NCBI GenBank assembly: GCA_964344565.1
Contig: CAYFNT010000019.1
Coordinates: forward strand, 6,196-70,195
Source of the DNA: an uncultured bacterium
GTDB taxonomy: Bacteria; Krumholzibacteriota; Krumholzibacteriia; JACNKJ01
Length of the DNA: 64,000 bases
Direction: 5' to 3'
The translations under genes and the position numbers were made by a program. How positions within the stretch are numbered: position 1 is the first letter of the stretch; each line of letters opens with the position of its first letter. This document shows positions 1 to 64,000 of this stretch, one piece after another. Under the pieces are notes generated by a model. It was not told the origin of the DNA, did no database searches, and saw nothing but the letters and a program-made list of their open reading frames with translations.

Positions 1-498
1 GGCGAAGCCGGGCTCGTACTGCACGCAAGGGGACCCGTCCAGGATGCCCGGATCCGGATAGCCGCCCACGGGAAAGATGAGCTCGGGCTCACCGCCCTCG
101 GGGATGACCTCCACATTGCCGCCCTGTCCGAAGCCCCACTCGTTGAGCAGCACGTACCAGTGGCAGATCTCGAGCTGATCGCATTCCGCGGTCACCTGCA
201 CCGGTGCGCCGAGTTCGATGCGGCTGCCTTCCTTAATGTGCTCCCAGAAGAAGTCGAGCCCCAGGACCTCGCCGACCGGATCGCCCTCGCAGTCGAGGAT
301 GGAGGGATCGTCGAACTCGAAGACCTCCCAGGGGTAGATTCCCCATGCGTCGTCGCACTGGAAGCTCGAGTACTGGAAGCTTCCGTCCCAGGTCCAACAG
401 ATATTGTCGACCTCGCAGGCCACGCGGGCGGACAGGCCCGCGGGCGAGGACAGGATCAGGGCGAGAATGAGAACGAGGGATATTCTGGGCTTCGGCAT
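1..498 (-). CDS. Partial gene running off the window start. Secreted acidic protein rich in Cys and Trp, with a signal peptide.
   Basis: Reverse-complement reading from an ATG at 496-498 gives MPKPRISLVLILALILSSPAGLSARVACEVDNICW... with no stop down to position 1. It has a hydrophobic signal peptide followed by a Cys-rich mature region. The overlapping plus ORF 160..639 has no recognisable features. Confidence 0.45.
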   Translation of the reverse strand, partial: MPKPRISLVLILALILSSPAGLSARVACEVDNICWTWDGSFQYSSFQCDDAWGIYPWEVFEFDDPSILDCEGDPVGEVLGLDFFWEHIKEGSRIELGAPVQVTAECDQLEICHWYVLLNEWGFGQGGNVEVIPEGGEPELIFPVGGYPDPGILDGSPCVQYEPGFA

Positions 499-721
499 GT
501 TTCCTCCCGGGTCAGGGTCCTTGAGCGGCCCGGGCGGAACGGATGGAAACAGCGATGGCGCCGGGCCGGTGGGCCGCTCGAATGCTGGTCCTCCCCACCT
601 CCCGAAATTCATGAAATCAGATTATGTTCATTATTTTGAATATGTCAAGCTTCTCATCGCCGTCTTGCTTCCCGGCCCGCTTCTCTGCACACTGTCCCGT
701 CCCGAGAGAAGAAGGAGCCCC

Positions 722-1753
722 ATGCGTTTCGTAGATCTTAGAAGCGACACCGTGACCGTAGCCGACGAGGCCATGCGCGAGGTCATCGCGCGGGCCGAGG
801 TGGGCGACGACGTCTTCCACGAAGATCCCACCGTGAACCGGTTGCAGGAGATGAGCGCCGAGATCACGGGCAAGGAAGCGGGTCTTTTCGTGCCAAGCGG
901 CAGCATGGGCAACCTGATCTGTCTGATGGTTCACACGGAGAAGGGCGACGAGATCTACCTGGGACGGCAGGACCACATCTTCATGTACGAGGCCGCCTCG
1001 GCCTCGGTGGTGGCGGGAGTGCAGCATCGCATCTTCGAGAACCGCGAGGACGGCACCCTCGATCTGGACGAGGTCGCCTTCGCCCAACGCACGGACGACG
1101 CGCATCAGCCGCGCAGTCGGCTCATCTCCATGGAGAACACCCACAACCGATGCGCGGGTTCGCCCCTGCCGCTCGAGTACATGGCATCCGTGCGCGAGTT
1201 CGCCGACGAGCGCGGCCTGCGCGTGCACCTGGACGGCGCCCGCGTCTTCAACGCGGCGCAGGCTCTCGGCACATCGGTGGCCGAGGTCTGCTCCCATGCC
1301 GACTCGGTGACCTTCTGCCTGTCCAAAGGGCTGGGCGCGCCGGTGGGTTCGGTGGTCTGCGGCTCGAAGGAGTTCATCTACCACGCCCATCGGGCGAGGA
1401 AGCTGCTGGGCGGCGGTATGCGCCAGGTGGGACATCTGGCCGCGGCGGGCATCTTCGCCCTGGAGAATCGGGTGGAGCGTCTTGCCGAGGATCACGCCAA
1501 CGCCAAGCGGCTAGCCGAGGGCCTGGCCGGGTTCGAAGCGATCGACATCGATCCCGCGCTCTACAAGTCTAACATCGTCTACTTCGAACTTGAGGGCGAT
1601 CGCGATCCGCGGGGTTTCGTGAAGGCCATGGCGAAGCGTGGCGTGCGCTTCTTCAACCTCTGGGCCAAGCGCTTCCGTCTGGTGACCCACTTCGGCGTGA
1701 CGGCCGATGATGTCGAATTCGCGTTGGGAGAGTTCGAGAAGGAGCTTGCCTAG
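722..1753 (+). CDS. ltaE: Low-specificity L-threonine aldolase
   Basis: MRFVDLRSDTVT start, SGSMGNL, a lysine in the SKGLGAPVGS context, typical length and PLP fold-type I threonine aldolase motifs. The upstream part of ORF 404..1753 is not conserved, so the start is set at MRF. Confidence 0.85.
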   Translation: MRFVDLRSDTVTVADEAMREVIARAEVGDDVFHEDPTVNRLQEMSAEITGKEAGLFVPSGSMGNLICLMVHTEKGDEIYLGRQDHIFMYEAASASVVAGVQHRIFENREDGTLDLDEVAFAQRTDDAHQPRSRLISMENTHNRCAGSPLPLEYMASVREFADERGLRVHLDGARVFNAAQALGTSVAEVCSHADSVTFCLSKGLGAPVGSVVCGSKEFIYHAHRARKLLGGGMRQVGHLAAAGIFALENRVERLAEDHANAKRLAEGLAGFEAIDIDPALYKSNIVYFELEGDRDPRGFVKAMAKRGVRFFNLWAKRFRLVTHFGVTADDVEFALGEFEKELA

Positions 1754-1780
1754 GTCGCCGTATTTCCTTATTCTCGTCCC

Positions 1781-2194
1781 ATGGCTGGGTCGATGAGGAA
1801 TGCTGTCAATACGAGCGGAATCCTGCTCGCGATGCTCTTGGTCTTCCTGACCGCCTGCGCACCCGACTACACAAGAAGCGTCGAGAGCTCCCGCCCTGAG
1901 GGAGGTGCCCATCCCTTCGTGGTTCCAGTCGAGTCTGGCGATCAGCTCGTACTGGAACTCAATGATGGCGACGTCATCTACGGCGATTTCGTCGGGTTCT
2001 CCGATACCGCGCTTTGTCTGAGCAATTGCTCGATAAGGAATCGCCTGCATTTCTATTCTCCAAGGGGTTTTGCCCAAATCCCATTCGATGACATCAAGGA
2101 AATCTGGATCAGCGATCGTACACATTCGCACACCTTGTCGACAGGAATCGCCGTGGGCCTGCTCCTGCCCCTCCTTTACTTGTGGGGGAGGTAG
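1781..2194 (+). CDS. Bitopic lipoprotein, paralog 1 of 4 (lipobox LTAC, C-terminal TM helix)
   Basis: Signal peptide plus lipobox LTAC, a soluble domain of about 90 aa carrying GDQLVLELNDGDVIYGDFVG, and a C-terminal hydrophobic helix. Similar to the next three ORFs. Confidence 0.55.
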   Translation: MAGSMRNAVNTSGILLAMLLVFLTACAPDYTRSVESSRPEGGAHPFVVPVESGDQLVLELNDGDVIYGDFVGFSDTALCLSNCSIRNRLHFYSPRGFAQIPFDDIKEIWISDRTHSHTLSTGIAVGLLLPLLYLWGR

Positions 2195-2207
2195 TCATTT
2201 GTCTTTC

Positions 2208-2669
2208 ATGAAACTCGCCCGCGGCCCGATTCTCGCCCCGATCAGCCTGTTGCTTGTCATCGCCCTGACAGCCTGCTCCACACGCAGGCCTGTACGTCTC
2301 GAGGTTCCGAATGCAGATTCGCCGAATCCTCGCCTTATGGCTTCGATACTGAAAGAAGGTGACAGGATTCGGGTGACGACTCTGGACGGGCACTACCTTG
2401 TAGGGAGCGTGGTCAGGTTCGATGATCGCTATCTGACCATGATCCTCCTGGCTTCGAATGACGAGCTTTCCGTGCGTGCTTCGAAGCGATACGCGATGCG
2501 CAACTCCCTTGTGGTTCCATGGGATGATCTGACTGAAATCGAATACGTGGATCGGTCCGGTGCCGGTGTGTCCATTGCGGGGTTCTCCGTTGGTATCGCC
2601 GTAGGCGCATTGATCATCTTGTATGCCATCGGACAGGCATTTGGCGACATGACCATCGGAGGGCGGTAG
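2208..2669 (+). CDS. Bitopic lipoprotein, paralog 2 of 4 (lipobox LTAC)
   Basis: MKLARGPILAPISLLLVIALTAC lipobox, EGDRIRVTTLDGHYLVGSVV core and a C-terminal TM. The track ORF 2070..2669 was trimmed to the ATG preceding the signal peptide. Confidence 0.6.
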   Translation: MKLARGPILAPISLLLVIALTACSTRRPVRLEVPNADSPNPRLMASILKEGDRIRVTTLDGHYLVGSVVRFDDRYLTMILLASNDELSVRASKRYAMRNSLVVPWDDLTEIEYVDRSGAGVSIAGFSVGIAVGALIILYAIGQAFGDMTIGGR

Positions 2670-2670
2670 T

Positions 2671-3087
2671 TTGCCGTTTGCGATTTCACTTTCCGCGCGT
2701 GGATCCCACTTCGCTCTATCGCTAGCTGTGTTGTTCTCCTCGATTCTGTGCGCTTGTGCTCCGAGCTACTCACCTATCCCGCTTTTCTCGATCGAGGATG
2801 GAAAACCCCTACCAATCTATAGAGAAGTCCAGGCTGGAGAGGAGCTATGGATATCCCTGAAAGATGGCTCGCAGATTCAGGGCAAATTCGTATCCAGCCG
2901 CAATGATTCGATCTATCTAACGGTTGTTCGTACTTCAGATTCGAGTCGCGGTTGGGCGATCGGTGATTCTATTGCAGTCCACCACTATGCAATCAGCGAT
3001 ATTTCGTTGAAGGGCGAGACCGGGCTGTCGAGTTTTGCGATGGGCTCATTGGCGAGCATCGTACTATTGGTGGTGCTGATTCTCTAG
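2671..3087 (+). CDS. Bitopic lipoprotein, paralog 3 of 4 (TTG start, lipobox LCAC)
   Basis: TTG start with a GGAGGG RBS, lipobox ILCAC, GEELWISLKDGSQIQGKFV core and a C-terminal TM helix. Confidence 0.55.
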   Translation: MPFAISLSARGSHFALSLAVLFSSILCACAPSYSPIPLFSIEDGKPLPIYREVQAGEELWISLKDGSQIQGKFVSSRNDSIYLTVVRTSDSSRGWAIGDSIAVHHYAISDISLKGETGLSSFAMGSLASIVLLVVLIL

Positions 3088-3099
3088 GAGGGCATTTCC

Positions 3100-3543
3100 T
3101 TGACATTTGAATCCGAGAGATCAAAGGGATTGGTTCTTTGGCTGCTGTTTGTACTGATCGTATCTCTCGCGCTTACTTCATGCTCTTCGAGGCGGCCTGT
3201 GATTGTCGAGTATCGGGAAAATGGTACATCTAAACTTCTAGCCATCACTATCAAGGAGGGAGATCAGATCAGAGTCGTGACCCATGATGGGAGTACTTAC
3301 CAGGGCATAGTCCGATCGATGGACCAGACCGAGATCACATTGGGAATCCGTTTAGGTGCAGGCACTCCCCGCTATGAGAGCATGGAGAGAATTGTTTGGG
3401 CAGATATCGCCAGAATAGGGCATCTTGCCCCTCCATCCAGGTGGGAGAAGACCCTGATGTTCTTCGCAGGGATGGCAGTAACGACCTTGGCGGTTGCCAC
3501 GGTTCTGTCTATTTGGCTTTCCTACGCTTTTGGTGGTTTGTAA
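3100..3543 (+). CDS. Bitopic lipoprotein, paralog 4 of 4 (TTG start, lipobox LTSC)
   Basis: TTG start after an AGGAGGG RBS, lipobox LALTSC, EGDQIRVVTHDGSTYQGIV core and a C-terminal TM. Confidence 0.6.
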   Translation: MTFESERSKGLVLWLLFVLIVSLALTSCSSRRPVIVEYRENGTSKLLAITIKEGDQIRVVTHDGSTYQGIVRSMDQTEITLGIRLGAGTPRYESMERIVWADIARIGHLAPPSRWEKTLMFFAGMAVTTLAVATVLSIWLSYAFGGL

Positions 3544-3554
3544 CAGGGGAAAAG

Positions 3555-4700
3555 TTAGACCTTCTCCAGCGCCTGTTCCAGGTCGGCGAGGATGTCCTCC
3601 GCGTCCTCGATGCCCACGGAAATCCGCACCAAACCGTCGGTGAGCCCGCGGGCCTCGCGTTCTTCGCGGGGCACCTCGGCGTGGGTCATGGTGGCCGGAT
3701 GGGTGATCATGGTCTCCACGGCGCCCAGGCTTTCGGCCAGCGCGCAGAGCTCCACCGAGTTCATGAGCGTGGTGCCCGCGGGAATGCCGCCCTTGAGCGT
3801 GAAGCTGATCATGCCGGAGAAGCCCTTCTCCATCTGAGCGGCCGCTACCGAATGCATTGGGTGGCTCTCCAGTCCCGGATAGGTCACCGACTCCACCTTG
3901 GGATGGGCCTCCAGGTACTTCGCCACGGCCAAGCCGTTCTCGGCATGGCGCGCCATGCGCAGGCTCAGGGTCTTGAGCCCCTCGATGGTGAGCCAGCAGT
4001 CGAAGGGGCTGGGAATCGCGCCCACCGACTTCTGGGTGTACTTCATGCGGGCCTGGATCTCCTCGTCGTTGGTGAGGATCATGCCGCCGATGATGAGGTT
4101 GTGCCCGCTCAGGTACTTGGTCGTCGAGTGCATGACGATGTCCGCGCCGTAGTCCACCGGCCGCAGGTGGTAGGGCGTGGCGAAGGTGGAATCCACGCCG
4201 AAGAGCAGGCCGGCCTGCTTCGCGATCTTGCCCACGGCCTCGAGGTCGGTGACCTTGAGCAGGGGATTGGTGGGCGTCTCCACCCAGATCATCTTCGTGT
4301 TGGGTTTGATCGCCGCTTCCACCTCAGCGGTGTCGCTGGAGTTCACGTAGGTGACCTCCAGGCCCCACTCGGCCAGGAAGTTGTTGAGCAGGCGGATCAC
4401 GCCGCCGTAGACGTCGTCGCTGCTCACGATGTGATCGCCGGGCTTGAACATGCGCATGACCGCGTCCACAGAACTCATGCCGCTGGTGAAGGCCGTGGCG
4501 TACTTCATGCCCTCGATCTCGGCCATGAGCTCTTCGAGGATCTGCCTCGTCGGATTGGAGGAGCGCGTGTAGTCGAAGCCCAGGTTGCGCCCAACCTCGG
4601 GCAGCACGTAGGTGGCCGACTGGTAGAGCGGCGTGATGATCGCGCCGGTGGTCGGGTCGGGCTTCTGCGCCGCGCGCACGCACTTGGTATCGAACTTCAT
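3555..4700 (-). CDS. Cystathionine gamma-lyase/gamma-synthase family PLP enzyme (Cys/Met metabolism)
   Basis: HSTTKYLSGH PLP-lysine motif, about 380 aa, a MetB/MetC/CGL family signature throughout, and a GGAGG RBS. Confidence 0.85.
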   Translation of the reverse strand: MKFDTKCVRAAQKPDPTTGAIITPLYQSATYVLPEVGRNLGFDYTRSSNPTRQILEELMAEIEGMKYATAFTSGMSSVDAVMRMFKPGDHIVSSDDVYGGVIRLLNNFLAEWGLEVTYVNSSDTAEVEAAIKPNTKMIWVETPTNPLLKVTDLEAVGKIAKQAGLLFGVDSTFATPYHLRPVDYGADIVMHSTTKYLSGHNLIIGGMILTNDEEIQARMKYTQKSVGAIPSPFDCWLTIEGLKTLSLRMARHAENGLAVAKYLEAHPKVESVTYPGLESHPMHSVAAAQMEKGFSGMISFTLKGGIPAGTTLMNSVELCALAESLGAVETMITHPATMTHAEVPREEREARGLTDGLVRISVGIEDAEDILADLEQALEKV

Positions 4701-4701
4701 G

Positions 4702-5658
4702 CTAGTCCTCCAGGAATCCGTGCTCGCGCATCCAGGCGTCGTTCACGAACTTGGTCATGTAGTTGCGGATGGAGTCGGGCAGGATGGTCAGGGCCCGCTT
4801 CACCCCCGGTTCCTGCTTCAGGATCTCGAGCATGGCCCAGACCGCCGCCCCCGAGCTTCCGCCCACGAGCAGGCCCTCTTCCTTGATGAGCCTGCGGGCC
4901 ATGTGGAAACTGTCCTTGTCGTTGCTGTAGATCCATCCGTCGATGTTGTCGTACTCGAGAACTTCGGGAATGAAATCGTAGCCGATGCCCTCCACCTGGT
5001 AGACGCCCACTTCCTCGCGGCCGCCCAGCACTGAACCCTCGGGATCCACGCCGATGATCTTGATCTTCGGGTTCTTCTCTTTCAGATACCTGGCCACGCC
5101 GGCGATGGTGCCGCCGGTGCCCGCGCCGATGACGCAGAGGTCGAGGCTCTCGCCGAAGTCCTCCCAGATCTCGGCGCCGGTGCCGTGGTAGTGGGCGTCG
5201 GGATTGTCCTGGTTCGTGTACTGGTCGGGGATCACCGAGCCCTCGATCTCTTCGTTGAGCCGCTTGGCCACGCCCAGCAGGCTCTCCGGATCGTCGTGGG
5301 CGGCCTCGGTGGGCGTGCGGATGATCTCGGCGCCCAGGGCCTCCATGACCACCTGCTTCTCCTGACTCATCTTCTCGGGCAGGGTGATCTTGAGCGGATA
5401 GCCCCTCACCGCGGCCGTCATGGCCAACCCCGCGCCGGTGTTGCCGCTGGTGGGTTCGATGAGCGTGCTGCCGGGAGAGATGCGACCGGCCTTCTCCAGG
5501 CCGTCCACCATGCGCACGGCGATGCGATCCTTTACGGATCCCGCCGGGTTCAGATACTCGCACTTGGCGTAGAGTTCGACGCCGGTGTCCGCGCCGATGC
5601 GGTTCAGCCTGACGACGGGCGTGTTACCCACGACCTTCAGGATGTTCTCGTAGATCAT
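4702..5658 (-). CDS. Cystathionine beta-synthase-like (CysK/CBS fold, PLP), paralog A, no Bateman domain
   Basis: MIYENIL start, GSVKDR PLP lysine, TSGNTG, GTGGT and a C-terminal IRNYMTKFVNDAWM motif typical of the CBS catalytic core. The track ORF was trimmed to the MIYENIL start shared with the paralog. Confidence 0.8.
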   Translation of the reverse strand: MIYENILKVVGNTPVVRLNRIGADTGVELYAKCEYLNPAGSVKDRIAVRMVDGLEKAGRISPGSTLIEPTSGNTGAGLAMTAAVRGYPLKITLPEKMSQEKQVVMEALGAEIIRTPTEAAHDDPESLLGVAKRLNEEIEGSVIPDQYTNQDNPDAHYHGTGAEIWEDFGESLDLCVIGAGTGGTIAGVARYLKEKNPKIKIIGVDPEGSVLGGREEVGVYQVEGIGYDFIPEVLEYDNIDGWIYSNDKDSFHMARRLIKEEGLLVGGSSGAAVWAMLEILKQEPGVKRALTILPDSIRNYMTKFVNDAWMREHGFLED

Positions 5659-5668
5659 CGATGCCTTT

Positions 5669-6682
5669 CTAGGATTTTGCGGAAGAGGCCGGAGTATAGC
5701 GGCGGGTTTCGGCCTTGGGAAGCTCATCTTCCTCGCCCAGGAAGCCGTTCTCGCGCATCCACTGGTCGGAGACGAACTTGGTCATGTAGTTGCGGATGCC
5801 GTCGGGCATCACGCCGAGGATCTTCGATCCGGCGGGCAGTTCGCGGCCGACCTCGAGCATGGCCAGGGCGATGGCGCCGGAGCTTCCGCCCACGAGCAGG
5901 CCCTCCTCCTTGATGAGCCGCCTCGCCATGTGGAAGGTTTCCCGGTCGCGGGTGGTCACCAGCCGGTCGATGATGTCGAAGTCGAAGATGTCGGGCATGA
6001 AGTCGTAGCCGATGCCCTCGGTCTTGAAGGGGCGCGCCTCCTGCTGGCCGCCGAGCATGGAATCTTCGGGCTCCACGCCCACCACGAGGATGTCCGGATT
6101 CATCTCCTTCAGGTAGCGCGCGATGCCCATGAGGGTGCCGCCGGTGCCCACGCCGATGACCACGGCGTCGAGCGAGTCGCCGAAGTCCTCCCAGATCTCC
6201 GCGCCCGTGCCGTAGTAGTGGGAGTCGGGATTGTCCTCGTTCTCGTACTGGTTGGGAAGCACGGCGCCGGTTTCCCGGGCGATCTCTACCGCCTTGCCGA
6301 ACTGGCTCTCGGGGCTTGTGTGGGGCACTCCGTCGGGGGTGCGCACGGCCCGCGCGCCCATGGCGTTGAGCAGGATCTCCTTCTCGAGGCTGATCTTCTG
6401 GCTCATGGTGCAGACCAGATCGTAGCCCTTCACGGCGGCGACCATGGCCAGTCCGATGCCCGTGTTGCCGCTGGTGGGCTCCACGATGGCACCGCCGGGC
6501 CTGAGCTCGCCCGATTCCTCGAGCTTCTCGACCATGCGCAGGGCCACGCGGTCCTTGAGCGATCCTCCCGGGTTGAGGAAGTCGCACTTGCCGTAGAACT
6601 CCACGGGCAGACCCGCGCCGATGCGGTTCAGACGAACCACGGGCGTCTTGCCGATGACTTGAAGGATGTTCTCGTAGATCAT
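5669..6682 (-). CDS. Cystathionine beta-synthase-like, paralog B (tandem duplicate)
   Basis: MIYENILQVIGKTPVVRLNRIG, GSLKDR, TSGNTG and IRNYMTKFVSDQWM. About 60% identical to paralog A. AGGAG RBS. Confidence 0.8.
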   Translation of the reverse strand: MIYENILQVIGKTPVVRLNRIGAGLPVEFYGKCDFLNPGGSLKDRVALRMVEKLEESGELRPGGAIVEPTSGNTGIGLAMVAAVKGYDLVCTMSQKISLEKEILLNAMGARAVRTPDGVPHTSPESQFGKAVEIARETGAVLPNQYENEDNPDSHYYGTGAEIWEDFGDSLDAVVIGVGTGGTLMGIARYLKEMNPDILVVGVEPEDSMLGGQQEARPFKTEGIGYDFMPDIFDFDIIDRLVTTRDRETFHMARRLIKEEGLLVGGSSGAIALAMLEVGRELPAGSKILGVMPDGIRNYMTKFVSDQWMRENGFLGEEDELPKAETRRYTPASSAKS

Positions 6683-6771
6683 GATACTCCTGGCGGCTCA
6701 CTATAAGGCAGATTCCGGCATCCTGCCAGACTCCATTGCGCAAACCCGGTAGCCGCCGCGGGTTCCACGGA

Positions 6772-6800
6772 AAAGGCGGGCCCGAGAGCCCGCCTTTCCC
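6772..6800 (-). terminator. Rho-independent terminator-like hairpin downstream of the fumarase operon
   Basis: aaaggcgggc-ccgaga-gcccgccttt stem-loop, followed on the minus transcript by UUUUCC. Confidence 0.5.
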
Positions 6801-6816
6801 GGTGAAACGTCGATAA

Positions 6817-7431
6817 CTAGGCCTTGAACATGTTCTCGTAGCGGCCGCGGCTCTCTTCGAGCACTTTCTTGTGCAGGCTGTTGCCATGGCTGTCCATGGT
6901 GACCACGCACTGGAAGTCCTCCACGCGGATGCGCCAGAAGGCCTCGGGCAGACCGAACTCGGTCTTGTAGACATCCTCCACCTCGACCACCCGTTGAGCG
7001 ATGAGGCTGGCCGCGCCCCCAACGGCGTGCAGATAGACCGCCCCGTGTTCCTGGCAGGCGTCCAGGGTGATCTGTCCCATGCCGCCCTTGCCGATGACGG
7101 CCCTCACGCCGAGCTCGCCGATGATCCGGTGCTGATACGGCTCCTCCCGGGCGCTGGTGGTGGGACCGGCGGCCACGAAATGCCATTTGCCGTCCTCGTC
7201 CTGCCGGACCACCGGACCGCAGTGGTAGATGACGCCGCCGTCGAGCAGGGGACCGAGAACGGCCTTCAGCTCGGCGTCCTCGCCGGTGGCCTCGATGTCG
7301 AGCCACTCGTCGATCATGTACTTGTGCGCCGCGTCCCGCGCCGTGACGAACACGCCGCTGAGGGACACCACGTCGCCTACCTTGAGTTCCCGGATCTGCT
7401 CTTCGCTGATGGGGGTCTTCAGGTCAATCAT
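6817..7431 (-). CDS. Fe-S hydro-lyase beta subunit (class I fumarate hydratase/tartrate dehydratase family, FumB/TtdB-like)
   Basis: About 200 aa with an HCGP motif and a beta-subunit fold signature. Overlaps the alpha subunit gene by 8 nt. Confidence 0.8.
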   Translation of the reverse strand: MIDLKTPISEEQIRELKVGDVVSLSGVFVTARDAAHKYMIDEWLDIEATGEDAELKAVLGPLLDGGVIYHCGPVVRQDEDGKWHFVAAGPTTSAREEPYQHRIIGELGVRAVIGKGGMGQITLDACQEHGAVYLHAVGGAASLIAQRVVEVEDVYKTEFGLPEAFWRIRVEDFQCVVTMDSHGNSLHKKVLEESRGRYENMFKA

Positions 7432-8305
7432 AGCTCACCTCCCCGCCGCGAATGGTCATGGCCTGTTTCCGGGCCGCCCAGCACATGTAGATGATGGACA
7501 CGAAGAAGCTCGCCGGCACCCGGTGAGCCTTGGTGATCTTGGTGCCGAGCACGGTGGTCATGCCCCCGAAGCCCATGGGGCCGATGCCCAGGTCGTTGGC
7601 CTTCTCCGTGATCTCGCTTTCGAGTCCGGCCAGCACGGAATCGGGATTCGCATCGCCCAGATCCCGAAGGATCTGCTTCTTGGCCATGGCGTAGCCGCTG
7701 CTGCGGTCGCCGCCGATGCAGACGCCCAGCACGGCGGGCCCGCAGCCCTTCCCCTGGGCATTCACCACGGCGTCCAGGATGACCTTGCGCACGCCGTCCA
7801 GGTCGCGTCCCGCGCCGAGTTCCGAGTGGGGCAGTGCGTACTGCGCGCCGGTGTTCTCGCTGCCGCCGCCCTTGAGCATGAGGTCCACACGGATCTCGTC
7901 CTCACGGTCCCACTGCTCGAAGTAGACGGCCGGGAAGTGGTCGCCGGTATTGTCGCCGCTGTTCTTCCCCGTGATCGAGTCCACCGCATTGGGGCGCAGG
8001 TAGTTTTTCGTGGTGGCCACCTTCACGGCCTCGGTGAAGGCCGCCTTGAACTGCGCGGCGGGATAGTCCCAGGGGTGCTTCACGTAGAAGACCGGCGTGC
8101 CGGTGTCCTGGCAGATGGGCGTGGAATGCTCCTCGGCCAGGTTGATGTTCTCGAGAATGGTACCGAGGGTGGCCGCGGCCGGCGAGTCGTCGGCCTCGCT
8201 GGCGTGACCCTCGGAAAGGGCGGTCCGGATGTCCGCGGGCAGGCGCGTCGACGCCAGGCGGATCAGCTCCAGGGCCCAGTCGGTCAATTCTGGAATGGTT
8301 TTCAT
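7424..8305 (-). CDS. Fe-S hydro-lyase alpha subunit (class I fumarase FumA/TtdA-like)
   Basis: CQDTGTPVFYV and GGGSENT alpha-subunit motifs. The start is trimmed to MKTIPELTDW. The long upstream extension of ORF 7424..8809 is not conserved. Confidence 0.8.
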   Translation of the reverse strand: MKTIPELTDWALELIRLASTRLPADIRTALSEGHASEADDSPAAATLGTILENINLAEEHSTPICQDTGTPVFYVKHPWDYPAAQFKAAFTEAVKVATTKNYLRPNAVDSITGKNSGDNTGDHFPAVYFEQWDREDEIRVDLMLKGGGSENTGAQYALPHSELGAGRDLDGVRKVILDAVVNAQGKGCGPAVLGVCIGGDRSSGYAMAKKQILRDLGDANPDSVLAGLESEITEKANDLGIGPMGFGGMTTVLGTKITKAHRVPASFFVSIIYMCWAARKQAMTIRGGEVSYD

Positions 8306-8468
8306 CGATCTCCGCCTTTCGCCCGTCTGGCGGGCCCAGACAATATAGCCAGGGGAGGCAGGCCCATCAATCGAAGCCTTTGCGATAAAATCGTTTCCCG
8401 GCCCCTTGGAAGTACCGATCCGGATTGCTACTATGCCCCGTCGAATCGGCATGGGTGAAGGAGGGGAT

Positions 8469-9905
8469 ATGCCGCCCAAGACTTCCACCGCGCTGCTCGC
8501 ATGGGCGAAAAAGAATCGCATCGAGGTCGTGGACCTCAAGTTCGTGGACCTTTTCGGCCGCTGGCACCACATTAGTCTGCCGGCCAGTCGCCTCGGACCC
8601 GACCTTTTCACGCGGGGCATCGCCTTCGACGGCTCCAGCGTGCCGGGCTTCAAGAAACTCGAGGCCGGCGACATGGTGCTCTTGCCCGATCCGAAGACCT
8701 CGAGCATCGATCCGTTCTGGGAAAAGAAGACCCTCTCGCTCATCTGCCAGCCCGCCGAGGCCGACACGCGAAAGGCCTTCTGGAAGGATCCCCGCGCCAT
8801 CATGTACAACGCCGAGGCCTGGATGCGCGAACTCGGAATCGCCGACCAGAGCGAGTGGGGTCCCGAGTTCGAGTTCTACATCGTCGACTCGGTGAGTTAT
8901 CGCAACGAGATCAACGAGGCCTTCTACCGCATCGACAGCGCCGAGGCCGACTGGAACTCCGCGGTGGAGGAGGGACAGAACCTCGGTTACAAGATTCCGC
9001 ACCAGGGCGGCTATCACGCCATTCCTCCCCACGACCAGCTCTTCGACCTGCGCGCCGAGATGGTGGCCGAGATCGAGAAGGCCGGCATCGACGTGCGCTA
9101 TCATCATCACGAGGTGGGTGGGCCCGGACAGAGCGAGATCGAGGTGGTCGAAGGCCCCCTCGAGCAGATGGGCGACAACGCCCTGCGCATCAAGTACATC
9201 ATCAAGATGGTGGCGGCCCGCGCGAACAAGACGGTGACCTTCATGCCCAAGCCCCTCTTCAACGAAGCGGGCAGCGGCATGCACTTCCATCAGCGCCTTC
9301 GCAAGGGCAAGAAGAACCTTTTCTGGGACGCCAAGGGATACGCCGGGCTCAGCAAGACCGCCCTGCACTACATCGGCGGGCTCCTGGCCCATGCGCCTGC
9401 GCTGCTGGCCTTCACGAACCCGAGCACCAACAGCTACAAGCGTCTGGTGCCCGGATTCGAAGCGCCCGTCCGCACCTTCTTCGGATTGGCCAACCGCAGC
9501 GCCGCGGTGCGCATTCCCAAGTATGCGAACAGCGCGGCGACCAAGCGCATCGAGTTCCGTCCGCCGGACGCCAGTTGCAATATCTACCTGGCCATGGCGG
9601 CCCAGCTCATGGCGGGCCTGGACGGAATCCGCCGCCAGCTGGATCCCACGGAACTGGGTTTCGGGCCCATCGACACGAACATCTACGAGCTGTCCGATAC
9701 GGAACTCGATCGCATCGGCGGATTGCCCACGAGTCTGCGCGAAGCCATGGTGGCCCTCAACGCCGACCGCGACTTCCTGCTGGAGGGCGGCGTCTTTCCC
9801 GAGGAGCTCATCGACTTCTGGATCGAAACGAAGATGGAAAAGGAGTACAACGAGGTGCGGAACCGTCCGCATCCCTATGAGTTGTCCCTGTACTTCGACG
9901 TGTAG
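8469..9905 (+). CDS. glnA: Glutamine synthetase type I
   Basis: HHEVGGPGQSEIE, KPLFNEAGSGMHFHQ and NRSAAVRIP motifs, about 478 aa, GGAGG RBS before MPPKTS. Confidence 0.85.
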   Translation: MPPKTSTALLAWAKKNRIEVVDLKFVDLFGRWHHISLPASRLGPDLFTRGIAFDGSSVPGFKKLEAGDMVLLPDPKTSSIDPFWEKKTLSLICQPAEADTRKAFWKDPRAIMYNAEAWMRELGIADQSEWGPEFEFYIVDSVSYRNEINEAFYRIDSAEADWNSAVEEGQNLGYKIPHQGGYHAIPPHDQLFDLRAEMVAEIEKAGIDVRYHHHEVGGPGQSEIEVVEGPLEQMGDNALRIKYIIKMVAARANKTVTFMPKPLFNEAGSGMHFHQRLRKGKKNLFWDAKGYAGLSKTALHYIGGLLAHAPALLAFTNPSTNSYKRLVPGFEAPVRTFFGLANRSAAVRIPKYANSAATKRIEFRPPDASCNIYLAMAAQLMAGLDGIRRQLDPTELGFGPIDTNIYELSDTELDRIGGLPTSLREAMVALNADRDFLLEGGVFPEELIDFWIETKMEKEYNEVRNRPHPYELSLYFDV

Positions 9906-9920
9906 CCGAGCGGAGGACGC

Positions 9921-11135
9921 ATGTTCATCAACGATCCCATTCATGGATTCATCGAGCTGAACGATCTGCAGTCCTCCCTGCTCGAACTGCCCGAACTGCA
10001 GCGCCTCCAGTGGATACGCCAGCTGGGCCTGAGCTTCCTCAGCTATCCCGGCGGCGTGCACACCCGGGCGAGCCACGTGGTCGGCGTGAGTCATGTGGCC
10101 GGCGAGATGGCCCGCATCTTCGATCTGCTGCCCGAGCAGAAGTGGCTGGCCCAGGCGGCGGGCTTGCTCCACGACCTCGGCCACACGCCCTTCAGCCACG
10201 CGCTGGAGACCCTGCTTCCCGACGATCACATGGAACTCACGAGCAATCTCATCACGGGGAAGATGCGATTCAGCTTCCCCGGCGCGGGATGGGTGCCGCG
10301 GGTGCTCGAGCGATTCGGTCTGGATCCCGAGGAGGTGGGCGATCTGGTGGTGGGGCGGCACGAGGATCCGATTCTGCAGAATATCATCCACGGGCCCATC
10401 GACGCCGATCAGCTCGACTACCTTCTACGCGACAGCTACTTCACCGGCATCAGCCACGGGCAGATCGATCTCTATCGGATCCTGCACACCCTGAAGCCCG
10501 ACGCCGAGGCGGGGCGCGTCTTCCTGCTCGAGAAGGGCCTGGACGCCATCGAGGAGATGCTCGTCGCACGCGATCACATGTATTCGGCGGTCTACGCGCA
10601 CAAGACCAGCCGCATCGCCGAGACCATGCTGCTGCGCGCCATGGAACTGGCGGTGAGCGAGATCGAGGGCTGGTACGAGATGACCGACGGCGAGCTGCTC
10701 ACGCGCATCCGCATGGCCGGCGGCGTGAGCGAATCGCTCATGGAGAAGATTCTCTACCGCAATCTCTACAAGACTGCCTTCAGCGTACCGAGCAAGGTGG
10801 CCGAAGGCGAGCGCAGCGCGCTGATGGAGCGCCTCGCCGGACGCGATCGCCAGACCCTGGAGACGGCACTCTGCGATCTCTGCGGCCTCGGTCCCGGCGA
10901 ACTGCTCGTGGACATGCCCCTGGACGTGCTCGCTTTCAGCGAGCCTCGACTCACGCGCTTGGAACTGCCCATCCTGCGCAAAACCGGCGAATGGGCCGAG
11001 CTCGACGAGATGAGCACCCTGGCCCGGGCCCTCATGGAGAAGGAGTCGGCGCACACGGTCTTCGCCGTGTTCACCGCCGACGAGAACGCGCTACGTGTTC
11101 GCGCGATTCTTCAGGATTGGTTGGAGGAAGGGTAG
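9921..11135 (+). CDS. HD-domain phosphohydrolase (dNTP triphosphohydrolase-like)
   Basis: HTRASHVVGVSHVAG then HDLGHTPFSH, the HD motif of the dGTPase/SAMHD1-like superfamily. Confidence 0.75.
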   Translation: MFINDPIHGFIELNDLQSSLLELPELQRLQWIRQLGLSFLSYPGGVHTRASHVVGVSHVAGEMARIFDLLPEQKWLAQAAGLLHDLGHTPFSHALETLLPDDHMELTSNLITGKMRFSFPGAGWVPRVLERFGLDPEEVGDLVVGRHEDPILQNIIHGPIDADQLDYLLRDSYFTGISHGQIDLYRILHTLKPDAEAGRVFLLEKGLDAIEEMLVARDHMYSAVYAHKTSRIAETMLLRAMELAVSEIEGWYEMTDGELLTRIRMAGGVSESLMEKILYRNLYKTAFSVPSKVAEGERSALMERLAGRDRQTLETALCDLCGLGPGELLVDMPLDVLAFSEPRLTRLELPILRKTGEWAELDEMSTLARALMEKESAHTVFAVFTADENALRVRAILQDWLEEG

Positions 11136-11136
11136 G

Positions 11137-14115
11137 CTAGCTACGACCGTCTCGAAGCGGGGCGAGCTCCTCGGATTCCGACTTCCTGCCGCTACCCCAG
11201 CTGAGTATCATGTCGCGGATGGCCTCCTGCTGCACCGGCTTGCTCAGGTAGTCGTCCATGCCGGCTTCCAGACATTTCTCGCGATCCCCTCTTAGCGCAT
11301 TGGCCGTCATGGCCACCACGGGTACTCTCGCCACCTCGCCGGCCATTTGCCGAATTCTCGAAGTGGCCTCGTAGCCGTCCATCACGGGCATCTGGCAATC
11401 CATGAAGACCATGTCGAAGCGCGCGTGCTCCAGGCGTTCCAGGGCCTCGCGACCGTTTCCGGCCACTTCGATCTGGCATCCCAGCTTTTCGAGCATGCAG
11501 GTGGCGAGCTTCTGGTTGATGGGATTGTCCTCCACCAGGAGGATGCGACGCCCCCTGACACTCGGCTTGGAGTCCGATTCCTCCTTCGCCGACTCAACCG
11601 TTTCGAAACCGAAGGCCGACAGGATTGCGACCTTGAGACGCTTCGGCGTGGGCGGAGGCGGCAGCACTTGGTCGGGTTCGAGAGCATTGGAGTTCTGGCG
11701 GTATTCGCGGCCCACATGGATCCAGGCCACCTTCTCGCGAATCTCTCTGAGCTGCAGGATCAGGTCGAGGTGCTCGGAGACAGAATCGCATCCGCAAGTC
11801 AACACCACGTCGATATGCGCGCTCGTGTTTTCGAGGATGCCGCATAGTTCTTCGTACTCGAGCTTTCCGGACTCGATGGGGCGCATACCGAGAAGGGTCA
11901 GCTGGCGAGCGAGAACTCCGCGCTGCCGACTCCGGCCTCCCAGGATGAGCACCTTGCGATTCTTCAGGTTCTTGCGCCATGGCGCGACAATCCTATGGCC
12001 GGCTGCCGGAACCGGCAGATCGAGGAACAGGTCGAAGCGAGTGCCCTGGCCGAGTTCGCTGCTCATTTCGAGTCGGCCCTTCATCAGGTCCACGAGTTGA
12101 CGGCTGATGGTCAATCCGAGCCCCGTGCCGCCGAAGCGGCGCGTGGTCGACGCGTCCGCCTGGGTGAACTTCTCGAAGATCTGTTGGCTCGTTTCCCTGG
12201 CGATGCCGATGCCCGTGTCCAACACTGAAAACTTGATGCCGGCCGAAGGGCCTGAGCCCTGCACCCTGGCGGATAGCTCGATGGATCCTTTCGAAGTGAA
12301 CTTGATCGCATTGGACAGCAGGTTCGAAAGTACCTGCCGGATTCTGACCGTGTCGCCCACCACTCGCTCGGGTAGATGGGGGTCGAGATCGAGGTGGAAT
12401 TCGAGGCCCTTGTTCTGGGCCGACTGACCGAAGACGTCGGTGAGGGATTCCAGCTGATCGACGAGGTCGAATTCAAGCGGTTCGATGATGAGCTTTCCAG
12501 CCTCGATCTTCGACAGATCCAGGATGTCATTGACGATGTTGAGCAGGATCTGCGCGGAGTCGCCTGCCGTTTTCGCGAAGTCCGCTTCGCGGTTTTCGAG
12601 CTTCGAATCCCTGAGCAATTGCAGCATGCCGATCACGCCGTTGAGCGGCGTGCGGATCTCATGGCTCATGTTCGCGAGGAACTCGCTCTTTGCCATGTTG
12701 GCGGCCTCGGCCTTGTCCGCGAGCTCCACCGCCTGCTTCCGGCTCTCTTCGAGTTGGGCCAGGTTTTCGCGGAGCAGTTCTTCCTGATTCTTTTGGGTGC
12801 TGATGTCCACGAAACTCTCGAGCAGGCAATCGCGGCCGTCGAGCACCACGGGAATCACCGTCTTGAGGATGGGCACTGGATCGCCCTCGGAATGCAGGAC
12901 CACCTTCTCGGCGCTCTCCACGGTCTTGCCCAGATCCGTGATAGGGCAGCTTCCCTTCTCGGCGGGGCAGACGTAGTTGTGGCAGATCTGCCCCAGCACT
13001 TCGCTTCGGCTTCTGCCCATCAGGTCGCAGGCGGCTTCGTTCACCTCGATGATCTGGTGGGTTTCCGCGTCCATGATCATCACGGAGGCCTGCAGGTTCT
13101 GAAGGATCGTCTCGATCTGCTTCTTGCTTCGCAGCAGTTTCCGTTCGGCTTCCTTCCTCTCAGAGATGTCTCGCATGGTTCCCTGGATCAGCGCCCGACC
13201 CTGAATCTTGACCAGGGACATGCTGATTTCAGCCGTGAAGGAATCGTCCAAGCCCCGTTTCAGCGGCATCTCGAACTGGACCGAACCCTTGCTGAAGAGT
13301 TCCTCGTCCACCTTGGCCCGGACCTCTTTCATATCCACTCCCGGCGCCGGGGTGTCGAAGCAGGAAGTACCGATGAGTTCCTTCCTCTTGCGGCCGAGCA
13401 TTTTCAAGAGGGATTGGTTCACGTCGATGATCGTGCCGTCGATCTCGTGCACGAAGACGCCGTCGCTGGACTGACGAAAGATGCTTCGGTAGCGCTGCTG
13501 GGCATGCCTGACCAGTAGCAACATCTTGTCCTTGAAGGCTTCGAGCAGGTAGGTCAGGGCGGAAACGAGTCCGAGCAGACCATAGAGCGAGATGATGTTG
13601 ATGAAACGTTGCTCGTTCGGATCCAAGGCGGTCATCAGCTCGATGCCGCTTGCCGCCAAGGCCACGTAGGCCGAGAGGAATGCGAGCACGATTCCGGTCC
13701 AGGCGAGTCCCCAGTTTTTACCCGCCATTCCCGTGGCCGCCACGGGCAGGAGCAGGTACCAGAAGATCGCCGGCGACTGGACGCCGCCGAGGAAGAAGCT
13801 CATGGTGGTCAGCACCGTGAACAGGATCCCCGTGAGCATGTTGCCGATGAAGGAGCATGCCCCCCTTCTCCGGAAGTCGAGAAGGAACAGGGGGACGAGG
13901 GAGATTCCCCCGAGAATGATGAGAGCCGGGATCGTGGCGCCGGCGAGGTGGTAGACGACGCTGTAGGGTGCGCCGAGCAGTGAGATCGTCATGGCGAAGG
14001 CCACGATCAGACGAGCGCGTCGGAAGACGTTCTCGTCCTCCGCGCGAATGGCCTCCGGGATGAACCAATCGACCCAAAGCAGCGGCCTTACTCCAATGCT
14101 CTTGAAGCTCATCAT
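11137..14115 (-). CDS. Hybrid sensor histidine kinase (polytopic N-terminal sensor, PAS domains, HisKA, HATPase, C-terminal receiver)
   Basis: H-box SHEIRTPLNGVIGM, G-box GGTGLGL and a receiver domain containing LLVEDNPINQ and FMDCQMPVMDG. Several N-terminal TM helices. Confidence 0.85.
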   Translation of the reverse strand: MMSFKSIGVRPLLWVDWFIPEAIRAEDENVFRRARLIVAFAMTISLLGAPYSVVYHLAGATIPALIILGGISLVPLFLLDFRRRGACSFIGNMLTGILFTVLTTMSFFLGGVQSPAIFWYLLLPVAATGMAGKNWGLAWTGIVLAFLSAYVALAASGIELMTALDPNEQRFINIISLYGLLGLVSALTYLLEAFKDKMLLLVRHAQQRYRSIFRQSSDGVFVHEIDGTIIDVNQSLLKMLGRKRKELIGTSCFDTPAPGVDMKEVRAKVDEELFSKGSVQFEMPLKRGLDDSFTAEISMSLVKIQGRALIQGTMRDISERKEAERKLLRSKKQIETILQNLQASVMIMDAETHQIIEVNEAACDLMGRSRSEVLGQICHNYVCPAEKGSCPITDLGKTVESAEKVVLHSEGDPVPILKTVIPVVLDGRDCLLESFVDISTQKNQEELLRENLAQLEESRKQAVELADKAEAANMAKSEFLANMSHEIRTPLNGVIGMLQLLRDSKLENREADFAKTAGDSAQILLNIVNDILDLSKIEAGKLIIEPLEFDLVDQLESLTDVFGQSAQNKGLEFHLDLDPHLPERVVGDTVRIRQVLSNLLSNAIKFTSKGSIELSARVQGSGPSAGIKFSVLDTGIGIARETSQQIFEKFTQADASTTRRFGGTGLGLTISRQLVDLMKGRLEMSSELGQGTRFDLFLDLPVPAAGHRIVAPWRKNLKNRKVLILGGRSRQRGVLARQLTLLGMRPIESGKLEYEELCGILENTSAHIDVVLTCGCDSVSEHLDLILQLREIREKVAWIHVGREYRQNSNALEPDQVLPPPPTPKRLKVAILSAFGFETVESAKEESDSKPSVRGRRILLVEDNPINQKLATCMLEKLGCQIEVAGNGREALERLEHARFDMVFMDCQMPVMDGYEATSRIRQMAGEVARVPVVAMTANALRGDREKCLEAGMDDYLSKPVQQEAIRDMILSWGSGRKSESEELAPLRDGRS

Positions 14116-14292
14116 TCCATAGAGATCGGCACTATTCAGGAGATCTGAATCCGCTTCACTGGATTTATTACCAAGATTGTAAGTAATTGGATGCCAGATG
14201 TTTAGCTATCTTGCGGTAAGGAAACGCTGTTCCTCTTCCGGAGTCGGGTTGAACCTCGGATCCGAATGATTCACAGAGCGTCGGGAGGCAGC

Positions 14293-15414
14293 TTAGCTAA
14301 GATGTTTCTCGAAGAGATCTGACAGGCTGGAATCGAGGTGTTCCTCGCGCACCAGCCAACTCCATACGCCCGGCGCAGGCGGCATCTTCTCGGCGCCTTC
14401 CAGGTCGGGCGCTTCACCGGCTTCCATGCGGCTGAGAATCACCGAAGCGGTGGCCCAGCCGTCCTCCATCTCGTAGTTGCCGAAGGCGGCGCGCAGCTTG
14501 GCGAGCCTCTCGGCGAGATAGACGTCGTTGAGCAGCAGGAAGCGGAAGCGGCCGACCTCGAGGAGTTCTGGCACGGTTCTGCGGGGATCCTGCTTGGAGC
14601 GGATCTCCATGAGCACCTGCTTCTCGCGATGGGCCAAAGCCACGGGACGCATCTCGCCCTCGATCTCGCGATGATGAATCAGGGTACCCGGAGCGTCGCT
14701 GAAGGTGTTCTTCGCGCGAATGGGCGTCTGGGTGGCCAGGCTCGCCTTCACCGCCCTCGGGTGGATGACCTTGCTGCCCTCCTCGGCCATGGCGAGAATC
14801 TGCGCGACGCCGATCTCGTCCATGAAGGCCGCCTCGGGCACGCGGCGCGGATCGGCGCAGGCGATGCCGTCAACGTCCGAGTAGATTTCGACCACCGAAG
14901 CCTCCAGCGCCGCGCCCAGGGCCACTGCGCTGGTGTCGCTGCCGCCGCGGCCTAGGGTGCGGATTTCGCCGTCGGCGTCGGCCCCCTGAAATCCCGCCAC
15001 CACGGCGATCTTCCTTTGCATGAGGGCCCGCCTCAGCAGAGAGGGGTCCACGTCGAGAATCTCCGCCTCGCCGGCCCGATCATCGGTGAGTACGCCTGCC
15101 TGCGGTCCCGTGAAAGCCTGGGCGGGCATCTTGCTCTTGCTGAGCAGGTGCGCGAAGAAGGAGGCCGAGATGGTCTCGCCGCAGCTCATCATGAGATCGA
15201 GCTCCCGCGGGGGGACAGGTTCGCCGACCCCCCGCAAGAGTCCGATGAGAGTGTCGGTGGCGTAGGGTTCGCCATGGCGGCCCATGGCGCTGACCACCAC
15301 GACGATGCGCTTGCCCGCCTTGTGATGGCGACGGACCTGCGCCAGGGCGGCGGCGCGGGACTCGTCGTCCCGCACACTTGTGCCGCCGAACTTCATGACC
15401 ACCAACTCAGGCAA
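14293..15414 (-). CDS. Aspartate kinase (non-canonical C-terminal region, TTG start)
   Basis: ELVVMKFGGTSV N-terminal motif and the amino-acid kinase fold. The C-terminal roughly 120 aa do not look like ACT domains. Overlaps asd by 8 nt. Confidence 0.75.
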   Translation of the reverse strand: MPELVVMKFGGTSVRDDESRAAALAQVRRHHKAGKRIVVVVSAMGRHGEPYATDTLIGLLRGVGEPVPPRELDLMMSCGETISASFFAHLLSKSKMPAQAFTGPQAGVLTDDRAGEAEILDVDPSLLRRALMQRKIAVVAGFQGADADGEIRTLGRGGSDTSAVALGAALEASVVEIYSDVDGIACADPRRVPEAAFMDEIGVAQILAMAEEGSKVIHPRAVKASLATQTPIRAKNTFSDAPGTLIHHREIEGEMRPVALAHREKQVLMEIRSKQDPRRTVPELLEVGRFRFLLLNDVYLAERLAKLRAAFGNYEMEDGWATASVILSRMEAGEAPDLEGAEKMPPAPGVWSWLVREEHLDSSLSDLFEKHLS

Positions 15415-16432
15415 CGGGCACCTTCACCAGCTTGCGCGCGATGAGTTCGCCGGCGATCTGAACGGTGTTGAGCGCGGCTCCCTTGAGCAGGTTGTCGCTC
15501 ACGCACCACATGTTCATGCAGTTCTCGATGCTCTCGTCGCGGCGCAGGCGCCCCACGTAGACCGGATCCTTCCCGCTGGCGTTGATGGCGAGCGGGTAGA
15601 CGTTGTTCGCGGGATCGTCCTCGATCTCGATGCCGGGAGCCTTCGCCAGCAGATCGCGTACCTCGTCGATGTCGAAGGGCTTCTCGGTCTCGATGTTCAG
15701 ACTTTCGCTGTGGCCGTTCACCACGGGCATGCGCACGGTGGTGGTGGTCACGCCGATGTTCGGATCCAGAATCTTGTGCGTCTCGTTGATCATCTTCATC
15801 TCTTCCTTCGTGTAGCCGTTGGGCTCGAACACGTCGATGTGGGGAAGAGCGTTGAAGGCGATCTGGTGGGGATAGACTTCGGCCTTCATGTCGCGGCCCT
15901 CGGCGAAGGCGCGGGTCTGCTCGTGGAGTTCGTCCACGGCGGCCTGTCCCGATCCGCTGACGGCCTGGTAGGTGCTCGCCACCACGCGCTTGATCTTGTA
16001 GGCGTCGTGGATGGGCTTGAGCACCACGAGCATCTGGATGGTCGAGCAGTTCGGATTGGCGATGATGCCGCGATGATTCTCGAGGGCTTCCGGATTCACC
16101 TCGGGCACGACCAGGGGATCCTCGTCGCTGCCCCGGAAGGCGGTGCTGTTGTCGACGCAGACGCAGCCGCGCCTCACGGCCTCCGGCGCGAGGGCCTGGG
16201 CCGCCGCTTCGCCGGCGCTGAAGAGGGCGATATCCACGCCCTCGAAGGCCCCGGGCTCGGCCGCGACCACGGTGATCCGCTGGCCCTTCCATTCGACGGT
16301 CTGACCGGCGTTCTCGGGCACGTCCATGAGTACCAGCTTTTCGATGGGAAGGTCGCTGCGCTCAAGGGTGCTCCGCATCTCGGTGCCCACGTTGCCCAGG
16401 GCTCCGACGACGGCGATGGTGTAGCTGCTCAC
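15407..16432 (-). CDS. asd: Aspartate-semialdehyde dehydrogenase
   Basis: AVVGALGNVG, NPNCSTI active-site Cys and about 340 aa. GTG start overlapping the hom stop. Confidence 0.9.
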   Translation of the reverse strand: MSSYTIAVVGALGNVGTEMRSTLERSDLPIEKLVLMDVPENAGQTVEWKGQRITVVAAEPGAFEGVDIALFSAGEAAAQALAPEAVRRGCVCVDNSTAFRGSDEDPLVVPEVNPEALENHRGIIANPNCSTIQMLVVLKPIHDAYKIKRVVASTYQAVSGSGQAAVDELHEQTRAFAEGRDMKAEVYPHQIAFNALPHIDVFEPNGYTKEEMKMINETHKILDPNIGVTTTTVRMPVVNGHSESLNIETEKPFDIDEVRDLLAKAPGIEIEDDPANNVYPLAINASGKDPVYVGRLRRDESIENCMNMWCVSDNLLKGAALNTVQIAGELIARKLVKVPVA

Positions 16433-17460
16433 GAGCGGCTCCTTTCGATGGCGAGTAGATCGGTGAGGATGGAGTAGCCGGTTTCGATGCGGCCGGCTCC
16501 CGGGCCGACCACGGTGACCTTGCCGAGCAGGTCGGTGTCGAAGGTGACGGCGTTGGTGGGACCCATGACGCCGGCCAGGGGGTCTTCGAGGGGAAGCATG
16601 ACGGGCTTCACCGAAGCGTCCACGCCGCCGTCCTTCTTCCGCTTCACCGTGCCGATGAGCTTCCAGCGCTTGCCGCCCTTCTTGGCCATCTCGATGTCGG
16701 CCGGCTTCAGGCGGGTGATGCCGCGGCGCTTAACGTCGGCGGGCGTGATCTTGGCGTCCATGAACATGTTCGCGAGGATGGTCACCTTGCCCGCGGCGTC
16801 GATGCCTTCCACGTCGCCGGTGGGATCGGCCTCGGCGTAGCCGAGTTCCTGGGCCTTGGCCAACACCGCGTCGTAGGTCATGCCCTTTTCCATCTCGCTG
16901 AGCATGTAGTTGGTGGTGCCGTTGAGAATGCCCGAGATGGAGCTGAACTCGTTACCGGCCAGATCATTCATGCCGAGATTCAGTACGGGGGTGCCGCTCA
17001 TGACGGTGCCCTCGATGAAGAAATGGGCCTTGTTCTTCTTGGCCAGACGGCTCAGCGCGGGATAGGCCAGCGCCGCCGGACCCTTGTTGCTCGTGACCAC
17101 GCTCTTGCCCAGCTTCAGGGCCTCGCGGCAGTGCCCTATGGCGGGCTGCCCGGTGGCCAGATCGGTGTAGGCCAGTTCGACGACCACGTCGGCCTTGCTC
17201 TTCTGGATGGTGGTCATGGCGTCCCAGCCGTGCTTGCCGCCCTTGTAGGCGTCGAGGCTGCCCCTCTTGCGCACCGCGTCCAGAGCGCGTTTCAGGTCGA
17301 TGCCCTTGGGGTCGTAGATCGATCCCAGCTTGAAATCGCTGATGGCGACCACCGCGAATTCGTACTTCTGCTTGCGCTTCAAGCTGGCCTTCTTCGTTCG
17401 GAGGATTTCCGCGAGACCCTGTCCCACGTTCCCGAAGCCGATGAGGGCGATCTTCTGCAT
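16429..17460 (-). CDS. hom: Homoserine dehydrogenase (short form without an ACT domain)
   Basis: GFGNVG, GILNGTTNY and LGYAEADPTGDVEGIDAAGK motifs. AGGAGG RBS immediately after the lrp stop. Confidence 0.85.
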   Translation of the reverse strand: MQKIALIGFGNVGQGLAEILRTKKASLKRKQKYEFAVVAISDFKLGSIYDPKGIDLKRALDAVRKRGSLDAYKGGKHGWDAMTTIQKSKADVVVELAYTDLATGQPAIGHCREALKLGKSVVTSNKGPAALAYPALSRLAKKNKAHFFIEGTVMSGTPVLNLGMNDLAGNEFSSISGILNGTTNYMLSEMEKGMTYDAVLAKAQELGYAEADPTGDVEGIDAAGKVTILANMFMDAKITPADVKRRGITRLKPADIEMAKKGGKRWKLIGTVKRKKDGGVDASVKPVMLPLEDPLAGVMGPTNAVTFDTDLLGKVTVVGPGAGRIETGYSILTDLLAIERSRS

Positions 17461-17479
17461 CCCTAACCTCCTGGGACGG

Positions 17480-17962
17480 CTAGCAGCCGTCAGGTAGCAG
17501 CGGCAGGCTGCCGCCGCGCTTGAGTTTCGAAAGCACGAAGGAGCTCTTCACCTTGTTGACTCCCTCGATGCGGGTGAGCTTGTCGAGCAGGAACGATTCG
17601 TAGGCGCCGATGTCCGGCAACACGACTTTCAGAAGGTAGTCGTCCTCGCCGGTCAGGTGATGCGCCTCGATGACTTCCGGCATGTCCATGATGGTCTGTT
17701 GGAAATTGTCGATGGCCTCCGCGTTGTGGAAGGAGAGCGTCACGCTCACGAAGACCGTGGCCTTCATGCCGAGCATGTCCTCTTCCACCTGGGCCGTGTA
17801 TCCCCGGATGACTCCGCGTTCCTCCAGCTTGCGCACGCGCTCTAGCACCGAGGGCGGGCTGAGACCCACGCGCTCGGCGAGCCGTGCGTTGGGCAGGCGG
17901 CCCTCCTTTTGAAGGATGCAGAGGATCTTCCGGTCCGTTTCGTCGATCTTGAGAGGCTTCAT
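17480..17962 (-). CDS. lrp: Lrp/AsnC family transcriptional regulator
   Basis: N-terminal HTH (DRKILCILQKEGRLPNARLAERVGLS) plus a C-terminal RAM domain. 160 aa. Confidence 0.85.
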   Translation of the reverse strand: MKPLKIDETDRKILCILQKEGRLPNARLAERVGLSPPSVLERVRKLEERGVIRGYTAQVEEDMLGMKATVFVSVTLSFHNAEAIDNFQQTIMDMPEVIEAHHLTGEDDYLLKVVLPDIGAYESFLLDKLTRIEGVNKVKSSFVLSKLKRGGSLPLLPDGC

Positions 17963-18050
17963 GGGCTTATGATAGGGAAAAGGCCGCCGAAATCAATCAT
18001 CATATGGTATAGCGCAGGGAAGTCCTAACTATTGGAAGGAAACCGACGAC

Positions 18051-18602
18051 TCAACCCGAATTCAGGGCGGCCAAGTGAGCTTCCGCGGCCAGGAGATCGG
18101 CCTCCGCGAAATAGACGAATCTAACTTCTTCGATTTCAAGGGGATGGGCCTCGCAGAATGCGCGGACCGCGCTCAGGGAGATGGGGCAGGCCAGATCGAA
18201 GGGGAAGCCGTAGACCCCCGTGCTGATGGCCGGAAAGGCGATGGAGCCGAACTCCGCAGCCGCGGCCAGTTCAAGACAGTTGCGATAACAGGCCGCGAGG
18301 ATCTCTTCCTCGTTTCTCGCGCCGCCTCCCCAGACCGGGCCCACCGTGTGAATCACCGCTCCGGCCGCCAGCCTTCCCGCCCTGGTCCTGACCGCTTTGC
18401 CCGGCGCTAGTTCCGTGCCCTCGGGCACCACGCGCCTGCAGTCCTCGAGGATCTCCCGGCCGCCCGCGGCATGGATGGCCCCGTCCACGCCGCCGCCTCC
18501 CCGCATGCGCGAGTTGGCGGCGTTCACGATGGCGGCGACCTTTTCCTTGGTGATGTCGCCGGCCTTCAGGACGAGAAGGGTCTCGCCGAAACGGGCTTTC
18601 AT
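18051..18602 (-). CDS. Macro domain protein (ADP-ribose/O-acetyl-ADP-ribose processing, YmdB-like)
   Basis: ITKEKVAAIVNAANSRMRGGGGVDGAIH and GVYGFP macro-domain motifs. Confidence 0.8.
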   Translation of the reverse strand: MKARFGETLLVLKAGDITKEKVAAIVNAANSRMRGGGGVDGAIHAAGGREILEDCRRVVPEGTELAPGKAVRTRAGRLAAGAVIHTVGPVWGGGARNEEEILAACYRNCLELAAAAEFGSIAFPAISTGVYGFPFDLACPISLSAVRAFCEAHPLEIEEVRFVYFAEADLLAAEAHLAALNSG

Positions 18603-18679
18603 GAGTCGCCAGTCTCCAGTCGCCAGTCGCCAGTCTCCAGTCGCCAGTCTCCAGTCGCCAGTCTCCAGTCGCGAGTCGC
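18603..18679. repeat. Heptanucleotide tandem repeat, 11 units (AGTCGCC/AGTCTCC)
   Basis: Direct tandem array (agtcgcc agtctcc)xN. It fills the whole intergenic space between the stop of the T9SS protein gene and the ATG of the macro-domain gene. Confidence 0.9.
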
Positions 18680-18682
18680 CGG

Positions 18683-20441
18683 TTACTTCAGTTTCACGAC
18701 CCTGCCCGACTCCACGCCCTTGGAAGTCTCGAGGCGATAGAGGTAGAGGCCCGCGGGCAGATCGCGGCCCTTCCAGACCAGTCGATGCTCGCCCGCCCCG
18801 CGTCGTCCCGCTTCCACGGTGTCCACGCGGCGTCCGGTGACGTCGAAGATGTCCAGTCGCAGGTTCTCTTCGGCGGACAGGTTGAAGCGGAACTCGGTTT
18901 CGGTCACGAAGGGATTGGCCGAAACACGGAAGCCGCCGAGGGTGCTCTCGGGCAGGTCCGTGCTCTCGTTCACATAGAGTTCGTAGTAGAAGCTGTCGTT
19001 GGCGCTGTTCTCGTCACCGGGCAGGACGGTCCATGCTTCCATGTGGTACCAACCCGCATACTCGATCACGGTCTCCGCGACGATCACCGTGTCGACCCGA
19101 GCGAAATCGATGTCGATCATCGTCATGCCGTTGCCCATGCCGCCGCCCGCGAAGTGCAATTCCACGCCGACGGCGTCCTGCACGCCATAGTTCGAGGCGA
19201 GCACCTTCCAGCGCAGGGTGTCGCCGATGACCCACATCTGATCGGCGCTTTCTCTCGGTTCGTGAAACCCCAGCACGCCCACGTCCAGGCCCGGCGGTTC
19301 GGTCGAGCCTGGTGCGCGCATCATGCGGTCGACGCCGAACTTGCAGAGGTAGCATGTGACCCAGCTCATGTCCTCGGTGACGGGATCGGTGCTCTCGGCC
19401 ACGATGCCGCCGTCGTCGTCGGTGTCGTAGGACAGCAGGGCGTCGGTGATGAGGGCCCCGAAGAAGGCATGGTTCGGGTTTCCCTCCACGTCGGAGACCG
19501 CGAACTGCGCGTTGGCGTAGGCCACGTTCCAGGCGCTGTCCCAGTCGTAGCCGGGCACGCTGTACCAGTCCTGCCAGGTCTGTAGATCATTTCCGTAAGC
19601 CGAGAGCCACTGGCGTCCATAGATGGGTTGATCGTCGAAGACGGTTTCACAGACACCCCAGAGCGCCGTACCGCTACTCATGGCCCAGTACTCGAGATTC
19701 AACCGGTTCGGCGGGTCCACGTTGAGATAGTCATGCACGTCCCAACCTTGGGCCAAGGCTTGGACCTGCATGGTCGGATCGGCCAGGGCCGTGGCGTATT
19801 GGCTCAGGTTGCCTGCGCACCATCCCTTGACGAAGAGATCCAGGCGCTGTTGCCAGACCGTGCCGTCCCAGATGTTCAGGGGGTTGTCCATGATGTACTG
19901 GGCGCAGGTCTCGGCGTACCAGTCATAGCTGTCGTCGCCCGTGGCATCCTTGTATTTGAGCACCGCCGTGAGTCCCCAGGCGCAGTTGTGGGCGCGGTAG
20001 TAGTTGTCGCCGGCCGAGCCCTCCTCTTCCCATGCGGGGAAGTTGGTGCAGTAGACCCAGGCCGCGTCGATGTTGTCGTCGTAGGTGTCTCGGCCGCTGA
20101 ACTCACGGTAGCGCGACCAGCACCATATGGCCTCCAGCGTGTTGTCGGTCTGGATGACGTCGCCGAGATAGCCGTCCTCCGCCTCGATCATGCCGCCGTA
20201 GTCGGTGGAGTCGGGATCGAGCAATTGCCAGGCGGCCAGGAACTCGACGATCTGGTCGAACTCGCGAACGTAGTTGAAGGGACCCAGGGGCGGAGGCATG
20301 TCGCGTTCGCCCTGGGGACCGCCCATGATCCAGGCGTCCCAGTCTGCGAAGGGATCGGTGTTTGGGTCCGGTGCGGGGGATTGGGCGAGTGCCGGAAGGG
20401 CGAAGAGGGCAAGGCAGATTGCGAGCAGTACTCGACGCATG
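18683..20441 (-). CDS. Secreted protein with a T9SS-type C-terminal sorting domain. The N-terminal domain is of unknown function.
   Basis: Signal peptide MRRVLLAICLALFALPALA after an AAGGAGG RBS. The C-terminus LRLDIFDVTGRRV...GLYLYRLETSKGVESGRVVKLK matches the Por_Secre_tail/FlgD-Ig-like CTD pattern. The Trp-rich N-terminal domain is unassigned. Confidence 0.75.
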
Positions 20442-20483
20442 GCAGGGCCTCCTTGGAGGAGGCAATTGTAGCACAAAGCGATC

Positions 20484-20518
20484 GAGAACTGAGAACTGAG
20501 AACTGAGAACCGCGAACC
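20484..20518. repeat. Heptanucleotide tandem repeat, 5 units (GAGAACT), plus a CTCAGTC doublet at 20531-20544
   Basis: gagaact x3, gagaacc, gcgaacc, lying 43-77 nt upstream of the start of the T9SS protein gene. Confidence 0.85.
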
Positions 20519-20528
20519 CTGTGGGATC

Positions 20529-21770
20529 TCAGTCCTCAGTCCGCAGATTTGAGTTCAATATCTCCGCCAGCTTGCGCGCGTTAGCGACCATGTCGTACTC
20601 GGATTCCACGGTCTTGCGGGCGGCACGCGCAGCGCTCTCTCTCGCTTCGGGATGGCTGAGCGCGAAGCTCATGGCCTCGGCGATGGCCTCGGGACTGGAG
20701 CTGTCCACCAGCCATCCGCTGCTGTTCTCGGCGACCAGCTCGGGCAGGCCCGTCACCCTGGGCGCGAGCACGGGCGTGCCGCCGGCCATGGCCTCCATGA
20801 CGGCCACGGGAATGCCCTCGCTGTGGCTGGTGAGTACGAAGAGATCGGCCTCGGCGATGAGCCCCGCGATTTCGCCGTGATCCAGAAGACCGAGGAAGTG
20901 CACGCGGTCGGCGATGCCGAGGTCCTTCGCCATCGTTTCGAGCATGGCGCGGCGGCCGTCCTGATCCTTGCCGACGAGGTCCAGGCGGAACCCGATGCCC
21001 CGCTCGGCGAGAATGCCGCAGGCCGCGAGCAGTCCTTCGTGATTCTTGATGGCGTAGAGGGAGGCCGTGCAGAGAAGCTTGAAGGGGCCCTCACGCCGGG
21101 CGACGCGCTCGCGGTAGGGGAAGTCGTCCAGCAGGATGCCCGTGCGATTCACGAAAATCTTCGAGCCGTCGACATCAGGGCGGAGCTCCATCATCACGCG
21201 CTTGTTGTAGTCGGACACGGCCACGATGAAGTCGGCCGCGCCCACCTTGCTCCGCAGGCTGAAGCGGCTGGGTTCGTGGACGGTGGCACTGCCGTGGGCG
21301 GTGAAGCTGAAGCTCTGGCCGTTGAGCTTCGCGGCGGCCAGGGCGGCCGTGGCCGCCTTGTAGGCGAAGTGGGCGTGCACGTGGGCGTCTTCACCTTTGA
21401 TCGCCCGCGCGAACGCGATGCCGTGGAGCATGTGCGCCACGCCCTTGATGCCCTTGCTCAGCCGCTGAGTTCTGTTGTCGAAGGGGACGCGCAGCAGAAG
21501 ATTCAGGAGGGCGAGGGGCCTTCGGACCAGATAGTGAAATGCGGCGCCGAGGAGTCGGCCGGGGGGCACGGGCCGCAGGGTGCGCGTGCGTTCGAGAAAG
21601 GGACGGGCCTCCTCGGGACAGTACTCGTGGGGCAGGAGGGACCAGATCTCGATCCGGAAGCCGGCTTCCTCGAGCACGCGGATCTCGTTGTAGACGAAGT
21701 TGAGGGTGTTGGCGGGAAAGCGCTCGATCACATAGATCAAACGTTTGCCACTGGACTTCTCGCCGGTCAT
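20529..21770 (-). CDS. Glycosyltransferase family 4 (GT-B)
   Basis: C-terminal EGIPVAVMEAMAGGTPVLAPRVTGLPELV motif typical of glycos_transf_1. Confidence 0.8.
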   Translation of the reverse strand: MTGEKSSGKRLIYVIERFPANTLNFVYNEIRVLEEAGFRIEIWSLLPHEYCPEEARPFLERTRTLRPVPPGRLLGAAFHYLVRRPLALLNLLLRVPFDNRTQRLSKGIKGVAHMLHGIAFARAIKGEDAHVHAHFAYKAATAALAAAKLNGQSFSFTAHGSATVHEPSRFSLRSKVGAADFIVAVSDYNKRVMMELRPDVDGSKIFVNRTGILLDDFPYRERVARREGPFKLLCTASLYAIKNHEGLLAACGILAERGIGFRLDLVGKDQDGRRAMLETMAKDLGIADRVHFLGLLDHGEIAGLIAEADLFVLTSHSEGIPVAVMEAMAGGTPVLAPRVTGLPELVAENSSGWLVDSSSPEAIAEAMSFALSHPEARESAARAARKTVESEYDMVANARKLAEILNSNLRTED

Positions 21771-21956
21771 GCCTAGTTTCCCCCCGCGCCGAGAACCTCA
21801 AGGATGGAAGGCGCGATTGTTGCATAGGCTTTCCGGGCTGGCAAGAAGGCAGCGAGACGGGCGCCGGAAGCCCTTGACCGGTTTTCAGAATCGCGCTTAC
21901 TATCGCGAAACGAAGGACTTAGCCCTCTGCCGCCGCCGGCCGAACGGGATGGGGAC

Positions 21957-22775
21957 ATGCCGATTTTCTTCTTTCGAAACGATGACGTGAACATCCTGGA
22001 CAGGGAACTGGTCGAGGTGACGGCCCGCTGCACCGAGCAGGGCGTTCCCATCAGCCATGCGGTGGAACCCGCCAACGTCACCGACGAGGCCGTCGCCTGG
22101 CTGAGGGAGGAGAAGGCCAAGGATCCTCGGCTCATCGAGATCACCCAGCACGGATACGACCACGAGCTGCGTGACCGTGGAGAGTTCGGCGGCGAGCGCG
22201 GCTTCGAGGACGCGCGAGACGACCTCGTCAAGGGCCGCGACATCCTCCTCGACAAGTTCGACGGCGATTTCCTCTCGGCCCTCAATTTCCCCTTCGGCAT
22301 CTACAACCAGAACGCCATGCGGGCCGCCGACGCGACGGGCTTCCGCATCATCTGCGCGCACTTCAACGCGCGGAAGTCGCGGCGGGCCATGTACACGGTG
22401 GGGCGCGCGCTGCGAATGGGGCAGATCCTCGGCAAGCACGTGTCGCATCACCTCGACTTCTATCCCAAGACGGGCATGTTCTCGGTGGACGTGTCCATCA
22501 GCTTCATCGATCGCTACATCGGCCCTCACGGAAGCAACACCTGCACATTCCACTCCCTGGACGAGATCAAGCGTCGCGTGCAGATGTGGATGCCCCACAC
22601 GCCGGTGATCGGACTGCTCCTGCATCACCGCTTCCATCACCAGGCCGAGCATCTCGATCTGATCAGCCGGGCCATCGAATGGCTGAAGACCATCGACGGC
22701 GCGGAATTCCGGAACATCGAGGAAATCTACGAGCGCTTCTGTCCCGAGCCGGGCAGCGGTTTTCGCAATGGCTGA
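21957..22775 (+). CDS. Polysaccharide deacetylase-like protein (CE4-like), tentative
   Basis: FFFRNDDVN start and an HGYDHE motif, seen in deacetylase-family proteins of EPS loci. Not well resolved without a search. Confidence 0.5.
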   Translation: MPIFFFRNDDVNILDRELVEVTARCTEQGVPISHAVEPANVTDEAVAWLREEKAKDPRLIEITQHGYDHELRDRGEFGGERGFEDARDDLVKGRDILLDKFDGDFLSALNFPFGIYNQNAMRAADATGFRIICAHFNARKSRRAMYTVGRALRMGQILGKHVSHHLDFYPKTGMFSVDVSISFIDRYIGPHGSNTCTFHSLDEIKRRVQMWMPHTPVIGLLLHHRFHHQAEHLDLISRAIEWLKTIDGAEFRNIEEIYERFCPEPGSGFRNG

Positions 22776-23940
22776 TCGCGCGCAGATCGTCTGCTTCGGC
22801 GGATACGACTACTGGTACAGCAACCCCGGCAGTCCCGTGCAGCTCATGGAGGCCGCGCATCGCGCCGGCCACAAGGTGCTCTGGGTGAACAGCATCGGCA
22901 TGAACATGCCGCGCATGCGCCGGAGCGGGTTCTGGCGTCGCGTGGGCCTGAAGCTGCGGAGCTGGTCGCGCTGGCTCAAGGCGGCCCACCCCGACTTCCA
23001 CGTGCTGTCGCCCATCATCCTGCCCCTATTCGGAATATCGGCGCTGGAGCGCATGAACGAGCGTTGGCTGGCCTTCCAGGTGAAGCTGGCCTATCGCATA
23101 CTCGGACTGAAGCAGCCCATGGTGATGGTCTGCCTGCCCTCCTTCGCCGAGGTGGCCACCTCGCTGCCCAACGACGGGCTCATCTACTACCTCACCGACA
23201 AGTTCGAATCCTATCGCGATCTGAAGGCGCGCGATTCCATGATGGCGCGTGACCACCTGCTCAAGGAAAGGAGCGACCTCTTGCTCTGCTCCTCCCGAAA
23301 GATCCAGGAGGATCTCGCGCAGTTCGACGGCAAGGTGAAGTACTTCCCCCACGCCGTGGATTCGTCGCGCTACGACGAGGCGCTGGCTTCCGGCGCCGAG
23401 GAACCCGCGGATCTGGTGGCCATACCCCATCCGCGCATCGGTTACTTCGGATCCCTGACCAACGCGAACAACCTGGACCTCATCGAGTACTGCGCCACCG
23501 AGGATACGAAGCTGCAGTTCGTGCTCATCGGCCGGGTGATGGGGGATTATTCGCAGGTGGAGAAGTTGCCCAACGTGCATCTGCTCGGCATGAAGGACTA
23601 CGAGGAGATTCCGCTCTACGGAAAGCACTTCGACGCGGGCATCATGACCTGGCGGCTCACCGAGTGGATCCGCTACTGCAGTCCCATCAAGACCAAGGAG
23701 TACCTGGCCCTCGGCCTGCCCGTGGTGTCGGTGCCCATCGCCGAGCACGACAAGGAGTTCAACGGATTCGTGGAAACGGCCGAGGACGGACCGCAGTTTC
23801 TGGCGGCCATCCAGAGAGCCTTGGCCGGCGATAGCGAAGAGAAGCGCGCCGCCCGTCGCGATCGGGTGAAGGGCGAGAGCTGGGATCGCAGTTTCGGCGA
23901 GATGATGAGCATGCTCGGGGAGCGTCGACGTGGCCATTGA
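22768..23940 (+). CDS. Glycosyltransferase family 4 (GT-B)
   Basis: KTKEYLALGLPVVS C-terminal GT1/GT4 motif. Overlaps its neighbours by a few nt, suggesting an operon. Confidence 0.75.
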   Translation: MADRAQIVCFGGYDYWYSNPGSPVQLMEAAHRAGHKVLWVNSIGMNMPRMRRSGFWRRVGLKLRSWSRWLKAAHPDFHVLSPIILPLFGISALERMNERWLAFQVKLAYRILGLKQPMVMVCLPSFAEVATSLPNDGLIYYLTDKFESYRDLKARDSMMARDHLLKERSDLLLCSSRKIQEDLAQFDGKVKYFPHAVDSSRYDEALASGAEEPADLVAIPHPRIGYFGSLTNANNLDLIEYCATEDTKLQFVLIGRVMGDYSQVEKLPNVHLLGMKDYEEIPLYGKHFDAGIMTWRLTEWIRYCSPIKTKEYLALGLPVVSVPIAEHDKEFNGFVETAEDGPQFLAAIQRALAGDSEEKRAARRDRVKGESWDRSFGEMMSMLGERRRGH

Positions 23941-25285
23941 GATTCCGCGCATCCTGAAACGCCCCGCCATGCGCCTGGTGGACTTCGCGCGCAAGACCGA
24001 CTCGCTCAAGCTGCTGCCCGAACTCATGGAGACCCAGTGGTGGAGCCTCGCCAGGCTCGAGGAGCTGCAGGCTCGGCGCATGTCCATGCTCGGACGCTTC
24101 GTACGCGCCGAGGTGCCCTACTGGCGCGAGGCCTTCGCGAAGGCCGGCATCGCGGAGACCGAGGATCTGACTCCAGAGAGCATCGCCCGCCTGCCCCTTC
24201 TGTCCAAGCACATGATCCGCGAGGCCGGCGACGCCCTCAGGTCCGCGAGCTTCGACAAGTGGCAGCCCCGACACAAGAACACCTCGGGTTCCACCGGCGT
24301 GCCATTGGACTACTACATCGACCGCCCGGCCCACAGCTGGCAGTGGGCGCACATGTGGCGGGGATGGGCCCAGACCGGCTATGTGCCCGGCGATCTCTAC
24401 GCATCGATCAGCGGCGGTTCGCTGGTGCCCGAGAAGGCGGCCATCAAGCAGTCGGCCTACATGGCGCTTTCCAGCGGCCTGCACTTCCCGACCTACCACA
24501 TGAACGACGAGATCATGGAGCGCTACGCCGTGCGGCTGGTGAGGAGCCCGGTGAAGTTCGTCTACGGGTATCCGTCGAGTCTGGAGATCTTCTCGGAGTA
24601 CATCACGGCCAGCCCGCGGGGGAAGATACCCATGCAGGCCGTGTTCACCACCAGCGAAGGGCTTTCGCCCAAGGCCCGTGCGGCCATCGAGGCGGCATTC
24701 GATTGCGAGGTCTTCGACACCTACGGTTGCAACGATGGCGGAATCTTCAGTTTCGAGTGCGAGCGGCACGAGGGCATGCACATCGGCATGGAGACCTGCT
24801 TCGTGGAGATCGTCGACGAGAAGGGCCGGCGCGTGCCCGACGGCGAGCCCGGCGAAGTCATCGCCACGAATCTGGTGATCAGGGCGATGCCGCTTCTGCG
24901 CTTCCGCACGGGGGACATCGCGATCCTCACCCGCGACAAGTGCGAGTGCGGGCGCGGATTGATCCGCGTGCAGGAACTGTCGGGGCGCGAGCGGGACGTC
25001 ATCCGCACCCCCGACGGGCGCAAGATCCACGGCGCCTTCTTCACGCATTTCGAGGCGCTTCACCACGCCGACTGGATCAACCGCTTCCAGATCCATCAGC
25101 CCGACCTGAACACCTTCATCCTGAGGGTGCAGCTCCGCCGCGAGCCCACGGAAGAGGACCGCCAGTCGGTCCTTCGCGACCTGCGTACCGCCTTGGGCGA
25201 CATGGACTTCCGCATCGAGGTCGCCGACGAGATGATGCTCACCCGCACCGGCAAGTTCAGGATCATCGTTTCCGACCTGAGCTGA
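23930..25285 (+). CDS. Phenylacetate-CoA ligase-like adenylate-forming enzyme (PaaK/CapK/F390 synthetase family)
   Basis: TSGSTGVP P-loop and a YGCNDGG motif, about 450 aa. This family recurs in capsule/EPS loci. GTG start. Confidence 0.75.
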   Translation: MAIEIPRILKRPAMRLVDFARKTDSLKLLPELMETQWWSLARLEELQARRMSMLGRFVRAEVPYWREAFAKAGIAETEDLTPESIARLPLLSKHMIREAGDALRSASFDKWQPRHKNTSGSTGVPLDYYIDRPAHSWQWAHMWRGWAQTGYVPGDLYASISGGSLVPEKAAIKQSAYMALSSGLHFPTYHMNDEIMERYAVRLVRSPVKFVYGYPSSLEIFSEYITASPRGKIPMQAVFTTSEGLSPKARAAIEAAFDCEVFDTYGCNDGGIFSFECERHEGMHIGMETCFVEIVDEKGRRVPDGEPGEVIATNLVIRAMPLLRFRTGDIAILTRDKCECGRGLIRVQELSGRERDVIRTPDGRKIHGAFFTHFEALHHADWINRFQIHQPDLNTFILRVQLRREPTEEDRQSVLRDLRTALGDMDFRIEVADEMMLTRTGKFRIIVSDLS

Positions 25286-25380
25286 GCGGATCCCCCGATT
25301 CCACTCTCCATCGCCGAAAGTAAATCGCGAGGCTCGTTCACCGAGTCCGTGCTAAAATGTCTGTGGATGGGAAAAGGGGG

Positions 25381-26829
25381 ATGATGATGACGTTGAGACT
25401 GTCCTTGCTCGCCATCGTAGCGCTCGTGATTTGCTTCTCCGGAACTCGCGCGGAAATCATCCACGTTCCAGGCACCTGGGACACCATCGCCGAAGCTCTC
25501 GCCGACGCCGTGGCCGGCGACGAGATCGTCATCGCCTGCGGTACCTACTACGAGAGGTCGCTGCAGATGAAGGACGGCGTCACGATCCGAAGCAGCACGG
25601 GCGATCCTTCCTGTGTGACCATCGACGCGGAGCAGGTTTCGGAAGTCTTCCTCGCGGACACTATCGGCGACACATCGGTGCTCGAGGGTCTGACCATTTC
25701 GGGAGGCTATGCGGCCGACGGGGCTGGCATCCATATCTCGGATGCGTCTCCCACGATCAGGGACTGTGTTTTCATCGACAACGATGCCGGTTGGGGCGGC
25801 GCCATGGCGGTCTATTATTCCTCCTTTCCCGAGATCACCGACTGCGTTTTCGACAGCAACGAGAGCTGGTTCGACGGTGGTGCCGTTCTTTGCATCGATG
25901 GGGCGCATCCCGTGTTCACGGATTGCGTCTTCGAATCCAACTACTCCTCCAGCGATGGCGGAGCTTTGAGTGCGAACAACTGCAGCGTCACGCTCTCGAG
26001 CTGCACCTTCGACGACAATGTGGCCGATGATCATGGGGGCGCGGTCTCGGTCTGGAACGACAGCAACGGCACGGTCACCGATTGCGATTTCAACGGGAAC
26101 GAGGCCGGCAAAGGCGGCGGTGGGTTGATCTGGAGCTTGTGCGTGAGCGGCCTGCTCGATGATTGCCGATTCTACGACAACACGGCGGACTACGGGGGTG
26201 GGCTCTACTGCTTCGTTGCCTCGCCCTCCGTGATCGGCTGCGAGTTTTCTTCGAACAATGCCGTTCCCGGCACTTGGGGGGATGGCGGAGGTTTCTACTG
26301 CGAGACCTTCGTGTCCTCGACCTTCGAGAATTGCACGTTCTTCGAGAACTCAGCGGTAGCGGGAGGCGGCGCCTACATCGATATCGACTGCGATCCCGAG
26401 TTCATCAACTGCACCTTCTACAGGAACACGGCGTCGGCCATCGGCGGCGGATTCTGCACTTGGGATACGGGCCATCCCATGCTCACCGGCTGCATCATCG
26501 CCTCCAGCCTCTCGGGCGGCTCGTTCTATTGCGGGAACGAAACGGTCGGGGCGACGCTGAACTGCTGCAATGTTTTCGGCAACGCAGGCGGCGATTGGAT
26601 CGGCTGCATCGCCAGCCAGCTGGGCGAGGACAATTTCTCGGCCGACCCGCTTTTCTGCCTCACGCCACCCTTCAGCATGTTCCCTCAGACGGGGTCGCCC
26701 TGTTTGCCTGGAAATCACCCCAATGGCGAAGACTGCAGATTGATCGGTGCCCTGGGCGAGGACGCAAACTGCGACGGGCAGCCCGTCCGCAGCGAAACGA
26801 CCTGGAGCAGCCTGAAGACGATGTACTGA
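25381..26829 (+). CDS. Secreted right-handed parallel beta-helix (PbH1-repeat) protein, paralog 1, with the C-terminal TWSSLKTMY tail
   Basis: Signal peptide MMMTLRLSLLAIVALVICFSGTRA. Many CxFxxNxAxxGGA(L/V) repeats and a conserved Cys-rich region SPCLPGNHPNGEDCRLIGALGEDANCDGQP. Ends in TTWSSLKTMY. Confidence 0.75.
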   Translation: MMMTLRLSLLAIVALVICFSGTRAEIIHVPGTWDTIAEALADAVAGDEIVIACGTYYERSLQMKDGVTIRSSTGDPSCVTIDAEQVSEVFLADTIGDTSVLEGLTISGGYAADGAGIHISDASPTIRDCVFIDNDAGWGGAMAVYYSSFPEITDCVFDSNESWFDGGAVLCIDGAHPVFTDCVFESNYSSSDGGALSANNCSVTLSSCTFDDNVADDHGGAVSVWNDSNGTVTDCDFNGNEAGKGGGGLIWSLCVSGLLDDCRFYDNTADYGGGLYCFVASPSVIGCEFSSNNAVPGTWGDGGGFYCETFVSSTFENCTFFENSAVAGGGAYIDIDCDPEFINCTFYRNTASAIGGGFCTWDTGHPMLTGCIIASSLSGGSFYCGNETVGATLNCCNVFGNAGGDWIGCIASQLGEDNFSADPLFCLTPPFSMFPQTGSPCLPGNHPNGEDCRLIGALGEDANCDGQPVRSETTWSSLKTMY

Positions 26830-26908
26830 TGATTGCTTGATCCTATTCCAGCCTGGGTCTAGTGTCTGATCCACCTCGTTGTGAAGACTCGCAATCCGGA
26901 GGATCAGG

Positions 26909-28267
26909 ATGAAGAGAATCGCCCTGCTCGCAGCAGGCTCCATCGCGCTCTCATTTCACCCCCTTCGCGCCGAGATCATCTCGGTTCCCGGCGACCATCC
27001 CACCATCGCGGAGGCCCTGACGGCCGCCGTCTACGGCGACGAGATCGTCATCGCTGCCGGCACCTATCCGGAGGGCGGCCTCTCGCTGAAAACGGGCGTC
27101 ATCATCCGCGGCGCGACGGGCAACTACACCCACGTGATCGTCGACGGCGAAGACGCCCAAACGGTCTTCTTCGCCGAGGGCGTCGACGGCTCCGCGGAAC
27201 TGCGAGATCTCACGGTGACCGGCGGGTCCGGAGCCAACGGCGGCGGACTGCGCTGCTGGGTCGCATCGCCGACCATCGCCAACTGTCGATTCCAGGGGAA
27301 CGCCGCCGACAACGGGGGCGCCATGGCCATCCAGCTGGGGTCCTCTCCGTCGATCACGAATTGCCGCTTCGAGAGCAATCAGGCCACATGCTGCGAGGGC
27401 GGGGCGCTCTATATCGAGAACAACAGCTCGGTCCAGATCTCCGGCTGCGACTTCGAGGGGAACATCGGCCGCAACGGAGGCGGTATCCACGTGCAGACCA
27501 CAGACCTCACCCTCGTGGATTGCCTCTTCGAAGTGAACACGGCGACCTTCAATGGGGGCGGCGTCAACGCCGGCACGGGCAGCAGCTGCGTTCTCATCGA
27601 CTGCGTGTTCCAAGAGAACGGGGCCGGCGTCGGCGGCGGGGCCGTGGCGAGGGCCGTGGCGACCCTGGGCGATATCACCGACTGCTTCTTCGAGGGAAAC
27701 ACGGCGGACTACGGCGGTGCGCTCTTCTGCCGGAACGTCGTGTTCAACGTGACCGGCTGCCAGTTCCTGGGGAACATCGCCGCGCCGGGCTACGACGGCT
27801 ATGGGGGCGCGGTCTTCTGCGAGTCCAATGCCGATCCCTTATTCGAGAACTGCACCTTCTACGCCAACTCGGCGGTGGAAGGAGGCGCGCTCTACGCGGA
27901 ATCCAACTGCAGCCCCGGATTCACGAACTGCATCATCGCCTTCGGCGCTGGAGGGGGAGCGGTGGCCTGCGAGAGCGGCCTGCGGACGATACTGCTGGAC
28001 TGCTGCGACCTCTTCGGCAACGTCGGTGGCGACTGGACCGGCTGCATCGCCGGACAAGACGGCGGCACGAACTTCTCGGCCGATCCGCTGTTCTGCCCGA
28101 CGCCGCCGTCCAGCCTGTGGCTGCAGACCGGGTCGCCCTGCCTGCCGGGGAATCATCCCAATGCGGAAGACTGCGGACTCATCGGCGCACTGGGCGAGGA
28201 CGCCGACTGCGACGGGCAGCCTGTCAGCGCCGTGGAGACCTGGAGCACCTTGAAGAGGATGTACTGA
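26909..28267 (+). CDS. Secreted right-handed parallel beta-helix protein, paralog 2, with the C-terminal TWSTLKRMY tail
   Basis: GGAGG RBS and signal peptide MKRIALLAAGSIALSFHPLRA. Repeats and C-terminal Cys-rich region like paralog 1. Ends in ETWSTLKRMY. Confidence 0.75.
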   Translation: MKRIALLAAGSIALSFHPLRAEIISVPGDHPTIAEALTAAVYGDEIVIAAGTYPEGGLSLKTGVIIRGATGNYTHVIVDGEDAQTVFFAEGVDGSAELRDLTVTGGSGANGGGLRCWVASPTIANCRFQGNAADNGGAMAIQLGSSPSITNCRFESNQATCCEGGALYIENNSSVQISGCDFEGNIGRNGGGIHVQTTDLTLVDCLFEVNTATFNGGGVNAGTGSSCVLIDCVFQENGAGVGGGAVARAVATLGDITDCFFEGNTADYGGALFCRNVVFNVTGCQFLGNIAAPGYDGYGGAVFCESNADPLFENCTFYANSAVEGGALYAESNCSPGFTNCIIAFGAGGGAVACESGLRTILLDCCDLFGNVGGDWTGCIAGQDGGTNFSADPLFCPTPPSSLWLQTGSPCLPGNHPNAEDCGLIGALGEDADCDGQPVSAVETWSTLKRMY

Positions 28268-30340
28268 TCAGAGGTTCTTGACCTTCGCCACGTTGGCCGG
28301 CGTGCCGAATAGCAGGAGGCGATCGCCGGCGCGCAGCACCGTTTCGCGCTCGGGCAGCTCGTAGCAGGCCTCTCCGCCTTCAGGCGAGGTGCAGACCAGC
28401 ACCACCTGGGTGTGGAAGCGGCTGCGGAAGTCCAGCTCGCGAAGGGTCTTCCCCTCCATCTCGTGGGGCACCACGCACTCGCTGAGCACGAAACCGCCGA
28501 GGGTTTCGCTCACGTGGCTCTTCACCGAACTCTGCACCCGGCTGGATACTCCGCCGGCGAGATCCTCCGAAAGCATTGCCCGGTTGTAGGCCTGGATGAC
28601 GTCGTGCCGAATCAGCGTGCCCAGGGGTCGGGTGGGATCCTCCGCGTCCACCACGGGCATCTCCTCGATGTTGCTCTTGCCGAACTGGCGCATGGCGAAG
28701 TCGAGGTCGTCGTCGAGGGTCACGGTGGGGAAGTCGGTGGTGGCAACGTCCAGGGCGATAAGCACCTGACCCAGCGCCTCAAGCTGGGGCAGCACGCGCT
28801 TCACCTCGTCCAGGGTCAGAATGCCCGTGATGTGCTCATGCTCGTTCACCACGAAGGCCTCGTGGTGGCTGGCCTCGGCCAGACGCGGCAGCACCTGGCG
28901 CAGGGGCATCTCCTGGGGGATCTGCTCCACGTGATCGCGGAAGATCTCGCGCACGCGCATCCTGCGCAGCACGTTGTGATCCTTGCCCTTGAGCAGGTCG
29001 ATACCCTGGCGCGCCAGTTTGAAGGTGTAGATCGAGTGGCGCTCGAGCTTCTGGCTCGTGAGCGTGGCGATGACCACGCTGATCATCAGCGGCAATATGA
29101 TTCCGTAGTCCCGCGTCATCTCGAAGATCATGATGATGGCCGTGATCGGCGCGTGGATCACCGCCGCCACCACCGCGCCCATGCCCACCAGCGCGTAGGC
29201 GCCGGATCCGGCCGTCCAGTCGGGGAACCAGATGTTGAAGAAGCGCCCGAGCAGGCCGCCGAACATCACGCCCATGAAGAGGCTCGGCGCGAAGATGCCG
29301 CCGGAGTTGCCGCTGCCCAGGGTGATGCTCGTGGCCACGATCTTCACGATGAGCAGCACCGCCAGCGCGCCGAAGATCACCTCGCCCTTCATGGCCGCCT
29401 CGATGGCCTCGTAGCCGTTGCCCAGGCTGCGCGGCGCCCAGAGACCCACCACGCCGATCAGGAGTCCGCCCGCCGCCGTCTTCAGCGGCGGCCAGGCCTT
29501 CACCGACTCGGCGAGGTCCTCGGCCTTGTGAAGGGCGCGCATGAAGGCCTGTCCCACGAAGGCGGCCAGGAGTCCGAGCAGCACGTAGAGGATGATCTCG
29601 CGCCCGTCCGTGAGAGTGAGTCCCTCGGGAATGATGAAGGCCGGGTCGTTGCCGATGTACGCGTGGCTGACGAGCGTGGCGATGACCGCGCTGATCACCA
29701 GGGGCGCGAAGTAGGCCACGCCGAAGTCGCCCAGGATCACCTCGGCGCTGAAGAAGGCGCCGGCGATGGGGGCGTTGAAGGTGGCCGCGATGCCCGCGGT
29801 GGCGCCGCATGCCACGACGGTCTTCATGCGGATGGAGTTCAGCTTCAACCACTGTCCGATGGCCGAACCCATGGCTGCGCCGATCTGCACGATGGGACCC
29901 TCTCGCCCCACGCTTCCGCCGGTGGCCAGGGTGAGTGCGCTGGCGAGGGTCTTGCCCACCACCGTGCGCTTGGGGATCACGCCGTCGTTGAGGGCAGTGG
30001 CCTTCATCACCTCGGGCACGCCGTGTCCCTTGGCCTCGGGCGCGACGAAGTAGATGACCAGGCCGCCCACGAGTCCACCGAGTGTGGGCACGCCGAGTTT
30101 GAGCCAGATGGGGGCCTCGCTGAAGCGGTGCACGAAGGCGTCGGGGCCGCCCCAGGCCAGCTTTCGGATCAGATCGATGAGGAACTGGAAGAACAGATTT
30201 CCCAGGCCGCCGAGCACGCCGATGAGCACGGCCAGCACCAGAAGATAGAGGTGCTCGCGGGATCGGAACTCGCGCAGTGAGTCGGCGATCCAATCTCGGC
30301 TTCGACGTTGTAGCTGCTGAAAAGACATGGAGATCAGCAC
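28268..30340 (-). CDS. ClC-family chloride channel/transporter with C-terminal CBS pair and RCK_C (TrkA-C) domain
   Basis: GSVGREGP and GIFAPSLF(M)G selectivity motifs, many TM helices, CBS-like region and the C-terminus AGDRLLLFGTPANVAKV. Confidence 0.85.
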   Translation of the reverse strand: MLISMSFQQLQRRSRDWIADSLREFRSREHLYLLVLAVLIGVLGGLGNLFFQFLIDLIRKLAWGGPDAFVHRFSEAPIWLKLGVPTLGGLVGGLVIYFVAPEAKGHGVPEVMKATALNDGVIPKRTVVGKTLASALTLATGGSVGREGPIVQIGAAMGSAIGQWLKLNSIRMKTVVACGATAGIAATFNAPIAGAFFSAEVILGDFGVAYFAPLVISAVIATLVSHAYIGNDPAFIIPEGLTLTDGREIILYVLLGLLAAFVGQAFMRALHKAEDLAESVKAWPPLKTAAGGLLIGVVGLWAPRSLGNGYEAIEAAMKGEVIFGALAVLLIVKIVATSITLGSGNSGGIFAPSLFMGVMFGGLLGRFFNIWFPDWTAGSGAYALVGMGAVVAAVIHAPITAIIMIFEMTRDYGIILPLMISVVIATLTSQKLERHSIYTFKLARQGIDLLKGKDHNVLRRMRVREIFRDHVEQIPQEMPLRQVLPRLAEASHHEAFVVNEHEHITGILTLDEVKRVLPQLEALGQVLIALDVATTDFPTVTLDDDLDFAMRQFGKSNIEEMPVVDAEDPTRPLGTLIRHDVIQAYNRAMLSEDLAGGVSSRVQSSVKSHVSETLGGFVLSECVVPHEMEGKTLRELDFRSRFHTQVVLVCTSPEGGEACYELPERETVLRAGDRLLLFGTPANVAKVKNL

Positions 30341-30431
30341 CAGTCGGGGTCTGGGGTCCGGGGCGCGGCCAAACTAGCAGTGCGGCTCCGAAAGCGCAAT
30401 CTCGGGCATGGCGCTTTTCTTGATATTCCTA

Positions 30432-30466
30432 CTTGACAATATTGTTGTAAAGGAATATTCTATCAT
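30432..30466 (+). promoter_or_regulatory. Sigma70-like promoter (TTGACA-17-TATTCT) overlapping 8-bp palindromes CAATATTG and GAATATTC. Candidate ArsR operator.
   Basis: cTTGACAatattgttgtaaaggaaTATTCTatcat in an AT-rich island of a GC-rich genome, about 90 nt upstream of the arsR-family gene. Confidence 0.45.
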
Positions 30467-30550
30467 CCTCGACTCCACCACACCGGGGTCGATACCGCAG
30501 GAGAAGGTGAGAGATCGGGGAGGAGCCTTGCTCCTCCCCACCTGCCAAAG

Positions 30551-30880
30551 ATGCCCAAATTGCCGCGGTCCGACGCCGCACTTCAGGCCCTGGCGCAGCG
30601 ATTCAAGCTGCTTGCCGAACCTGTCCGTCTGAGGATCCTCGAGATCCTGGCGGAGGGGGAGAAGTCCGTCCAGGAAGTCACCGCCGCCTCGGGCCTGCGC
30701 CAACCGCACATTTCCCGCCAACTTGCGATACTCGCCGAATCCGGCGTCCTCCTTCGACGTAAGGAGGGGACTCGCGTATACTACTCGCTCAGCGATTCCC
30801 ATATTTCCGCGCTTCTGGACGCTGCCGGCCGCTCGCTCCGCGAGCACCTCACCGGGCGTCTGGAGCAACTGGAGGAATGA
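30551..30880 (+). CDS. ArsR/SmtB family transcriptional regulator
   Basis: LLAEPVRLRILEILAEGEKSVQEV...SRQLAILAESGVL winged HTH, 109 aa. The stop overlaps the start of the M16 peptidase gene (ATGA). Confidence 0.85.
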   Translation: MPKLPRSDAALQALAQRFKLLAEPVRLRILEILAEGEKSVQEVTAASGLRQPHISRQLAILAESGVLLRRKEGTRVYYSLSDSHISALLDAAGRSLREHLTGRLEQLEE

Positions 30881-33800
30881 TGAAGAACCCTCTGATTCCC
30901 GTTATCGTCGTCCTGGTCGTCCTCGCCATGTTCATGTTGGTGTTCAAGTCCGGCGGGGATGGGCTGGAGAGCCTCGAGCATGGCCAGGTCATCCACGGTT
31001 TCGCCGTGGAGAATCTTTACGTGGACGGTGCCGATCGGGCCATGGGCGCGCGCTTCATCTCCGAGGAGAAGGGCTTCATCGTCGACCTGCTTCAGATCCA
31101 GTCGGTGCCCCAGGGATTCATCTGGGTGAAGAGTCCGCCGGATTCCGATCGCGGCGAACCCCACGCCTGCGAGCATCTGCTTCTGGGCAAGGGTCGTCAG
31201 GGACGCTACGTGGCGGCGCTGGAGGCCATGACCCTCGGCAACGCCAGCGCCTGGACCGCGCAGACCAACACGGTCTACCACTTCAACACCCTGGGCGGTG
31301 AGGAGAACTTCTTCGCCACCTTCGAGGCGCGGCTGAACGCCCTGGTGAATCCCGATTTCACCGACGAGGAGATTCGCCGCGAGATCGTCCATCTCAGCGT
31401 GGTGGAGGATGCCGGCGGCGAGTTGGGCCTCGAAGAGAAGGGTTCGGTCTACACCGAGATGGTGAGCAGTTTCGAGGGACCGGGCTATCCGCTCTGGGGC
31501 GGCGTGGGCGACATGCTCTTCGGCAAGGACCATCCCCTGGCCAACAGCTCCGGCGGACATCCCGACTCCATGCGCAGCATGACACCCGAGCACATGCGCG
31601 ACTTCGTGGCGGATACCTACCGGCTTCCGAACATGGGCATCATCGTGTCGGTGCCCAGAAGCTTCGAGATGGAGGATCTGCTCGAGGAGTTCGAAGGCAT
31701 CCTCGATCGCGTGCAGCCGGGCAAGCTCGAGAGCGATTTCGTAGGCATGAACGCCCTGAACCTTCCCCCGATCACCGACGCCGATCCCGAAGGCGCCGTG
31801 CGCATCGCCGCCTACCCCAGCGACAATCCCGAAGATCCCGGGGAGGTGCTCGTGGTCTGGCCGCCTCGGGATCCTCTGGCGAACTTCGACCGCTTCATGC
31901 TGGAGACCTTCCTGGACGGTTTCGCGGGCGGCCCCGGCACCGAGCTTTACGACCTCTTCATCAATTCCGAAACACGAAAGGTGGAGCTGGGAGCCAGCGC
32001 CGTATGGAGCTACGTGCCCGAGGAGCCCGGCTCGCCGGTCTTCTTCGGCCTGGACGGCCTGGACAACCGCAACATCGAGGGACGCAGCCTGCGGAGGGCG
32101 CGGGGGCTCATCGTGGAGGAACTGCACAAGCTCTACGAATTGGAATCGGGTTCGGAGGAGCTGGACGACTTCAACGATCGCGTGTCCAGCAATCTCGTGC
32201 AGACCCGCAAGTACCTCGAGCGCGCCTTGAATTCGCCGCCCCAGTTCGGCTTCCGCATGAGCGGCATGGCCAGACGCTGGCAGGACATCATGGCCTTCCT
32301 CGAGCTGGACGAGGGATTCCGCAAATCCCTGGTCATGGACTCGCATTTCGTCCGGGCCGAGGAACTCCTCGCCGGCGATGAGAACTTCTGGCAAGAGCTG
32401 CTGGATCGCTGGGGCCTGCTCGATGCGACGCCATACGTCATGGCGGTGCATCCGGATCCCGGCATGCTGTCGGCGGCCGAGGAGGCCAAGCGGGCCCGTC
32501 TGTCCGCGGCCATCGAGGGGATGAAGGACCGATTCGACGAGGATGAGGCCCAGGTTGCCCTGGCCAGGTTCCGCGATGAGTTCGATGCGAACACGGCCGA
32601 ACTCGAGGCCATCGCCGCCGAGGAGACCCTTCCCGGATTCATGGACGATCCGCCCATGGAGATTGACGAGCAGCTCCGGTACGAGACCGTGGCACTTCCG
32701 GGCGGGGCTGAGATGGTGGCCGCCACCTTCGAGAACATGAGCACTGCGACCCTGCAGGTCAGTTTCGGCCTTCAGGCCGTACCCAGCGACAAGCTCGTCT
32801 ACCTGCCCCTGCTGCCCTACCTCATGCGTGGCGTGGGCGTGGAACTGGACGGCGAGCGCATCGAGTACGACGACATGGAGAAGCGTCTGCGCGCGGAGCT
32901 CCTGTCCTACCGGGCCGACCTGACCACCAATCCCGAGACCGGCCGCGCCGAGTTGGTGTTCAGCTTCGGCGCCAGCAAGCCCGACGAGATCGATCGCGGT
33001 TTCGAGTGGATGCGCGCCTCGCTCACCGCGCCGCTGCTCGACGGGGACAACCTGTCCCGCATCGGCGACCTGCTCGACCAGCGCCTGCACCGCATGCGTA
33101 CGCGCATGCAGGGCAGCGAGGAATCCTGGGTGAGCGATCCGGCCGCGGCCTATCGCTACCAGGACGATCTCCTCTATCTCAGCGCGGGATCCTTCCTCAC
33201 CCAGACCCATCAGCTGCTTCGACTCAAGTGGCGCTTCACCGAGCCCGACGGCGAGGGCGAAGCGTATCTGGACGAGCTCGAGCGGCGCGGCCGCGACGCC
33301 TCGCGCGAAGAACTCTTGGCCCTGCTCGACGGAGCGCCGGAGGAAGGCATCCGGGCGGACCTCGCCTCCTCCCTTCGGTCGAGTCTCCCGGCTCTGCCCG
33401 ACGCCTCGATATCCGATGATTGGGCGCGGCTCTGCGCCACACTGCGCAGCGAGCTGGCCACGCCGCCGGATCAGGCCTTCACCGACCTGCGCGCTTTGCT
33501 GGACCTGTTGGCCCGCGCCGAGAATGCCCGCCTGTCCCTGGTGTCCAACTCCCGGGATCGCGGCGAGAAGCTCGGCGTCATCGAAGCCTTCCTGGCGGAC
33601 TTCTCCGGCAAGGGGGCGCCGGCCGCACAGAAACACCACCGTCGGGACTACGTGCTGGATCGCTATCGCGAGCGCAGCGGCATGACGGACAAGCCGATCT
33701 ACGCGGGACTCGTGAATGAGAACACGCGCAACGGCACCCTCATCTTCTCAGCCCGCATGGCCGAAGCCTGGCAGGCCGACCGCGAGTCGGCCCTCAACGC

Positions 33801-34377
33801 CCTGACCGGCCGGCTCTTCGGCGGCGGCGGCGGGCACGGTTTCTTCATGCGCACCTGGGCCGCCGGCCTGGCCTACAGCAACGGATTCGGCTATCGCGAA
33901 AACACGGGCATGACCACCTACTACGCGGAGCGTTGCCCGGACGTGGCCGAAACCATGCGCTTCGTGGTGGGGGTGCTCGAGGACACGGAGCTGGACGCCA
34001 GCTTCAAGGACTATTCCATCGCCGGCATGTTCGGACGCTCCCGCGCCGCCGCAGGCTACGAATCCCGCGGGCAGGCCATGGCCGCCGACCTCACGGACGG
34101 TTTCGGGCCGGAGCGCGTCCGAGACTTCCGCGGACAGGTCATGGATCTGCGCGGATGGGGCGAACTCCTGCCCGACATGCAGTCCCGCCTGGATGCAGTC
34201 TACGGCAGCGTGCTCATCGGCTACGGCGAACCATTGTCCGAGAGTCGCGACGGCGTCTTCTTCCTCATCGGTCCCGAGCCTCAATTCGAATCCTTGGAGA
34301 CCTACATCGCCACGGTTGAAGAGCCGCAGGCCGTGCATCGACTCTATCCCCGTGACTTCTGGCTCGTGGACCTGTAG
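30877..34377 (+). CDS. Large membrane-anchored M16-family (pitrilysin/insulinase-like) zinc metallopeptidase
   Basis: Inverted zincin motif HACEH (HxxEH) followed by NASAWTAQTNTVYHFN and downstream Glu residues. N-terminal signal-anchor MMKNPLIPVIVVLVVLAMFMLVF. 1166 aa. Confidence 0.75.
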   Translation: MMKNPLIPVIVVLVVLAMFMLVFKSGGDGLESLEHGQVIHGFAVENLYVDGADRAMGARFISEEKGFIVDLLQIQSVPQGFIWVKSPPDSDRGEPHACEHLLLGKGRQGRYVAALEAMTLGNASAWTAQTNTVYHFNTLGGEENFFATFEARLNALVNPDFTDEEIRREIVHLSVVEDAGGELGLEEKGSVYTEMVSSFEGPGYPLWGGVGDMLFGKDHPLANSSGGHPDSMRSMTPEHMRDFVADTYRLPNMGIIVSVPRSFEMEDLLEEFEGILDRVQPGKLESDFVGMNALNLPPITDADPEGAVRIAAYPSDNPEDPGEVLVVWPPRDPLANFDRFMLETFLDGFAGGPGTELYDLFINSETRKVELGASAVWSYVPEEPGSPVFFGLDGLDNRNIEGRSLRRARGLIVEELHKLYELESGSEELDDFNDRVSSNLVQTRKYLERALNSPPQFGFRMSGMARRWQDIMAFLELDEGFRKSLVMDSHFVRAEELLAGDENFWQELLDRWGLLDATPYVMAVHPDPGMLSAAEEAKRARLSAAIEGMKDRFDEDEAQVALARFRDEFDANTAELEAIAAEETLPGFMDDPPMEIDEQLRYETVALPGGAEMVAATFENMSTATLQVSFGLQAVPSDKLVYLPLLPYLMRGVGVELDGERIEYDDMEKRLRAELLSYRADLTTNPETGRAELVFSFGASKPDEIDRGFEWMRASLTAPLLDGDNLSRIGDLLDQRLHRMRTRMQGSEESWVSDPAAAYRYQDDLLYLSAGSFLTQTHQLLRLKWRFTEPDGEGEAYLDELERRGRDASREELLALLDGAPEEGIRADLASSLRSSLPALPDASISDDWARLCATLRSELATPPDQAFTDLRALLDLLARAENARLSLVSNSRDRGEKLGVIEAFLADFSGKGAPAAQKHHRRDYVLDRYRERSGMTDKPIYAGLVNENTRNGTLIFSARMAEAWQADRESALNALTGRLFGGGGGHGFFMRTWAAGLAYSNGFGYRENTGMTTYYAERCPDVAETMRFVVGVLEDTELDASFKDYSIAGMFGRSRAAAGYESRGQAMAADLTDGFGPERVRDFRGQVMDLRGWGELLPDMQSRLDAVYGSVLIGYGEPLSESRDGVFFLIGPEPQFESLETYIATVEEPQAVHRLYPRDFWLVDL

Positions 34378-34410
34378 CGAGATCGGCAAAGCGGATCGAT
34401 TTATCTGTTG

Positions 34411-34445
34411 ATGGGCGCCGTCTGAGCACGGCGCCCATTTTCTTG
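34411..34445 (+). terminator. Rho-independent terminator after the M16 peptidase gene
   Basis: atgggcgccg-tctgagca-cggcgcccat, a perfect 10-bp stem followed by TTTTCTT. Confidence 0.75.
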
Positions 34446-34510
34446 GAGGAAACTCTCGAAGGTCGAAGAGACTTGAGTCACAATCCGCTATCACGAGGAG
34501 GAGATTCTCC

Positions 34511-34969
34511 ATGATAACTCGGATTCTCGATGTTCTCGTTTCCCGACTCAACGAACACCTTCAATCCGAGTTGGGATTGCCTTCGAATCTTGTCGGCCTC
34601 GCACCGCCGCCGAAAGACGGTTTGATGGAAAAGTCGGATCGCGTTGATCTGACATTTCTGAGCATCGAACCGGATCCGCATTCAAGGAACTCGGGGAGTT
34701 CGCCTGCTGCCTTGAATCTGGATGTGCGAGTGGCTTTCAGTTTTCACGGCGAATCCTACGGCGCGGCCCTCGATCTGGTGTATGCGGTTCTGGATTTCTT
34801 CCATCGGAACGTCGTTTTCGAAATCGATGCGCAGGAGACTTCCAACGGTCTGAGGGTGCAGGTCGAACAGCAGAGCCCATCGACCGAGGAAGTCAACTAT
34901 CCATACAGGGTCGTTTACCCAACCCCGGCTCCGCGACTCGACTACCGCATTCGAATCCAGGAGATGTAA
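34511..34969 (+). CDS. DUF4255-like protein (Afp16/Pvc16 N-terminal-domain-like component of contractile injection systems), tentative
   Basis: 152 aa and a GAGGAGG RBS. The start MITRILDVLVSRLNEHL resembles DUF4255 family starts. Sits immediately upstream of the sheath gene. Confidence 0.5.
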   Translation: MITRILDVLVSRLNEHLQSELGLPSNLVGLAPPPKDGLMEKSDRVDLTFLSIEPDPHSRNSGSSPAALNLDVRVAFSFHGESYGAALDLVYAVLDFFHRNVVFEIDAQETSNGLRVQVEQQSPSTEEVNYPYRVVYPTPAPRLDYRIRIQEM

Positions 34970-34975
34970 TCGAAG

Positions 34976-36445
34976 ATGGCACCCAAGAAGAGAACTGCTA
35001 GATCGCGTCGCCTGAAGACTCCCGGCGTTTATGTGGAGGAAGTTTCGTTCTCGGTGCCATCGGTGGCCGAAGTGGAAACCGCCGTTCCGGCGATCATGGG
35101 ATACGTGGAGAGGGCCGACGTACTTTTCGAACCCGTAGCAGTCAAGTCCATGGTGGAGTTCCGGGAGTTGTTCGGTGGGGAGGCGCCGCTTCGCATCGAC
35201 GAGGTGCGGGTGGATCAGAACCATGCCTTCGAGTCGGCGCGCATTCGCGCAGGATCTCATCTGCACGACAGCATCCGTCTCTTCTACGAAAATGGCGGCG
35301 GGGGCTGCTACGTGGTTCCGGTGGGGACCTACTCGGATCGCCCCGAACTGGAGCACTTCGAGCGCGGCCTCGCCCGTCTTGCGAAGGAGGATCGCGTCAC
35401 ACTGCTCCTCTTTCCCGACGCCGTGCTTCTGAGCAAGGATCTCTACGCGGTGCAGAAACTCGCCCTGAAGCAATGCGGCAAGCTCCAGGATCGTTTCGCG
35501 ATCCTCGATCTCCATGATATCCGGGAGATGCCCAGTCCTCTGGTCTCGGGTTTCCGATCGGAAATCGGGATCGAAAACCTGAAGTATGGAGCCGCCTACC
35601 TTCCTCACCTCGAGTACCCGTCCGGACGATCCCTACGCTTCCGTGATTTGAAGGGAAAGCTGCGGCGAGGGGAAGAGTCGATGAGGATTGGCGATCTGAT
35701 CGAGGATCGCGAAGAGTTCCGCGAGCTTGCTCAGAAACTCGAAGGGCTCATCGATGAGTATCCAGACGGCTCACCCACGGCTGAGGAGAGCGAACTGGAG
35801 ACGGAACTGAGGGCCGTGTCGGCCAGGTTCGGGGCCCTGCTCGGCGAAATCGAGATGCTTCCGTCATTCGTTCCTCCGAGCGGAGCGGTGGCGGGCCTGT
35901 ACGCCTTGACGGACACCACGCAGGGCGTCTGGAAGGCCCCGGCGAATGTGGCCCTGGGAGGCATCACCGGAGTGGCATGTTCCATCGACAGTCACGATCA
36001 GGATAGCCTGAACGTGGATCCCGCATCCGGAAAGTCCATCAATGCGATCCGTCCCTTTATCGGAAAAGGTTGTCTGGTCTGGGGGGCGAGAACCCTGGCT
36101 GGAAACGACAACGAGTGGCGTTACGTGCCGGTTCGGCGCTTTGTCATCATGCTGGAGAAGTCCCTGAAGAAGTCGATCCAGTGGGCGGTCTTCGAGCCTA
36201 ACGATGCGAAGCTCTGGGTCAAGGTGAAGGGCATGATCGAGAACTTTCTCACCGTGAAATGGCGCGAGGGGGCCCTGATGGGCAGCATGCCGGAATATGC
36301 ATACTACGTCAAAGTCGGCCTGGGGCAGACCATGACCGAACTGGACATTCAAGAGGGCCGGCTGAACATCGAAGTGGGCTTCGCGCCGTTGAAGCCCGCC
36401 GAGTTCATCGTTCTGAAGTTCTCCCACAAGATGTTAGAGAGCTAG
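34976..36445 (+). CDS. Contractile phage-tail/eCIS sheath protein
   Basis: N-terminal KTPGVYVEEV. The C-terminal sheath domain shows GVWKAPANVALGGITGV, GCLVWGARTL, NEWRYVPVRRFVIMLEKSLKKSIQWAVFEPND and FLTVKWREGALMG, all hallmark Phage_sheath motifs. Confidence 0.85.
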   Translation: MAPKKRTARSRRLKTPGVYVEEVSFSVPSVAEVETAVPAIMGYVERADVLFEPVAVKSMVEFRELFGGEAPLRIDEVRVDQNHAFESARIRAGSHLHDSIRLFYENGGGGCYVVPVGTYSDRPELEHFERGLARLAKEDRVTLLLFPDAVLLSKDLYAVQKLALKQCGKLQDRFAILDLHDIREMPSPLVSGFRSEIGIENLKYGAAYLPHLEYPSGRSLRFRDLKGKLRRGEESMRIGDLIEDREEFRELAQKLEGLIDEYPDGSPTAEESELETELRAVSARFGALLGEIEMLPSFVPPSGAVAGLYALTDTTQGVWKAPANVALGGITGVACSIDSHDQDSLNVDPASGKSINAIRPFIGKGCLVWGARTLAGNDNEWRYVPVRRFVIMLEKSLKKSIQWAVFEPNDAKLWVKVKGMIENFLTVKWREGALMGSMPEYAYYVKVGLGQTMTELDIQEGRLNIEVGFAPLKPAEFIVLKFSHKMLES

Positions 36446-36453
36446 GGGGCGCC

Positions 36454-36882
36454 ATGGATCGCATGCCATTGCCGAAATTCCGTTTCCTGCTCAAGTGGGA
36501 GGAGTGTGCGATTTCCTTCAGCGAGGTGACGGGCCTCGACAGCGAAGTCGAAGCGGTCGAGTATCGGGGAGGCGGGGATCCCGAGTTTTCCCCGATCACG
36601 ATGCCTGGATTGCAGGAATTCTCGAACCTTACCCTGAAACGCGGATACGGTGAGGGTGGACCGCTCATAGACTGGATCAAGGAGATCCGAAGCAACGTGA
36701 TCAAGCGATATGCCATGACCATCCAGCTGCTGGACGAGGATTCCCGGCCCGCCATGACCTGGCAACTCACGAACGCCTTTCCGGTGAAGATCGAGGCCTC
36801 CGATTTGAACGCATCGGAAGGGGAATTCGCCATCGAAACGCTGGAGCTCGCTCACGAAGGAATCAGGATCAACACTCCCTGA
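36454..36882 (+). CDS. Contractile tail tube protein (T4 gp19/eCIS Cis1-like)
   Basis: KFRFLLKWEECAISFSEVTGLDSEVEAVEYRGGG...NLTLKRGY...IETLELAHEGIRIN matches the tail-tube family pattern. Start trimmed to MDRMPLP with an AGGGGG RBS. Confidence 0.8.
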   Translation: MDRMPLPKFRFLLKWEECAISFSEVTGLDSEVEAVEYRGGGDPEFSPITMPGLQEFSNLTLKRGYGEGGPLIDWIKEIRSNVIKRYAMTIQLLDEDSRPAMTWQLTNAFPVKIEASDLNASEGEFAIETLELAHEGIRINTP

Positions 36883-36935
36883 GCTCTCCCGGATGGGCGT
36901 TCCATCTCGCGGAGGCCGTACCGGTAAACGCTGCT

Positions 36936-36965
36936 GGCCCGCTCCCGCGGGCCTTGACTTTCGGC
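36936..36965 (+). terminator. Hairpin ggcccgc-tccc-gcgggcc followed by TTGACTTTC. Weak terminator after the tube gene, overlapping the next promoter.
   Basis: Perfect 7-bp GC stem followed by a modest T tract. Confidence 0.35.
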
Positions 36966-36982
36966 AATAAAGAGCATATGTT
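36954..36982 (+). promoter_or_regulatory. Sigma70-like promoter TTGACT-17-TATGTT upstream of the DUF134 gene
   Basis: ccTTGACTttcggcaataaagagcaTATGTTcataat, about 20 nt before the ATG at 37004. Confidence 0.45.
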
Positions 36983-37003
36983 CATAATCGAAAGCGAGGA
37001 GCC

Positions 37004-37387
37004 ATGCCCCGTCCCCCCGTCGAAAAGACCATTCCCGCCGATCTCTCCGAGCGCGTCTTCAAGCCCCGCGGATTGCCGGCGAGCCGGGCCGAGCGCGTGG
37101 AACTGTCCCTGGACGGACTCGAGGCCCTGCGCCTGGTGGACCTCGAAGGGCTCTACCAGGAGGCCGCCGCCGAGCGCATGGGCGTTTCGCGGGCCACCCT
37201 GTCACGGGTCCTGGAAAAGGCGCGACGGGCGGTGGCCCTGGCACTCGTGGAGGAACGGATGCTCGTGGTGGAGGGCGGAGACGTGCGCCGCAGCAGGCGC
37301 AAGCGCTGGCCCTGTCCGGTCCACGGGCAAGGGCAGCGTCGCGGCCGAGGCTGCCGCTGCGGAGGAAGACATGGAAAGGAGGCCTAG
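37004..37387 (+). CDS. DUF134/UPF0251 family DNA-binding protein (sigma-70 region-4-like HTH)
   Basis: LSLDGLEALRLVDLEGLYQEAAAERMGVSRATLSRVLEKARRAVALALVE, a classic DUF134 signature. This family is often found next to NifX/NifB-like Fe-Mo cofactor-domain genes. Confidence 0.75.
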   Translation: MPRPPVEKTIPADLSERVFKPRGLPASRAERVELSLDGLEALRLVDLEGLYQEAAAERMGVSRATLSRVLEKARRAVALALVEERMLVVEGGDVRRSRRKRWPCPVHGQGQRRGRGCRCGGRHGKEA

Positions 37388-37498
37388 ATGCCTGGACGTG
37401 ACCGAAGCGGTCCCCAGGGCAAGGGGGCCCGAACCGGCAGGAGCGAAGGCTCCTGCGGCAGCGAGAATCTCATCATCTGGAATCGGAAGGACAGGAAA

Positions 37499-37939
37499 GT
37501 GACATCGAAGAAGCGCACCATCGCATTGCCCTGCGCCGGCGAAGGAGGCCTCGAGGGCCGGCTTAGCGACCATTTCGGACGCTGCCGAAACTTCACCCTC
37601 GTGGATATCGAAGACGGCGCCATTTCCGGACACCGGGTGATCGCGAACCCCCTGGCCGCGAATCATCCCCATGGACAGGCTCCCCGATTCATCGCCGAGC
37701 AGGGGGCCCAGGGCGTACTGGTCCGGGGCATCGGACATCGCGCCTGCGAGATCTTCGAGGAACTCGGCATCGAAGCTCGCCTCACCGATGCGGACACCGT
37801 CTCCGCGGCGGTCGACGAGCTCCTGGCCGGCAATTCGAAGAAGGTCGAGCCCTGTACGGGCGGGCATCAGGGGCGCGGTCACGGCCATGGCCACGGACAC
37901 GGTCGCCATCGAAATGCGAGATCGGGGAAACCCGAGTAG
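37499..37939 (+). CDS. Dinitrogenase FeMo-cofactor-binding-domain protein (NifX/NafY-like, PF02579-like) with a His-rich C-terminal tail
   Basis: IALPCAGEGGLEGRLSDHFGRCRNFTLVDIEDG motif. C-terminal HQGRGHGHGHGHGRHRN. GTG start at 37499 with an upstream purine-rich stretch preferred over the non-conserved ATG at 37388, which is the track start. Confidence 0.65.
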   Translation: MTSKKRTIALPCAGEGGLEGRLSDHFGRCRNFTLVDIEDGAISGHRVIANPLAANHPHGQAPRFIAEQGAQGVLVRGIGHRACEIFEELGIEARLTDADTVSAAVDELLAGNSKKVEPCTGGHQGRGHGHGHGHGRHRNARSGKPE

Positions 37940-38136
37940 CTCAATGCCGTAAGCGAGGGGCAATCGCAGCGCCCCTCGTGCTGCCCCTGCCCGATCCCGG
38001 TTCACAGCGAAGCCCGGGGTCGGGCTTTTCGATGCAAATCAAACCGCTCGTTTCGGGGAAGTGCCGCGTCGTTCGACTCGGCTTTTCCGTTGAAGATCAG
38101 CCCCGCGAGCGTCTATACAGGTCGTGGAGGTCCTCC

Positions 38137-40149
38137 TTGCCCACCTACCTCACCGCCTGTCCTAGAAACTGCTATAGCACCTGCACGCTTCGCGTGGAGC
38201 TCGAGGACGGGCGCCTCCGTCGAGTTGAACCTTTCGAAGGCAATCGCGCCACGCCCGAAGGGGCCTGCCTCAAAGGCCTCAGCTACGTCGAACGGGTTCA
38301 TTCGCCCGATCGCATTCTCCATCCACTCCGCAAGACGCCGGGTGGCTTCGAGCGAATCAGCTGGGAAGAAGCGCTGGGAACCATCAGTGAGAATCTGAAA
38401 CGCCTCCGCGCCGATCACGGTCCGAAGTCGCTCTTCTACTACGCGGCCAGCGGCACCAAGGGCATGCTGAACGGCGCCGGCATGGAGTTCTGGCGACGCT
38501 TCGGCGGCTGCACGACGATCTACGGAGACCTCTGCTGGCCCAGCGGTCTGGAGGCCACGCGACTCACCCTCGGCGAGAACAAGCACAACGTTCCCTGGGA
38601 TCTGGAGAACGCGCGGCTCATCGTGCTCTGGGGGAAGAATCCGGCGGAGACCAATGTCCACCAGATGCCCTTTGTCGAGAGAGCGCTGTCGGCGGGCGCT
38701 GAACTGGTCGTCGTGGATCCGCGGCGGACCGAATCGGCCGAGCGGGCGGGCATGCTCGTCCAACCCCGGCCGGGCACGGACGGCGCGCTGGCTCTTGCCG
38801 TGGCGAACTTGATCATCGATAGGGGTGGCGTCGATGAGCCCTTCGTGGCCGATCATGTTCTCGGCTTCGACCGCTTCGCGGAGCAGGTTGCTTCCTTCAG
38901 CCCCGATCGGGCGGCCCGGATCTGCGGAGTTTCCGTGGGGGAGATCGAACGGCTCGCCGAGCTCTTCGCCACGATACGTCCCGCGAGCATCAGCGCCGGT
39001 TTCGGCATGCAGCGATACAGCAACAGCGGACAGACCATGCGCGCACTGCTGTCCCTGCTCGCCATCACGGGCAACATCGGCAAGCCCGGCGCGGGATGGA
39101 TCTACGCCAACCTTCAGAGCCACATCTTCGGCGAGAAGGATCCCGTGGCCTCCTATCCACCCGAAGGCGTGGAAGGTCCGGTGCGGGTTTCCGTCTCAAC
39201 GGCCCGCCTGGGCGCGGACATGTTGGCCCAGCGCGATCCTCCATTGAAGGCGGCATGGGTGGAACGCGGCAACCCCATGAATCAGAATCCCGAGAGCGGC
39301 ACGGTGGCGCGGGCCTTCGAGGCGCTCGACTTCGTGGTGGTGGTGGAGCAGTTCCTCACCGATACGGCGCGGGCCGCGGATATCGTGCTTCCCGCAAAGA
39401 CCTTCCTCGAGCAGACCGACGTGATCACGGCCTACTGGCATCCCTACATCCAGCTCAAGCCCAAGGCGATGGATCCGCCTGGCGAGGTGAGGCCCGAAAC
39501 GGAGATCTATCGCGGTCTGGCCCGCTTGCTCCAGGTGGATCTGGCCGGGGCGATCCCCGGCGCCGACGAGATCGAGGGCTTTCTCGACGAGCGCCTCTCG
39601 CCCCACGGCCTGAGTTTGGCGCGGCTGCGCGAGGGTCCCCAGCTTCCTCCCGGGCATCAGGACATCGCCTTCGCGGACCTCGAGTTCGAAACGCCCAGCG
39701 GCAAGATCGAATTGCTTTCCAGGGAAGCCATCGAGCGCTGGGGATTGAGCGAACTGCCCGACTTCGCCGAGGCCACGGAGTCGGCGGGCAGCGCGAAGTT
39801 CCCGCTGCAGATGCTGACCCCCAACACGAAGAACCGCATCCATTCGCAGTTCGGTGATCTGAAGCTGATGAGAGCCCTCGAGCCCGAACTGCTTCTCACC
39901 ATGAATCCCGTCGATGCCGAAGAGCGGAGCATCGAGGATGGGGACCGCATTCGCGTGTTCAACGATCGCGGGGCCTTCGAATCCAGAGCGCGCTTGGGCT
40001 TCGGCATTCGCCGGGGATGCGTCTCGGCGCCCAACGGATGGTGGCGCGCGGCGGGAACCGTCAACGACTGTTCTGCGGGACGCGAGACCGACATGGGCCA
40101 CGGCGCGGCATTCCACGACAACTTCGTCGAAGTGGAGCCGCTGACATGA
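38137..40149 (+). CDS. Molybdopterin (bis-PGD) oxidoreductase catalytic subunit of the DMSO-reductase superfamily, no Tat signal
   Basis: N-terminal 4Fe-4S motif CPRNCYSTC...GAC and MopB-type domains throughout. No RRxFLK motif. TTG start 6 nt after GGAGG is preferred; the track ORF begins at 37978. Confidence 0.75.
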   Translation: MPTYLTACPRNCYSTCTLRVELEDGRLRRVEPFEGNRATPEGACLKGLSYVERVHSPDRILHPLRKTPGGFERISWEEALGTISENLKRLRADHGPKSLFYYAASGTKGMLNGAGMEFWRRFGGCTTIYGDLCWPSGLEATRLTLGENKHNVPWDLENARLIVLWGKNPAETNVHQMPFVERALSAGAELVVVDPRRTESAERAGMLVQPRPGTDGALALAVANLIIDRGGVDEPFVADHVLGFDRFAEQVASFSPDRAARICGVSVGEIERLAELFATIRPASISAGFGMQRYSNSGQTMRALLSLLAITGNIGKPGAGWIYANLQSHIFGEKDPVASYPPEGVEGPVRVSVSTARLGADMLAQRDPPLKAAWVERGNPMNQNPESGTVARAFEALDFVVVVEQFLTDTARAADIVLPAKTFLEQTDVITAYWHPYIQLKPKAMDPPGEVRPETEIYRGLARLLQVDLAGAIPGADEIEGFLDERLSPHGLSLARLREGPQLPPGHQDIAFADLEFETPSGKIELLSREAIERWGLSELPDFAEATESAGSAKFPLQMLTPNTKNRIHSQFGDLKLMRALEPELLLTMNPVDAEERSIEDGDRIRVFNDRGAFESRARLGFGIRRGCVSAPNGWWRAAGTVNDCSAGRETDMGHGAAFHDNFVEVEPLT

Positions 40150-41492
40150 GCCGTCCGGCGTTTCGCTTCGACCTGAATCGCTGCACGGGATGCGCCGCCT
40201 GCCAGGTGGCCTGCATCGTCGAGAACCGGTTGCCCTTCGACCGCAGTTGGAGGCAGGTTGTCGATGGCAATGCCGCCGGAAGGCCCGACGCGCCGGCCTT
40301 TCACCTGTCCCTGGCCTGCAATCACTGCGAGGACGCGGTGTGCATGAAGGCCTGCCCCGCCTTGGCGTATTCGCGGGATCCGGACACGGGCGCCGTGCTC
40401 ATCGACGCGGAGAAGTGCATGGGCTGCGCCTATTGCTCCTGGGTCTGTCCCTACGACGCGCCGAGCTACGATGAGGACGCCGGTCTCATGGAGAAATGCA
40501 CCTTCTGCTCGCCGGGTCTGCGCGAGGGGCAGGAGCCCGCCTGCGTGGCCTGGTGTCCCACGGGAGCCCTGGACATGGGGGAAACGCGGGAGGGATCGGA
40601 CGGCCAGGGCATACCCGGTTTCGCCGAGGCTGGCCTGGGGCCGGCCATGGAAATCAGCGGTCTAGCGGAAGGACGAGTCCTTCCCGACATGCGGCCGGAC
40701 CCCGAAGCCCAGGCACTCATCGATGCCATGGGCCTGCCCGCAGCGGCCGGGCCGAGGGGCTTCAGCCTGAAGAAGGAGTGGAGCCTCCTCCTCTTCACCT
40801 GGCTGGCGCCCGCCCTGGCGGGCAGCCTGATGGTGGCGCCTCAACTCGGCGAGAGATTGAATCCCTACCTCTTCGCAGGCGTCGGCATCGCGCTGATGCT
40901 TCTGGCCGCCATGCACCTGGGGCGAAAGGGTCGAGCCTGGCGGGCGATTCTCGGTTGGCGGAGCTCATGGCTCAGCCGGGAGATCATCCTCTGGCCGGCC
41001 TTCGTCGCCGCCGCGTTCATCTGCCTGATCTTCGATCTTCCTGCGCCATGGATCCTGCCGGCCTTGGTTCTGGGCGCCGCCTCGCTCTTGTCCATGGACG
41101 CGCTCTATTCGGCCATCGACGCGGGGCGCGGCCCGAAGGTCCACAGTGCATCGGTGCTGCTCAGCGGACTTCTCTACGCCGGTCTTCTGTCGGGGAGCCG
41201 CGGCATGGCCGGCGGGGTGCTGCTGGTGAAGCTCGTTCTCTACCTTCTGAAGAAGATCAGGGCTGTCGGCGAGGGTCATGCTCTGCGCCCTGGCCTGGCG
41301 CTGACGCGAGCCTTCTTCGGCTTTCTGATTCCCATCCTGGCCTTCTCGGCCATGGGCGCCTCGCTCATGGCCATGGTCCTCCCGGCCCTGCTCCTGGCCG
41401 AACTCGTCGATCGCACGGAGTTCTACTTGGACCTCGAGCTGGGCTCGCCAAGACGACAGATGGACCTCGACCTCGGGGAGAAATCCAACTAG
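40147..41492 (+). CDS. Four-cluster 4Fe-4S ferredoxin subunit (DmsB/PsrB-like) fused to a polytopic membrane anchor (DmsC/NrfD-like)
   Basis: Four Cys clusters (CTGCAACQVAC, CNHCEDAVCMKACP, CMGCAYCSWVCP, CTFCSP...CVAWCP) followed by about 6-8 hydrophobic helices. ATGA overlap with the catalytic subunit gene. Confidence 0.8.
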
Positions 41493-41718
41493 GTAATCCG
41501 AAACACTAGTCTGCTCGGCCACTACAGCGAGAATCTCTTGAGCAGCCTGTTCCTCGTGCCATCGGCCGATGGGAACTACGTAGACGGCATGGTGCTGGAG
41601 CGCCGACACGGAGTTCCGCGGTTGGCGCTGCAGGATTCCCTATCCCGTACCCCTCACGGAGATGATCTGGAGACTCAAACTTCCCGGTAAGTAATCCTCC
41701 GATTGTTTGCACGGGAAA

Positions 41719-41750
41719 GGCCGACTCCCTCGGGAGCCGGCCTTTTTCTC
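41719..41750. terminator. Bidirectional rho-independent terminator between convergent operons
   Basis: ggccgactccc-tcg-ggagccggcc stem followed by TTTTTCTC on the plus strand, with an A run preceding it for the minus strand. Confidence 0.7.
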
Positions 41751-41761
41751 GCTGGATCGTA

Positions 41762-43771
41762 TCAGCAGCTGGCGTCGAGGATCTCGGCGATGTCGAGAGC
41801 CTTCATGTCCTCGCGGTCGATGTCCTTGAAGCCGTCGCTCATCATGGTCACGCAGAAGGGACAGGCCACGGCCACGGTTCCCGCTCCCGTCTCCACGGCC
41901 TCCTCGGCCCGGTTGATGTTGATGCGGCTGCCCAGGGTTTCCTCCATCCACATGCGACCACCGCCCGCGCCGCAGCAGAAGCCGTTCTCGCGGCTGCGCG
42001 GCATTTCCACGAGATCCACGCCGGGCACGGCCTTCAGAGCCTGGCGGGGCGTATCGTAGATGTCGTTGTGGCGACCCAGATAGCAGGAATCGTGGTAGGT
42101 GACCTGGCCGGGACCCTCGCCGCTGGGCTTGAGCTTCCCGTCGGCCAGCAGTTCGTTCAGGAAATCGGCGTGGTGAACGACCTCGTAGTCACCGCCGAAT
42201 CCCGGATACTCGTGGGCGATGCTGTTGAAGCAATGCGGGCAGGCGGTCACGATCTTCTTCACCTTGTAGCCGTTCATCACCGCCACGTTGGCCTCCACCT
42301 GCATGGCGCCCAGGTACTCGTTGCCGATGCGCCGGGCCGGATCGCCGCAGCACTTCTCTTCCTGTCCGAGGATCGCGAAATCCACGCCCGCCTTCTTCAT
42401 GAGACTGGCGAAGGCCTTGGTAATCTTCTGGCTGCGCTCGTCGAAACTGCCAAGGCACCCGACCCAGAAAAGCAGTTCGGCGTCGGGCTTCTCGGCGAGG
42501 GTGGGAATCTCGAGGCCCTCGGCCCACTTGGCCCGATCGGTGTAGGGGATCTGCCAGGGATTGTGATTGGTCTCGAGGTTCCGCAGGCTCACCTGCGCCT
42601 CCGTGGGGAAGCTGGACTGCATCATCACCAGGCTTCGACGCAGGTCCACGATCTTCTCGATGTGCTCGATGAACACGGGACAGGCCTGCTCGCAGGCGCC
42701 GCAGGTGGTGCAGGACCATAGGGCGTCGGTGCTGATCACGTCGCCGATGAGCGCGCGCTTCGCCTCGTCAGGCGCATCCTCTCCCAGTTCGCCGCCCGCC
42801 TCCAGGAGGGCCGAACCCTTTCCGATGGCGTGGGCCTTGGCGTGGTGGATGAGACCGTAAGGCGTCAGGGGCTTGTCGGTGGTGTAGGCCGGGCAGTGGG
42901 CCTGGCAGCGTCCGCACTCGGTGCAGGCGTAGTGGTCGAGGATCTGCTTCCAACTGAAGTCGGCCAGTTCGTCCTTGCCGAACTTGGTGGCCGTCTCATC
43001 GGCGAAGTCGATCTTGCTCAGAACGGCCCTCGGTCCGAAACGCCGGAAGAGGATGTTCGGCCCCGCCATGAGAATGTGCAGGTGCTTGCTCATGGGGATG
43101 AAGGCCATGAAGAACAGGATGGCCAGGGTGTGCACCCACCAGTAGATGAGCACATGGATCTCGCCGCCGCCGGAGAAGCTCTGGAAGAATCTCGAGATGG
43201 GCGACCACTTCATGCTTTCCACGTCGCCGGCGAGGTTCGCTTCGGCGCCGCGGGCCAGCCACATGAAGACCACCAGACCCAGGATGAGCGTGAGGATGAA
43301 GAGGGCTTCCTTCGGCGCGTGTTCATCGTCGGTCTCGAGACGTTTGGGCTTCTGCACCAGGCGGCGGTAGTAGCTCACGAAGATCGCGAGGACGACGGCG
43401 AGGCCGAAGAGATCCAGCAGGGCGCCGAAGGCGGCATAGCCGCCCATGCCGATGATCTGGGCGTAGGTGAAGTGGGGGGCGAAGCCTCGGATGAAGGTTT
43501 CAAGGGTGCCCAGACTCAGAATGATGAAGCCCCAGAAGATGAAGAAGTGGCCGATGCCGTCGCGCTCGGCGACCACGCGTCCCTGTCCGAAGAAGAACTT
43601 GAAGATGCCGCCGATGCGGGGGCCCCAGTCGGTGAACCGGTTCTGTTCCTCAACTCCCTTGCCGATCCGCAGGATGCGCACGAGCCGCCGCACCACCATG
43701 ACGAAATAGACCAGAGTGCCGGCGAGGACGAGGGCGAAGACGAGATTGCTCGGGAACTGACCGGGCAGCAT
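41762..43771 (-). CDS. Membrane-bound HdrD/GlpC-like CCG-domain Fe-S oxidoreductase fused to a NarI/HdrE/DsrM-like cytochrome b domain (HdrDE/DsrMK-type)
   Basis: N-terminal 5-6 TM helices with conserved His. Two 4Fe-4S motifs ([24 protein letters not shown]) and two Cys-rich CCG domains (CLGS...CCG and CGAGGG...CPFC). Confidence 0.8.
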
Positions 43772-43921
43772 GGGAGCTCCTTTCGTAAACAGGATCGCCA
43801 GGTCAAGTTAATCGGGATGGGTAAGTTGCTCAAGTAGGAAACATGGAATGGGTCTGTACTGGAATGGGATCTCCCCCTCCGAACGGAGGGGGAGCGTTTC
43901 ATTTCACCTGGATAGTCGCCG

Positions 43922-45409
43922 CTACTTGATGAGCACGAGCCGGATGATCTCCGATCCCTCCCCGGCCCGGATGCGGCAGAAGTAGACGCCGCTGCTCCGG
44001 TCCCGGCCGAGCTCGTCGCGGCCGTTCCAGTCGAGAGTGATTCTCCCCGGGCCGGCATGCTCATCCAGAAGAGTCGCGACCCTGCGTCCGGAGATATCGA
44101 AGATCTCCACGACCGCATGGGCGGGTTCTTCGAGACCGAATTCGATACGCGTGCTCGGATTGAAGGGGTTCGGGGCGGCGCTTGCGGCGAATTCCTCGCG
44201 GTTCATCGATCCGCAGGCTCCCCAGGCTCCCATTAGGCCGCAATCGTTGTTGTCGGGCAGGCAGGGGGAGTCGGGTTGGAGGAAGGGACGATAGTCGAAG
44301 GTCGTGCAGATGAGCGGATCCTCGCAGATATTGCCGTCCACGCCGAGGAGCTCGAGGATCACCGGCGTCCAATCTCCGGCTGGGTTTCCGAAGAAGTTCG
44401 AACAGGAGATCAGCGGCGGATCGTCGAGCCAATACTGGTAGATGGCCTGTCCCTGGATCGATCCAGCGATCAGACACTTGTCGATCTCGACATAGGCCTC
44501 TTCGGTGATGCCGATGTTGCCGCCTCCGGATACGACATTGCCGAAGAAACTGCAGCTCTCGACGCGGTGCACTCCCAGATCCAGCAGAACCGTGCTGCCG
44601 CTGTATCCGTCGTTTGCGACGAACGTGCATCCCAGGAGAGTTCCCCGGCACTTGTTCAGACTGATCGCGTGTCCGCCAGCCCAACCGTAGTTGTCGTAGA
44701 AGATGCAGTCCTCGATCAGGAGTCTGCCGGAATCGTGGGCGGCCACGCCGCCTGCGTTGATCGTCCGGTTTCTCTCGAAGAGCGAAGCGCCTATCCGACC
44801 TCGACTGCCGCTCGTCACCGCCACGGTTCCCCAGCAGCCCTGTTGGTGGTGGCCGTTTTCGATGAATCGACAGTTCTGAATGTCGACATGCGAGTCGTTG
44901 ACGAAGCAGATGGCAGATCCGCCGGTACCCGCCCCGGCGATGTTGTTCATGAAGAGGGTATCCTCGATGCGGGGACGCGATTCGCTGAAGAAGAGGCCGC
45001 CGCCGGGGCTTTCGCTGCGGTTGTCGAAGATGACGCAGTTTCGAATCGTCAGTGAGGATTCAGTGAATCGGCCGGCGCCTCCGTGGAACTCGTCCGCGTG
45101 CGTGAAGGTGATTCCCTCGATGAGGGTGCTTCCGTCCAGGCCGACGCCTCGAATGCAGTAGCCTTTATCCATGGCGTCGACGGTGACGCATTCGGGATCG
45201 CCGGAACCGCTCCGCAGCGTGACGCCGCTTTTCATCTCGAGGTGGAATTCCTCGTAGATGCCGCAGGCCACCTGGACGGTGTCCCCCCGCTCGGCCAGTT
45301 CGATGCCGGCCTGGATGCTCGGCGCATCCGTTGGAACGTGGATGATCAGGGAGTTCGCCGGAACGGCGCAGAGCATCAGGATCGATAAACGAGTCAGGGT
45401 CTTTCGCAT
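43922..45409 (-). CDS. Secreted right-handed beta-helix protein, paralog 3, carrying a T9SS-type C-terminal sorting domain
   Basis: Signal peptide MRKTLTRLSILMLCAVPANS. PbH1-like repeats and a Cys-rich region homologous to the 25381 and 26909 proteins (NFFGNPAGDW...DSPCLPDNNDCGLMGAWG). C-terminus EIFDISGRRVATLLDEHAGPGRITLDWNGRD...GVYFCRIRAGEGSEIIRLVLIK is a T9SS CTD. Confidence 0.75.
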   Translation of the reverse strand: MRKTLTRLSILMLCAVPANSLIIHVPTDAPSIQAGIELAERGDTVQVACGIYEEFHLEMKSGVTLRSGSGDPECVTVDAMDKGYCIRGVGLDGSTLIEGITFTHADEFHGGAGRFTESSLTIRNCVIFDNRSESPGGGLFFSESRPRIEDTLFMNNIAGAGTGGSAICFVNDSHVDIQNCRFIENGHHQQGCWGTVAVTSGSRGRIGASLFERNRTINAGGVAAHDSGRLLIEDCIFYDNYGWAGGHAISLNKCRGTLLGCTFVANDGYSGSTVLLDLGVHRVESCSFFGNVVSGGGNIGITEEAYVEIDKCLIAGSIQGQAIYQYWLDDPPLISCSNFFGNPAGDWTPVILELLGVDGNICEDPLICTTFDYRPFLQPDSPCLPDNNDCGLMGAWGACGSMNREEFAASAAPNPFNPSTRIEFGLEEPAHAVVEIFDISGRRVATLLDEHAGPGRITLDWNGRDELGRDRSSGVYFCRIRAGEGSEIIRLVLIK

Positions 45410-45494
45410 TTCAACCGCCCTTTCCCACATCAGTCTGATTATGTAGCTATTCTAGCAGCTTCCTCCCTTCGGGTAAACCGGCCCAGTATTCAAT

Positions 45495-45516
45495 GCGCCC
45501 CCGTTAGCGGGGGCGC
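45495..45516 (-). terminator. GC hairpin gcgccccc-gtta-gggggcgc downstream of the small membrane protein gene (weak U tract)
   Basis: Perfect 8-bp stem. Low confidence because the trailing U tract is poor. Confidence 0.3.
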
Positions 45517-45537
45517 AGCAGCTTGAGCGATCTGGGC

Positions 45538-45912
45538 TTAGGCGGATTTCGGCGGGTTGTAGATCATGCAGGCGGCCATGCCGTAGATGATGAATCCGAT
45601 GATCCCCGCCGCGGCATGCCAGAGCGTGACTCCGAATCCGTAGGAGGGCCAGTTCATGAAGAATCCGGGCAGGTACCAGAGCAGCCCGAGGTAGAGGCCG
45701 TAGCGGAATCCTTCCCCTTTCGCGCCGCTCATGCCCTTGGAGTAGATGAAAACGAACATGATCGAGAAGGCGAGCTGTCCGAGGTACCAGCTCCAGGCTC
45801 CGAACGCCGGCGCTTCGTATCCGCGAACGCCGATGCCGCTCAGAAGCCACATCCAAAGATGTACAAGTACAAACACGGCCAAGGATGCGATCCAGAATCT
45901 GGGACGGGTCAT
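45538..45912 (-). CDS. Small integral membrane protein (about 4 TM), function unknown
   Basis: 124 aa and strongly hydrophobic throughout, with no antisense competitor that makes sense. Confidence 0.5.
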   Translation of the reverse strand: MTRPRFWIASLAVFVLVHLWMWLLSGIGVRGYEAPAFGAWSWYLGQLAFSIMFVFIYSKGMSGAKGEGFRYGLYLGLLWYLPGFFMNWPSYGFGVTLWHAAAGIIGFIIYGMAACMIYNPPKSA

Positions 45913-46023
45913 GCGGGATCCTCCTTAGGAAAACTTCAATGTTGGGAGAAGCAGAGCCTAGATCGCGGGTTTTGGGAAGGGAAAACTCGGCCGAATCCGA
46001 AGCCATAGCCATGGCCATGGCAT

Positions 46024-46054
46024 GAAAAAACCCTCCCCCGGCTGTGGGGGAGGG
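46024..46054 (-). terminator. Rho-independent terminator of the 2-oxoacid:ferredoxin oxidoreductase operon
   Basis: On the minus strand ccctccccc-acagcc-gggggaggg is followed by TTTTTTCATG. Perfect 9-bp stem. Confidence 0.8.
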
Positions 46055-46080
46055 TTCAGTTGCTCCAGCTAAGGCTATGG

Positions 46081-47508
46081 TTATAGCTGCTCTACGTATT
46101 TCATTCCGGCGCTCAAGGCCTCGATATTCGCATCCACCATGTTCGCCCGCTTGATGGCCTTGGGGATGGTTTGCTCCATGCCCTCGCGGGTGAGGATGCC
46201 CGTCTTCGCCATGTAGGCGCCGGTCATCACCGTGTTGGCCATGCGCGTGTTGCCCAGATCGTTGGCGATCTGGGTGGCCGGCACGGCCACGACCTCGATG
46301 TCCTCGCGCTTGGGCTCCACGTCGATGATGGTGGAGTCGTACATGAGCAGTCCGCCGGCCTTCACGTCGGGCTCGAATTTCTCGAGGCTGGGGCGGTTGA
46401 AGGCCATGAGCACGTCGGGATGGCTCACCGTCGGGCTGCCGATCTCGTGCTCGCTGATGTTCACGAAGCAGTAGGCGGTGCCGCCGCGCATCTCCGGGCC
46501 GTAGCTCGGGATCCAGCTGCTGTGGTAGCCCTGCTCCATGGCCGCGTTGGCCAGCATGGCCCCGGCCGAGAGGATGCCCTGCCCGCCGAAGCCCGCGAGT
46601 TTGATGCTGGGATTCTTGTAGCTGTCCGACTTGTACTCGCCGGGAAAGAGCTTGGGATCGGGAACGTTGAGGTCCAGGGCCTCGATGACTTCCTCGTCGC
46701 TGGTCTCGCGCTTCTTGCGATGCCAGGCCTCCCGCTCGTCCCGAATGTCCTTCTTCACGCCGAGGGGGAAGAAGGGCTTCATGTGCTCGTGCATCCAGTC
46801 GTACTGGTCCTTGGGATCCACCTTCCAGCCCGAGGGACAGGCGCTGAGCATCTCGACCATGGAGAAGCCCTTGCCGTCCATCTGGCACTGCAGGGCCTTG
46901 CGGATGGCCATGCGCGTCTTGGCGATGCTCTTGTTGTCCCAGACCGCCGTGCGTTCCACGTAGCTGGGACCGTCGAGGGTGGCCATGAGTTCGCAGACCT
47001 TCATGGGCGGGCCCTCGTTGTCCTCGTCGCGGCCGTAGGGGGTGGTGGTCGTCCTCATACCCGGCAGGGTGGTCGGCGCCATCTGTCCACCGGTCATGCC
47101 GTAGATGGCATTGTTCACGAAGAACACGGTGATGTGCTCGCCGCGGTTGGCCGCCTGCAGGATGTTGTTGCCGCCGATGGCCGCCAGGTCGCCGTCGCCC
47201 TGATAGCTCACGACGATGGCGTTGGGATTGGCGCGCTTGAGGGCTGTGGCCACCGCGGGTGCGCGGCCGTGGGCCACCTGGATGTTGCCCGTCTTGAAGT
47301 AGTAGTAGACGAAGACCGAGCATCCCACCGGGCTCACCATGATCACGCGTTCCTGGATGCCCAGATCCTCGATGGCCTCGGCGATGAGCTTGTGGATGAC
47401 CCCGTGTCCGCATCCCGGACAGTAGTGCGTGTTGCTCTTGTCGCCCGGCTTGCGCTCGAACTTCTCGTAGAAGCCCTTGGGACGTTCCAGAACAAGCTTC
47501 TTGGGCAT
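46081..47508 (-). CDS. 2-oxoacid:ferredoxin oxidoreductase beta subunit (TPP-binding) fused to the gamma subunit
   Basis: HYCPGCGHG, GDGD...GGNN TPP motif and GMTGGQ, then a C-terminal gamma-like domain (GFGGQGILSAG). 475 aa. Confidence 0.9.
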   Translation of the reverse strand: MPKKLVLERPKGFYEKFERKPGDKSNTHYCPGCGHGVIHKLIAEAIEDLGIQERVIMVSPVGCSVFVYYYFKTGNIQVAHGRAPAVATALKRANPNAIVVSYQGDGDLAAIGGNNILQAANRGEHITVFFVNNAIYGMTGGQMAPTTLPGMRTTTTPYGRDEDNEGPPMKVCELMATLDGPSYVERTAVWDNKSIAKTRMAIRKALQCQMDGKGFSMVEMLSACPSGWKVDPKDQYDWMHEHMKPFFPLGVKKDIRDEREAWHRKKRETSDEEVIEALDLNVPDPKLFPGEYKSDSYKNPSIKLAGFGGQGILSAGAMLANAAMEQGYHSSWIPSYGPEMRGGTAYCFVNISEHEIGSPTVSHPDVLMAFNRPSLEKFEPDVKAGGLLMYDSTIIDVEPKREDIEVVAVPATQIANDLGNTRMANTVMTGAYMAKTGILTREGMEQTIPKAIKRANMVDANIEALSAGMKYVEQL

Positions 47509-47517
47509 GGCTTCCTC

Positions 47518-48585
47518 CTAAGCGCTTAGGTCGGCGGCGGTGCCGAGATGGGATTTGGCGACTTCGTAGACTTCCTCGACCGTGGGCACGTTGCCGCCCT
47601 GCCGTCCGTAGAAATCCACCGGGATGGCTCCGTTCACCACCAGCCTGACGTCGTTGACCATCTGTCCGAAATTCAGCTCCACCGCGAGAATCTTATCGGC
47701 CGTCTCGACCACGTCGGCGATGGCCTTCTTGGGGAAGGGCCAGAGAGTCTTCGGTCGCAGCAGGCCGATCTTCAGCCCTTCCTCGCGGGCGCGATCGACC
47801 ACCGAGCGCAGGATGCGGCTCACGATGCCGAAGCCCATGAGCACGAGCTCGGCGTCTTCGGTCCGGTAGGCCTCGTAGCGAACTTCCTCTTCCTCGATCT
47901 TGCGATACTTGGCCTGGAGCTTGGCGTTGTGCGCCTCGAGTTCGTCGGTGTCCAGGAAGATGGAACTCACGAGGCTGTCGTCCATGCGGAAGCCCTCCTC
48001 GAGGGCCCACTCCTTGCGGGGAAGGGGAGGCACGGGCTCGCCGAACTCCACGGGCTCCATCATCTGTCCGATGTAGCCGTCGGTGAGGAGCACCACCGGA
48101 TTGCGCCACTTGTCGGCCAGATCGAAGGCCAGGCGCGTGAAGTCGGCCATCTCCTGGGCGCCGTTGGGAGCCAATACGATGAGTTCGTAGCTGCCGTGTC
48201 CACCGCCCTTGACGATCTGGTTGTAGTCGCTCTGCTCAGGCGCGATGTTGCCCAGGCCCGGGCCGCCGCGCATGATGTCGACCAGCAGGCAGGGCAGTTC
48301 GGCGCCGGCCAGGTAGCTCAGGCCCTCCTGCTTCAGGCTGATGCCCGGCGAAGAGCTGGCGGTCATGGTGCGTTCGCCGGCCGCCGCCGCGCCGTAGACC
48401 ATGTTGATGGACGCGATCTCGCTCTCGGCCTGCAGGAAGGTGCGTCCCAGACGCGGGAAGAGCATGGCTCCCGCGTGGGCGATCTCGCTGGCCGGCGTGA
48501 TGGGGTATCCGTAGAAGGACTGGCAACCCGCGAGCAGGGCGGCCTTCACCACCGCTTCGTTGCCCTTGATCAATTCCTTGGCCAT
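47518..48585 (-). CDS. 2-oxoacid:ferredoxin oxidoreductase alpha subunit
   Basis: [36 protein letters not shown]-terminus typical of KorA/PorA. GAGGAG RBS. Start trimmed from the track ORF. Confidence 0.85.
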
Positions 48586-48593
48586 GGATCTCC

Positions 48594-48839
48594 TCAGGCG
48601 GCGTCGTACTCGGCGCCCTTCTTGTAGACAGTGATGGCGGCGGGCTCGGGACAGGCATAGAAGCACATGCCGCATCCGGTGCAGCCTTCACCCGTGTAGT
48701 CGGCGGGGTGGTATCCCTTGGAATTGAAGCCGTCGATCTGGAAGAGCACGTCCTGGGGGCAGGAAATGACGCAGAGGCCGCAGCCCTTGCAGTGCTCGGG
48801 GGAGACGACTGTGATGGCTTCTTCGAGAATCTTGCTCAT
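48594..48839 (-). CDS. Two-cluster 4Fe-4S ferredoxin (delta subunit of the 2-oxoacid:ferredoxin oxidoreductase)
   Basis: [12 protein letters not shown] and [12 protein letters not shown] motifs. 81 aa, GGAGG RBS. Confidence 0.8.
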
Positions 48840-48935
48840 GGGGCCTCCGTCAAAGATGGCTTTTCGGAAGGAATACGCCTCGGGGCCGGCGGGAAGCATT
48901 CAGGAGAAAGCGACCTGAATTCCGCATGTCCGTTC

Positions 48936-48964
48936 AAAGTATGGCAATCAACGCAAACTGTCAA
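48936..48964 (-). promoter_or_regulatory. Sigma70-like promoter (TTGACA-17-TACTTT on the minus strand) for the ferredoxin oxidoreductase operon
   Basis: The minus-strand sequence reads TTGACAgtttgcgttgattgccaTACTTT, about 95 nt upstream of the delta-subunit ATG. Confidence 0.45.
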
Positions 48965-49054
48965 GATAGCCAGGTTTAGCCGAGCTTCTCCGCTATTGGA
49001 CAAGCCAAGACGATTCAACCAGTTAACAAATAGCACAATTAAGGCGGGAATACA

Positions 49055-49152
49055 AGGAACTGTGGACTCAGAACTGTGGACTCAGAACTGTGAACTGAGA
49101 ACTGTGAACTCGGAACTGGGAACTCAGAACTAGGAACTCGGAACTCAGAACT
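49055..49152. repeat. Heptanucleotide tandem repeat, 14 units (NNGAACT)
   Basis: aggaact gtggact cagaact gtggact cagaact gtgaact gagaact gtgaact cggaact gggaact cagaact aggaact cggaact cagaact. Confidence 0.9.
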
Positions 49153-49160
49153 TATGAATT

Positions 49161-49200
49161 GGCCCTTCCCCGAGTGCGGGGAAGGGTTTCTCTTGTTCAC
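49161..49200. terminator. GC hairpin cccttccccg-agtg-cggggaaggg followed by TTTCTCTTGTT (terminator-like). Central element between the direct and inverted heptad arrays.
   Basis: Perfect 10-bp stem. T-rich tract on the plus strand. Confidence 0.5.
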
Positions 49201-49235
49201 AGTTCTCAGTTCTAAGTTCTAAGTTCTAAGTTCTA
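49201..49235. repeat. Inverted-orientation heptanucleotide repeat, 5 units (AGTTCTN), abutting the ParA stop codon
   Basis: agttctc agttcta x4. These are the reverse complement of the NNGAACT units at 49055-49152. Confidence 0.9.
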
Positions 49236-50285
49236 ATGCCATCCCTCTTCGACGCTGCCTTCGTACTCGTCGAGATTCGGACGGGTCACCTTGCAGGCGT
49301 CCGAGTCGCTCTCCTCGACCTCGTCCAGGGAGATGATGTCGTCCTCGGGGCTTCCGCTGTTGCCCTTGCCTCCGAGTTCGTCCTCATCCTGCAGCAGGAT
49401 CTCGCCGGTGGCCGTGAGCACGGGCGAAGGCTTGGTCACGGTGGAGATGGCCTCGGCCAGCACGCTCTCGCGTACTTCTTCGGCCGACGCAGCCGGACGC
49501 TGTTCCGCGCGCCGCTCTGTGACGATGCTCGCGAGCACCTCGTCGGCGAGGGATGCGAAGGCCTGCGCGGCCGCGCCCGCGCGATTGAAGAAGTTCACGG
49601 GCTTGCCGCGCTGGGCGACTTCGGCGAGGCGCACGCTGCGGGGCACCTGGGTCTCGAAGACCTTGCCGGGATAGGCTTCGCGCACGCGCGAGGTCACCGA
49701 ATTGGCCATGCGCGTACGCAGGTCGACCTGGTTGAGCACGATGCCGGCGAGTTCGGGCAGGGGCTGATCGCCCTCGCGCATCTCGTCCATGGCGTCGAAG
49801 AGACGCGGCAGGGCCTGGAAGGCGAGTTCCTCCACCTGCAGGGGCACGATGAGCGAGTCGGCCGCCATGAGCGCCGAGGTCGTCAGGGGGCCCAGGTTCG
49901 GAGGACAGTCGAGCATCACGAAGTCATAGTCCTTCTTCACCGGGGCCAGGCCTTCGGCGAGGCTCTCCGGCGAGATGGCCGCCCAGGTGAGGAGCTGTTC
50001 CTCCTCGTCGCGGCTCCAGACGTTGCTCGTGATGAAGTCGAGATTGTTGAGACCGGTCGGCTGGATGCTCCTGGCCGGACTGCCGTCAGGATCGAAGAAA
50101 TCAAGCAGTCCGAAATCCACCGAGAAGCGCTCCTGACCGAAGCTGCTGATCACACCACACTGAGGGTCCACGCCGACGACGAGGCAACTGAAGCCCTTGT
50201 CGGCGAGTGCGGCAGCGAGATTAACCGCCACCGTCGTTTTGCCCACCCCGCCTTTGGGGCAGACGACAGCCAACGAGCGTCCCAT
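49233..50285 (-). CDS. parA: ParA/MinD-family ATPase with an acidic C-terminal extension of about 100 aa
   Basis: Deviant Walker A CPKGGVGKTT. The C-terminal region is rich in E/D (DEDELGG...EEDDIISLDEVEESDSD). Confidence 0.8.
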   Translation of the reverse strand: MGRSLAVVCPKGGVGKTTVAVNLAAALADKGFSCLVVGVDPQCGVISSFGQERFSVDFGLLDFFDPDGSPARSIQPTGLNNLDFITSNVWSRDEEEQLLTWAAISPESLAEGLAPVKKDYDFVMLDCPPNLGPLTTSALMAADSLIVPLQVEELAFQALPRLFDAMDEMREGDQPLPELAGIVLNQVDLRTRMANSVTSRVREAYPGKVFETQVPRSVRLAEVAQRGKPVNFFNRAGAAAQAFASLADEVLASIVTERRAEQRPAASAEEVRESVLAEAISTVTKPSPVLTATGEILLQDEDELGGKGNSGSPEDDIISLDEVEESDSDACKVTRPNLDEYEGSVEEGWH

Positions 50286-50294
50286 GTAACTCCT

Positions 50295-50309
50295 TGAATT
50301 GTATTCAAT
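50295..50309. promoter_or_regulatory. Palindrome TTGAAT-tgt-ATTCAA in the parA/P-type-ATPase divergent region. Candidate operator.
   Basis: Perfect 6-bp inverted repeat 10 nt upstream of the parA ATG. A second palindrome CCCTCgGAGGG follows. Confidence 0.35.
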
Positions 50310-50438
50310 TGCATGTATGCCTGAGATGTCCCTCGGAGGGAGCGCAGATATTATCCCGTCACCTTTTCATTGGCAAGCAGTTTCCCCTCATGCAGCATGT
50401 GCATCGTGCGAATTATCGCGCCGAGCCGAGAAGGGACC

Positions 50439-52301
50439 ATGGCCGAGATCCGACTCACGGTGAAGGGGCTGGCGGGATGGGAGGACCCTCCCCGCGTGGC
50501 TCGCATTCTGCGCGGGGTTCCGGCCGTGGAGGACGTGTCGGTGGACGCCGCCAGCGGGCAGGCCTGGGCGCGCGGTCGCGGGCACCTGCCGCTTCTCGGC
50601 ATGCTGGAAGCGCTTCACCGCGAGGGTTACGAGGCGGAACCCGCCACCGAGGACACGCTCTTCCCATCCATCTTCCGCGACGAGCAGACGGTGCTCCGCA
50701 GGATGCGCGGCGCGCTTCTGTGGACCCTCGCCCTGCTGCTTGTGGATCTCCTGATGCCCGCCGGGCGCATCGCCCTGACCGCGGGGATGCTTCTGGTGCT
50801 GGGCTTTCTGTCCACCACCGGGCGAGCCCTCTGGCGGACCGCCGTGCCAATGCTGCGTCGTGGACGTTGGGGCGAGACGCCCCGCGCCGCCATCGCGCTT
50901 CTGCTGCTCAGCGTTTCGCTGCCCCTCGCCTGGATGAACGGCGAACAGGTCTTCTTCTCCCTGCCGGCCCTGGTCGGCACCCTGCTCCTGCTCTCGCGAT
51001 GGCTGGAGCTTCGCTGGAGGCGCGTCCTGCGCAACGATCTGAAGGACGGCGACTCGCGCGCTTCCATCTTGCAGGAAGCCTTCGGCGGCGCCGACGCCCC
51101 CGAGGGGGCCAACAAACGGGTGGGGGACGCGCTGGCCATGGCCCTGCCCATCCTGCTGCTGCTCTGGCTGGCGATGTCGCTCGTCCTGCACTTGGGAAGC
51201 GCGGCGATTCTGCGCGGCCTGGCCGCCGTCCTTCTGGCGGGAGGCAGCCGCGGGCTGACCCTGTCCTATCCCTCGGTGATGGTGGCCGGACTGACGCGGG
51301 CGTTCTCCTTCGGACTGGTTTTTCGCCGGGCCCGCATCCTGCGGAACTTCCATCGCGCCGACATCCTGGCCACCGATCGGGTGGGCGTACTCACCCGAGC
51401 TCAGGCCGAGGTGGAGTCGGTGAAGGTGCTGGGCAGTTCTTCCACCGATCGAATCTACTCGGAGGCGGCGGGGGCCCTGGCCGAGGCGGCCCATCCCCTG
51501 CTTCAGGCTCTTCATCGTTTCCTTTCGGATCGGGCCGAGACCGAGAGCCATCCGCTCTCGGTGATCAGACGGCCGGGCGGCGGCCTCGAGGCGGAGACCG
51601 CCGGACGTAATCTGCTCATCGGACATCCCTGGTTCCTGCAGCGGGAAGGGGTGGACCTCGAGGAGGTGCGCGAAGTCCTGGAGCACTTCGGCGAACAGGG
51701 ATTGTCCATCGTGACCCTCGCGGTGGACGGAAAGATGCGCGCGGTTTTCGGCCTTCGCGTTGACGCGCGCCCCGAAGCGCCGAGCCTCATACGGCGCATC
51801 GCCGAGTTCGGTCTCGCGCCCGTCCTGCTCACCGGCGAGAGCGAGGGCCTCGCCCGCCGGGTGGCCGAGAGCAACGGCATGAGCGAGTTCCACGGCGGAC
51901 TGGGAAGCGACGAACGCGCCCGGGTGCTGCGGGAGAAGACCCAGGCCGGAGCGAAGGTGGCTGCCGTGGGCATCGGCAGTCACGACGCGCCCGTGCTGGC
52001 GGCGGCCGACTTCCCCGTGTCCCTCGGCCCTGAGGCTCCCGCGGAGAAGCCCGGGCTCATCCTTCCCTCGGGACGGCCGGCCGATCTCCTGGACGCCCTG
52101 GCCTTCTCGCGCCATGTGGACGCACTTCGCCGGCAGAACTTCTGGCTCGCCGGCGGACTGCTTCTGCTCGCCCTCATCCTGGCCTTCTCCGGACTCCTCG
52201 GCCCTCTCGGATCCACGGCCATGCGCGTCGTCGCCGTGCAGGCCCCCCTTGCCAACAGTCTGCGCACCCACTCCTTCCGCTTCGAATCCTCCTCTCAGTA
52301 G
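50439..52301 (+). CDS. P1B-type (heavy-metal) ATPase homolog with degenerate catalytic motifs (probable pseudo-ATPase)
   Basis: HMA-like N-terminal domain without CxxC (GLAGWED). TM6 reads GSRGLTLSYP where CPC is expected. DRVGVLT replaces DKTGTLT. GIGSHDAPVLAAAD replaces GDGxNDAPALAAAD. LLTGES replaces MLTGDN. The actuator domain is largely missing. Confidence 0.7.
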   Translation: MAEIRLTVKGLAGWEDPPRVARILRGVPAVEDVSVDAASGQAWARGRGHLPLLGMLEALHREGYEAEPATEDTLFPSIFRDEQTVLRRMRGALLWTLALLLVDLLMPAGRIALTAGMLLVLGFLSTTGRALWRTAVPMLRRGRWGETPRAAIALLLLSVSLPLAWMNGEQVFFSLPALVGTLLLLSRWLELRWRRVLRNDLKDGDSRASILQEAFGGADAPEGANKRVGDALAMALPILLLLWLAMSLVLHLGSAAILRGLAAVLLAGGSRGLTLSYPSVMVAGLTRAFSFGLVFRRARILRNFHRADILATDRVGVLTRAQAEVESVKVLGSSSTDRIYSEAAGALAEAAHPLLQALHRFLSDRAETESHPLSVIRRPGGGLEAETAGRNLLIGHPWFLQREGVDLEEVREVLEHFGEQGLSIVTLAVDGKMRAVFGLRVDARPEAPSLIRRIAEFGLAPVLLTGESEGLARRVAESNGMSEFHGGLGSDERARVLREKTQAGAKVAAVGIGSHDAPVLAAADFPVSLGPEAPAEKPGLILPSGRPADLLDALAFSRHVDALRRQNFWLAGGLLLLALILAFSGLLGPLGSTAMRVVAVQAPLANSLRTHSFRFESSSQ

Positions 52302-52394
52302 GTTCTTTTTACCGATTGCTCACGGCCTTCGCGTTGACGGCGAGGCCTCCTCTGTGCTTTTTCATGGGAGCTAACTCGCTACAAGGACGGACCT

Positions 52395-52637
52395 ATGTCT
52401 CAGGATCATAAAGTCGGAATCGAATACTGCGTGGTCTGAAACTACGAACCGCGCGCCGCCGGTCTGGCGGCTGCCATCCAGAAACGCTTCGGCATAAGCA
52501 CCGAGTTGATCAAGTCCGGGGGCGGTGTCTTCGAGGTGGAATTGGACGGGAACGTGATCTTCTCCAAGAATGCCACGGGCCGATTCCCGGACGAGCCTGA
52601 AGTCTTCGAGGCCATCGAGGCCCGACTCGGGATCTGA
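52395..52637 (+). CDS. SelW/Rdx-family selenoprotein (CxxU) with an in-frame UGA at 52437-52439 read as selenocysteine
   Basis: ATG at 52395 gives MSQDHKVGIEYCVV-U-NYEPRAAGLAAAIQKRFGISTELIKSGGGVFEVELDGNVIFSKNATGRFPDEPEVFEAIEARLGI. This matches the bacterial SelW-like pattern IEYCxxUxYxPRA...SGGVFEV...GRFP. The reading frame continues after the TGA to a TGA at 52635, which overlaps the next ATG. Confidence 0.7.
52455..52471 (+). other. SECIS-like hairpin GCCGCC-GGUCU-GGCGGC downstream of the in-frame UGA
   Basis: The stem-loop begins 16 nt after the UGA. Its apical loop GGUCU is identical to the E. coli fdhF SECIS loop, and the spacing of about 24 nt from UGA to loop is typical. Confidence 0.6.
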
Positions 52638-53845
52638 TGTTTCACAGCAAAGACTACTACAGAAAGCTCGACGAGATCCTCGACCAGATCGAGGACGTCC
52701 GCGACGCGCATCGTCATCTCGCCGGCATGGTGGACCGCATCGTCGAGACCTTCAGCGACGATCTGGGCATCACCAGCGGACGCCTCTACCTGCGCGACGG
52801 GGGCGACTACAAGCTGGAGCACTGCATCGGACGGGATCCCTCGACCTTGAAGGGTCTGCGAATTCCCCTGCAGTACCCGCCCGTGCGCGCGGCCCACGAA
52901 AGCCGCATCGTGGTCATGGACGACGAGTTCCCCGGCCGCGATCCTGTCATCGAGAGCCGACTTCAGATCTCGCACTACGCGGCCTTCACCCTGCACAGCG
53001 GGGCATATCTGGTCAGCTTCGGCCTGAACTCCGAACTGGACCAGGACGATCAGGTCTTCGCCCTCAGCGCCATCCGCCACGCCCTTTCCCTGCGCTTGCG
53101 CGAGGCCAGCATGGCGGAGGAACTCGACCAGGCCGAGGCCATCCAGCTCAGCCTTCTTCCCTCCCGGAGCCCCCAGTTCGAGGGATACGAGATCGCCGCC
53201 CGCACGGAAGCGGCCGAGGCCGCGGAGGTGGGCGGGGACATCCATGACTTCATCGAGCTGGGGCCGGATATCCTCGGCATCGCGGTGGGGGACGCCAGCG
53301 GCCACGGTTTGCCCGCGGCCTTGCAGGCCCGCGACGTGGTCACGGGACTGCGCATGGGCGTGGAAAGGGAGCTGAAGATCACGGCAGTGATCCGTCGGCT
53401 CAATCGCGTGATCCACGCCAGCAATCTCTCCACGCGTTTCGTGAGCCTCTTCTACGGGGAGCTCGAGAGCAACGGGAACCTGGTCTTCGTGAACGCCGGG
53501 CATTGCGAGCCCCTCCTCCTCCTGCCGGGTGGCGAGGTGGACAGGCTCAGCTCGGGAGGCGTGATTCTCGGGCCCACGCCCGATGCCGAGTACCACCGCG
53601 GGCATGTGCTCATGGAGCCCGGAGCCCGGTTGCTGCTCTTCAGCGACGGTCTGACCGAAAGATGGGGCGGCCAGGAGGAATTCGGAGAATTGCGACTTCT
53701 GGAACTTTTCCGCGCCTGCGAGGGAATGGGCGCCGAAGAGACGATCGAACGTATCTTTAAGGAAATCAGAGACTTCGGAAAGACCGCGCCCTGGGAGGAC
53801 GACGTGACGGCCGTGGTGGTACACCGAAAGTTACCTAGAGATTAA
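52637..53845 (+). CDS. PP2C-type serine phosphatase (SpoIIE/RsbU family) with an N-terminal GAF-like sensor domain
   Basis: GDIHDF, GDASGHG and FSDGLTE PP2C motifs. Start overlaps the selenoprotein stop (TGATG). Confidence 0.8.
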   Translation: MFHSKDYYRKLDEILDQIEDVRDAHRHLAGMVDRIVETFSDDLGITSGRLYLRDGGDYKLEHCIGRDPSTLKGLRIPLQYPPVRAAHESRIVVMDDEFPGRDPVIESRLQISHYAAFTLHSGAYLVSFGLNSELDQDDQVFALSAIRHALSLRLREASMAEELDQAEAIQLSLLPSRSPQFEGYEIAARTEAAEAAEVGGDIHDFIELGPDILGIAVGDASGHGLPAALQARDVVTGLRMGVERELKITAVIRRLNRVIHASNLSTRFVSLFYGELESNGNLVFVNAGHCEPLLLLPGGEVDRLSSGGVILGPTPDAEYHRGHVLMEPGARLLLFSDGLTERWGGQEEFGELRLLELFRACEGMGAEETIERIFKEIRDFGKTAPWEDDVTAVVVHRKLPRD

Positions 53846-53935
53846 AGAAAAAAGCTCTGGTTAATAGTATTGACATCGCCCCGAACGGCTGCAAATTTCA
53901 CGATTCCAGACTTTCTTCGCTTTTTTGGAGGATAT

Positions 53936-54388
53936 GTGCTCTACTCAAAAGCCAGCGAATACGCGATCCGCGCCATGGTTTTCCTCGCCGAACAGCCCGA
54001 AGGCGAGCTGATCCAGCTCAAGGAGGTCGCGGCCAGGGAAGACATTCCCTTCCATTTCCTGGCCAAGACCATGCAGATCCTGTCTCGGCGCGGCCTGGTG
54101 CGAAGCCATCGCGGGCCCCGCGGAGGATTCTGCCTGGCCCGAGACGCTGGAGAGATCACGCTCTACGACATCGTCGATCCCATCGACCACATCACCAACT
54201 ACGACGAGACCTGCATTCTCGGCATCCATCCCTGCAATGACGAGGCGGCCTGCCCGCTCCACGACGAGTGGAAGAAGATCCGTCGATCCATCCGTTTGAC
54301 CTTGGAAGGCAAGAGCTTGCGGGACATGGTGGGGCGCCTCGAGGAGAAGCGGGCCATCCTGTCCGAGATGGGCTTGACCGGCGAATAA
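53936..54388 (+). CDS. Rrf2-family transcriptional regulator (IscR-like, with Cys ligands for an Fe-S cluster)
   Basis: SKASEYAIRAMVFLA wHTH, RGPRGGF and a C-x6-C-x5-C-x2-H cluster (CILGIHPCNDEAACPLH). GTG start after GGAGG. Confidence 0.8.
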   Translation: MLYSKASEYAIRAMVFLAEQPEGELIQLKEVAAREDIPFHFLAKTMQILSRRGLVRSHRGPRGGFCLARDAGEITLYDIVDPIDHITNYDETCILGIHPCNDEAACPLHDEWKKIRRSIRLTLEGKSLRDMVGRLEEKRAILSEMGLTGE

Positions 54389-54399
54389 GCCTTTGGTAT

Positions 54400-54425
54400 A
54401 TTCTGGAGTGATTAGTCCAGAATAT
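54400..54425. other. Perfect inverted repeat TATTCTGGA-n8-TCCAGAATA immediately downstream of rrf2
   Basis: 9-bp arms, AT-rich. Hairpin or dimeric-protein binding site. Confidence 0.5.
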
Positions 54426-54579
54426 GCCGTTTCCCGGGCGGGGAAGCTGACGGACTGAGAGATCTTCGAAGACGGTTGAGGACTGGTGATGCTGTTCGCC
54501 GTGGTGAGCAGTGAGGGGTAAGCAGGAAGTCCGGTCTTCGAAGCGGTGAGGGGGTTCAGGTTTTTCCGCCCGGCTACTT

Positions 54580-54608
54580 CCGAGGGGAGCGCTCCCCTCG
54601 GATTTTTC
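54580..54608 (+). terminator. Palindromic rho-independent terminator CCGAGGGGAGCGCTCCCCTCGG plus ATTTTTC
   Basis: Fully self-complementary 22-mer followed by a T tract on the plus strand. Overlaps the stop of the convergent moaB-like gene. Confidence 0.7.
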
Positions 54609-55128
54609 ATGCCCTCCGGCGCGCTTCCCTGAGAATGTGACCGATTTCGGTAAGCACGAGTTTCTCCATGGCCAGCTTGACGCCGCCGGGGGATCCGGGC
54701 ATGGCCACGATGGCCTGCTCTCCCCGGATGCCCGCCAGCGCGCCGCTGAGCATGGCCGCCGCGCCGATCTCCTCGTAGCTGAGCATGCGGAAGAGTTCGC
54801 CGAAGCCGGGCACGACCCGGTCGCAGAGTTCCTCGACCACCTCCGAGGTGCGGTCCCGCAGGCCCACACCCGTGCCGCCGCTGAGCAGCACTCCGTCGCA
54901 GCCCGCGCGATCCAGGCCGTCCAGGATGGCCTCCTCGATGGCCCGGGGCTCGTCGGGAACGATGCGCCGATCCAGGCCCTGGTGCCCCGCTTCCTCGAGC
55001 ATCGCCGCCATGAGGGCGCCGGAGCGGTCGTCCTCCAGGGTTCGGGTGTCGCTCACCGTGATCAGCACCAGGCGCAGCTCGCCCGGCGCTTCCCGGCGAT
55101 GGCTCACATGGCTGGGGGTTTCGTTCAT
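54607..55128 (-). CDS. Molybdenum cofactor biosynthesis protein MoaB/MogA family
   Basis: LRLVLITVSDTRT and LLSGGTGVGLRDRT motifs. 173 aa. AAAGGAGGAG RBS. The long upstream part of the track ORF was rejected. Confidence 0.8.
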   Translation of the reverse strand: MNETPSHVSHRREAPGELRLVLITVSDTRTLEDDRSGALMAAMLEEAGHQGLDRRIVPDEPRAIEEAILDGLDRAGCDGVLLSGGTGVGLRDRTSEVVEELCDRVVPGFGELFRMLSYEEIGAAAMLSGALAGIRGEQAIVAMPGSPGGVKLAMEKLVLTEIGHILREARRRA

Positions 55129-55185
55129 GGCTCCTCCTTTCGGAATCCATAGCACAAGGAGCCGCGCTGCGCTATCCTCCGGGCC

Positions 55186-56265
55186 ATGGACAACTCCGGC
55201 ACCGACAGCCTCCGCGCGAAACTCCTCGACTGGTTCGACCGACATCGGCGCCCCATGCCCTGGCGCGCCGATCCCAGCCCCTACAAGGTTTGGATCTCCG
55301 AGATCATGCTGCAGCAGACGCAGGTGAGCACGGTGATTCCCTACTTCGAAAGATTCGTCGAACGCTTTCCCTCGCCGAGGCATCTCGCCGAATCGGACGA
55401 GGAAGAGGTGCTCGCTCACTGGAGCGGCCTGGGCTACTACCGTCGCGCGCGCAATCTGCGCAGGGCGGCGCAGGTTCTGCTCGACGATCACGATGGACAG
55501 CTCCCCCGCGACCTGAAGGCCCTGCAGAAGCTGCCGGGAGTGGGGCGCTACACGGCGGGCGCGATCGCGTCCATCGCCTTCGGCATTCCCGCCCCCGCGG
55601 TGGACGGCAACCAGATCCGCGTGCTCACGAGGCTCGAGGCCCTCGATGGCGACCCCTCGCGCAATCCCCTCAAGGCCACCCTCTGGCGAAGGGCCGGGGA
55701 GTTGGTCGAAGGCGAACGTCCCGGCGATCTGAATCAGGCCCTCATGGAGATGGGCGCCCGCGTCTGCAAGCCGACTTCGCCGAACTGCGGGGAGTGCCCG
55801 GCGGCCGAGTCCTGCCTGGCTTTCCGGGACGGCCGGGCCGAGGAGTTTCCCCGCAAGGATCCGGCCGAGGCGCCGCGTCCCGTGCGAGTGGAAGTTGGGG
55901 TCTTTCAGCGTGGAGAGCGTGTGCTGCTCAGCCGGGGCCAGCGCCCCTTCCTGGGCGATCTCTGGAACCTGCCCTACCGCGTGCGCGACGGCGGGGGCTT
56001 CCGCGCCGAGGATTGGCGACAGCTGGGCCTGGACGCGCCCGAACTGCGCCACCTGGGCGAACATCGCATGAGCATCACGCGCTACCGCATCAGCCAGGAG
56101 ACGGTCACCGGCGATGTGGAATTGCTGGTGGGCGAGAATTTGCCCGAGTACCGATGGTTCTCCCGCCACGAACTCGGCGACCTGGGTCTGCCCGCCTTTT
56201 CCCGCAAGCTCCTTGACCGCTACTTCGAAGGCGAAGACGCGAAAAAGCCCCGCTCCAAATCCTGA
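55186..56265 (+). CDS. mutY: A/G-specific adenine DNA glycosylase
   Basis: PWR..DPYKVWISEIMLQQTQV, LPGVGRYTAG and the Cys cluster CKPTSPNCGECP, plus a C-terminal NUDIX-like domain. Confidence 0.9.
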   Translation: MDNSGTDSLRAKLLDWFDRHRRPMPWRADPSPYKVWISEIMLQQTQVSTVIPYFERFVERFPSPRHLAESDEEEVLAHWSGLGYYRRARNLRRAAQVLLDDHDGQLPRDLKALQKLPGVGRYTAGAIASIAFGIPAPAVDGNQIRVLTRLEALDGDPSRNPLKATLWRRAGELVEGERPGDLNQALMEMGARVCKPTSPNCGECPAAESCLAFRDGRAEEFPRKDPAEAPRPVRVEVGVFQRGERVLLSRGQRPFLGDLWNLPYRVRDGGGFRAEDWRQLGLDAPELRHLGEHRMSITRYRISQETVTGDVELLVGENLPEYRWFSRHELGDLGLPAFSRKLLDRYFEGEDAKKPRSKS

Positions 56266-56281
56266 GCGGGGCCCATTCCGA

Positions 56282-56866
56282 CTAGTACAATGTCTTCAGA
56301 TGCTCCCAGGTCGTGCTCTCCGTGCTCGTCCATCCGCTGAGCAGGATGATGTTGCAGGGCTCGTAGCCGCAGGCGAAGGCCATGAGGTCCGGGGCCGGCT
56401 CCTGGCAGACGTCGTGGTCGATGTCCCAGGCCTGGAAGGTGTGCAGGAAGATGCGCTCCTCCAGCAGGAATCCGTCGCCCGCCGCATCGGCGTAGAGAAG
56501 GCAGTGGAAGCCCGGATTGCCGCAGCAATCGATGCAGAGGGCCCAGTCCGCCCAGTTCTCGCCGAATAGCGGATGATCCAGCCAGGGATCCGGCCAGTAG
56601 GTGTCATAGATGCTCGTGTCGGTCCCGTACATGTGGAAGTAGGTCTCGTAGCAGAACCAGCAGGTTCCGCCGAGGCCGAAGTGGAGTTCGGTGATCCATT
56701 CGGATCCCGAATCGGGAACGAGCACCATGCGCACCGTGGCTTCGGACTCCTCGGTGAACTCGTTGATGGTGTAGGGATCGTCGTCGGTGTCGATGTCCAG
56801 CAGGATCTGGTAGGCGCCCGCGGGAATCGAGACCAAGAGTAGCAGAATCGCGATAGTCAGTTTCAT
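56282..56866 (-). CDS. Small secreted Cys-rich protein, tandem paralog 1, with the C-terminal TWEHLKTLY tail
   Basis: Signal peptide MKLTIAILLLLVSIPAGA, then GGTCWFC, CIDCCGNPGFHC, AFACG and PCNII motifs. Confidence 0.6.
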   Translation of the reverse strand: MKLTIAILLLLVSIPAGAYQILLDIDTDDDPYTINEFTEESEATVRMVLVPDSGSEWITELHFGLGGTCWFCYETYFHMYGTDTSIYDTYWPDPWLDHPLFGENWADWALCIDCCGNPGFHCLLYADAAGDGFLLEERIFLHTFQAWDIDHDVCQEPAPDLMAFACGYEPCNIILLSGWTSTESTTWEHLKTLY

Positions 56867-56885
56867 GCCGACTCCTTTCCGCGTG

Positions 56886-57485
56886 TCAGTAAAGTGCCTT
56901 GACCAGTTCCCAACTGGTCTCCATGGATGCCTGTCCCGGTACGGATGAAAGGGGCGAGCTCAGGTTGATCACGTTGCAGGGCCCCCCGCAGGCGAAGGCC
57001 ATGAGGTCGGGGGGCGGTTCCTGGCAGATGTCATGGTCGATGTCCCAGGCCATGAAGTCGCGAAGGAAGATCCGCTCCTCCAGATAGAATCCTCCGCCCA
57101 CGGCCTCGGCCGAGAAGAAGATGTGGTAGCCCGGATTTCCGCAGCAGTCGATGCAGGTGGCGCCGCCCATTTCCGCATTCTCGAATAGAGGATGCTCGAG
57201 CCATGGCTCGATGAAGGCGAAGAGCTCGCAGTCGGTGCCGTACATGTGGAAGTAGTCCTCGAAACAGAACCAACAGGTTCCTCCCAGACCGAAGTGGATG
57301 ATGGATATCCATTCTCCATCTCCCTCCGGAGCCAGGATGAGGCGAACGAGGGCCTCTGCTTCGGGGGTGGATTCGTTGAGGGTGTAGGGATCGTCGTCCA
57401 GATCGATGTCGAGCAAGATCTGAAAAGCAGCGACCGGGACGGCGGTGAAGATCAGGCATATGAGCAAGACGAACAGTTTTTTCAT
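56886..57485 (-). CDS. Small secreted Cys-rich protein, tandem paralog 2, with the C-terminal SWELVKALY tail
   Basis: Signal peptide MKKLFVLLICLIFTAVPVAA. Cys pattern as paralog 1 (GGTCWFC, CIDCCGNPGYH, AFACGGPCNVI). Confidence 0.6.
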   Translation of the reverse strand: MKKLFVLLICLIFTAVPVAAFQILLDIDLDDDPYTLNESTPEAEALVRLILAPEGDGEWISIIHFGLGGTCWFCFEDYFHMYGTDCELFAFIEPWLEHPLFENAEMGGATCIDCCGNPGYHIFFSAEAVGGGFYLEERIFLRDFMAWDIDHDICQEPPPDLMAFACGGPCNVINLSSPLSSVPGQASMETSWELVKALY

Positions 57486-57858
57486 GCTTGCCTCCTGATG
57501 CCGCTATGGGGCGGTCGCGGGTCTGTCGCGTGGATCCCGGCCGGGCGACCCGAGTGGGGATGCGCTCCCCGGCCGACCGGAATCAGTGGGGAGCCCCGCT
57601 GAGATCCCCGCGGGCATGCCGATGCGCTCTTCCCGATGCGTGGGCATCGAAGGTCGTCCTGGATTCACCTTTTGGAAGGATTCGGATCGACGCAGGCGGC
57701 GCGTGCCGCCTCGAGAGGCAGGCTGTCGGCAGGGGTGTCCTCATCACGGGTCCTCTTCCCAATTTCAAAGGAAAGCTTCCCTTTGACCTTCTAATTATAT
57801 ACTTTTCAGGCTTCCCTGACTAGCAGTACGACCGTTCGAGCGTCGACGAGGTGCCCTC

Positions 57859-60276
57859 ATGCCCTACGATCCTTCGAAGATCGAGCCCAAGTGGCAGCAG
57901 TATTGGAGCGAAAACAAGACCTTCCGCGCCGAGGACGGCGGGAGCAAGCCCAAGTACTACGTGCTGGACATGTTCCCCTATCCCTCCGGCGACGGGCTGC
58001 ACGTCGGTCATCCCGAGGGCTACACCGCCACCGACATCGTCTCGCGCTACAAGCGCATGCGCGGCTTCAACGTGCTGCATCCCATGGGATGGGACGCCTT
58101 CGGCCTGCCCGCCGAGAACTACGCCGTGAAAACGGGCACCCATCCGCGGCTGACCACCGAGAGGAACATCGAGACCTTCCGCCGCCAGCTGCAGATGTTC
58201 GGCTTCAGCTACGACTGGGATCGCGAGGTGGCCACCACCGATCCGGACTACTACAAGTGGACCCAGTGGATCTTCACCCTGCTCTATGGCAAGGGCCTGG
58301 CCTACGAGGCCGAGGTGGCGGTGAACTGGTGCCCGGCCCTGGGCACGGTGCTCGCCAACGAGGAAGTCGTCGACGGCATGAGCGAGATCGGCGGGCATCC
58401 GGTGGTGCGCCGACCCATGCGCCAGTGGATGCTGAGGATCACCGACTACGCCGAGCGGCTGCTGGAGGATCTGGAGGAACTGGACTGGCCCGAGTACATC
58501 AAGGATCTGCAGCGCAACTGGATCGGCCGCAGCGAAGGCGCCGAGGTGGACTTCGTGGTGGAGGGCCGCGAGGAGAAACTGCGCATCTTCACCACCCGTC
58601 CGGACACGCTCTTCGGCGCGACCTACATGGTGCTTAGCCCCGAGCATCCCTGGGTGAGCGATCTCTGCGATTCGGACTGTCGCGACACTGTGAAGGGCTA
58701 CTGCGAGGAAGCCTCGCGCAAGAGCGACATGGACCGCCAGATGTCCAGGGAGAAGACCGGCGTCTTCACGGGCAGCTACGCGGTCAATCCGGTGAACGAT
58801 GAACGCATACCCATCTGGATCGCCGACTACGTGATGATGGGGTACGGCACCGGCGCCATCATGGCCGTGCCCGGACAGGACGAGCGCGACTGGGAGTTCG
58901 CCGAGAAGTTCGACCTGCCCATCATCCGCACGGTCGAGCCGCCGGAGGACTGGGACGGCAAGGCCTACGCGGGCGAGGGCCTGGCCATCAACAGCCAGTT
59001 CCTCGACGGGCTCGGCGTGGCCGATGCCATCGCCAGGATGAACGCCTGGCTCGAGGAGAAGGGCCTGGGCAAGGCCACGGTGCAGTACAAGCTGCGCGAC
59101 TGGCTCTTCAGCCGCCAGCGCTACTGGGGCGAGCCCTATCCCCTGCACCGGCTCGAGGACGGCAGCATCCGCGCCCTCGAAGTGGACGAGCTTCCCCTCA
59201 CCCTGCCCGAGGTGGACAAGTACGAGCCCGCCGGCACCGGCGAGGGTCCCCTGGCGGCCATCGGCGAGTGGATCAACATCACCGATCCGAAGACCGGGCG
59301 GAAGGCCATGCGCGAGAGCAACACCATGCCCCAGTGGGCGGGCAGCTGCTGGTACTACCTGCGCTTCATCGATCCCCGCAATCCCGACGAGGCCTGGAAC
59401 GCCGATCTCGAAAACTACTGGATGCCGGTGGATCTCTACCTGGGCGGCACCGAGCATGCGGTGCTGCATCTGCTCTACGCCCGTTTCTGGCACAAGGTGC
59501 TCTTCGACCTGGGCCTCGTGTCCACCAAGGAGCCCTTCCAGAAACTGCGCAACCAGGGAATGATCCTGGGCGAGAACGGCGAGAAGATGAGCAAGAGCCG
59601 CGGCAACGTGGTCAATCCCGACGACGTGATCCGCGACCACGGCAGCGACTCCCTGCGCCTCTTCCTCATGTTCCTGGGGCCCCTGGAACGCGACAAGCCC
59701 TGGAGCACCACGGGTATCGAGGGCATCCACCGATTCCTGGACAGGGTCTGGCGCCTCTTCCACGACGATGAGGACGCGCCCCATCCGGCCGTGCAGGATG
59801 TGGCACCCGACGAGGACACGCTCCGCCTGCTGCACAAGACCATCGCCGAGGTCACCCGCATGACCGAGGACCTGCGCTTCAACACGGCCATCAGCCAGAT
59901 GATGATCTTCGTCAACGAGATGATGCCGCGGGAAGTTCGCAGCCGCGAGGCCCTGGAGAAGTTCATCCGCCTGCTCGCGCCTTACGCCCCGCACCTGGCC
60001 GAAGAAGTCTGGAGCCGCCTGGGCCATGAGGAGTGCATCGCCTACCAGCCCTGGCCGGCGTACGACGAGAAGTGGCTGGCCGAGGACACGGTGACGGTGG
60101 TGGTGCAGGTGAACGGCAAGCTGCGCGACAGCTTCGAGCTGCCGGCCGACGCCGACGAGGAGGCCGTGCAGGCCAAGGTCGCCGAAAGCGAGAAGCTGGC
60201 TCCCTGGCTTGCGGGCAAGAACATCGTCAAGACCATCTACGTGCCGGGCAAGCTGGTGAACCTGGTGGTGAAGTAG
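57859..60276 (+). CDS. leuS: Leucyl-tRNA synthetase
   Basis: HVGHPEGY (HIGH) and KMSKSRGN (KMSKS) motifs plus an editing domain. 805 aa. Confidence 0.95.
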
Positions 60277-60280
60277 AACC

Positions 60281-60934
60281 GTGCCGACGAAACTCGCCAT
60301 CTTCGATCTGGATGGAACCCTCGCGGACACCCTCGCCGACATCGCCCACACTATGAACGCCGTGCTGGCGGCGCGGGGCTATCCCGAGCATTCCCTCGAT
60401 GACTATCGCCGCTTCGTGGGCAACGGCGTGGCCACGCTTTCATCCCGCGTGATTCCAAGCTCGGACATCGATCTGGCGCCGAAGCTGGTCGAGGATTTCC
60501 GCGAACTATACCCTTCGCGCATGTACGACAACACCGTGCCCTTCGAGGGGCTCGCCGCATGCCTCGACGATCTGGTCGAGGGGGGAGTCGGCCTGGCCGT
60601 CCTGAGCAACAAACCACATTTCCTCACGGTGCCCATGTGCGAACGGCTCTTCGCCGATTGGCCCTTCGATCCGATCTGGGGGAAGATGGACGAGTGGCCG
60701 CTCAAGCCCGATCCGGCTTCCGCCCTGGAGATCGCGAAGCTGCGCGCCGTGGATCCTGCGGATTGCGCCTTCGTGGGGGACAGCGGCGTGGACATGGCCA
60801 CCGGCAAGGCCGCCGGCATGCGTTCGGTGGGGGTGCTCTGGGGATTCCGCGGGCGGGAGGAGCTGCTCGAGTTCGGCGCCGACGACATCGCGGGACATGT
60901 GGCCGAGCTGGCCGGACTCATCCTCGATGAGTAG
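60281..60934 (+). CDS. HAD-superfamily hydrolase (phosphoglycolate phosphatase-like)
   Basis: IFDLDGTLADT motif I and GDSGVD motif IV. GTG start. Confidence 0.75.
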   Translation: MPTKLAIFDLDGTLADTLADIAHTMNAVLAARGYPEHSLDDYRRFVGNGVATLSSRVIPSSDIDLAPKLVEDFRELYPSRMYDNTVPFEGLAACLDDLVEGGVGLAVLSNKPHFLTVPMCERLFADWPFDPIWGKMDEWPLKPDPASALEIAKLRAVDPADCAFVGDSGVDMATGKAAGMRSVGVLWGFRGREELLEFGADDIAGHVAELAGLILDE

Positions 60935-61489
60935 TCAGGCTTCGAACTCTCTCTTCAGCAGTCCGTAAAGGTAGTGGTCGCGCTCCCTGCCAGCCGGATC
61001 CACCAGCATGGACTTCACGCGGCCCTCCCGCCGCATGCCCAGCTTCTCGGCCACGCGCCGGCTGGCCAGGTTCTTCACGTCGCAGTTGAGCCAGATGCGA
61101 CCTGCGCCGAGATCCTCGAAGGCGTAGCGCGCGATGCGACGGCAGGCTTCGGTGCAGAGTCCTCGGCCTTGCCTGTCGGAGCGGATCCAGTAGCCGATCT
61201 CGTAGCCCATCACGGGATCGCCCAGGCGCATGAGCCCCATCATTCCCAGGAACCTGTCGTCCTTCTTGTCGAACACGCCGAGGTGCAACTCGCGATCCCG
61301 CTCGCGGCCCTCTCGTGTGAAACGCACGAAGGCCCGGGCCATCTCCAGGTCGTAGTTCGCTTCGGCCCAGAACAGGTAGGGCTGCAGCTCGTGGGAGCTG
61401 GCCTGTACGGCCTGTGTCAGGGCACGCGCATCCTGCATGCGTAGGGAGCGAAGCAGCAGGCGCCGCGACTCAATCTTGACCGGCTTCAT
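60935..61489 (-). CDS. GNAT family N-acetyltransferase (RimJ/RimL-like)
   Basis: RQGRGLCTEACRRIARYAF acetyl-CoA binding motif. 184 aa. Confidence 0.8.
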   Translation of the reverse strand: MKPVKIESRRLLLRSLRMQDARALTQAVQASSHELQPYLFWAEANYDLEMARAFVRFTREGRERDRELHLGVFDKKDDRFLGMMGLMRLGDPVMGYEIGYWIRSDRQGRGLCTEACRRIARYAFEDLGAGRIWLNCDVKNLASRRVAEKLGMRREGRVKSMLVDPAGRERDHYLYGLLKREFEA

Positions 61490-62690
61490 GGGGCTCCTTC
61501 GGCGGCGCGAGTGACAGTCCCGTGAGGGCCCAGAAGAGCAGGATCACTTCGGCGTCGCCGAAGTACCATTCGAAAAGCCCCGCGACCATGAAGGCCGTCC
61601 ACACGGAGATGCCGGCCAGGATCCAGGCAAGCTGTTCGGGCGGCGCGCGTTCGCCGAGCCTTCGAAGTTCGCGAAGACGCCGCCACTGCAGCCAGGGGAT
61701 CGATCCCAGGAAGACAAGGGCCAGAGCCAGACCGGGAATGCCCCAGAGCACGGCGAACATCACCGGATTGCTGTGGAAGTGTCCGTAGACGATCACGTGT
61801 TCGCGGTCTTCTGCGGGCGTGTAGATCTCGTAGTAGCTACGCAGGTCGCGATCGCCAAGGCCCGTGATGGGATGGTCCTTCAGGATGCGCCAGCCCGTCT
61901 TCCACATGTAGAGTCGCTGCCAGTTGCTGGCGTACTCCTTGCCGGGGCGGAAGACCGAGGTGAATCGTTCGCGATATCGTGGCGGCGCCAGGAGCAGCGC
62001 GACGATGAGAAGCACCGGCAGGATCAAGGCGAGTCGGGGGCGTTTCAGGAGCATCAACACGAAGAGTCCTGCCAGGAATCCCATCCAGCAGGAGCGACAC
62101 TGGATGAGGATGAGCACCCAGAAGCCGAGCCCGAAGGCGATGGATAGAAACAAGCCCCGCGGTCCACGGGGGAAACTCATCAGGAAGGCGAAGAGGGTCA
62201 GGGTGCCCATCATCAGGATGGCGCCGGCGGTCATGGGATTGGTGGTGAGGGGCAGCTTGCCCATGCGTTTGAAGTTCTCGGCGATCTCGACAACTTCGAA
62301 GGCTTGCAGCAGTCCGTAGACCGCGGCTCCTGCGAGCCCGAGGGCGAGGGCCGGAAGGAAGAGGCGACGCCATCGCGAGTCCAGGATCGTTTCGGCGAAG
62401 AGCCAGACGGCTGGAACGAGCCACCAGCGTTTCAGGTGGTGAAGGCTTTCCACGGGATCGGTGGCCGCGGGAAGGGTGACGAGGATCCATCCCAGCCAGA
62501 GCAGCAGCGGCGCTTCGAGACCGGTGAGGCCGGGCTTGCGCCCTCCGAAGAGCAGGGCCAGTCGCAGCAGGATCGCCGTGCCCAGGGCGGTCTGGCTGAT
62601 GGCGACGGAAAAGGGCGCGGCCAGCATCACGACGACGAGCAGTCCTCCGAGGATGCCGTCCGTGATCCCGCCGCGCCCTTTCGAAGTCAT
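61470..62690 (-). CDS. O-antigen ligase/Wzy-like polytopic membrane protein
   Basis: At least 10 predicted TM helices with a periplasmic-loop region (Wzy_C-like) after TM8. Confidence 0.65.
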   Translation of the reverse strand: MTSKGRGGITDGILGGLLVVVMLAAPFSVAISQTALGTAILLRLALLFGGRKPGLTGLEAPLLLWLGWILVTLPAATDPVESLHHLKRWWLVPAVWLFAETILDSRWRRLFLPALALGLAGAAVYGLLQAFEVVEIAENFKRMGKLPLTTNPMTAGAILMMGTLTLFAFLMSFPRGPRGLFLSIAFGLGFWVLILIQCRSCWMGFLAGLFVLMLLKRPRLALILPVLLIVALLLAPPRYRERFTSVFRPGKEYASNWQRLYMWKTGWRILKDHPITGLGDRDLRSYYEIYTPAEDREHVIVYGHFHSNPVMFAVLWGIPGLALALVFLGSIPWLQWRRLRELRRLGERAPPEQLAWILAGISVWTAFMVAGLFEWYFGDAEVILLFWALTGLSLAPPKEPHEAGQD

Positions 62691-62696
62691 GGGCGG

Positions 62697-63887
62697 CTAG
62701 CCCGCGGCCTCGACGATGAGGGTGGCCGCTTCTCCTCCGCCGATGCAGAGGCTGGCCAGTCCGCGTTTCTTGCCTTCCTGCTTCATGATGTGCAGGAGCG
62801 TCACGAGGATGCGGGCGCCACTGGCGCCGATGGGGTGCCCGAGGGCCACCGCGCCGCCGCGCAGGTTGACCTTGGAGCCGTCCAGGTCGAGCAGCTCGTT
62901 GTTGGCCAGGGACACCACCGCGAAGGCCTCGTTGATCTCGTAGACGTCGATGTCTTCGGTGGACAGTCCTGCCTTGTCCAGCGCCTTCTTCACCGACTTG
63001 GCCGGGGCCGTGGTGAACCACTCGGGCTCCTGGGCCGCGCTGGCCTGGGCCACGATCTTCGCCAGGGGCCTGAGGCCGCGCTTCTCGGCCTCCTCCGCGC
63101 TCATCAGCACAAGCGCCGCCGCGCCGTCGTTGATGCTGCTGGCGTTGGCTGCGGTCACGCTGCCCTCCTTGTCGAAGGCGGGGCGAAGCGCGGGAATCTT
63201 GTCGAAGCGCACCCGGCCGGGTTCCTCGTCCTTGTCGACGATGACCGGATCGCCCTTGCGCTGGGGGATGGCCACGGGCACGATCTCTTCCTCGAAGACG
63301 CCGTCCTCGATGGCCTTCTGGGCGCGCTGATAGCTCTCGGTGGCGAAGGCGTCCTGGGCCTCGCGGTCGAATCCCTTCTCGCGGGCGCAGAGCTCGGCGG
63401 CGTTGCCCATGTGGTAGTTGTGGTAGGGGTCCCAGAGCCCGTCCATGACCATGCCGTCCTTCATCTTCCAGTCGCCCATCTTGGCGCCTTCACGGCTGCC
63501 GAGCAGGTAGTGGGGGGCGGAGCTCATGTTCTCCATGCCGCCGGCTACGATGATGTCAGCATCGCCCAGGGCGATGGCTTGCGCGGCGAGCATCACCGAC
63601 TTGAGTCCGGAGCCGCAGACCTTGTTGATGGTCAGGCACTCGACGCCAACGGGAAGTCCGGCTCCCAGGGCGGCCTGGCGGGCGGGAGCCTGGCCCACGC
63701 CGGCGGGAAGCACGCATCCCATGATGCACTCGCTCACATCGGCGCCGTCCACGCCCGCGCGTTCGAGGGCCGACTTGATGGCGGCGGCGCCGAGCTGGGG
63801 AGCCGGCACTCCGGAGAGGCTGCCGAGGAAGGATCCGATGGGAGTCCGCGCGGCGGACACGATGACGACGTCTCGAATTGCGGCCAT
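62697..63887 (-). CDS. Acetyl-CoA C-acetyltransferase (thiolase II)
   Basis: VCGSGLKS active Cys, the NEAFA motif, and GHPIGASGARI/CIGGGEA C-terminal thiolase signatures. AAGGAG RBS. Confidence 0.9.
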   Translation of the reverse strand: MAAIRDVVIVSAARTPIGSFLGSLSGVPAPQLGAAAIKSALERAGVDGADVSECIMGCVLPAGVGQAPARQAALGAGLPVGVECLTINKVCGSGLKSVMLAAQAIALGDADIIVAGGMENMSSAPHYLLGSREGAKMGDWKMKDGMVMDGLWDPYHNYHMGNAAELCAREKGFDREAQDAFATESYQRAQKAIEDGVFEEEIVPVAIPQRKGDPVIVDKDEEPGRVRFDKIPALRPAFDKEGSVTAANASSINDGAAALVLMSAEEAEKRGLRPLAKIVAQASAAQEPEWFTTAPAKSVKKALDKAGLSTEDIDVYEINEAFAVVSLANNELLDLDGSKVNLRGGAVALGHPIGASGARILVTLLHIMKQEGKKRGLASLCIGGGEAATLIVEAAG

Positions 63888-64000
63888 GAGAGCACTCCTT
63901 ATGGGGATATCCGAATCGTGGCTGCGAGGGATAAGCGGGAGCATCCTAGCTCAAGGCCATCGGCGGCGCAAGGTCGCCCTTGATTCAATGAGTGAGAGCC

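Follow-up and report, generated by a model that had tools for sequence, protein, structure and literature searches.

The heptad element and its neighbourhood

The window, as we call here the whole stretch of 64,000 nucleotides that was analysed, carries a large palindrome of tandem heptads outside coding sequence, between the stop codon of a ParA-like gene and the promoter of an operon for a 2-oxoacid:ferredoxin oxidoreductase (OFOR). Following the direction of these genes, the locus is composed of:

49233 to 50285, minus strand: ParA/MinD-family ATPase gene of 350 aa with an acidic C-terminal extension (Pfam AAA_31, CbiA, ParA)
49194 to 49235, minus strand: ParA-proximal array, in gene sense TAGAACT x4, GAGAACT and GTGAACA, that is, five clean units and a degenerate one
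49161 to 49188, no strand assigned: GC hairpin with a perfect 10-bp stem (CCCTTCCCCG / CGGGGAAGGG) and a loop of 4 nt
49055 to 49159, plus strand: ParA-distal array of 14 head-to-tail heptads (49055-49152) and a degenerate 15th, TATGAAT (49153-49159)
48965 to 49054, minus strand: conserved block upstream of the OFOR promoter, which includes GCTATTTGTTAAC, as seen in side-by-side sequences of relatives
48936 to 48964, minus strand: probable OFOR promoter, TTGACA-17-TACTTT, near-invariant among relatives
48594 to 48839, minus strand: first gene of the OFOR operon, an 81-aa 2x[4Fe-4S] delta subunit (Pfam Fer4 families)

The ParA-like reading frame ends in a TAG codon (49235-49233) made of the first three bases of heptad 1 (TAGAACT in gene sense). 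On the plus strand, the ParA-proximal array reads AGTTCTC plus four copies of AGTTCTA (49201-49235), with the degenerate TGTTCAC at 49194-49200, and was described by TRF as a repeat of period 7, 5.1 copies and 96% matches. For the ParA-distal array TRF gave periods of 7, 14 and 21, which correspond to a higher-order 14- and 21-nt periodicity, and perfect two-unit duplications are present. The stem of the GC hairpin (49163-49172 / 49177-49186, loop AGTG) reaches 12 pairs when two G-T pairs are counted, and it is followed, on the plus strand only, by the T-rich tail TTTCTCTTGTT (49187-49197), with a terminator-like match on that same strand. Inverted repeats of 39-47 nt and ~80% complementarity flank this core, and a 47-nt arm within the ParA-distal array is 81% complementary to 49195-49241. 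A previous sequence-only reading of this DNA had correctly placed the element between the ParA stop and the OFOR promoter, as well as the 10-bp stem-loop with its T tract and the five reverse-complement heptads, the last of them overlapping the stop codon; a degenerate sixth unit can now be added. Its count of 14 direct heptads also holds, but not the invariant GAACT core attributed to them, as 12 of the 14 are NNGAACT and the other two (49062 and 49076) are GTGGACT. Both the ParA and the OFOR genes lie on the minus strand, whereas only the plus strand has its T tract after the stem, a point missed in that reading.

The neighbouring genes are a P-type-ATPase-like gene and OFOR, whose second gene carries Pfam POR_N and PFOR_II. 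A sigma-70 consensus scan gave no promoter over threshold on either strand, the probable OFOR promoter included, and an Rfam scan of 48000-50000 gave no match at E <= 1. Two small open reading frames were considered and rejected. A minus-strand ORF of 53 aa (49039-49200) runs through all 14 units, but its start falls within the other array and relatives with hexamer arrays do not conserve it; by our own estimate, a frame stays open by chance across such an array in roughly one of every four cases. The second one (48836-49036), a candidate ribbon-helix-helix (RHH) partner of ParA, has an implausible translation and overlaps the conserved promoter and 5' UTR.

Chance is excluded as the origin of the heptads, since GAACTNNGAACTNNGAACT matched 17 times in the window with at most one mismatch, compared with 0.01 expected from shuffles; the TRF scores of the heptad arrays range from 65 to 122. 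The 424 nt from the end of ParA to the start of OFOR are identical in six contigs that derive from four runs (ERR2281799, ERR2281800, ERR2281801 and ERR2281803) and two assembly sources, which excludes the mis-assembly that the sequence-only reading had considered. The exact ParA protein is present in 7 contigs.

Folding and comparison with relatives

Both strands of the element fold far better than their shuffles (-89.2 and -85.8 kcal/mol, with z of -7.3 and -8.1). The proposed pairing of the direct array with the inverted one, giving a long imperfect hairpin, for which folding of both strands had been suggested as a check, is therefore supported, and the folds of the relatives add to it: four of them with contigs spanning the element (L004, L007, L010 and L136) give extended hairpins of 40-55 bp from the stop codon, with z of -5 to -10, despite their differing units. 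In a fifth one (L139), whose contig ends just past the hairpin, only the central hairpin folds (z -2.6). RNAalifold found 0 compensatory pairs in the central stem of the five hairpin cores, on a poor alignment distorted by indels.

Relatives with 74-91% ParA identity share a common order of elements, namely the ParA stop (TAG in unit 1), an F array, the GC hairpin, the T tract, an R array and the promoter, and equivalent GC hairpins occur in all close relatives. The arrays themselves are much more variable:

L004: F array of 6 heptads and R array of about 5
L010: F array of 5 heptads and R array of about 4 degenerate ones
L007: degenerate F array and 9 hexamers AGTTCA
L136: hexamers on both arms, TTGAAC / GTTCAA
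L139: degenerate heptads

Across these genomes and the window, array copy number goes from about 4 to 14, and both the unit and its period (6 or 7 nt) differ too, unlike the adjacent OFOR promoter, its upstream block and the 5' UTR, which are near-invariant. In two more distant syntenic relatives, L133 (51% ParA identity) and L134 (54%; Krumholzibacteriota GCA_016933175.1), ParA is followed only by a plain GC hairpin and its T tract, without arrays, which indicates that the hairpin is older than the arrays. A search of metagenome contigs with the ParA protein gave a single, irrelevant match at 30%.

Orientation of the hairpin core

In the 12 nt past the stem, read in ParA sense, the five close relatives have 6-8 T, whereas the window has 3, with 8 on the other strand; a U tract thus follows the stem on the ParA-transcribed strand in the five relatives but not in the window. 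In this line, the core of the window aligned better when inverted to the cores of L010 (27 versus 17.5 for the direct alignment), L139 (23 versus 13.5), L007 (21.5 versus 14.5) and L004 (18 versus 15), while L136 went the opposite way (12 inverted versus 16). The core, comprising the hairpin and its T tract, therefore appears to be inverted in the window genome relative to the five relatives, a call that depends on the short sequences beside a near-palindrome. The simplest cause of such an inversion would be recombination of one inverted array with the other. As the strand that carries the U-rich tail is not that of ParA, the central hairpin by itself would make a poor intrinsic terminator for this gene here. 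Another hairpin in the window (43871-43894) likewise has its T tail on the antisense strand, so that "reverse" hairpins are perhaps a habit of this genome and not the result of a single event.

Other repeats in the window and beyond

A 7-nt periodicity was detected in only three of the 25 intergenic gaps of the 64-kb window, and all three heptad loci are intergenic. The two others, plus an analogous structure built with a different unit, are:

20484 to 20546, minus strand: second heptad palindrome, of the GAACT family, on the plus strand GAGAACT x4 (plus GCGAACC), a 10-nt centre and CTCAGTC x2
18604 to 18680, minus strand: third heptad array, with another unit, 11 copies of GGCGACT/GGAGACT in gene sense (AGTCGCC/AGTCTCC on the plus strand)
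45986 to 46083, minus strand: analogous structure with another unit, composed of a stop TAA, the left arm CCATAGCC, the hairpin CCCTCCCCC..GGGGGAGGG plus T6, and a hexamer array (CATGCC ATGGCC ATGGCT ATGGCT ...)

The palindrome at 20484-20546 sits between two minus-strand genes (-36.7 kcal/mol, z -4.3), and the structure at 45986-46083 forms an extended hairpin as well (-51.5 kcal/mol, z -4.2). This recurrence of the same architecture with other units is counted in favour of the explanation preferred below. The array at 18604 occupies the 80-nt gap from a stop codon to the ATG (18602-18600) of a Macro-domain gene; in a 79% relative this array is absent and the upstream neighbour is also different. 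The sequence-only reading had extended the heptad family of the ParA locus to both 18603 and 20484, which is right for the latter (GAGAACT x4), but the array at 18604 shares only the 3' (G)ACT. Beyond the window, GAACT heptad arrays of at least five units were found in more than 120 stretches across many phyla, where all 16 NN variants of NNGAACT occur.

Known repeat systems compared

Heptameric LSSRs have been described in Xanthomonas (GGGAATC arrays) and Nostoc (GGGGA(C/T)T arrays) (Rehm et al. 2015, PMC4692102). The intergenic ones of Xanthomonas include 70-75 convergent pairs, often lie 0-50 bp from stop codons or overlap them, and keep position and type between species while their length varies (PMC4692102). 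The element described here follows this pattern, as well as that of the cyanobacterial STRR heptamers: it has head-to-tail 7-nt units beyond chance, is intergenic, near or overlapping a stop codon, forms a convergent pair able to fold into stem-loops, and varies between genomes at the locus. As in Xanthomonas, related species have it at the same position with a different length and a preserved type. Unit composition is also similar, with GGGAACT and GGGGACT present in the window and L010, although G runs are mostly missing from the NNG(A/G)ACT unit of our element, so that a G-quadruplex is not expected. Other differences from the Xanthomonas and Nostoc arrays are that the pair brackets a separate GC terminator hairpin, that some relatives of the window have a 6-nt period, and that the host is an uncultured member of the FCB superphylum, near Krumholzibacteriota.

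A second class, the TAACTGA heptamers of marine Beggiatoaceae, Cyanobacteria and Bacteroidetes (MacGregor 2015, PMC4679880), consists mostly of 2-6 direct copies (a single indirect case in 170) just upstream of start codons (PMC4679880). Common features with our element are a heptamer with AACT(GA), shared by GAACTGA, the intergenic position, a patchy occurrence across phyla and indels in 7-nt steps between strains. The array abutting a start codon at 18604 has the typical position of these repeats, unlike the element of the ParA locus, which is an inverted pair at a gene 3' end.

The parS of plasmid pSM19035 contains 7-10 contiguous 7-bp repeats, direct and inverted, which bind the RHH ParB (omega) and activate ParA (delta) (PMC9499535). 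Contiguous 7-bp repeats in both orientations beside a ParA-family gene are also what we find, but without an RHH/ParB partner gene, with the arrays 3' of the gene, and with some ParA-keeping relatives lacking them. Such a site comprises at least four contiguous heptads of one conserved consensus; the heptads here are contiguous and follow a loose NNGRACT, which is not conserved in relatives (period 6 or 7).

Intrinsic terminators, including bidirectional ones, resemble the element in the GC stem, short loop and T tract placed right after a stop codon, a position conserved in all relatives. They differ in that the T tract is here on the non-coding side of ParA and the stem is stretched to ~50 bp by the repeat arms. 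REP/BIME elements are also imperfect palindromes, found in 3' UTRs or between genes, and can stabilise the mRNA upstream of them; those named REPs share one sequence of 35-40 nt, which a REP-associated tyrosine transposase (RAYT) mobilises into dispersed copies. The location and the imperfect palindrome are shared, but the arms are local tandem arrays and not a dispersed unit. Even with three mismatches allowed, the window has no second copy of the core hairpin, the CCCTCC..GGAGGG stems at 43.9 and 46.0 kb being only loosely similar, and a dispersed REP/MITE-like core was rejected for this uniqueness.

Origin and possible role of the element

The element is a fast-evolving microsatellite, of a class already known from Xanthomonas, Nostoc and Beggiatoaceae, and it belongs to the 3' end of ParA rather than to the OFOR promoter. 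With moderate confidence, we regard it as a terminator-type hairpin of the ParA gene whose flanks were amplified into complementary arrays of short units. The ancestral state would be a GC-rich terminator-type hairpin at this position, and in one genus-level lineage both of its sides would have been amplified into tandem GAAC-containing units, which measure 7 nt in the window and 6 nt in some of its relatives. Since the ParA-proximal array begins at the stop codon and the ParA-distal one is its reverse complement, a ParA transcript running through the element would fold as one long imperfect hairpin, which would likely end or protect the mRNA and insulate it from the OFOR promoter ~90 bp further. 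The arrays may lengthen and shorten through replication slippage, by one to three units at a time, as suggested by the 14- and 21-nt periods and the perfect two-unit duplications, whereas the arms would stay complementary either because pairing is selected for or because the hairpin serves as a template for copying (quasi-palindrome template switching). The presence in L007 and L010 of one degenerate arm and a well-formed one makes strict selection for pairing doubtful, and the arrays could be neutral.

A possible, though not a probable, alternative takes this last point further: the central hairpin would be the whole functional terminator, and the arrays neutral microsatellites without any RNA or DNA role, arising by slippage and palindrome-templated copying beside a hairpin that stalls replication. 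The speed at which copy number, unit and period change from one close relative to the next, the degenerate arms just mentioned, the distant relatives that keep genes and hairpin without arrays, the similar behaviour of other units at 46 kb and the occurrence of all NN variants across phyla are in agreement with it. However, the arms stay complementary despite the change of period (hexamers on both arms in L136, heptamers on both in L004 and the window), the arrangement is kept over 74-91% ParA identity, and the Xanthomonas type, either single or inverted pair, is kept between species (PMC4692102). Complementarity is weak evidence against neutrality, because templated copying explains it without selection.

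It is quite improbable that the repeated GAACT units are binding sites recruiting a multimeric transcription regulator of the OFOR operon, as the sequence-only reading had considered. The 14-unit array does end ~90 bp upstream of the -35 of the conserved promoter, and heptameric direct repeats are used by some regulators, with SARP-LAL a candidate case by the title of a paper, but arrays that go from ~4 degenerate units to 14 lie beside a near-invariant promoter, upstream block and 5' UTR, and no fixed helical phasing of the sites would survive the change of period to 6 nt. Moreover, L133 and L134 have the same operon without arrays, the same heptad family occurs between unrelated genes at 20.5 kb, and the arrays begin at the ParA stop codon and not at the promoter.

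The different orientation of the core in the window genome and its five relatives, the 39-47-nt inverted repeats around it and the contigs of relatives (L008, L009 and L139) that break inside the arrays could also be expected from a phase-variable or invertible switch, where slippage or inversion of the core toggles ParA read-through into the OFOR operon. We give this very little credence, given that the six assemblies from four samples show the same copy number and a single orientation for this species, no recombinase gene is adjacent, and one historical event explains the difference between species. There is a similarly slim chance that the inverted arrays let a unidirectional terminator core flip by recombination, with the window genome and its relatives as two states that would tune ParA read-through into OFOR. 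In a broader and equally speculative version of this idea, bacteria of this group would use microsatellite arms that are complementary to each other as a general means to make terminators and to turn them round.

By analogy with pSM19035, contiguous heptads in both orientations adjoining a ParA-family gene could be a parS-like centromere for this ATPase. Such a role is very improbable, since no small RHH or ParB-like gene was found beside ParA, where the intergenic ORFs are implausible, the arrays are 3' of ParA and not on par promoters, distant relatives with ParA in the same chromosomal synteny lack them, unit sequence and period vary, and these heptads are also present, without ParA, at other places in the window and in many phyla. 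Hardly tenable either is a plus-strand small RNA of 14 heptads followed by a canonical terminator, for instance as a multivalent sponge for an RNA-binding protein: the stem and T tract are oriented for plus-strand termination in the window genome, six of the 14 repeated single-stranded motifs have GGA, and binding of S1, Csp or CsrA was proposed for the TAACTGA repeats (MacGregor, PMC4679880), but the consensus scan revealed no promoter-like site upstream on the plus strand, Rfam gave no match at E <= 1, the inverted array would sequester the heptads only upon transcriptional read-through, and each of the five close relatives has its terminator in the orientation of ParA, so that the RNA would be unique to this genome.

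Significance of the locus

For a little-known lineage without cultured members, the locus gives a clean series for comparison, which begins with a plain terminator, continues with a terminator that has complementary arms of 6- or 7-nt units, and ends with expanded and inverted versions. In this series the arrays nucleate where the stop codon and the terminator hairpin lie, both arms change in a concerted way and the repeat unit itself is dispensable, which altogether argue for a structural or mutational origin and not for a sequence-specific protein site. Heptamers are the most abundant class of long SSRs (Mrazek 2007, as given in a citing paper), and in many genomes no class of long simple sequences is more abundant than the intergenic heptameric repeats. 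Arrays of this kind can be mistaken for arrays of regulatory sites, or for centromeres when beside ParA genes, two readings that are both poorly supported here. They also break short-read assemblies, and the contigs of the relatives L008, L009 and L139 break inside them.

Anatomy of the element

The element between the ParA-like ATPase gene and the 2-oxoacid:ferredoxin oxidoreductase (OFOR) operon falls into a class already known, the heptameric simple-sequence repeats of intergenic DNA, here as two complementary arms around the ParA terminator hairpin. Both flanking genes lie on the - strand.

Features of the element and its neighbours (window coordinates)
48594-48839, - strand: ferredoxin-like subunit (81 aa) of the OFOR operon, the next gene after ParA
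49055-49152, + strand: 14 contiguous head-to-tail heptads, AGGAACT GTGGACT CAGAACT GTGGACT CAGAACT GTGAACT GAGAACT GTGAACT CGGAACT GGGAACT CAGAACT AGGAACT CGGAACT CAGAACT
49161-49188: GC hairpin, perfect 10-bp stem CCCTTCCCCG/CGGGGAAGGG, loop AGTG, then tail TTTCTCTTGTT
49194-49235, + strand: inverted array of the reverse-complement unit, TGTTCAC, AGTTCTC and four AGTTCTA
49233-50285, - strand: ParA/MinD-family ATPase, 350 aa, with an acidic C-terminal extension

The sequence-only reading had described 14 direct heptads with an invariant GAACT core; the array stands as described, the invariance does not, since two units carry GGACT and 12 carry GAACT, and a degenerate TATGAAT directly follows. 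The perfect stem-loop and the inverted heptads it described were both recovered, the latter with TGTTCAC in addition, and the last of them does overlap the ParA stop, as the array opens, in gene sense, with the unit TAGAACT, whose TAG (49235-49233) is the stop. Read in this sense, the order is ParA stop, six NNGAACT units, an A-rich stretch, the GC hairpin, CCAATTCATA, fourteen AGTYCNN units, a 90-bp conserved block, the promoter TTGACA-17-TACTTT (48964-48936), the 5′ UTR and the OFOR start.

Tandem Repeats Finder gave periods of 7, 14 and 21 for the long array, and therefore two- and three-unit blocks were duplicated. The sequence GAACTNNGAACTNNGAACT, allowing at most one mismatch, matches 17 times in the window against 0.01 expected. 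The best inverted pair within the element spans 47 nt at 81% complementarity, and RNA folding of both strands, the check proposed at the outset, gave -86 to -89 kcal/mol (z about -8) for either strand. Moreover, six contigs, drawn from four runs and two assembly sources, agree in all 424 nt between the ParA end and the OFOR start, so that the mis-assembly raised at the outset is ruled out and the element is not visibly polymorphic.

Comparison with relatives

The homologous locus was retrieved from relatives (L-numbered loci).

The locus in relatives (ParA identity; arms)
L004 (91%): 6 heptads and about 5 heptads
L007 (87%): degenerate left arm and nine hexamers AGTTCA
L010 (85%): 5 heptads (TAGGACT GGGGACT GGGAACT AGGAACT GAGAACT) and about 4 degenerate ones
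L139 (78%): degenerate heptads; contig ends after the hairpin
L140 (75%): without array; different hairpin-like sequence after the stop; contig ends soon after
L136 (74%): hexamers in both arms, TTGAAC x4 and GTTCAA x4
L134 (54%) and L133 (51%): after ParA only a plain GC hairpin with T tract

Wherever the contig covers the whole element, relatives of 74-91% ParA identity share one order: TAG stop within the first unit, GAAC-type array, GC hairpin (CCCTCC..GGAGGG type), T tract, inverted GTTC-type array and promoter. As L133 and L134 carry the plain hairpin, the hairpin is ancestral and the arrays are a recent, lineage-specific growth around it. The long hairpin proposed from the sequence is supported here too, with an extended hairpin of 40-55 bp from the stop codon in L004, L007, L010 and L136 (-46 to -63 kcal/mol, z -5 to -10); in L139, where the contig ends just after the hairpin, the central hairpin alone gave -28 kcal/mol (z -2.6). 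Short contigs of L008, L009, L139 and L140 end within or just after the element, which suggests either that short-read assembly regularly fails at these arrays or that those samples are mixed in copy number.

Unit type tends to match between the arms (hexamers in both of L136, heptamers in both of L004 and the window) and the stop codon is always where the structure starts; the two arms therefore evolve in concert. Their likeness might be kept by selection that favours a long hairpin in RNA (or DNA), or by hairpin-templated copying between quasi-palindrome arms, a process established in E. coli genetics. That the arrays are purely neutral is a serious possibility, if clearly a minority one. 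Much less can be said for the suggested array of binding sites for an OFOR regulator, which is very unlikely: unit sequence, copy number and period differ freely while the adjoining promoter and 5′ UTR stay almost invariant, which argues against a sequence-specific DNA-binding array.

In the same relatives (74-91%), the OFOR promoter and the block upstream of it containing GCTATTTGTTAAC (together 48936-49054, - strand) and a 5′-UTR hairpin ATTCAGG-N9-CCTGAAT (48898-48920, - strand) are nearly invariant. They could form a conserved regulatory leader; none of them had an Rfam match.

Orientation of the core

The T tract lies 3′ of the stem on the + strand only. Read in ParA sense, the 12 nt that follow the stem hold 6-8 T in five relatives and 3 T in the window (CCAATTCATAAG), which lacks the T tract of an intrinsic terminator in that sense and has its 8-T tail on the other strand. 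Inversion is needed for either core flank to match the relatives: TATGA, which precedes the stem, and TTTCTCTTGTT, which follows it, have their counterparts in CTATGA/TTTCTTGTTTCG of L010 and CATGAA/TTTCCTCTTGTT of L139. Alignment scores, inverted versus gene sense, were 27 v 17.5 (L010), 23 v 13.5 (L139), 21.5 v 14.5 (L007) and 18 v 15 (L004); the nearly palindromic L136 scored the other way (12 v 16). The core was probably inverted in the window, presumably by recombination between the inverted arrays. With such an inversion the central hairpin alone would be a poor intrinsic terminator for ParA, a role that may fall instead to the extended hairpin with the U-rich CCUUGUAUU... behind it. A GC hairpin at 43871-43894 (CTCCCCCTCC-GTTC-GGAGGGGGAG), after a - strand gene, also has its T-rich tail (CGTTTCATTT) on the + strand only, in the same reverse orientation, which makes the ParA case look less exceptional.

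A switch, whether phase-variable or invertible, is very unlikely, being unsupported at the assembly level, where six contigs from four runs gave no sign of ongoing switching of the core. Highly improbable, too, is a + strand sRNA made of heptads plus terminator, for which no promoter was found on that strand and which would be unique to this genome.

ParA and its neighbourhood

A parS-like centromere was considered because on plasmid pSM19035 the ParA has beside it a run of 7-10 contiguous heptads, direct and inverted, that serves this purpose (PMC9499535), but here it is highly improbable: no RHH or ParB partner gene was found next to ParA, the arrays lie 3′ of ParA and are absent in relatives that keep it, and the unit is not conserved. 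The ParA-like protein may be an orphan cargo-positioning ATPase. The closest named relative by ParA of this uncultured bacterium is a Krumholzibacteriota MAG (54% identity), which shares the synteny SpoIIE, P-type-ATPase-like gene, ParA and OFOR; this chromosomal order of SpoIIE phosphatase and its neighbours (window 49233-52301; L133, L134) is kept down to 51-54% identity. A 70-82-aa ORF just upstream of ParA in L133 and L134 is missing in the window.

Parallels within the window

Two independent parallels occur in the window. At 20484-20546, between two - strand genes, GAGAACT x4 faces CTCAGTC x2 and folds at -36.7 kcal/mol. At 45986-46083 (- strand, OFOR cluster), a stop codon comes first, then a left arm CCATAGCC, a hairpin CCCTCCCCC..GGGGGAGGG with T6 and a hexamer array (ATGGCY; CATGCC ATGGCC ATGGCT ATGGCT TCGGAT TCGGCC) complementary to the left arm, folding at -51.5 kcal/mol. 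This unrelated unit supports a structural or mutational origin of the arrays at terminator flanks, not a part played by GAACT as a sequence. In its stem, the hairpin at 45986-46083 closely matches the ParA terminator of L010.

Of the window's 25 intergenic gaps of 48 nt or more, only three show strong 7-nt periodicity. Eleven GGCGACT/GGAGACT heptads (18604-18680, - strand) fill the whole 80-nt gap from a stop codon to the ATG of a Macro-domain gene (O-acetyl-ADP-ribose deacetylase-like), ending 1 nt before it. The array is absent in the 79% relative L138, whose upstream neighbour differs; its GGAG-containing units could be repeated Shine-Dalgarno-like sites.

Heptameric arrays in other genomes

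The GGGAATC arrays of Xanthomonas and their GGGGA(C/T)T equivalents in Nostoc are intergenic, often 0-50 bp from or overlapping stop codons, with 70-75 convergent pairs per genome of stem-loop or cruciform potential; between species, position and type (single or pair) are conserved while length varies (Rehm et al., PMC4692102). TAACTGA arrays occur in Beggiatoaceae, Cyanobacteria and Bacteroidetes (MacGregor, PMC4679880), and heptamers are the most abundant long SSR class, explained by polymerase slippage, in the account of Mrazek et al. 2007 as cited in PMC4679880. Compared with these, the window element has a pair that wraps a separate terminator hairpin, and the ParA-OFOR locus a period switching between 6 and 7 and, in the window, the probably inverted core. 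The series of relatives is a tidy one and the core inversion mildly unexpected; no new category follows from either.

A genome scan revealed more than 120 stretches of at least five consecutive GAACT heptads, with all 16 NN variants of NNGAACT, in Acidobacteriota, Planctomycetota, Verrucomicrobiota, Bacteroidota, Cyanobacteriota, Chloroflexota, Latescibacterota, Gemmatimonadota and others. Of 120 stretches, 13 have an inverted counterpart no more than 200 bp away, all in the order AGTTC...GAACT, opposite to the GAACT...AGTTC of the window element. These AGTTCNN...NNGAACT pairs (L013, L033, L067, L087, L092 and 8 other loci) come from Acidobacteriota, Gemmatimonadota, Planctomycetota and others. 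Several of the pairs separate divergent genes, which would place (GAGAACU)n in both 5′ UTRs and make them resemble the 'forward' TAACTGA repeats of Beggiatoaceae.

Follow-up and report, generated by a model that had tools for sequence, protein, structure and literature searches.

A probable non-pumping descendant of the copper ATPase CopA retained in Candidatus Krumholzibacteriota

In a 64,000-nucleotide stretch of DNA from Candidatus Krumholzibacteriota (hereafter the window), one gene resembles a heavy-metal P-type ATPase and departs from it at the motifs that define such pumps, which raises the question of whether it is a decaying or misread gene, a pump or enzyme of an unusual kind, or a protein kept for another role. 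That the open reading frame is a real gene is read from its sequence features: the ATG at 50439 is preceded by a Shine-Dalgarno-like GAAGGGA, and the MAE(I/V)RL N-terminus is common to all orthologues, canonical CopA included. GC3 is 0.83, with neighbours alike and codon usage native. We consider it likely that the gene encodes a pseudo-ATPase: a protein that descends from the Cu+-exporting P1B-1 ATPase CopA, has been retained, and no longer pumps. Its features are:

50439..52301, plus strand: putative CopA-derived pseudo-ATPase gene (620 aa and stop)
50439..50648, plus strand: HMA-like N-terminal domain (residues 1-70), beta-alpha-beta-beta-alpha-beta in the model
50670..51038, plus strand: helices MA, kinked MB, M1 and M2 (residues 78-200; AF2 model), the P1B-specific extra helices being kept
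51030..51128, plus strand: remnant linker (residues 198-230) of 33 residues, pLDDT 67-68, where the A-domain is deleted
51243..51251, plus strand: former CPC Cu+ site of M4, now G269-S270-R271 (alignment)
51375..51395, plus strand: DRVGVLT (313-319) replacing DKTGTLT; D313, G316 and T319 retained
51492..51587, plus strand: N-domain nucleotide-site remnants H352-P353-L354 and P379-G380-G-G382, retained
51825..51842, plus strand: LLTGES (463-468) replacing (M/L)LTGD; T465 and G466 kept, D to E467
51915..51917, plus strand: R493 replacing the HAD motif-III Lys (alignment)
51969..51992, plus strand: GIGSHDAP (511-518) replacing GDGxNDAP; first Asp lost, N to H515, D516 kept
52080..52298, plus strand: M5, M6 and C-terminal tail (548-620); tail motif S/T-F-x-F-E family-specific, dN/dS 0.04-0.05

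Homology of the 620-aa protein to the P1B copper ATPases is genuine, far beyond chance. It matched the TIGR01525 profile at E = 1.6e-45 (156 bits; cut-off 346.25) and the CopA profile NF007952 at E = 2.6e-37 (128.5 bits; equivalog cut-off 1316), and the HMA4, CopA and ZntA sequences of the PDB matched it at E of about 1e-23. It scores below every curated P1B cut-off; TIGR01494 gave 46 bits against a cut-off of 62.3, and the HAD family PF00702 gave 24.3 bits, below the Pfam gathering threshold of 26.4. An AF2 model (pLDDT 87.6) aligned in Foldseek with a TM score of 0.82 to ATP7B (7xuk) and 0.72 to 7r0g, and revealed the eight-helix P1B topology with MA and MB (helices at 78-105, 110-140, 146-166, 175-200, 224-249, 254-290, 548-583 and 589-612) as well as the ferredoxin-like HMA fold (E2-9 H16-25 E32-36 E41-46 H52-61 E65-68). 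Profile, PDB and model matches thus agree with the preliminary description of this DNA, which had recognised a heavy-metal P-type ATPase layout. The NCBI name for the P0074 orthologue is "HAD family hydrolase."

Motif states were read from the alignment to canonical sequences. The DKTGT motif, the GE motif of the A-domain and six transmembrane Cu ligands have defining roles in these pumps, the metal sites being CPx in M4, YN in M5 and MxxSS in M6 (roles and ligand identities in PMC7558416). All six transmembrane Cu+ ligands are gone from the 620-aa protein, since CPC is replaced by G269-S270-R271 (in M4, the sixth of eight helices), YN by L574-L575 and MxxSS by R596..A599-V600. Arg271, in place of the second Cys of CPC, is fixed throughout a clade of relatives that likewise lack the A-domain, and the protein contains no cysteine at all. 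In the N-terminal domain, the HMA site GMxCxxC reads G10-L-A-G-W-E-D16 (50466..50486), with an invariant G-W-E-D for CxxC; PF00403 (HMA) had no match in the 620-aa protein and the CopZ model scored 21.6 versus 85 bits. This domain bears a clade signature, GRGHLPLLG or GHLP(L/M)LG, that the canonical orthologue P0073 also has, and its dN/dS (0.04-0.14) is among the lowest of the domains. The actuator (A) domain, about 115 aa or alignment columns with TGES included, is absent, and PF00122 (actuator domain) had no match in the 620-aa protein.

In the cytosolic headpiece, DKTGT has become D313-R-V-G-V, with Asp and Gly kept and Lys and both Thr replaced; in the P0071 lineage it reads HRIGF, i.e., His at the Asp313 position. 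The first Asp of GDGxND, which we take to be a Mg2+ ligand by homology with SERCA, has become Ile, Thr or Gln. Compared with HAD motifs I-IV, motif I is D-R-V without a second Asp or Thr, motif III has Arg for Lys, and motif IV lacks its first acid. In the N-domain, H352-P353 and P379-G380-x-G382 are invariant, and the conserved adenine-contacting Glu, five residues ahead of the His, is an invariant L347. The protein departs from a functional P1B pump in DKTGT, in the (T)GE loop of the A-domain, in the transmembrane metal sites, and in the TGD, motif-III Lys and GDGxNDxP of the P-domain. The changes singled out earlier (GMTCxxC to GLAGWED, CPC to GSR, DKTGTLT to DRVGVLT, GDGxNDAP to GIGSHDAP, MLTGDN to LLTGES, and an actuator domain with TGES largely deleted) all hold in the alignment, where a 33-residue linker stands in place of the actuator domain; the accompanying claim that every catalytic motif had degenerated went too far, as D313, G316, T319, T465, G466, D516, HP and PGxG survive.

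These survivors bear on whether the protein could still be an enzyme or transporter, either a HAD-type phosphatase or ATPase working through Asp313 or a non-metal pump with another ion site. Such a reading draws on the retention of Asp313, T465, G466, D516, HP and GxG, on the mildness of two K to R changes and a D to E change, and on the weak PF00702 match that persists. Against it, the absence of the A-domain and TGE leaves no P-type route of dephosphorylation, the residue at D+2 is Val instead of the HAD general-acid Asp or the P-type Thr, the first Asp of GDGxND is replaced as above, the nucleophile is His in the P0071 lineage, the six ion ligands have become Gly, Leu, Val or Arg, and the profile score, 156 bits, falls short of the 346-bit TIGR01525 cut-off. 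We regard continued catalysis or transport as quite unlikely.

The gene has been kept by selection. Orthologues are full length at 54-100% identity, the same architecture is found in eight orthologous clusters, and D313, R314, V315, G316, T465, G466, E467, R493, G511, H515, D516, P518 and R271 are invariant in the family, the P0071 lineage being the exception to Asp313. No orthologue with intact motifs was found in the A-domain-less clade. Omega was 0.118 for the W-L010 pair (dS 0.70) and 0.096 for the L004-L011 pair (dS 0.62), both unsaturated; across eight sub-regions it was at most 0.21 on these two pairs and at most 0.44 on any pair. Neighbouring housekeeping genes have dN/dS of 0.035-0.197, a range that includes the present gene, which is under purifying selection as strong as theirs. 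The gene combines homology to an enzyme, loss of catalytic residues and purifying selection, the operational definition of a pseudo-enzyme.

Decay into a pseudogene, or an artefact of sequencing or assembly, might be suspected from the many motifs altered together and from a Pfam HAD score just under threshold. The identical protein occurs on 7 contigs, including three assembled separately from two sequencing runs, which together with the eight clusters of the same architecture excludes a frame or assembly error, and dN/dS, per domain and in comparison to neighbouring genes, rules out pseudogene decay. With full-length orthologues down to 54% identity that share the altered motifs, an omega of about 0.1, native codon usage and a confident fold prediction, we consider decay or artefact extremely improbable. 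The earlier preference for a retained pseudo-enzyme over decay thus stands on the low omega and on orthologues invariant in the degenerate motifs; the two findings named as able to overturn it, a sequence error and orthologues with intact motifs, are countered by the 7 contigs and by the make-up of the A-domain-less clade, and its core reading of a non-transport role is supported. Since the replacements are conservative and fixed (K to R314, K to R493, D to E467, N to H515 and C to R271), the active site appears remodelled, not eroded, and because the copper sites and actuator were lost yet the gene is preserved, a job other than pumping must exist.

The eight-helix scaffold, the HMA-fold N-terminus and the P/N headpiece stayed while the actuator, CxxC and transmembrane ligands went. 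The TGE loop, needed for hydrolysis of the aspartyl-phosphate, is lacking; with the first Asp of GDGxND also gone and the ion site absent, the E1-E2 transport cycle would be impossible. Within the membrane, Arg271 would put a built-in positive charge where Cu+ was once bound and hold the membrane domain in one conformation, a plugging and holding role that is probable by analogy. The shape of the model is E1-like, an AlphaFold shape being no evidence of a locked state. A membrane domain that is complete in its eight helices, keeps the M4 break at 268-270 in the model and has M5-M6 among the most constrained regions could also be taken for a passive channel or leak pathway left after loss of the gating domains. 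Its ion path, filled by Gly, Leu, Val and the fixed Arg, is unlike a cation pore, and constraint on the cytosolic domains, for which a simple pore would have no use, equals or exceeds that on the membrane part, so that a channel is very unlikely.

In the headpiece, the phosphorylation pocket would have been remodelled around D313, R314, T465, E467, R493, H515 and D516, and several new invariant arginines have arisen in the headpiece, the newly fixed arginines of the protein being R19, R22, R365, R377, R452, R453 and R498. From the pocket remodelling, the retention of HP and GxG and the new invariant arginines, we suggest that the headpiece most likely binds, without turnover, either an anionic ligand (nucleotide or phosphate compound) or a partner that is acidic or phosphorylated; the replacement of the adenine-contacting Glu by L347 and the His for Asp in P0071 count against ligand binding. 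The putative pseudo-ATPase is, on its sequence, most likely a non-cycling ligand- or partner-binding membrane protein, which could serve as a membrane-anchored sensor or scaffold.

The genes around it offer clues to possible partners:

49233..50285, minus strand: ParA/MinD-type P-loop ATPase, divergent; acidic C-terminal tail ...LDEYxG..EEGWH conserved
50286..50438, no strand assigned: divergent intergenic region, 5' two-thirds strongly conserved
52334..52362, plus strand: promoter-like element 3' of the ATPase-like gene; TTGAC invariant in 10 loci, then TGTGyTTTTT
52395..52637, plus strand: SelW-like (Rdx family) selenoprotein, 80 aa, CVVU motif
52637..53845, plus strand: PP2C (SpoIIE-family) phosphatase, N-terminal domain of roughly 200 aa; start overlaps the SelW-like stop by 1 nt
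53936..54388, plus strand: Rrf2-family regulator, C-x6-C-x5-C, in A-domain-less loci only

The order at this chromosomal slot is a ParA-like gene, a gene X, the SelW-like selenoprotein and the PP2C phosphatase. X is the canonical CopA P0073 in one locus (L016; genome GCA_024231955.1), the intermediates P0072 and P0340 in others (L014/15), the A-domain-less P0074 in L012/13, and the family of the window. As the slot is shared by canonical CopA, half-degenerate and A-domain-less forms, the gene at 50439..52301 is the positional orthologue of a real pump. The clade was monophyletic in 200/200 neighbour-joining bootstraps, and so was the A-domain-less subclade. Genes for the SelW-like Sec protein and PP2C lie 3' of the ATPase or ATPase-like gene in ten loci, L011 having been checked for the SelW-like gene only. 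In other Krumholzibacteria with an equally similar LeuRS the arrangement is absent beside leuS, and the cluster is therefore not mere genome-wide colinearity. Since the same neighbours stand beside a functional-looking CopA, their linkage is older than the loss of pumping and may have nothing to do with it.

The intermediates P0072 and P0340 (725 aa), like the pseudo-ATPase, belong to this clade and locus and have lost the Cu ligands (CPC to PST, without YN or MxxSS), and their GDGxND is GDAVGE; unlike it, they retain an A-domain (SGES) together with DKTG, TGD and the motif-III Lys. They group with canonical forms in the neighbour-joining tree, which is not a robust phylogeny, and this points to the ion sites having been lost a second time, independently. 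Looking further, a wider-clade census by alignment-based word-index search was dominated by canonical CopAs and gained only P0340 and names, and a metagenome contig search with over-general patterns returned canonical pumps only, at 25-30% identity. A homology search gave 27,802 P1B hits at E <= 1e-3. A MAG of Polyangiaceae holds P0368, a similarly dead P1B homologue. All the sequences come from uncultured MAGs.

Within the 64-kb window, neither tblastn with four canonical queries nor a Pfam survey of about 40 genes found a second intact P1B ATPase, and Rfam and tRNA scans found nothing. In L016 and L014 the small ORFs that separate CopA from the ParA-like gene include no CsoR- or CopZ-like copper regulator; they encode small secreted proteins with no Pfam match. 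The 93-nt gap between the ATPase-like and SelW-like genes carries the TTGAC element, and a consensus scan found no terminator there (fold z = -1.0, not unusual). From its sequence, the element at 52334..52362 probably serves the SelW-like and PP2C genes as a promoter or operator of their own, and co-transcription of the ATPase-like gene with these two is not assured. The SelW-like gene has an in-frame TGA (52437..52439), with a SECIS-like hairpin after it at 52455..52471; in the public records examined, gene calls either cut its product short or pass it over. The best candidate partners, named from gene order only, would be the SelW-like selenoprotein and PP2C, together with Rrf2 in the A-domain-less clade.

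The divergent neighbour, described earlier as an orphan ParA, is indeed a ParA/MinD-type ATPase, with a sigma-70-like promoter on the minus strand at 50376..50348, in the conserved part of the intergenic region, and a gene of this kind accompanies every state of the ATPase at this locus. A role of the membrane protein as tether or regulator of this ATPase, whose acidic tail would dock on the arginine-rich headpiece, draws on the divergent pairing in every locus that reaches far enough upstream, on the strong conservation of the tail and on the many newly fixed arginines; the pairing, however, is through divergent promoters only. Co-variation of the tail with ATPase state was considered and rejected, since conservation of the ParA-like protein, tail included, is just as high beside canonical CopA and the intermediate. 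We judge a ParA tether unlikely.

Returning to the pseudo-ATPase reading, a broader picture that we offer only tentatively is of a P-type fold turned, stepwise and at one locus, into a signalling or scaffold protein, with an Arg-plugged Cu site and a rebuilt pocket that binds without turnover; P0368 may hint at recurrence and at an unrecognised class of pseudo-ATPases. Few membrane enzymes are understood as well as P-type ATPases, whose motifs are regarded as invariant; a conserved lineage that lacks actuator and ion sites and has the rest under strong selection shows that this scaffold lends itself to a role other than transport. The series of canonical, half-dead and actuator-less forms at one locus is a natural experiment in the order of dismantling and in which parts are reusable. 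Such genes are now annotated as "P-type E1-E2 ATPase" or "HAD family hydrolase," which would mislead metagenome surveys of Krumholzibacteriota if read as copper resistance.

In the literature searched, on pseudo-enzymes among P-type ATPases, P1B proteins without an actuator and FUPA families, no such protein was found described. CopA (A. fulgidus, 3J09/7R0G; L. pneumophila, 3RFU; ATP7B, 7XUK) shares common ancestry with the pseudo-ATPase, whose nearest sequence is the canonical Krumholzibacteriota P0073 of the same chromosomal slot. Both have the HMA fold, eight helices, P/N domains, HP, PGxG and the phosphorylation Asp; the pseudo-ATPase differs in being without A-domain and TGE, CxxC, CPC, YN, MxxSS or any cysteine, and in the changes of DKTGT to DRVGV, K to R493, GDGxND to GIGSHD and TGD to TGE. 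The P4-ATPase-like domains fused to apicomplexan guanylate cyclases are a P-type scaffold that serves as a regulatory module and not as a pump, some with degenerate catalytic motifs; unlike the pseudo-ATPase they are eukaryotic, of P4 type and cyclase-fused, and keep the A-domain. In ZntA (4UMV/4UMW), Lys693 is a built-in basic side chain in the transmembrane ion region, to which we liken Arg271, with the difference that Lys693 serves an active cycle and Arg271 replaces a metal ligand in a protein that would not cycle. Finally, the PcrP/PA2803 subfamily of P. aeruginosa, members of the HAD superfamily with a reported non-catalytic role, offers (PMC12632274) a precedent for a bacterial HAD fold retained non-catalytically, one that, unlike the pseudo-ATPase, is a soluble small HAD protein with no membrane domain and of an unrelated lineage.

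An ATPase-like gene was examined in the window:

50439 to 52301, plus strand: ATPase-like gene, open reading frame of 620 aa.

Judged from its sequence, the product is unmistakably a P1B ATPase homologue. In a family-model search it matched TIGR01525 (E=1.6e-45), the CopA equivalog (E=2.6e-37) and the ZntA model (E=1.3e-26), and solved structures of HMA4, CopA, CadA and ZntA matched with E values of 1e-16 to 1e-23. The protein scored below every curated cut-off (156 vs. 346 bits), and Pfam yielded only a sub-threshold HAD match, with no match to E1-E2_ATPase (A-domain) or the HMA domain. Its ancestry is in the P1B-1 (CopA) lineage; it lacks most defining traits of a functional member and is a pseudo-enzyme by the operational definition. 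Relatives are publicly annotated as "P-type E1-E2 ATPase" (JGI) or, for the 609-aa relative P0074, "HAD family hydrolase" (NCBI). A longer alternative with a TTG start lies at 50370, but GAAGGGA stands ahead of the ATG, and the MAE(I/V)RL N-terminus is common to all relatives, a canonical CopA among them.

The preliminary description held that every catalytic motif had degenerated. Alignment to canonical sequences bore out each change that it listed: the HMA site GMxCxxC reads GLAGWED, CPC is replaced by G269-S-R271, DKTGTLT reads DRVGVLT, (M/L)LTGD reads LLTGES, GDGxNDAP reads GIGSHDAP, and ~115 residues are gone with the deleted A-domain and its TGES. The word "every" was too strong, as several catalytic residues survive; D313, G316, T319, T465, G466, D516, H352-P353 and P379-G380-x-G382 are retained. 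Its proposal of a retained pseudo-enzyme is supported, corrected to a site that is remodelled and not wholly degenerate. We also found that M5 YN is L574-L575, M6 MxxSS is R596..A599-V600, and R493 stands in place of the HAD motif-III Lys. Cysteine is absent from the whole protein, and all six transmembrane Cu+ ligands defined in CopA (PMC7558416) are missing.

Such changes could reflect a decaying pseudogene or a sequencing or assembly artefact, a reading to which we give almost no credence: it is refuted by an identical protein on 7 contigs (3 of them separately assembled, from two sequencing runs), by intact full-length orthologues and by low dN/dS. Among 5.8 billion proteins, the close family (P0001-P0009) shares 54-100% identity, and all members are full length and none has an A-domain. 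The substituted motif residues are invariant in their alignment (D313 R314 V315 G316, R271, T465 G466 E467, R493, G511 H515 D516 P518 and the G-W-E-D loop). For two unsaturated pairs, dN/dS (Nei-Gojobori) was 0.118 (dS 0.70) and 0.096 (dS 0.62), indicating purifying selection. Every sub-region is under constraint, tightest in the HMA-like domain (0.04-0.14), the N-domain (0.04-0.09) and M5-M6 plus tail (0.04-0.05), and loosest in the A-domain remnant and M3-M4. By the same measure, whole-gene dN/dS lies within the span of eight neighbouring genes (0.035-0.197); absolute dN is the highest in that comparison, and GC3 (0.83) is like that of the neighbours. The ATPase-like gene is a real, maintained gene.

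When 1.84 billion representatives were searched with a profile, a graded series emerged that links the family without an A-domain (A-less) to ordinary P1B pumps:

Relatives in the graded series
P0073, 726 aa: fully canonical (CxxC, TGES, CPC, DKTGT, TGD, K, GDGVNDAP, YN, MxxSS)
P0075, 544 aa: canonical from CPC through the C-terminus; N-terminus, HMA domain and A-domain TGES unmatched
P0072 and P0340, 725 and 724 aa: A-domain (SGES), DKTG, TGD and Lys kept; CPC changed to PST, YN and MxxSS absent, GDGxND changed to GDAVGE, one HMA-loop Cys left
P0074, 609 aa: A-less like the window protein; DRLGVLG, TGE, R, GTGSPD
P0071, fragment: A-less; HRIGFLT, GTGSHD
8001 to 10178 of loci L014/L015: P0072 gene, half-degenerate orthologue

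Canonical P0073 already has the clade's HMA signature, GHLPMLG. All these genes with enough flanking sequence (the comparison leaves out P0071, on a 2-kb contig, P0340 and P0075) occupy the same chromosomal slot, in the order 2-oxoacid:ferredoxin oxidoreductase genes, divergent ParA-like gene, ATPase(-like) gene, SelW-like gene and PP2C (SpoIIE), followed by (Rrf2, MoCF, MutY) and LeuRS. The best named relatives of the window LeuRS (57859 to 60276) are from Candidatus Krumholzibacteria/Krumholzibacteriota (73-77% identity). Two further Krumholzibacteria whose LeuRS is just as similar have a different leuS neighbourhood, so the cluster is more than mere phylum-wide colinearity. The shared slot and the graded relatives make the window gene a positional orthologue of a genuine copper pump. 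In a neighbour-joining tree the locus clade received 200/200 bootstraps, as did its A-less subclade, and the intermediates P0072 and P0340 clustered with canonical forms; this suggests that ion sites were lost at least two times independently, in a distance tree of few taxa in which shared ancestral motifs could draw intermediate and canonical forms together.

The gene is flanked by the following features:

49233 to 50285, minus strand: ParA/MinD-like ATPase, C-terminal extension of ~90 residues with an acidic end motif
52334 to 52362, plus strand: TTGAC then TGTGyTTTTT, within the 93-nt spacer between ATPase-like and SelW-like genes
52395 to 52637, plus strand: SelW-like (Rdx family) selenoprotein gene, 80 aa, motif C-V-V-U, unannotated
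53936 to 54388, plus strand: Rrf2-family regulator, C-x6-C-x5-C (Fe-S-ligand-like pattern), 3' of PP2C

The SelW-like protein matched PF10262 (E=8e-20, U read as C). The in-frame TGA (52437 to 52439) is kept in 10/10 related loci, and 18 nt past it lies a conserved GC-rich hairpin (52455 to 52471) with two compensatory pairs, which looks like a putative SECIS. Public gene calls begin past the TGA or omit the gene, whose stop codon shares 1 nt with the PP2C start. At 50340 to 50376, the divergent intergenic region between ParA-like and ATPase-like genes is highly conserved among orthologues and holds a promoter-like site (TTGCCA-17-TAATAT, minus strand). Small signal-peptide proteins with a shared SWSNIK(V/A)LW C-terminus are encoded between these two genes in canonical and intermediate loci only (L016, 7613 to 7900, minus strand, 95 aa; L014, 7694 to 7906, minus strand, 70 aa); Pfam gave no match for either, and the window lacks a counterpart. 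Elsewhere in the window, Pvc16_N and phage tail-sheath C-terminal domain genes (34511 to 36445, plus strand) adjoin a 1166-aa open reading frame (30877 to 34377) with no Pfam match, and may be a contractile injection system fragment or prophage tail module.

A confident AlphaFold2 model (pLDDT 87.6, pTM 0.84) starts with a beta-alpha-beta-beta-alpha-beta domain and has eight helices, MA and a kinked MB among them, a persisting M4 helix break at 268-270, a low-confidence 33-residue linker at the A-domain position, and intact P and N domains. Foldseek grouped it with P1B ATPases, with best global superposition on E1-state structures (7xuk, TM 0.82; 7r0g, 0.72; E2P structures, ~0.47), an E1-like conformation that is no evidence of a locked state.

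The protein has lost what the Post-Albers cycle requires: the A-domain together with the TGE loop, three DKTGT residues (Lys and both Thr), the first GDGxND Asp and every ion ligand. It would be unable to pump. A residual enzyme or exotic transporter is quite improbable, given the missing A-domain and first GDGxND Asp, Val at D+2, His at the nucleophile position in one lineage, and ion ligands now hydrophobic or Arg; a passive pore, against which the residue pattern argues, is more improbable still. The remaining parts are under selection, and the former active-site replacements are conservative and fixed. Against 44 canonical sequences, the positions at which the window clade switches class are C->R271, K->R314, E->L347, S->A350, D->E467, K->R493 and N->H515; constrained only in the clade are R19, R22, R365, R377, R452, R453 and R498, the N-domain segment G-H-P-W-F-L and a C-terminal S/T-F-x-F-E motif. 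Arg271 probably places a built-in positive charge at the old Cu+ site, and the headpiece has probably turned into a binding module, either for an anionic ligand or for a partner that is acidic or phosphorylated, with no ATP turnover. The retained HP and GxG motifs make nucleotide binding by the headpiece plausible; the case is weakened by the conserved Glu becoming L347 and by Asp becoming His in P0071. We consider it probable that the protein is a retained non-pumping pseudo-ATPase working through binding.

Our confidence in any particular partner is much lower, and naming one is tentative. By gene order alone, the best candidates are the SelW-like selenoprotein and the PP2C phosphatase, whose genes invariably come next, plus Rrf2 in A-less loci (present in the window, L004, L007 and L012; none in canonical L016 or intermediate L014). 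Against this link, the canonical pump has the same neighbours, and the spacer element, whose TTGAC is invariant in 10 loci, looks like a promoter or operator, a sign that the SelW-like and PP2C genes are transcribed separately. A role as membrane tether for the ParA-like ATPase is unlikely: the acidic motif of the ParA-like tail (ISLDE..E....RP.LD.Y.....E...H) is strongly kept in 7/7 loci compared, and neighbour and tail show no co-variation with the ATPase state.

Full-text searches on P-type ATPase pseudo-enzymes, actuator-less P1B and FUPA families turned up no account of a protein like this one. Among the nearest precedents is PcrP, a soluble HAD protein reported to be non-catalytic (PMC12632274). 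Another phylum supplies an independent case of a dead P1B homologue, P0368 (Polyangiaceae MAG, 749 aa, NCBI "HAD family hydrolase"), with DKTGT->CARGT, K->R, GDGxND->GRSPSD, CPC absent and HP kept, which hints that the phenomenon is wider. An orthologous series from canonical to dead, with conserved remodelling, is unusual for this enzyme class; the organisms are uncultured. Apicomplexan guanylate cyclases have P4-ATPase-like domains, and these cyclase domains stand beside PcrP as near precedents to the pseudo-ATPase.

Follow-up and report, generated by a model that had tools for sequence, protein, structure and literature searches.

Between a P-type-ATPase-like gene and the gene for a GAF-PP2C serine phosphatase, the 64,000-nucleotide stretch of DNA analyzed here (the window) holds a short interval whose reading frame is interrupted by a TGA. 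The mechanical list of open reading frames gives, in this frame, only a 43-aa fragment starting at TTG (52506-52637), and on metagenome contigs whose sequence is identical to that of the window (PRJEB17505 assemblies) the interval was left empty by the public gene calls. The SelW-like gene that a sequence-only reading had placed there as unannotated is indeed absent from both; gene callers missed it because its selenocysteine (Sec) codon looks like a stop. Two questions are raised by this locus: whether the interval encodes a SelW-like protein in which the UGA is decoded as Sec, and whether the position of the gene directly ahead of a phosphatase gene points to a functional partnership. The features concerned are listed in Table 1.

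Table 1. Features of the SelW-like locus, in window coordinates
Feature	Position	Strand	Basis
P-type-ATPase-like gene, upstream	50439..52301	+	Pfam Hydrolase 24.2 bits; HAD/Hydrolase domain weakly detected
Shine-Dalgarno-like AAGGA, 7 nt 5' of the SelW ATG	52383..52387	+	Sequence; kept in locus L007
SelW-like (Rdx family) selenoprotein gene	52395..52637	+	Translation; Pfam, TIGR and NCBIfam; solved Rdx homologues
In-frame TGA, U of the CVVU motif, codon 15	52437..52439	+	Homologous TGA in genome loci and metagenome homologues
Predicted bacterial SECIS hairpin	52451..52474	+	Minimum free energy (MFE) fold and covariation
GAF-PP2C serine phosphatase gene, 402 aa	52637..53845	+	Pfam SpoIIE; PDB sequence and fold matches; AlphaFold/Foldseek
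Rrf2-family transcriptional regulator	53936..54388	+	Pfam Rrf2 114.6 bits; next same-strand gene

Reading frame and family of the SelW-like product

The frame opening at the ATG at 52395 and interrupted by a TGA, as first proposed, was recovered from both the sequence and its translation. It consists of 80 codons, one of them the putative Sec codon, and closes at the TGA at 52635-52637. Fourteen sense codons, MSQDHKVGIEYCVV, run from the ATG to the in-frame TGA at 52437-52439, and a further 65, NYEPRAAGLAAAIQKRFGISTELIKSGGGVFEVELDGNVIFSKNATGRFPDEPEVFEAIEARLGI, lie between that codon and the terminal TGA. In the related locus L009, a stop codon is found directly 5' of the SelW ATG, which fixes the N-terminus of the protein.

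For scoring against family models, the U of the 80-residue product was replaced by C. The resulting sequence passed all three curated cut-offs, with 71.2 bits for Pfam Rdx PF10262 (cut-off 22.6), 60.7 bits for TIGR02174 CXXU_selWTH (cut-off 34.2) and 93.9 bits for NCBIfam NF041051, the SelT/SelW/SelH family (seleno)protein model (cut-off 88), so that the SelW/Rdx identity first suggested from motifs held up under HMM alignment. When the 14 residues preceding the TGA were left out, the Rdx score fell to 49.3 bits, with the match beginning only at profile position 11. These residues therefore add 22 bits and belong to the domain, as the sequence-only reading had assumed.

The solved Rdx proteins MIEN1 (2LJK), Atu0228 (2FA8) and SAV_2001 (3DEX) aligned with the product over residues 6-75, with E values from 3e-11 to 6e-08 and with the CxxC/U motif in register in each match. 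The redox motif, IEYCVV-U-NYEP, was aligned with the CxxC of these structures and, in 13 homologues, with CxxU/C, in agreement with the earlier assignment of CVVU as a CxxU redox motif. From this homology, the product would be expected to fold like other Rdx proteins, in the thioredoxin-like order beta-alpha-beta-beta-beta-alpha. The two solved bacterial proteins (2FA8 and 3DEX) differ from it in being Cys forms of about 105 aa. The eukaryotic SelW/MIEN1 protein (C17orf37, 2LJK) is homologous over the same residues with its CxxC/U aligned, but the SECIS element of eukaryotic SelW is located in the 3' UTR, whereas here it is placed in the coding region.

Descriptions of bacterial CxxU selenoproteins of the SelW-like type go back to 2005, in the work of Zhang and Gladyshev (PMC1088965, PMC1794560). 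In the Sargasso Sea analysis these proteins formed the most abundant selenoprotein family, with 48 genes, and their SECIS elements were found just past the UGA with a G in the small apical loop (PMC1088965). The features shared with this family are a length of about 80 aa, a CxxU right behind the first strand, the GG-F-V and FSK-GRFP motifs, a dominance of the Sec form over the Cys form, and a predicted SECIS that follows the UGA immediately and has a G in its small loop; nothing essential sets the present gene apart. Homologues with NYEPRAAGLA past the U form a subfamily found mainly in metagenome-assembled genomes (MAGs) of uncultured Acidobacteriota/Thermoanaerobaculia, Krumholzibacteria, Gemmatimonadota and Eisenbacteria. 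The gene is an ordinary and genuine member of the long-known bacterial SelW-like selenoprotein family, found in an uncultured lineage.

The in-frame UGA and the downstream hairpin

Relatives of the gene were sought in one genome per species, and the closer analysis was conducted on the 80 best loci. A relative was present in 576 genomes. The CxxU position was occupied by TGA in 79 of the 80 best loci and by TGC in the remaining one, and the short peptide before the TGA was kept in frame with it in 79/80, across several phyla. The UGA is thus conserved in orthologues at a position where other homologues carry Cys (Cys forms at the U position: P0004-P0006), which bears out its original reading as the Sec codon of the CxxU motif and points to Sec insertion at codon 15. 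The prevalence of TGA also fits the published observation that Cys homologues of SelW-like proteins are scarce in Sec-using organisms, for which Sec was proposed to be the ancestral state (PMC1794560).

Downstream of the UGA, the stem-loop GCCGCC-GGUCU-GGCGGC was confirmed in the sequence, with its upper stem beginning at the 16th nucleotide past the TGA as originally described. The two arms of this stem (52455-52460 and 52466-52471) enclose the apical loop at 52461-52465, and below a one-base bulge at 52454 lies a lower stem of 3 bp, in which 52451-52453 pair with 52472-52474. Counted from the U of the UGA, the whole hairpin spans nt 15-38. Its MFE was -15.8 kcal/mol, which in this 63% GC sequence was no better than chance (z of -0.46 and -0.91). 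The genuine SECIS of E. coli fdhF was likewise unexceptional, with z = -1.33. Since that element was also not singled out by its energy, the folding-energy test was regarded as non-discriminating, and covariation was used instead.

For the covariation analysis, 82 distinct sequences were aligned from the UGA onward with no gaps, and columns 19-24 of the upper stem were compared with columns 30-35. The six upper-stem pairs were formed in 93.7% of cells, and four of the six showed compensatory double changes. At the two wobble-wobble pairs, the combinations observed were CG 64, UA 6, GC 4, UG 4 and AU 1 for pair 21:33, and CG 77, GC 3 and UG 1 for pair 24:30. None of 500 shuffles matched the observed pairing on any measure, and sliding the partner by 1 to 3 columns reduced pairing to 18-66%. 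The lower stem was weaker, being paired in 27-76% of sequences (15:38 in 22/82, 16:37 in 58/82 and 17:36 in 62/82). Within the loop, column G26 was invariant and U27 was at least 90% conserved among 83 sequences. The Gly codon of the loop was GGT in 64 of 69 sequences (93%), compared with 16% of Gly codons elsewhere in the same genes, and its third-position entropy was 0.38 bits vs 1.85 bits at the invariant Gly of the GGG motif. The loop is therefore subject to selection at the nucleotide level, and the comparative evidence for the hairpin lies far beyond chance. The same register across relatives, the covariation of the stem and the fixed loop codon uphold the proposal that the hairpin is a SECIS element. 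Rfam scans, run at the gathering threshold and again permissively up to E = 10, yielded no relevant match, which for a short element inside coding sequence says little either way. Three Cys-form homologues were also inspected; the hairpin was kept in two (L090 and L091) and lost in one (L035), and so the hairpin alone is no proof of current Sec decoding.

The sequence-only reading had further described the apical loop as identical to that of the E. coli fdhF SECIS and placed at the canonical distance, and this description stands but for an offset of one codon. The GGUCU is shared: the fdhF SECIS sequence containing it was present in 5419 of 5426 E. coli genomes. In both elements the base of the hairpin falls on nt 15, with the U of the UGA counted as the first, leaving an 11-nt spacer, a single-base 5' bulge is found at nt 18, the apical loop begins with GGUC(U), and the element lies inside coding sequence. 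The distance of the loop from the UGA is similar to that in fdhF, though slightly longer. Above the bulge, the upper helix is 6 bp long, vs 3 bp in fdhF, so that the loop G-U is 3 nt, or one codon, further from the UGA, with GGUCU at nt 25-29 here and at nt 22-26 in fdhF. The elements differ also in the bulged base, which is U in fdhF and C here (variable across the SelW-like family), and in that the window hairpin has no lower helix extended as far back as the UGA.

Genes of the Sec machinery were sought as well. No selA, selB or selD was detected by Pfam scans of about 50 ORFs in the 64-kb window, and no tRNA-Sec, or indeed any tRNA, was found there by ARAGORN or Rfam; no tRNA-Sec was found by ARAGORN in the flanks of 60 related loci either, and a run of ARAGORN with a positive control found zero tRNAs in 940 kb. 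A scan of the window for in-frame TGAs flanked by coding-like sequence, as in a second selenoprotein gene, returned only shadow-frame artefacts, and the window therefore provides no independent proof that the organism decodes UGA as Sec. The case for Sec decoding is a comparative one and a strong one, with purifying selection on the TGA, the frame, the N-terminal peptide, the stem and the loop across several phyla.

Two other readings of the TGA have to be weighed against this case. If it were a true stop, the locus would represent a pseudogene or an Rdx fragment with an internal start, and the hairpin would be a by-product of Ala, Gly and Leu codons in GC-rich DNA. Truncated Rdx gene calls of 55-64 aa in relatives, the unexceptional hairpin energy and the lack of Sec machinery within the window are in line with such a reading, but the first in-frame start past the TGA is the TTG mentioned above, and the 43 aa encoded from it lack the first strand and the first helix as well as the redox motif. 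Decay would also not preserve the TGA in frame with the peptide before it in all but one of 80 species, across several phyla, nor would it maintain pairing through covarying synonymous sites or fix a loop codon against codon bias. A true stop was consequently judged very unlikely. Recoding of the UGA to Trp, Gly or Cys, through an altered code or near-cognate read-through, was considered exceedingly improbable. TGA terminates 17 of the 43 confidently placed genes in the window, the SelW-like gene among them, and is therefore an ordinary stop in an organism using the standard code; the position in question is that of the redox Cys/Sec of the CxxC/U motif, and the SelB-type hairpin behind it is under selection. 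The one observation on the side of such recoding is that several close database homologues show W at the U position. The underlying DNA is TGA, and these public calls are artefacts of UGA=Trp (code-4) gene models on short contigs.

The explanation that accounts best for the locus as a whole, and in which our confidence is high, is that it encodes an 80-residue SelW-like selenoprotein, in which UGA is read as Sec by means of a SECIS, and that the gene is very probably co-transcribed with that of the GAF-PP2C phosphatase. The UGA at codon 15 would be recoded to Sec once the mRNA beginning 11 nt past it had folded into the SECIS hairpin, with its bulged stem and GGUCU apical loop, and this hairpin may recruit SelB-GTP-Sec-tRNA(Sec) to ribosomes with the UGA in their A site. 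The Rdx-fold product would carry the C-V-V-U motif behind its first strand and would act as a small redox protein, presumably cycling between the selenol/thiol and selenenylsulfide states.

The adjacent GAF-PP2C gene and the distribution of the pairing

The stop codon of the SelW-like gene and the ATG of the phosphatase gene share the A at 52637 (TGATG), as had been noted from the sequence. The description of the neighbor as a GAF-PP2C phosphatase of the RsbU type was likewise sustained, although the GAF domain was identified by predicted fold and not by Pfam. Pfam SpoIIE scored 141.4 bits over residues 213-397, and the PP2C domain matched the Rv1364c RsbU domain, RssB, SiaA and SpoIIE by both sequence and fold (PDB 3KE6, 3F79, 6K4E and 5UCG). 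Pfam GAF gave no match to the phosphatase at E up to 0.1, and none was recorded for the 120 best homologues. Residues 1-175 were modeled by AlphaFold with a pLDDT of 83.5, and their top Foldseek matches were all GAF domains (fRMsr 3KSF, Lcd1 5W10, PtsP 3CI6 and PDE2A), with a probability of 1.0 and TM scores of 0.60-0.66. The best structural match was free Met-R-sulfoxide reductase, a redox-active GAF protein.

In common with PPM phosphatases of the RsbU/SpoIIE/RssB/SiaA type, the protein has a SpoIIE-type PP2C domain with the invariant acidic residues and the GHG motif, and a long linker helix behind an N-terminal sensor domain. It differs from them in that the sensor is a GAF fold invisible to Pfam, and in that neither a STAS substrate nor an RsbW-type kinase is encoded near it: the approximately 50 window ORFs scanned in view of the putative partner-switching role included no gene for a STAS protein or for a stand-alone HATPase anti-sigma kinase. 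STAS or RsbW-type partners of the phosphatase may be encoded outside the window. We know of no characterized phosphatase of the RsbU/SpoIIE/RssB/SiaA type with a known selenoprotein partner.

On the same strand, the phosphatase gene is followed by the Rrf2 gene, for which a public call of 150 aa exists on an identical contig and which is syntenic in L007-L009, L092 and L094. Upstream, the ATPase-like gene is separated from the SelW ATG by a 93-nt spacer; the gene at the corresponding position in L094 encodes a 726-aa HMA + E1-E2 ATPase.

The adjacency of SelW and PP2C was seen in six genomes only, all from a Krumholzibacteria-like clade. At the junction, the two genes overlap as TGATG in L007 and L092 as in the window, and they are separated by 3-5 nt in L008, L009 and L094. 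The best of these loci, L007, has a SelW 86% identical at the protein level, and PP2C orthologues at 60-66% identity bear names pointing to Candidatus Krumholzibacteria. All six genomes share the whole block of ParA-like, P-type-ATPase-like, SelW, PP2C, Rrf2, MoCF and MutY genes, so that adjacency alone is no proof of a functional link. No PP2C was found within 6 kb of SelW at 77 of the 80 best SelW loci. Conversely, four PP2C homologues with 42-45% identity were looked up, and none had a called Rdx gene beside it. Translating the upstream gap in L096 and L097 revealed no hidden SelW ahead of PP2C, and the other two homologues, in L098 and on the P0075 contig, are preceded at a distance of 168-175 nt by a divergent MoxR gene. 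The SelW-PP2C arrangement is confined to one Krumholzibacteria-like lineage and is not characteristic of the SelW-like family.

Clustering of neighboring genes also revealed no operon partner of SelW that is conserved across phyla, the largest cluster covering 15 of 81 loci. A redox-switch Cys in PP2C that tracks the adjacency was considered and rejected, in that Cys63 of the window GAF domain is Ser in SelW-linked orthologues. The PP2C family has no invariant Cys, and distant PP2C homologues with Cys290 have no SelW upstream.

The two genes are very probably co-transcribed, as judged from their arrangement, and the TGATG overlap makes translational coupling plausible and possibly operative. 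Whether they also form a redox-signaling pair, in which SelW would sense oxidative or thiol stress, or pass on its signal, and would control the phosphatase either by itself or together with the downstream Rrf2, with tight coupling serving a stoichiometric partnership, is another matter, and such a pair was considered unlikely. It would agree with the retention of the overlap or short spacer in all six genomes at identities down to 60% for PP2C and 64% for SelW, with the placement of SelW, PP2C and Rrf2 on one strand, and with the resemblance of the GAF domain to a redox-active reductase. Shared descent of the entire block explains the adjacency in those six genomes, however, and the pair would have to be reconciled with the 77 SelW loci lacking a nearby PP2C, the four PP2C homologues lacking a called Rdx neighbor, the substitution of Cys63 in a family without an invariant Cys, and the lack of any SelW neighbor conserved across phyla. 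A functional SelW-PP2C partnership beyond shared gene-order ancestry is not supported, and among the papers that could be searched none was found to link SelW to PP2C, RsbU or SpoIIE. The preferred reading remains that of a SelW-like selenoprotein gene very probably sharing a transcript with the phosphatase gene.

Significance for the SelW-like family and its annotation

Rdx proteins of the CxxU type, with a SelB-type hairpin in their genes, have been known for two decades. The sole new element is the lineage-restricted pairing with GAF-PP2C, which is a weak lead and serves as a generator of hypotheses. One of these, which we regard as quite improbable, is that in the Krumholzibacteria-like lineage a SelW-like selenoprotein was recruited as the redox input of a GAF-PP2C/Rrf2 module, possibly together with the P-type-ATPase-like gene. 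If true, this would give a bacterial SelW-like protein its first assigned physiological partner and would provide the first selenoprotein-controlled PPM phosphatase.

The locus is also a clean example of dual coding, in which the AAGLA peptide motif and the predicted SECIS hairpin are specified by the same nucleotides and the covariation is visible at synonymous sites. For annotation, it is representative of hundreds of orthologues in uncultured Acidobacteriota, Krumholzibacteria, Gemmatimonadota and related MAGs that are skipped, truncated or given Trp in place of Sec by standard gene callers. Because SelW-like genes are miscalled in this way in MAGs, selenium use is under-counted in these lineages.

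Sec and Cys forms of the Rdx genes

Of three Cys-form homologues of SelW, the Rdx-family selenoprotein gene of the window, two retained an intact GCCGCC-GGUCU-GGCGG hairpin after the TGC or TGT codon (L090:1539-1592 and L091:594-647). Judged by their sequence, these hairpins are candidate "fossil SECIS" elements. In the third homologue (L035:6028-6081), the pairing was lost (GCCGCG-GGUUU-GGCGGA). The forest-soil contig L090 was found to carry a tandem pair of Rdx genes, one of each form, which may represent a Sec-to-Cys replacement caught after duplication.

Coordinates of the tandem Rdx genes and of a gene group elsewhere in the window
Feature	Location	Description
First Rdx gene of L090	1234-1486	Sec form, MSELVIEYCGM-TGA-GYQSRAAGLA...
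Second Rdx gene of L090	1506-1742	Cys form, IEYCVVCNYYP..., starts 20 nt downstream of the first
1166-aa ORF	window 30877-34377	No Pfam match; precedes the Pvc16/tail-sheath genes
Pvc16 N-terminal domain protein	window 34511-34969	
Tail-sheath protein	window 34976-36445	

The region upstream of SelW

The product of the gene upstream of SelW (window 50439-52301, 620 to 643 aa) gave only a weak HAD/Hydrolase match. At the equivalent place, a Krumholzibacteria relative (L094:1500-3680) encoded a full P-type ATPase of 726 aa with HMA and E1-E2 domains; the copy in the window may represent a metal pump that has diverged or degenerated. Between this gene and the ATG of SelW lies a spacer of 93 nt (window 52302-52394), which was ∼88% identical to that of L007, the locus with the best match to SelW, and contained a T-run preceded by an inverted repeat, GGCCTTCGC...GGCGAGGCC, as well as a TTGACG hexamer. 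The spacer might serve as a promoter or operator, or might terminate transcription of the gene that precedes it; consensus scans of the spacer flagged nothing.

Other features of the window

Window 34511-36445 contained genes of a contractile-injection or phage-tail-like apparatus. A 520-aa minus-strand ORF (54607-56169) was rejected as a GC-rich artefact: on identical contigs, only its C-terminal 173 aa were called (54607-55128, MoCF_biosynth), and the remainder overlapped a MutY-like gene on the opposite strand (55186-56265, +). Several tRNA genes would be expected in ∼940 kb of bacterial DNA. ARAGORN, with a working positive control, detected none across window 1-64000 and loci L001-L091; this absence may be due to chance or to some feature of the sequence data as stored.

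The GAF-PP2C phosphatase and its neighbors

The top structural match of the GAF domain (PP2C residues 1-175, window 52637-53161) was free methionine-R-sulfoxide reductase, which is a GAF protein with catalytic activity. The family of the window protein, however, showed no conserved Cys. Its invariant residues (R9, R49, Y51, Y80, and E106) may mark a small-molecule binding site. Distant GAF-PP2C homologues with 42 to 45% identity, from Gemmatimonadota and unclassified MAGs, had an NAD synthase gene nearby (L097:2629-5230 and L098:3001-7251). An Rrf2 regulator was also close to the distant homologue in two of three contigs (L098 and that of the database protein P0075), and the PP2C-Rrf2 association may be older and broader than that of SelW with PP2C.
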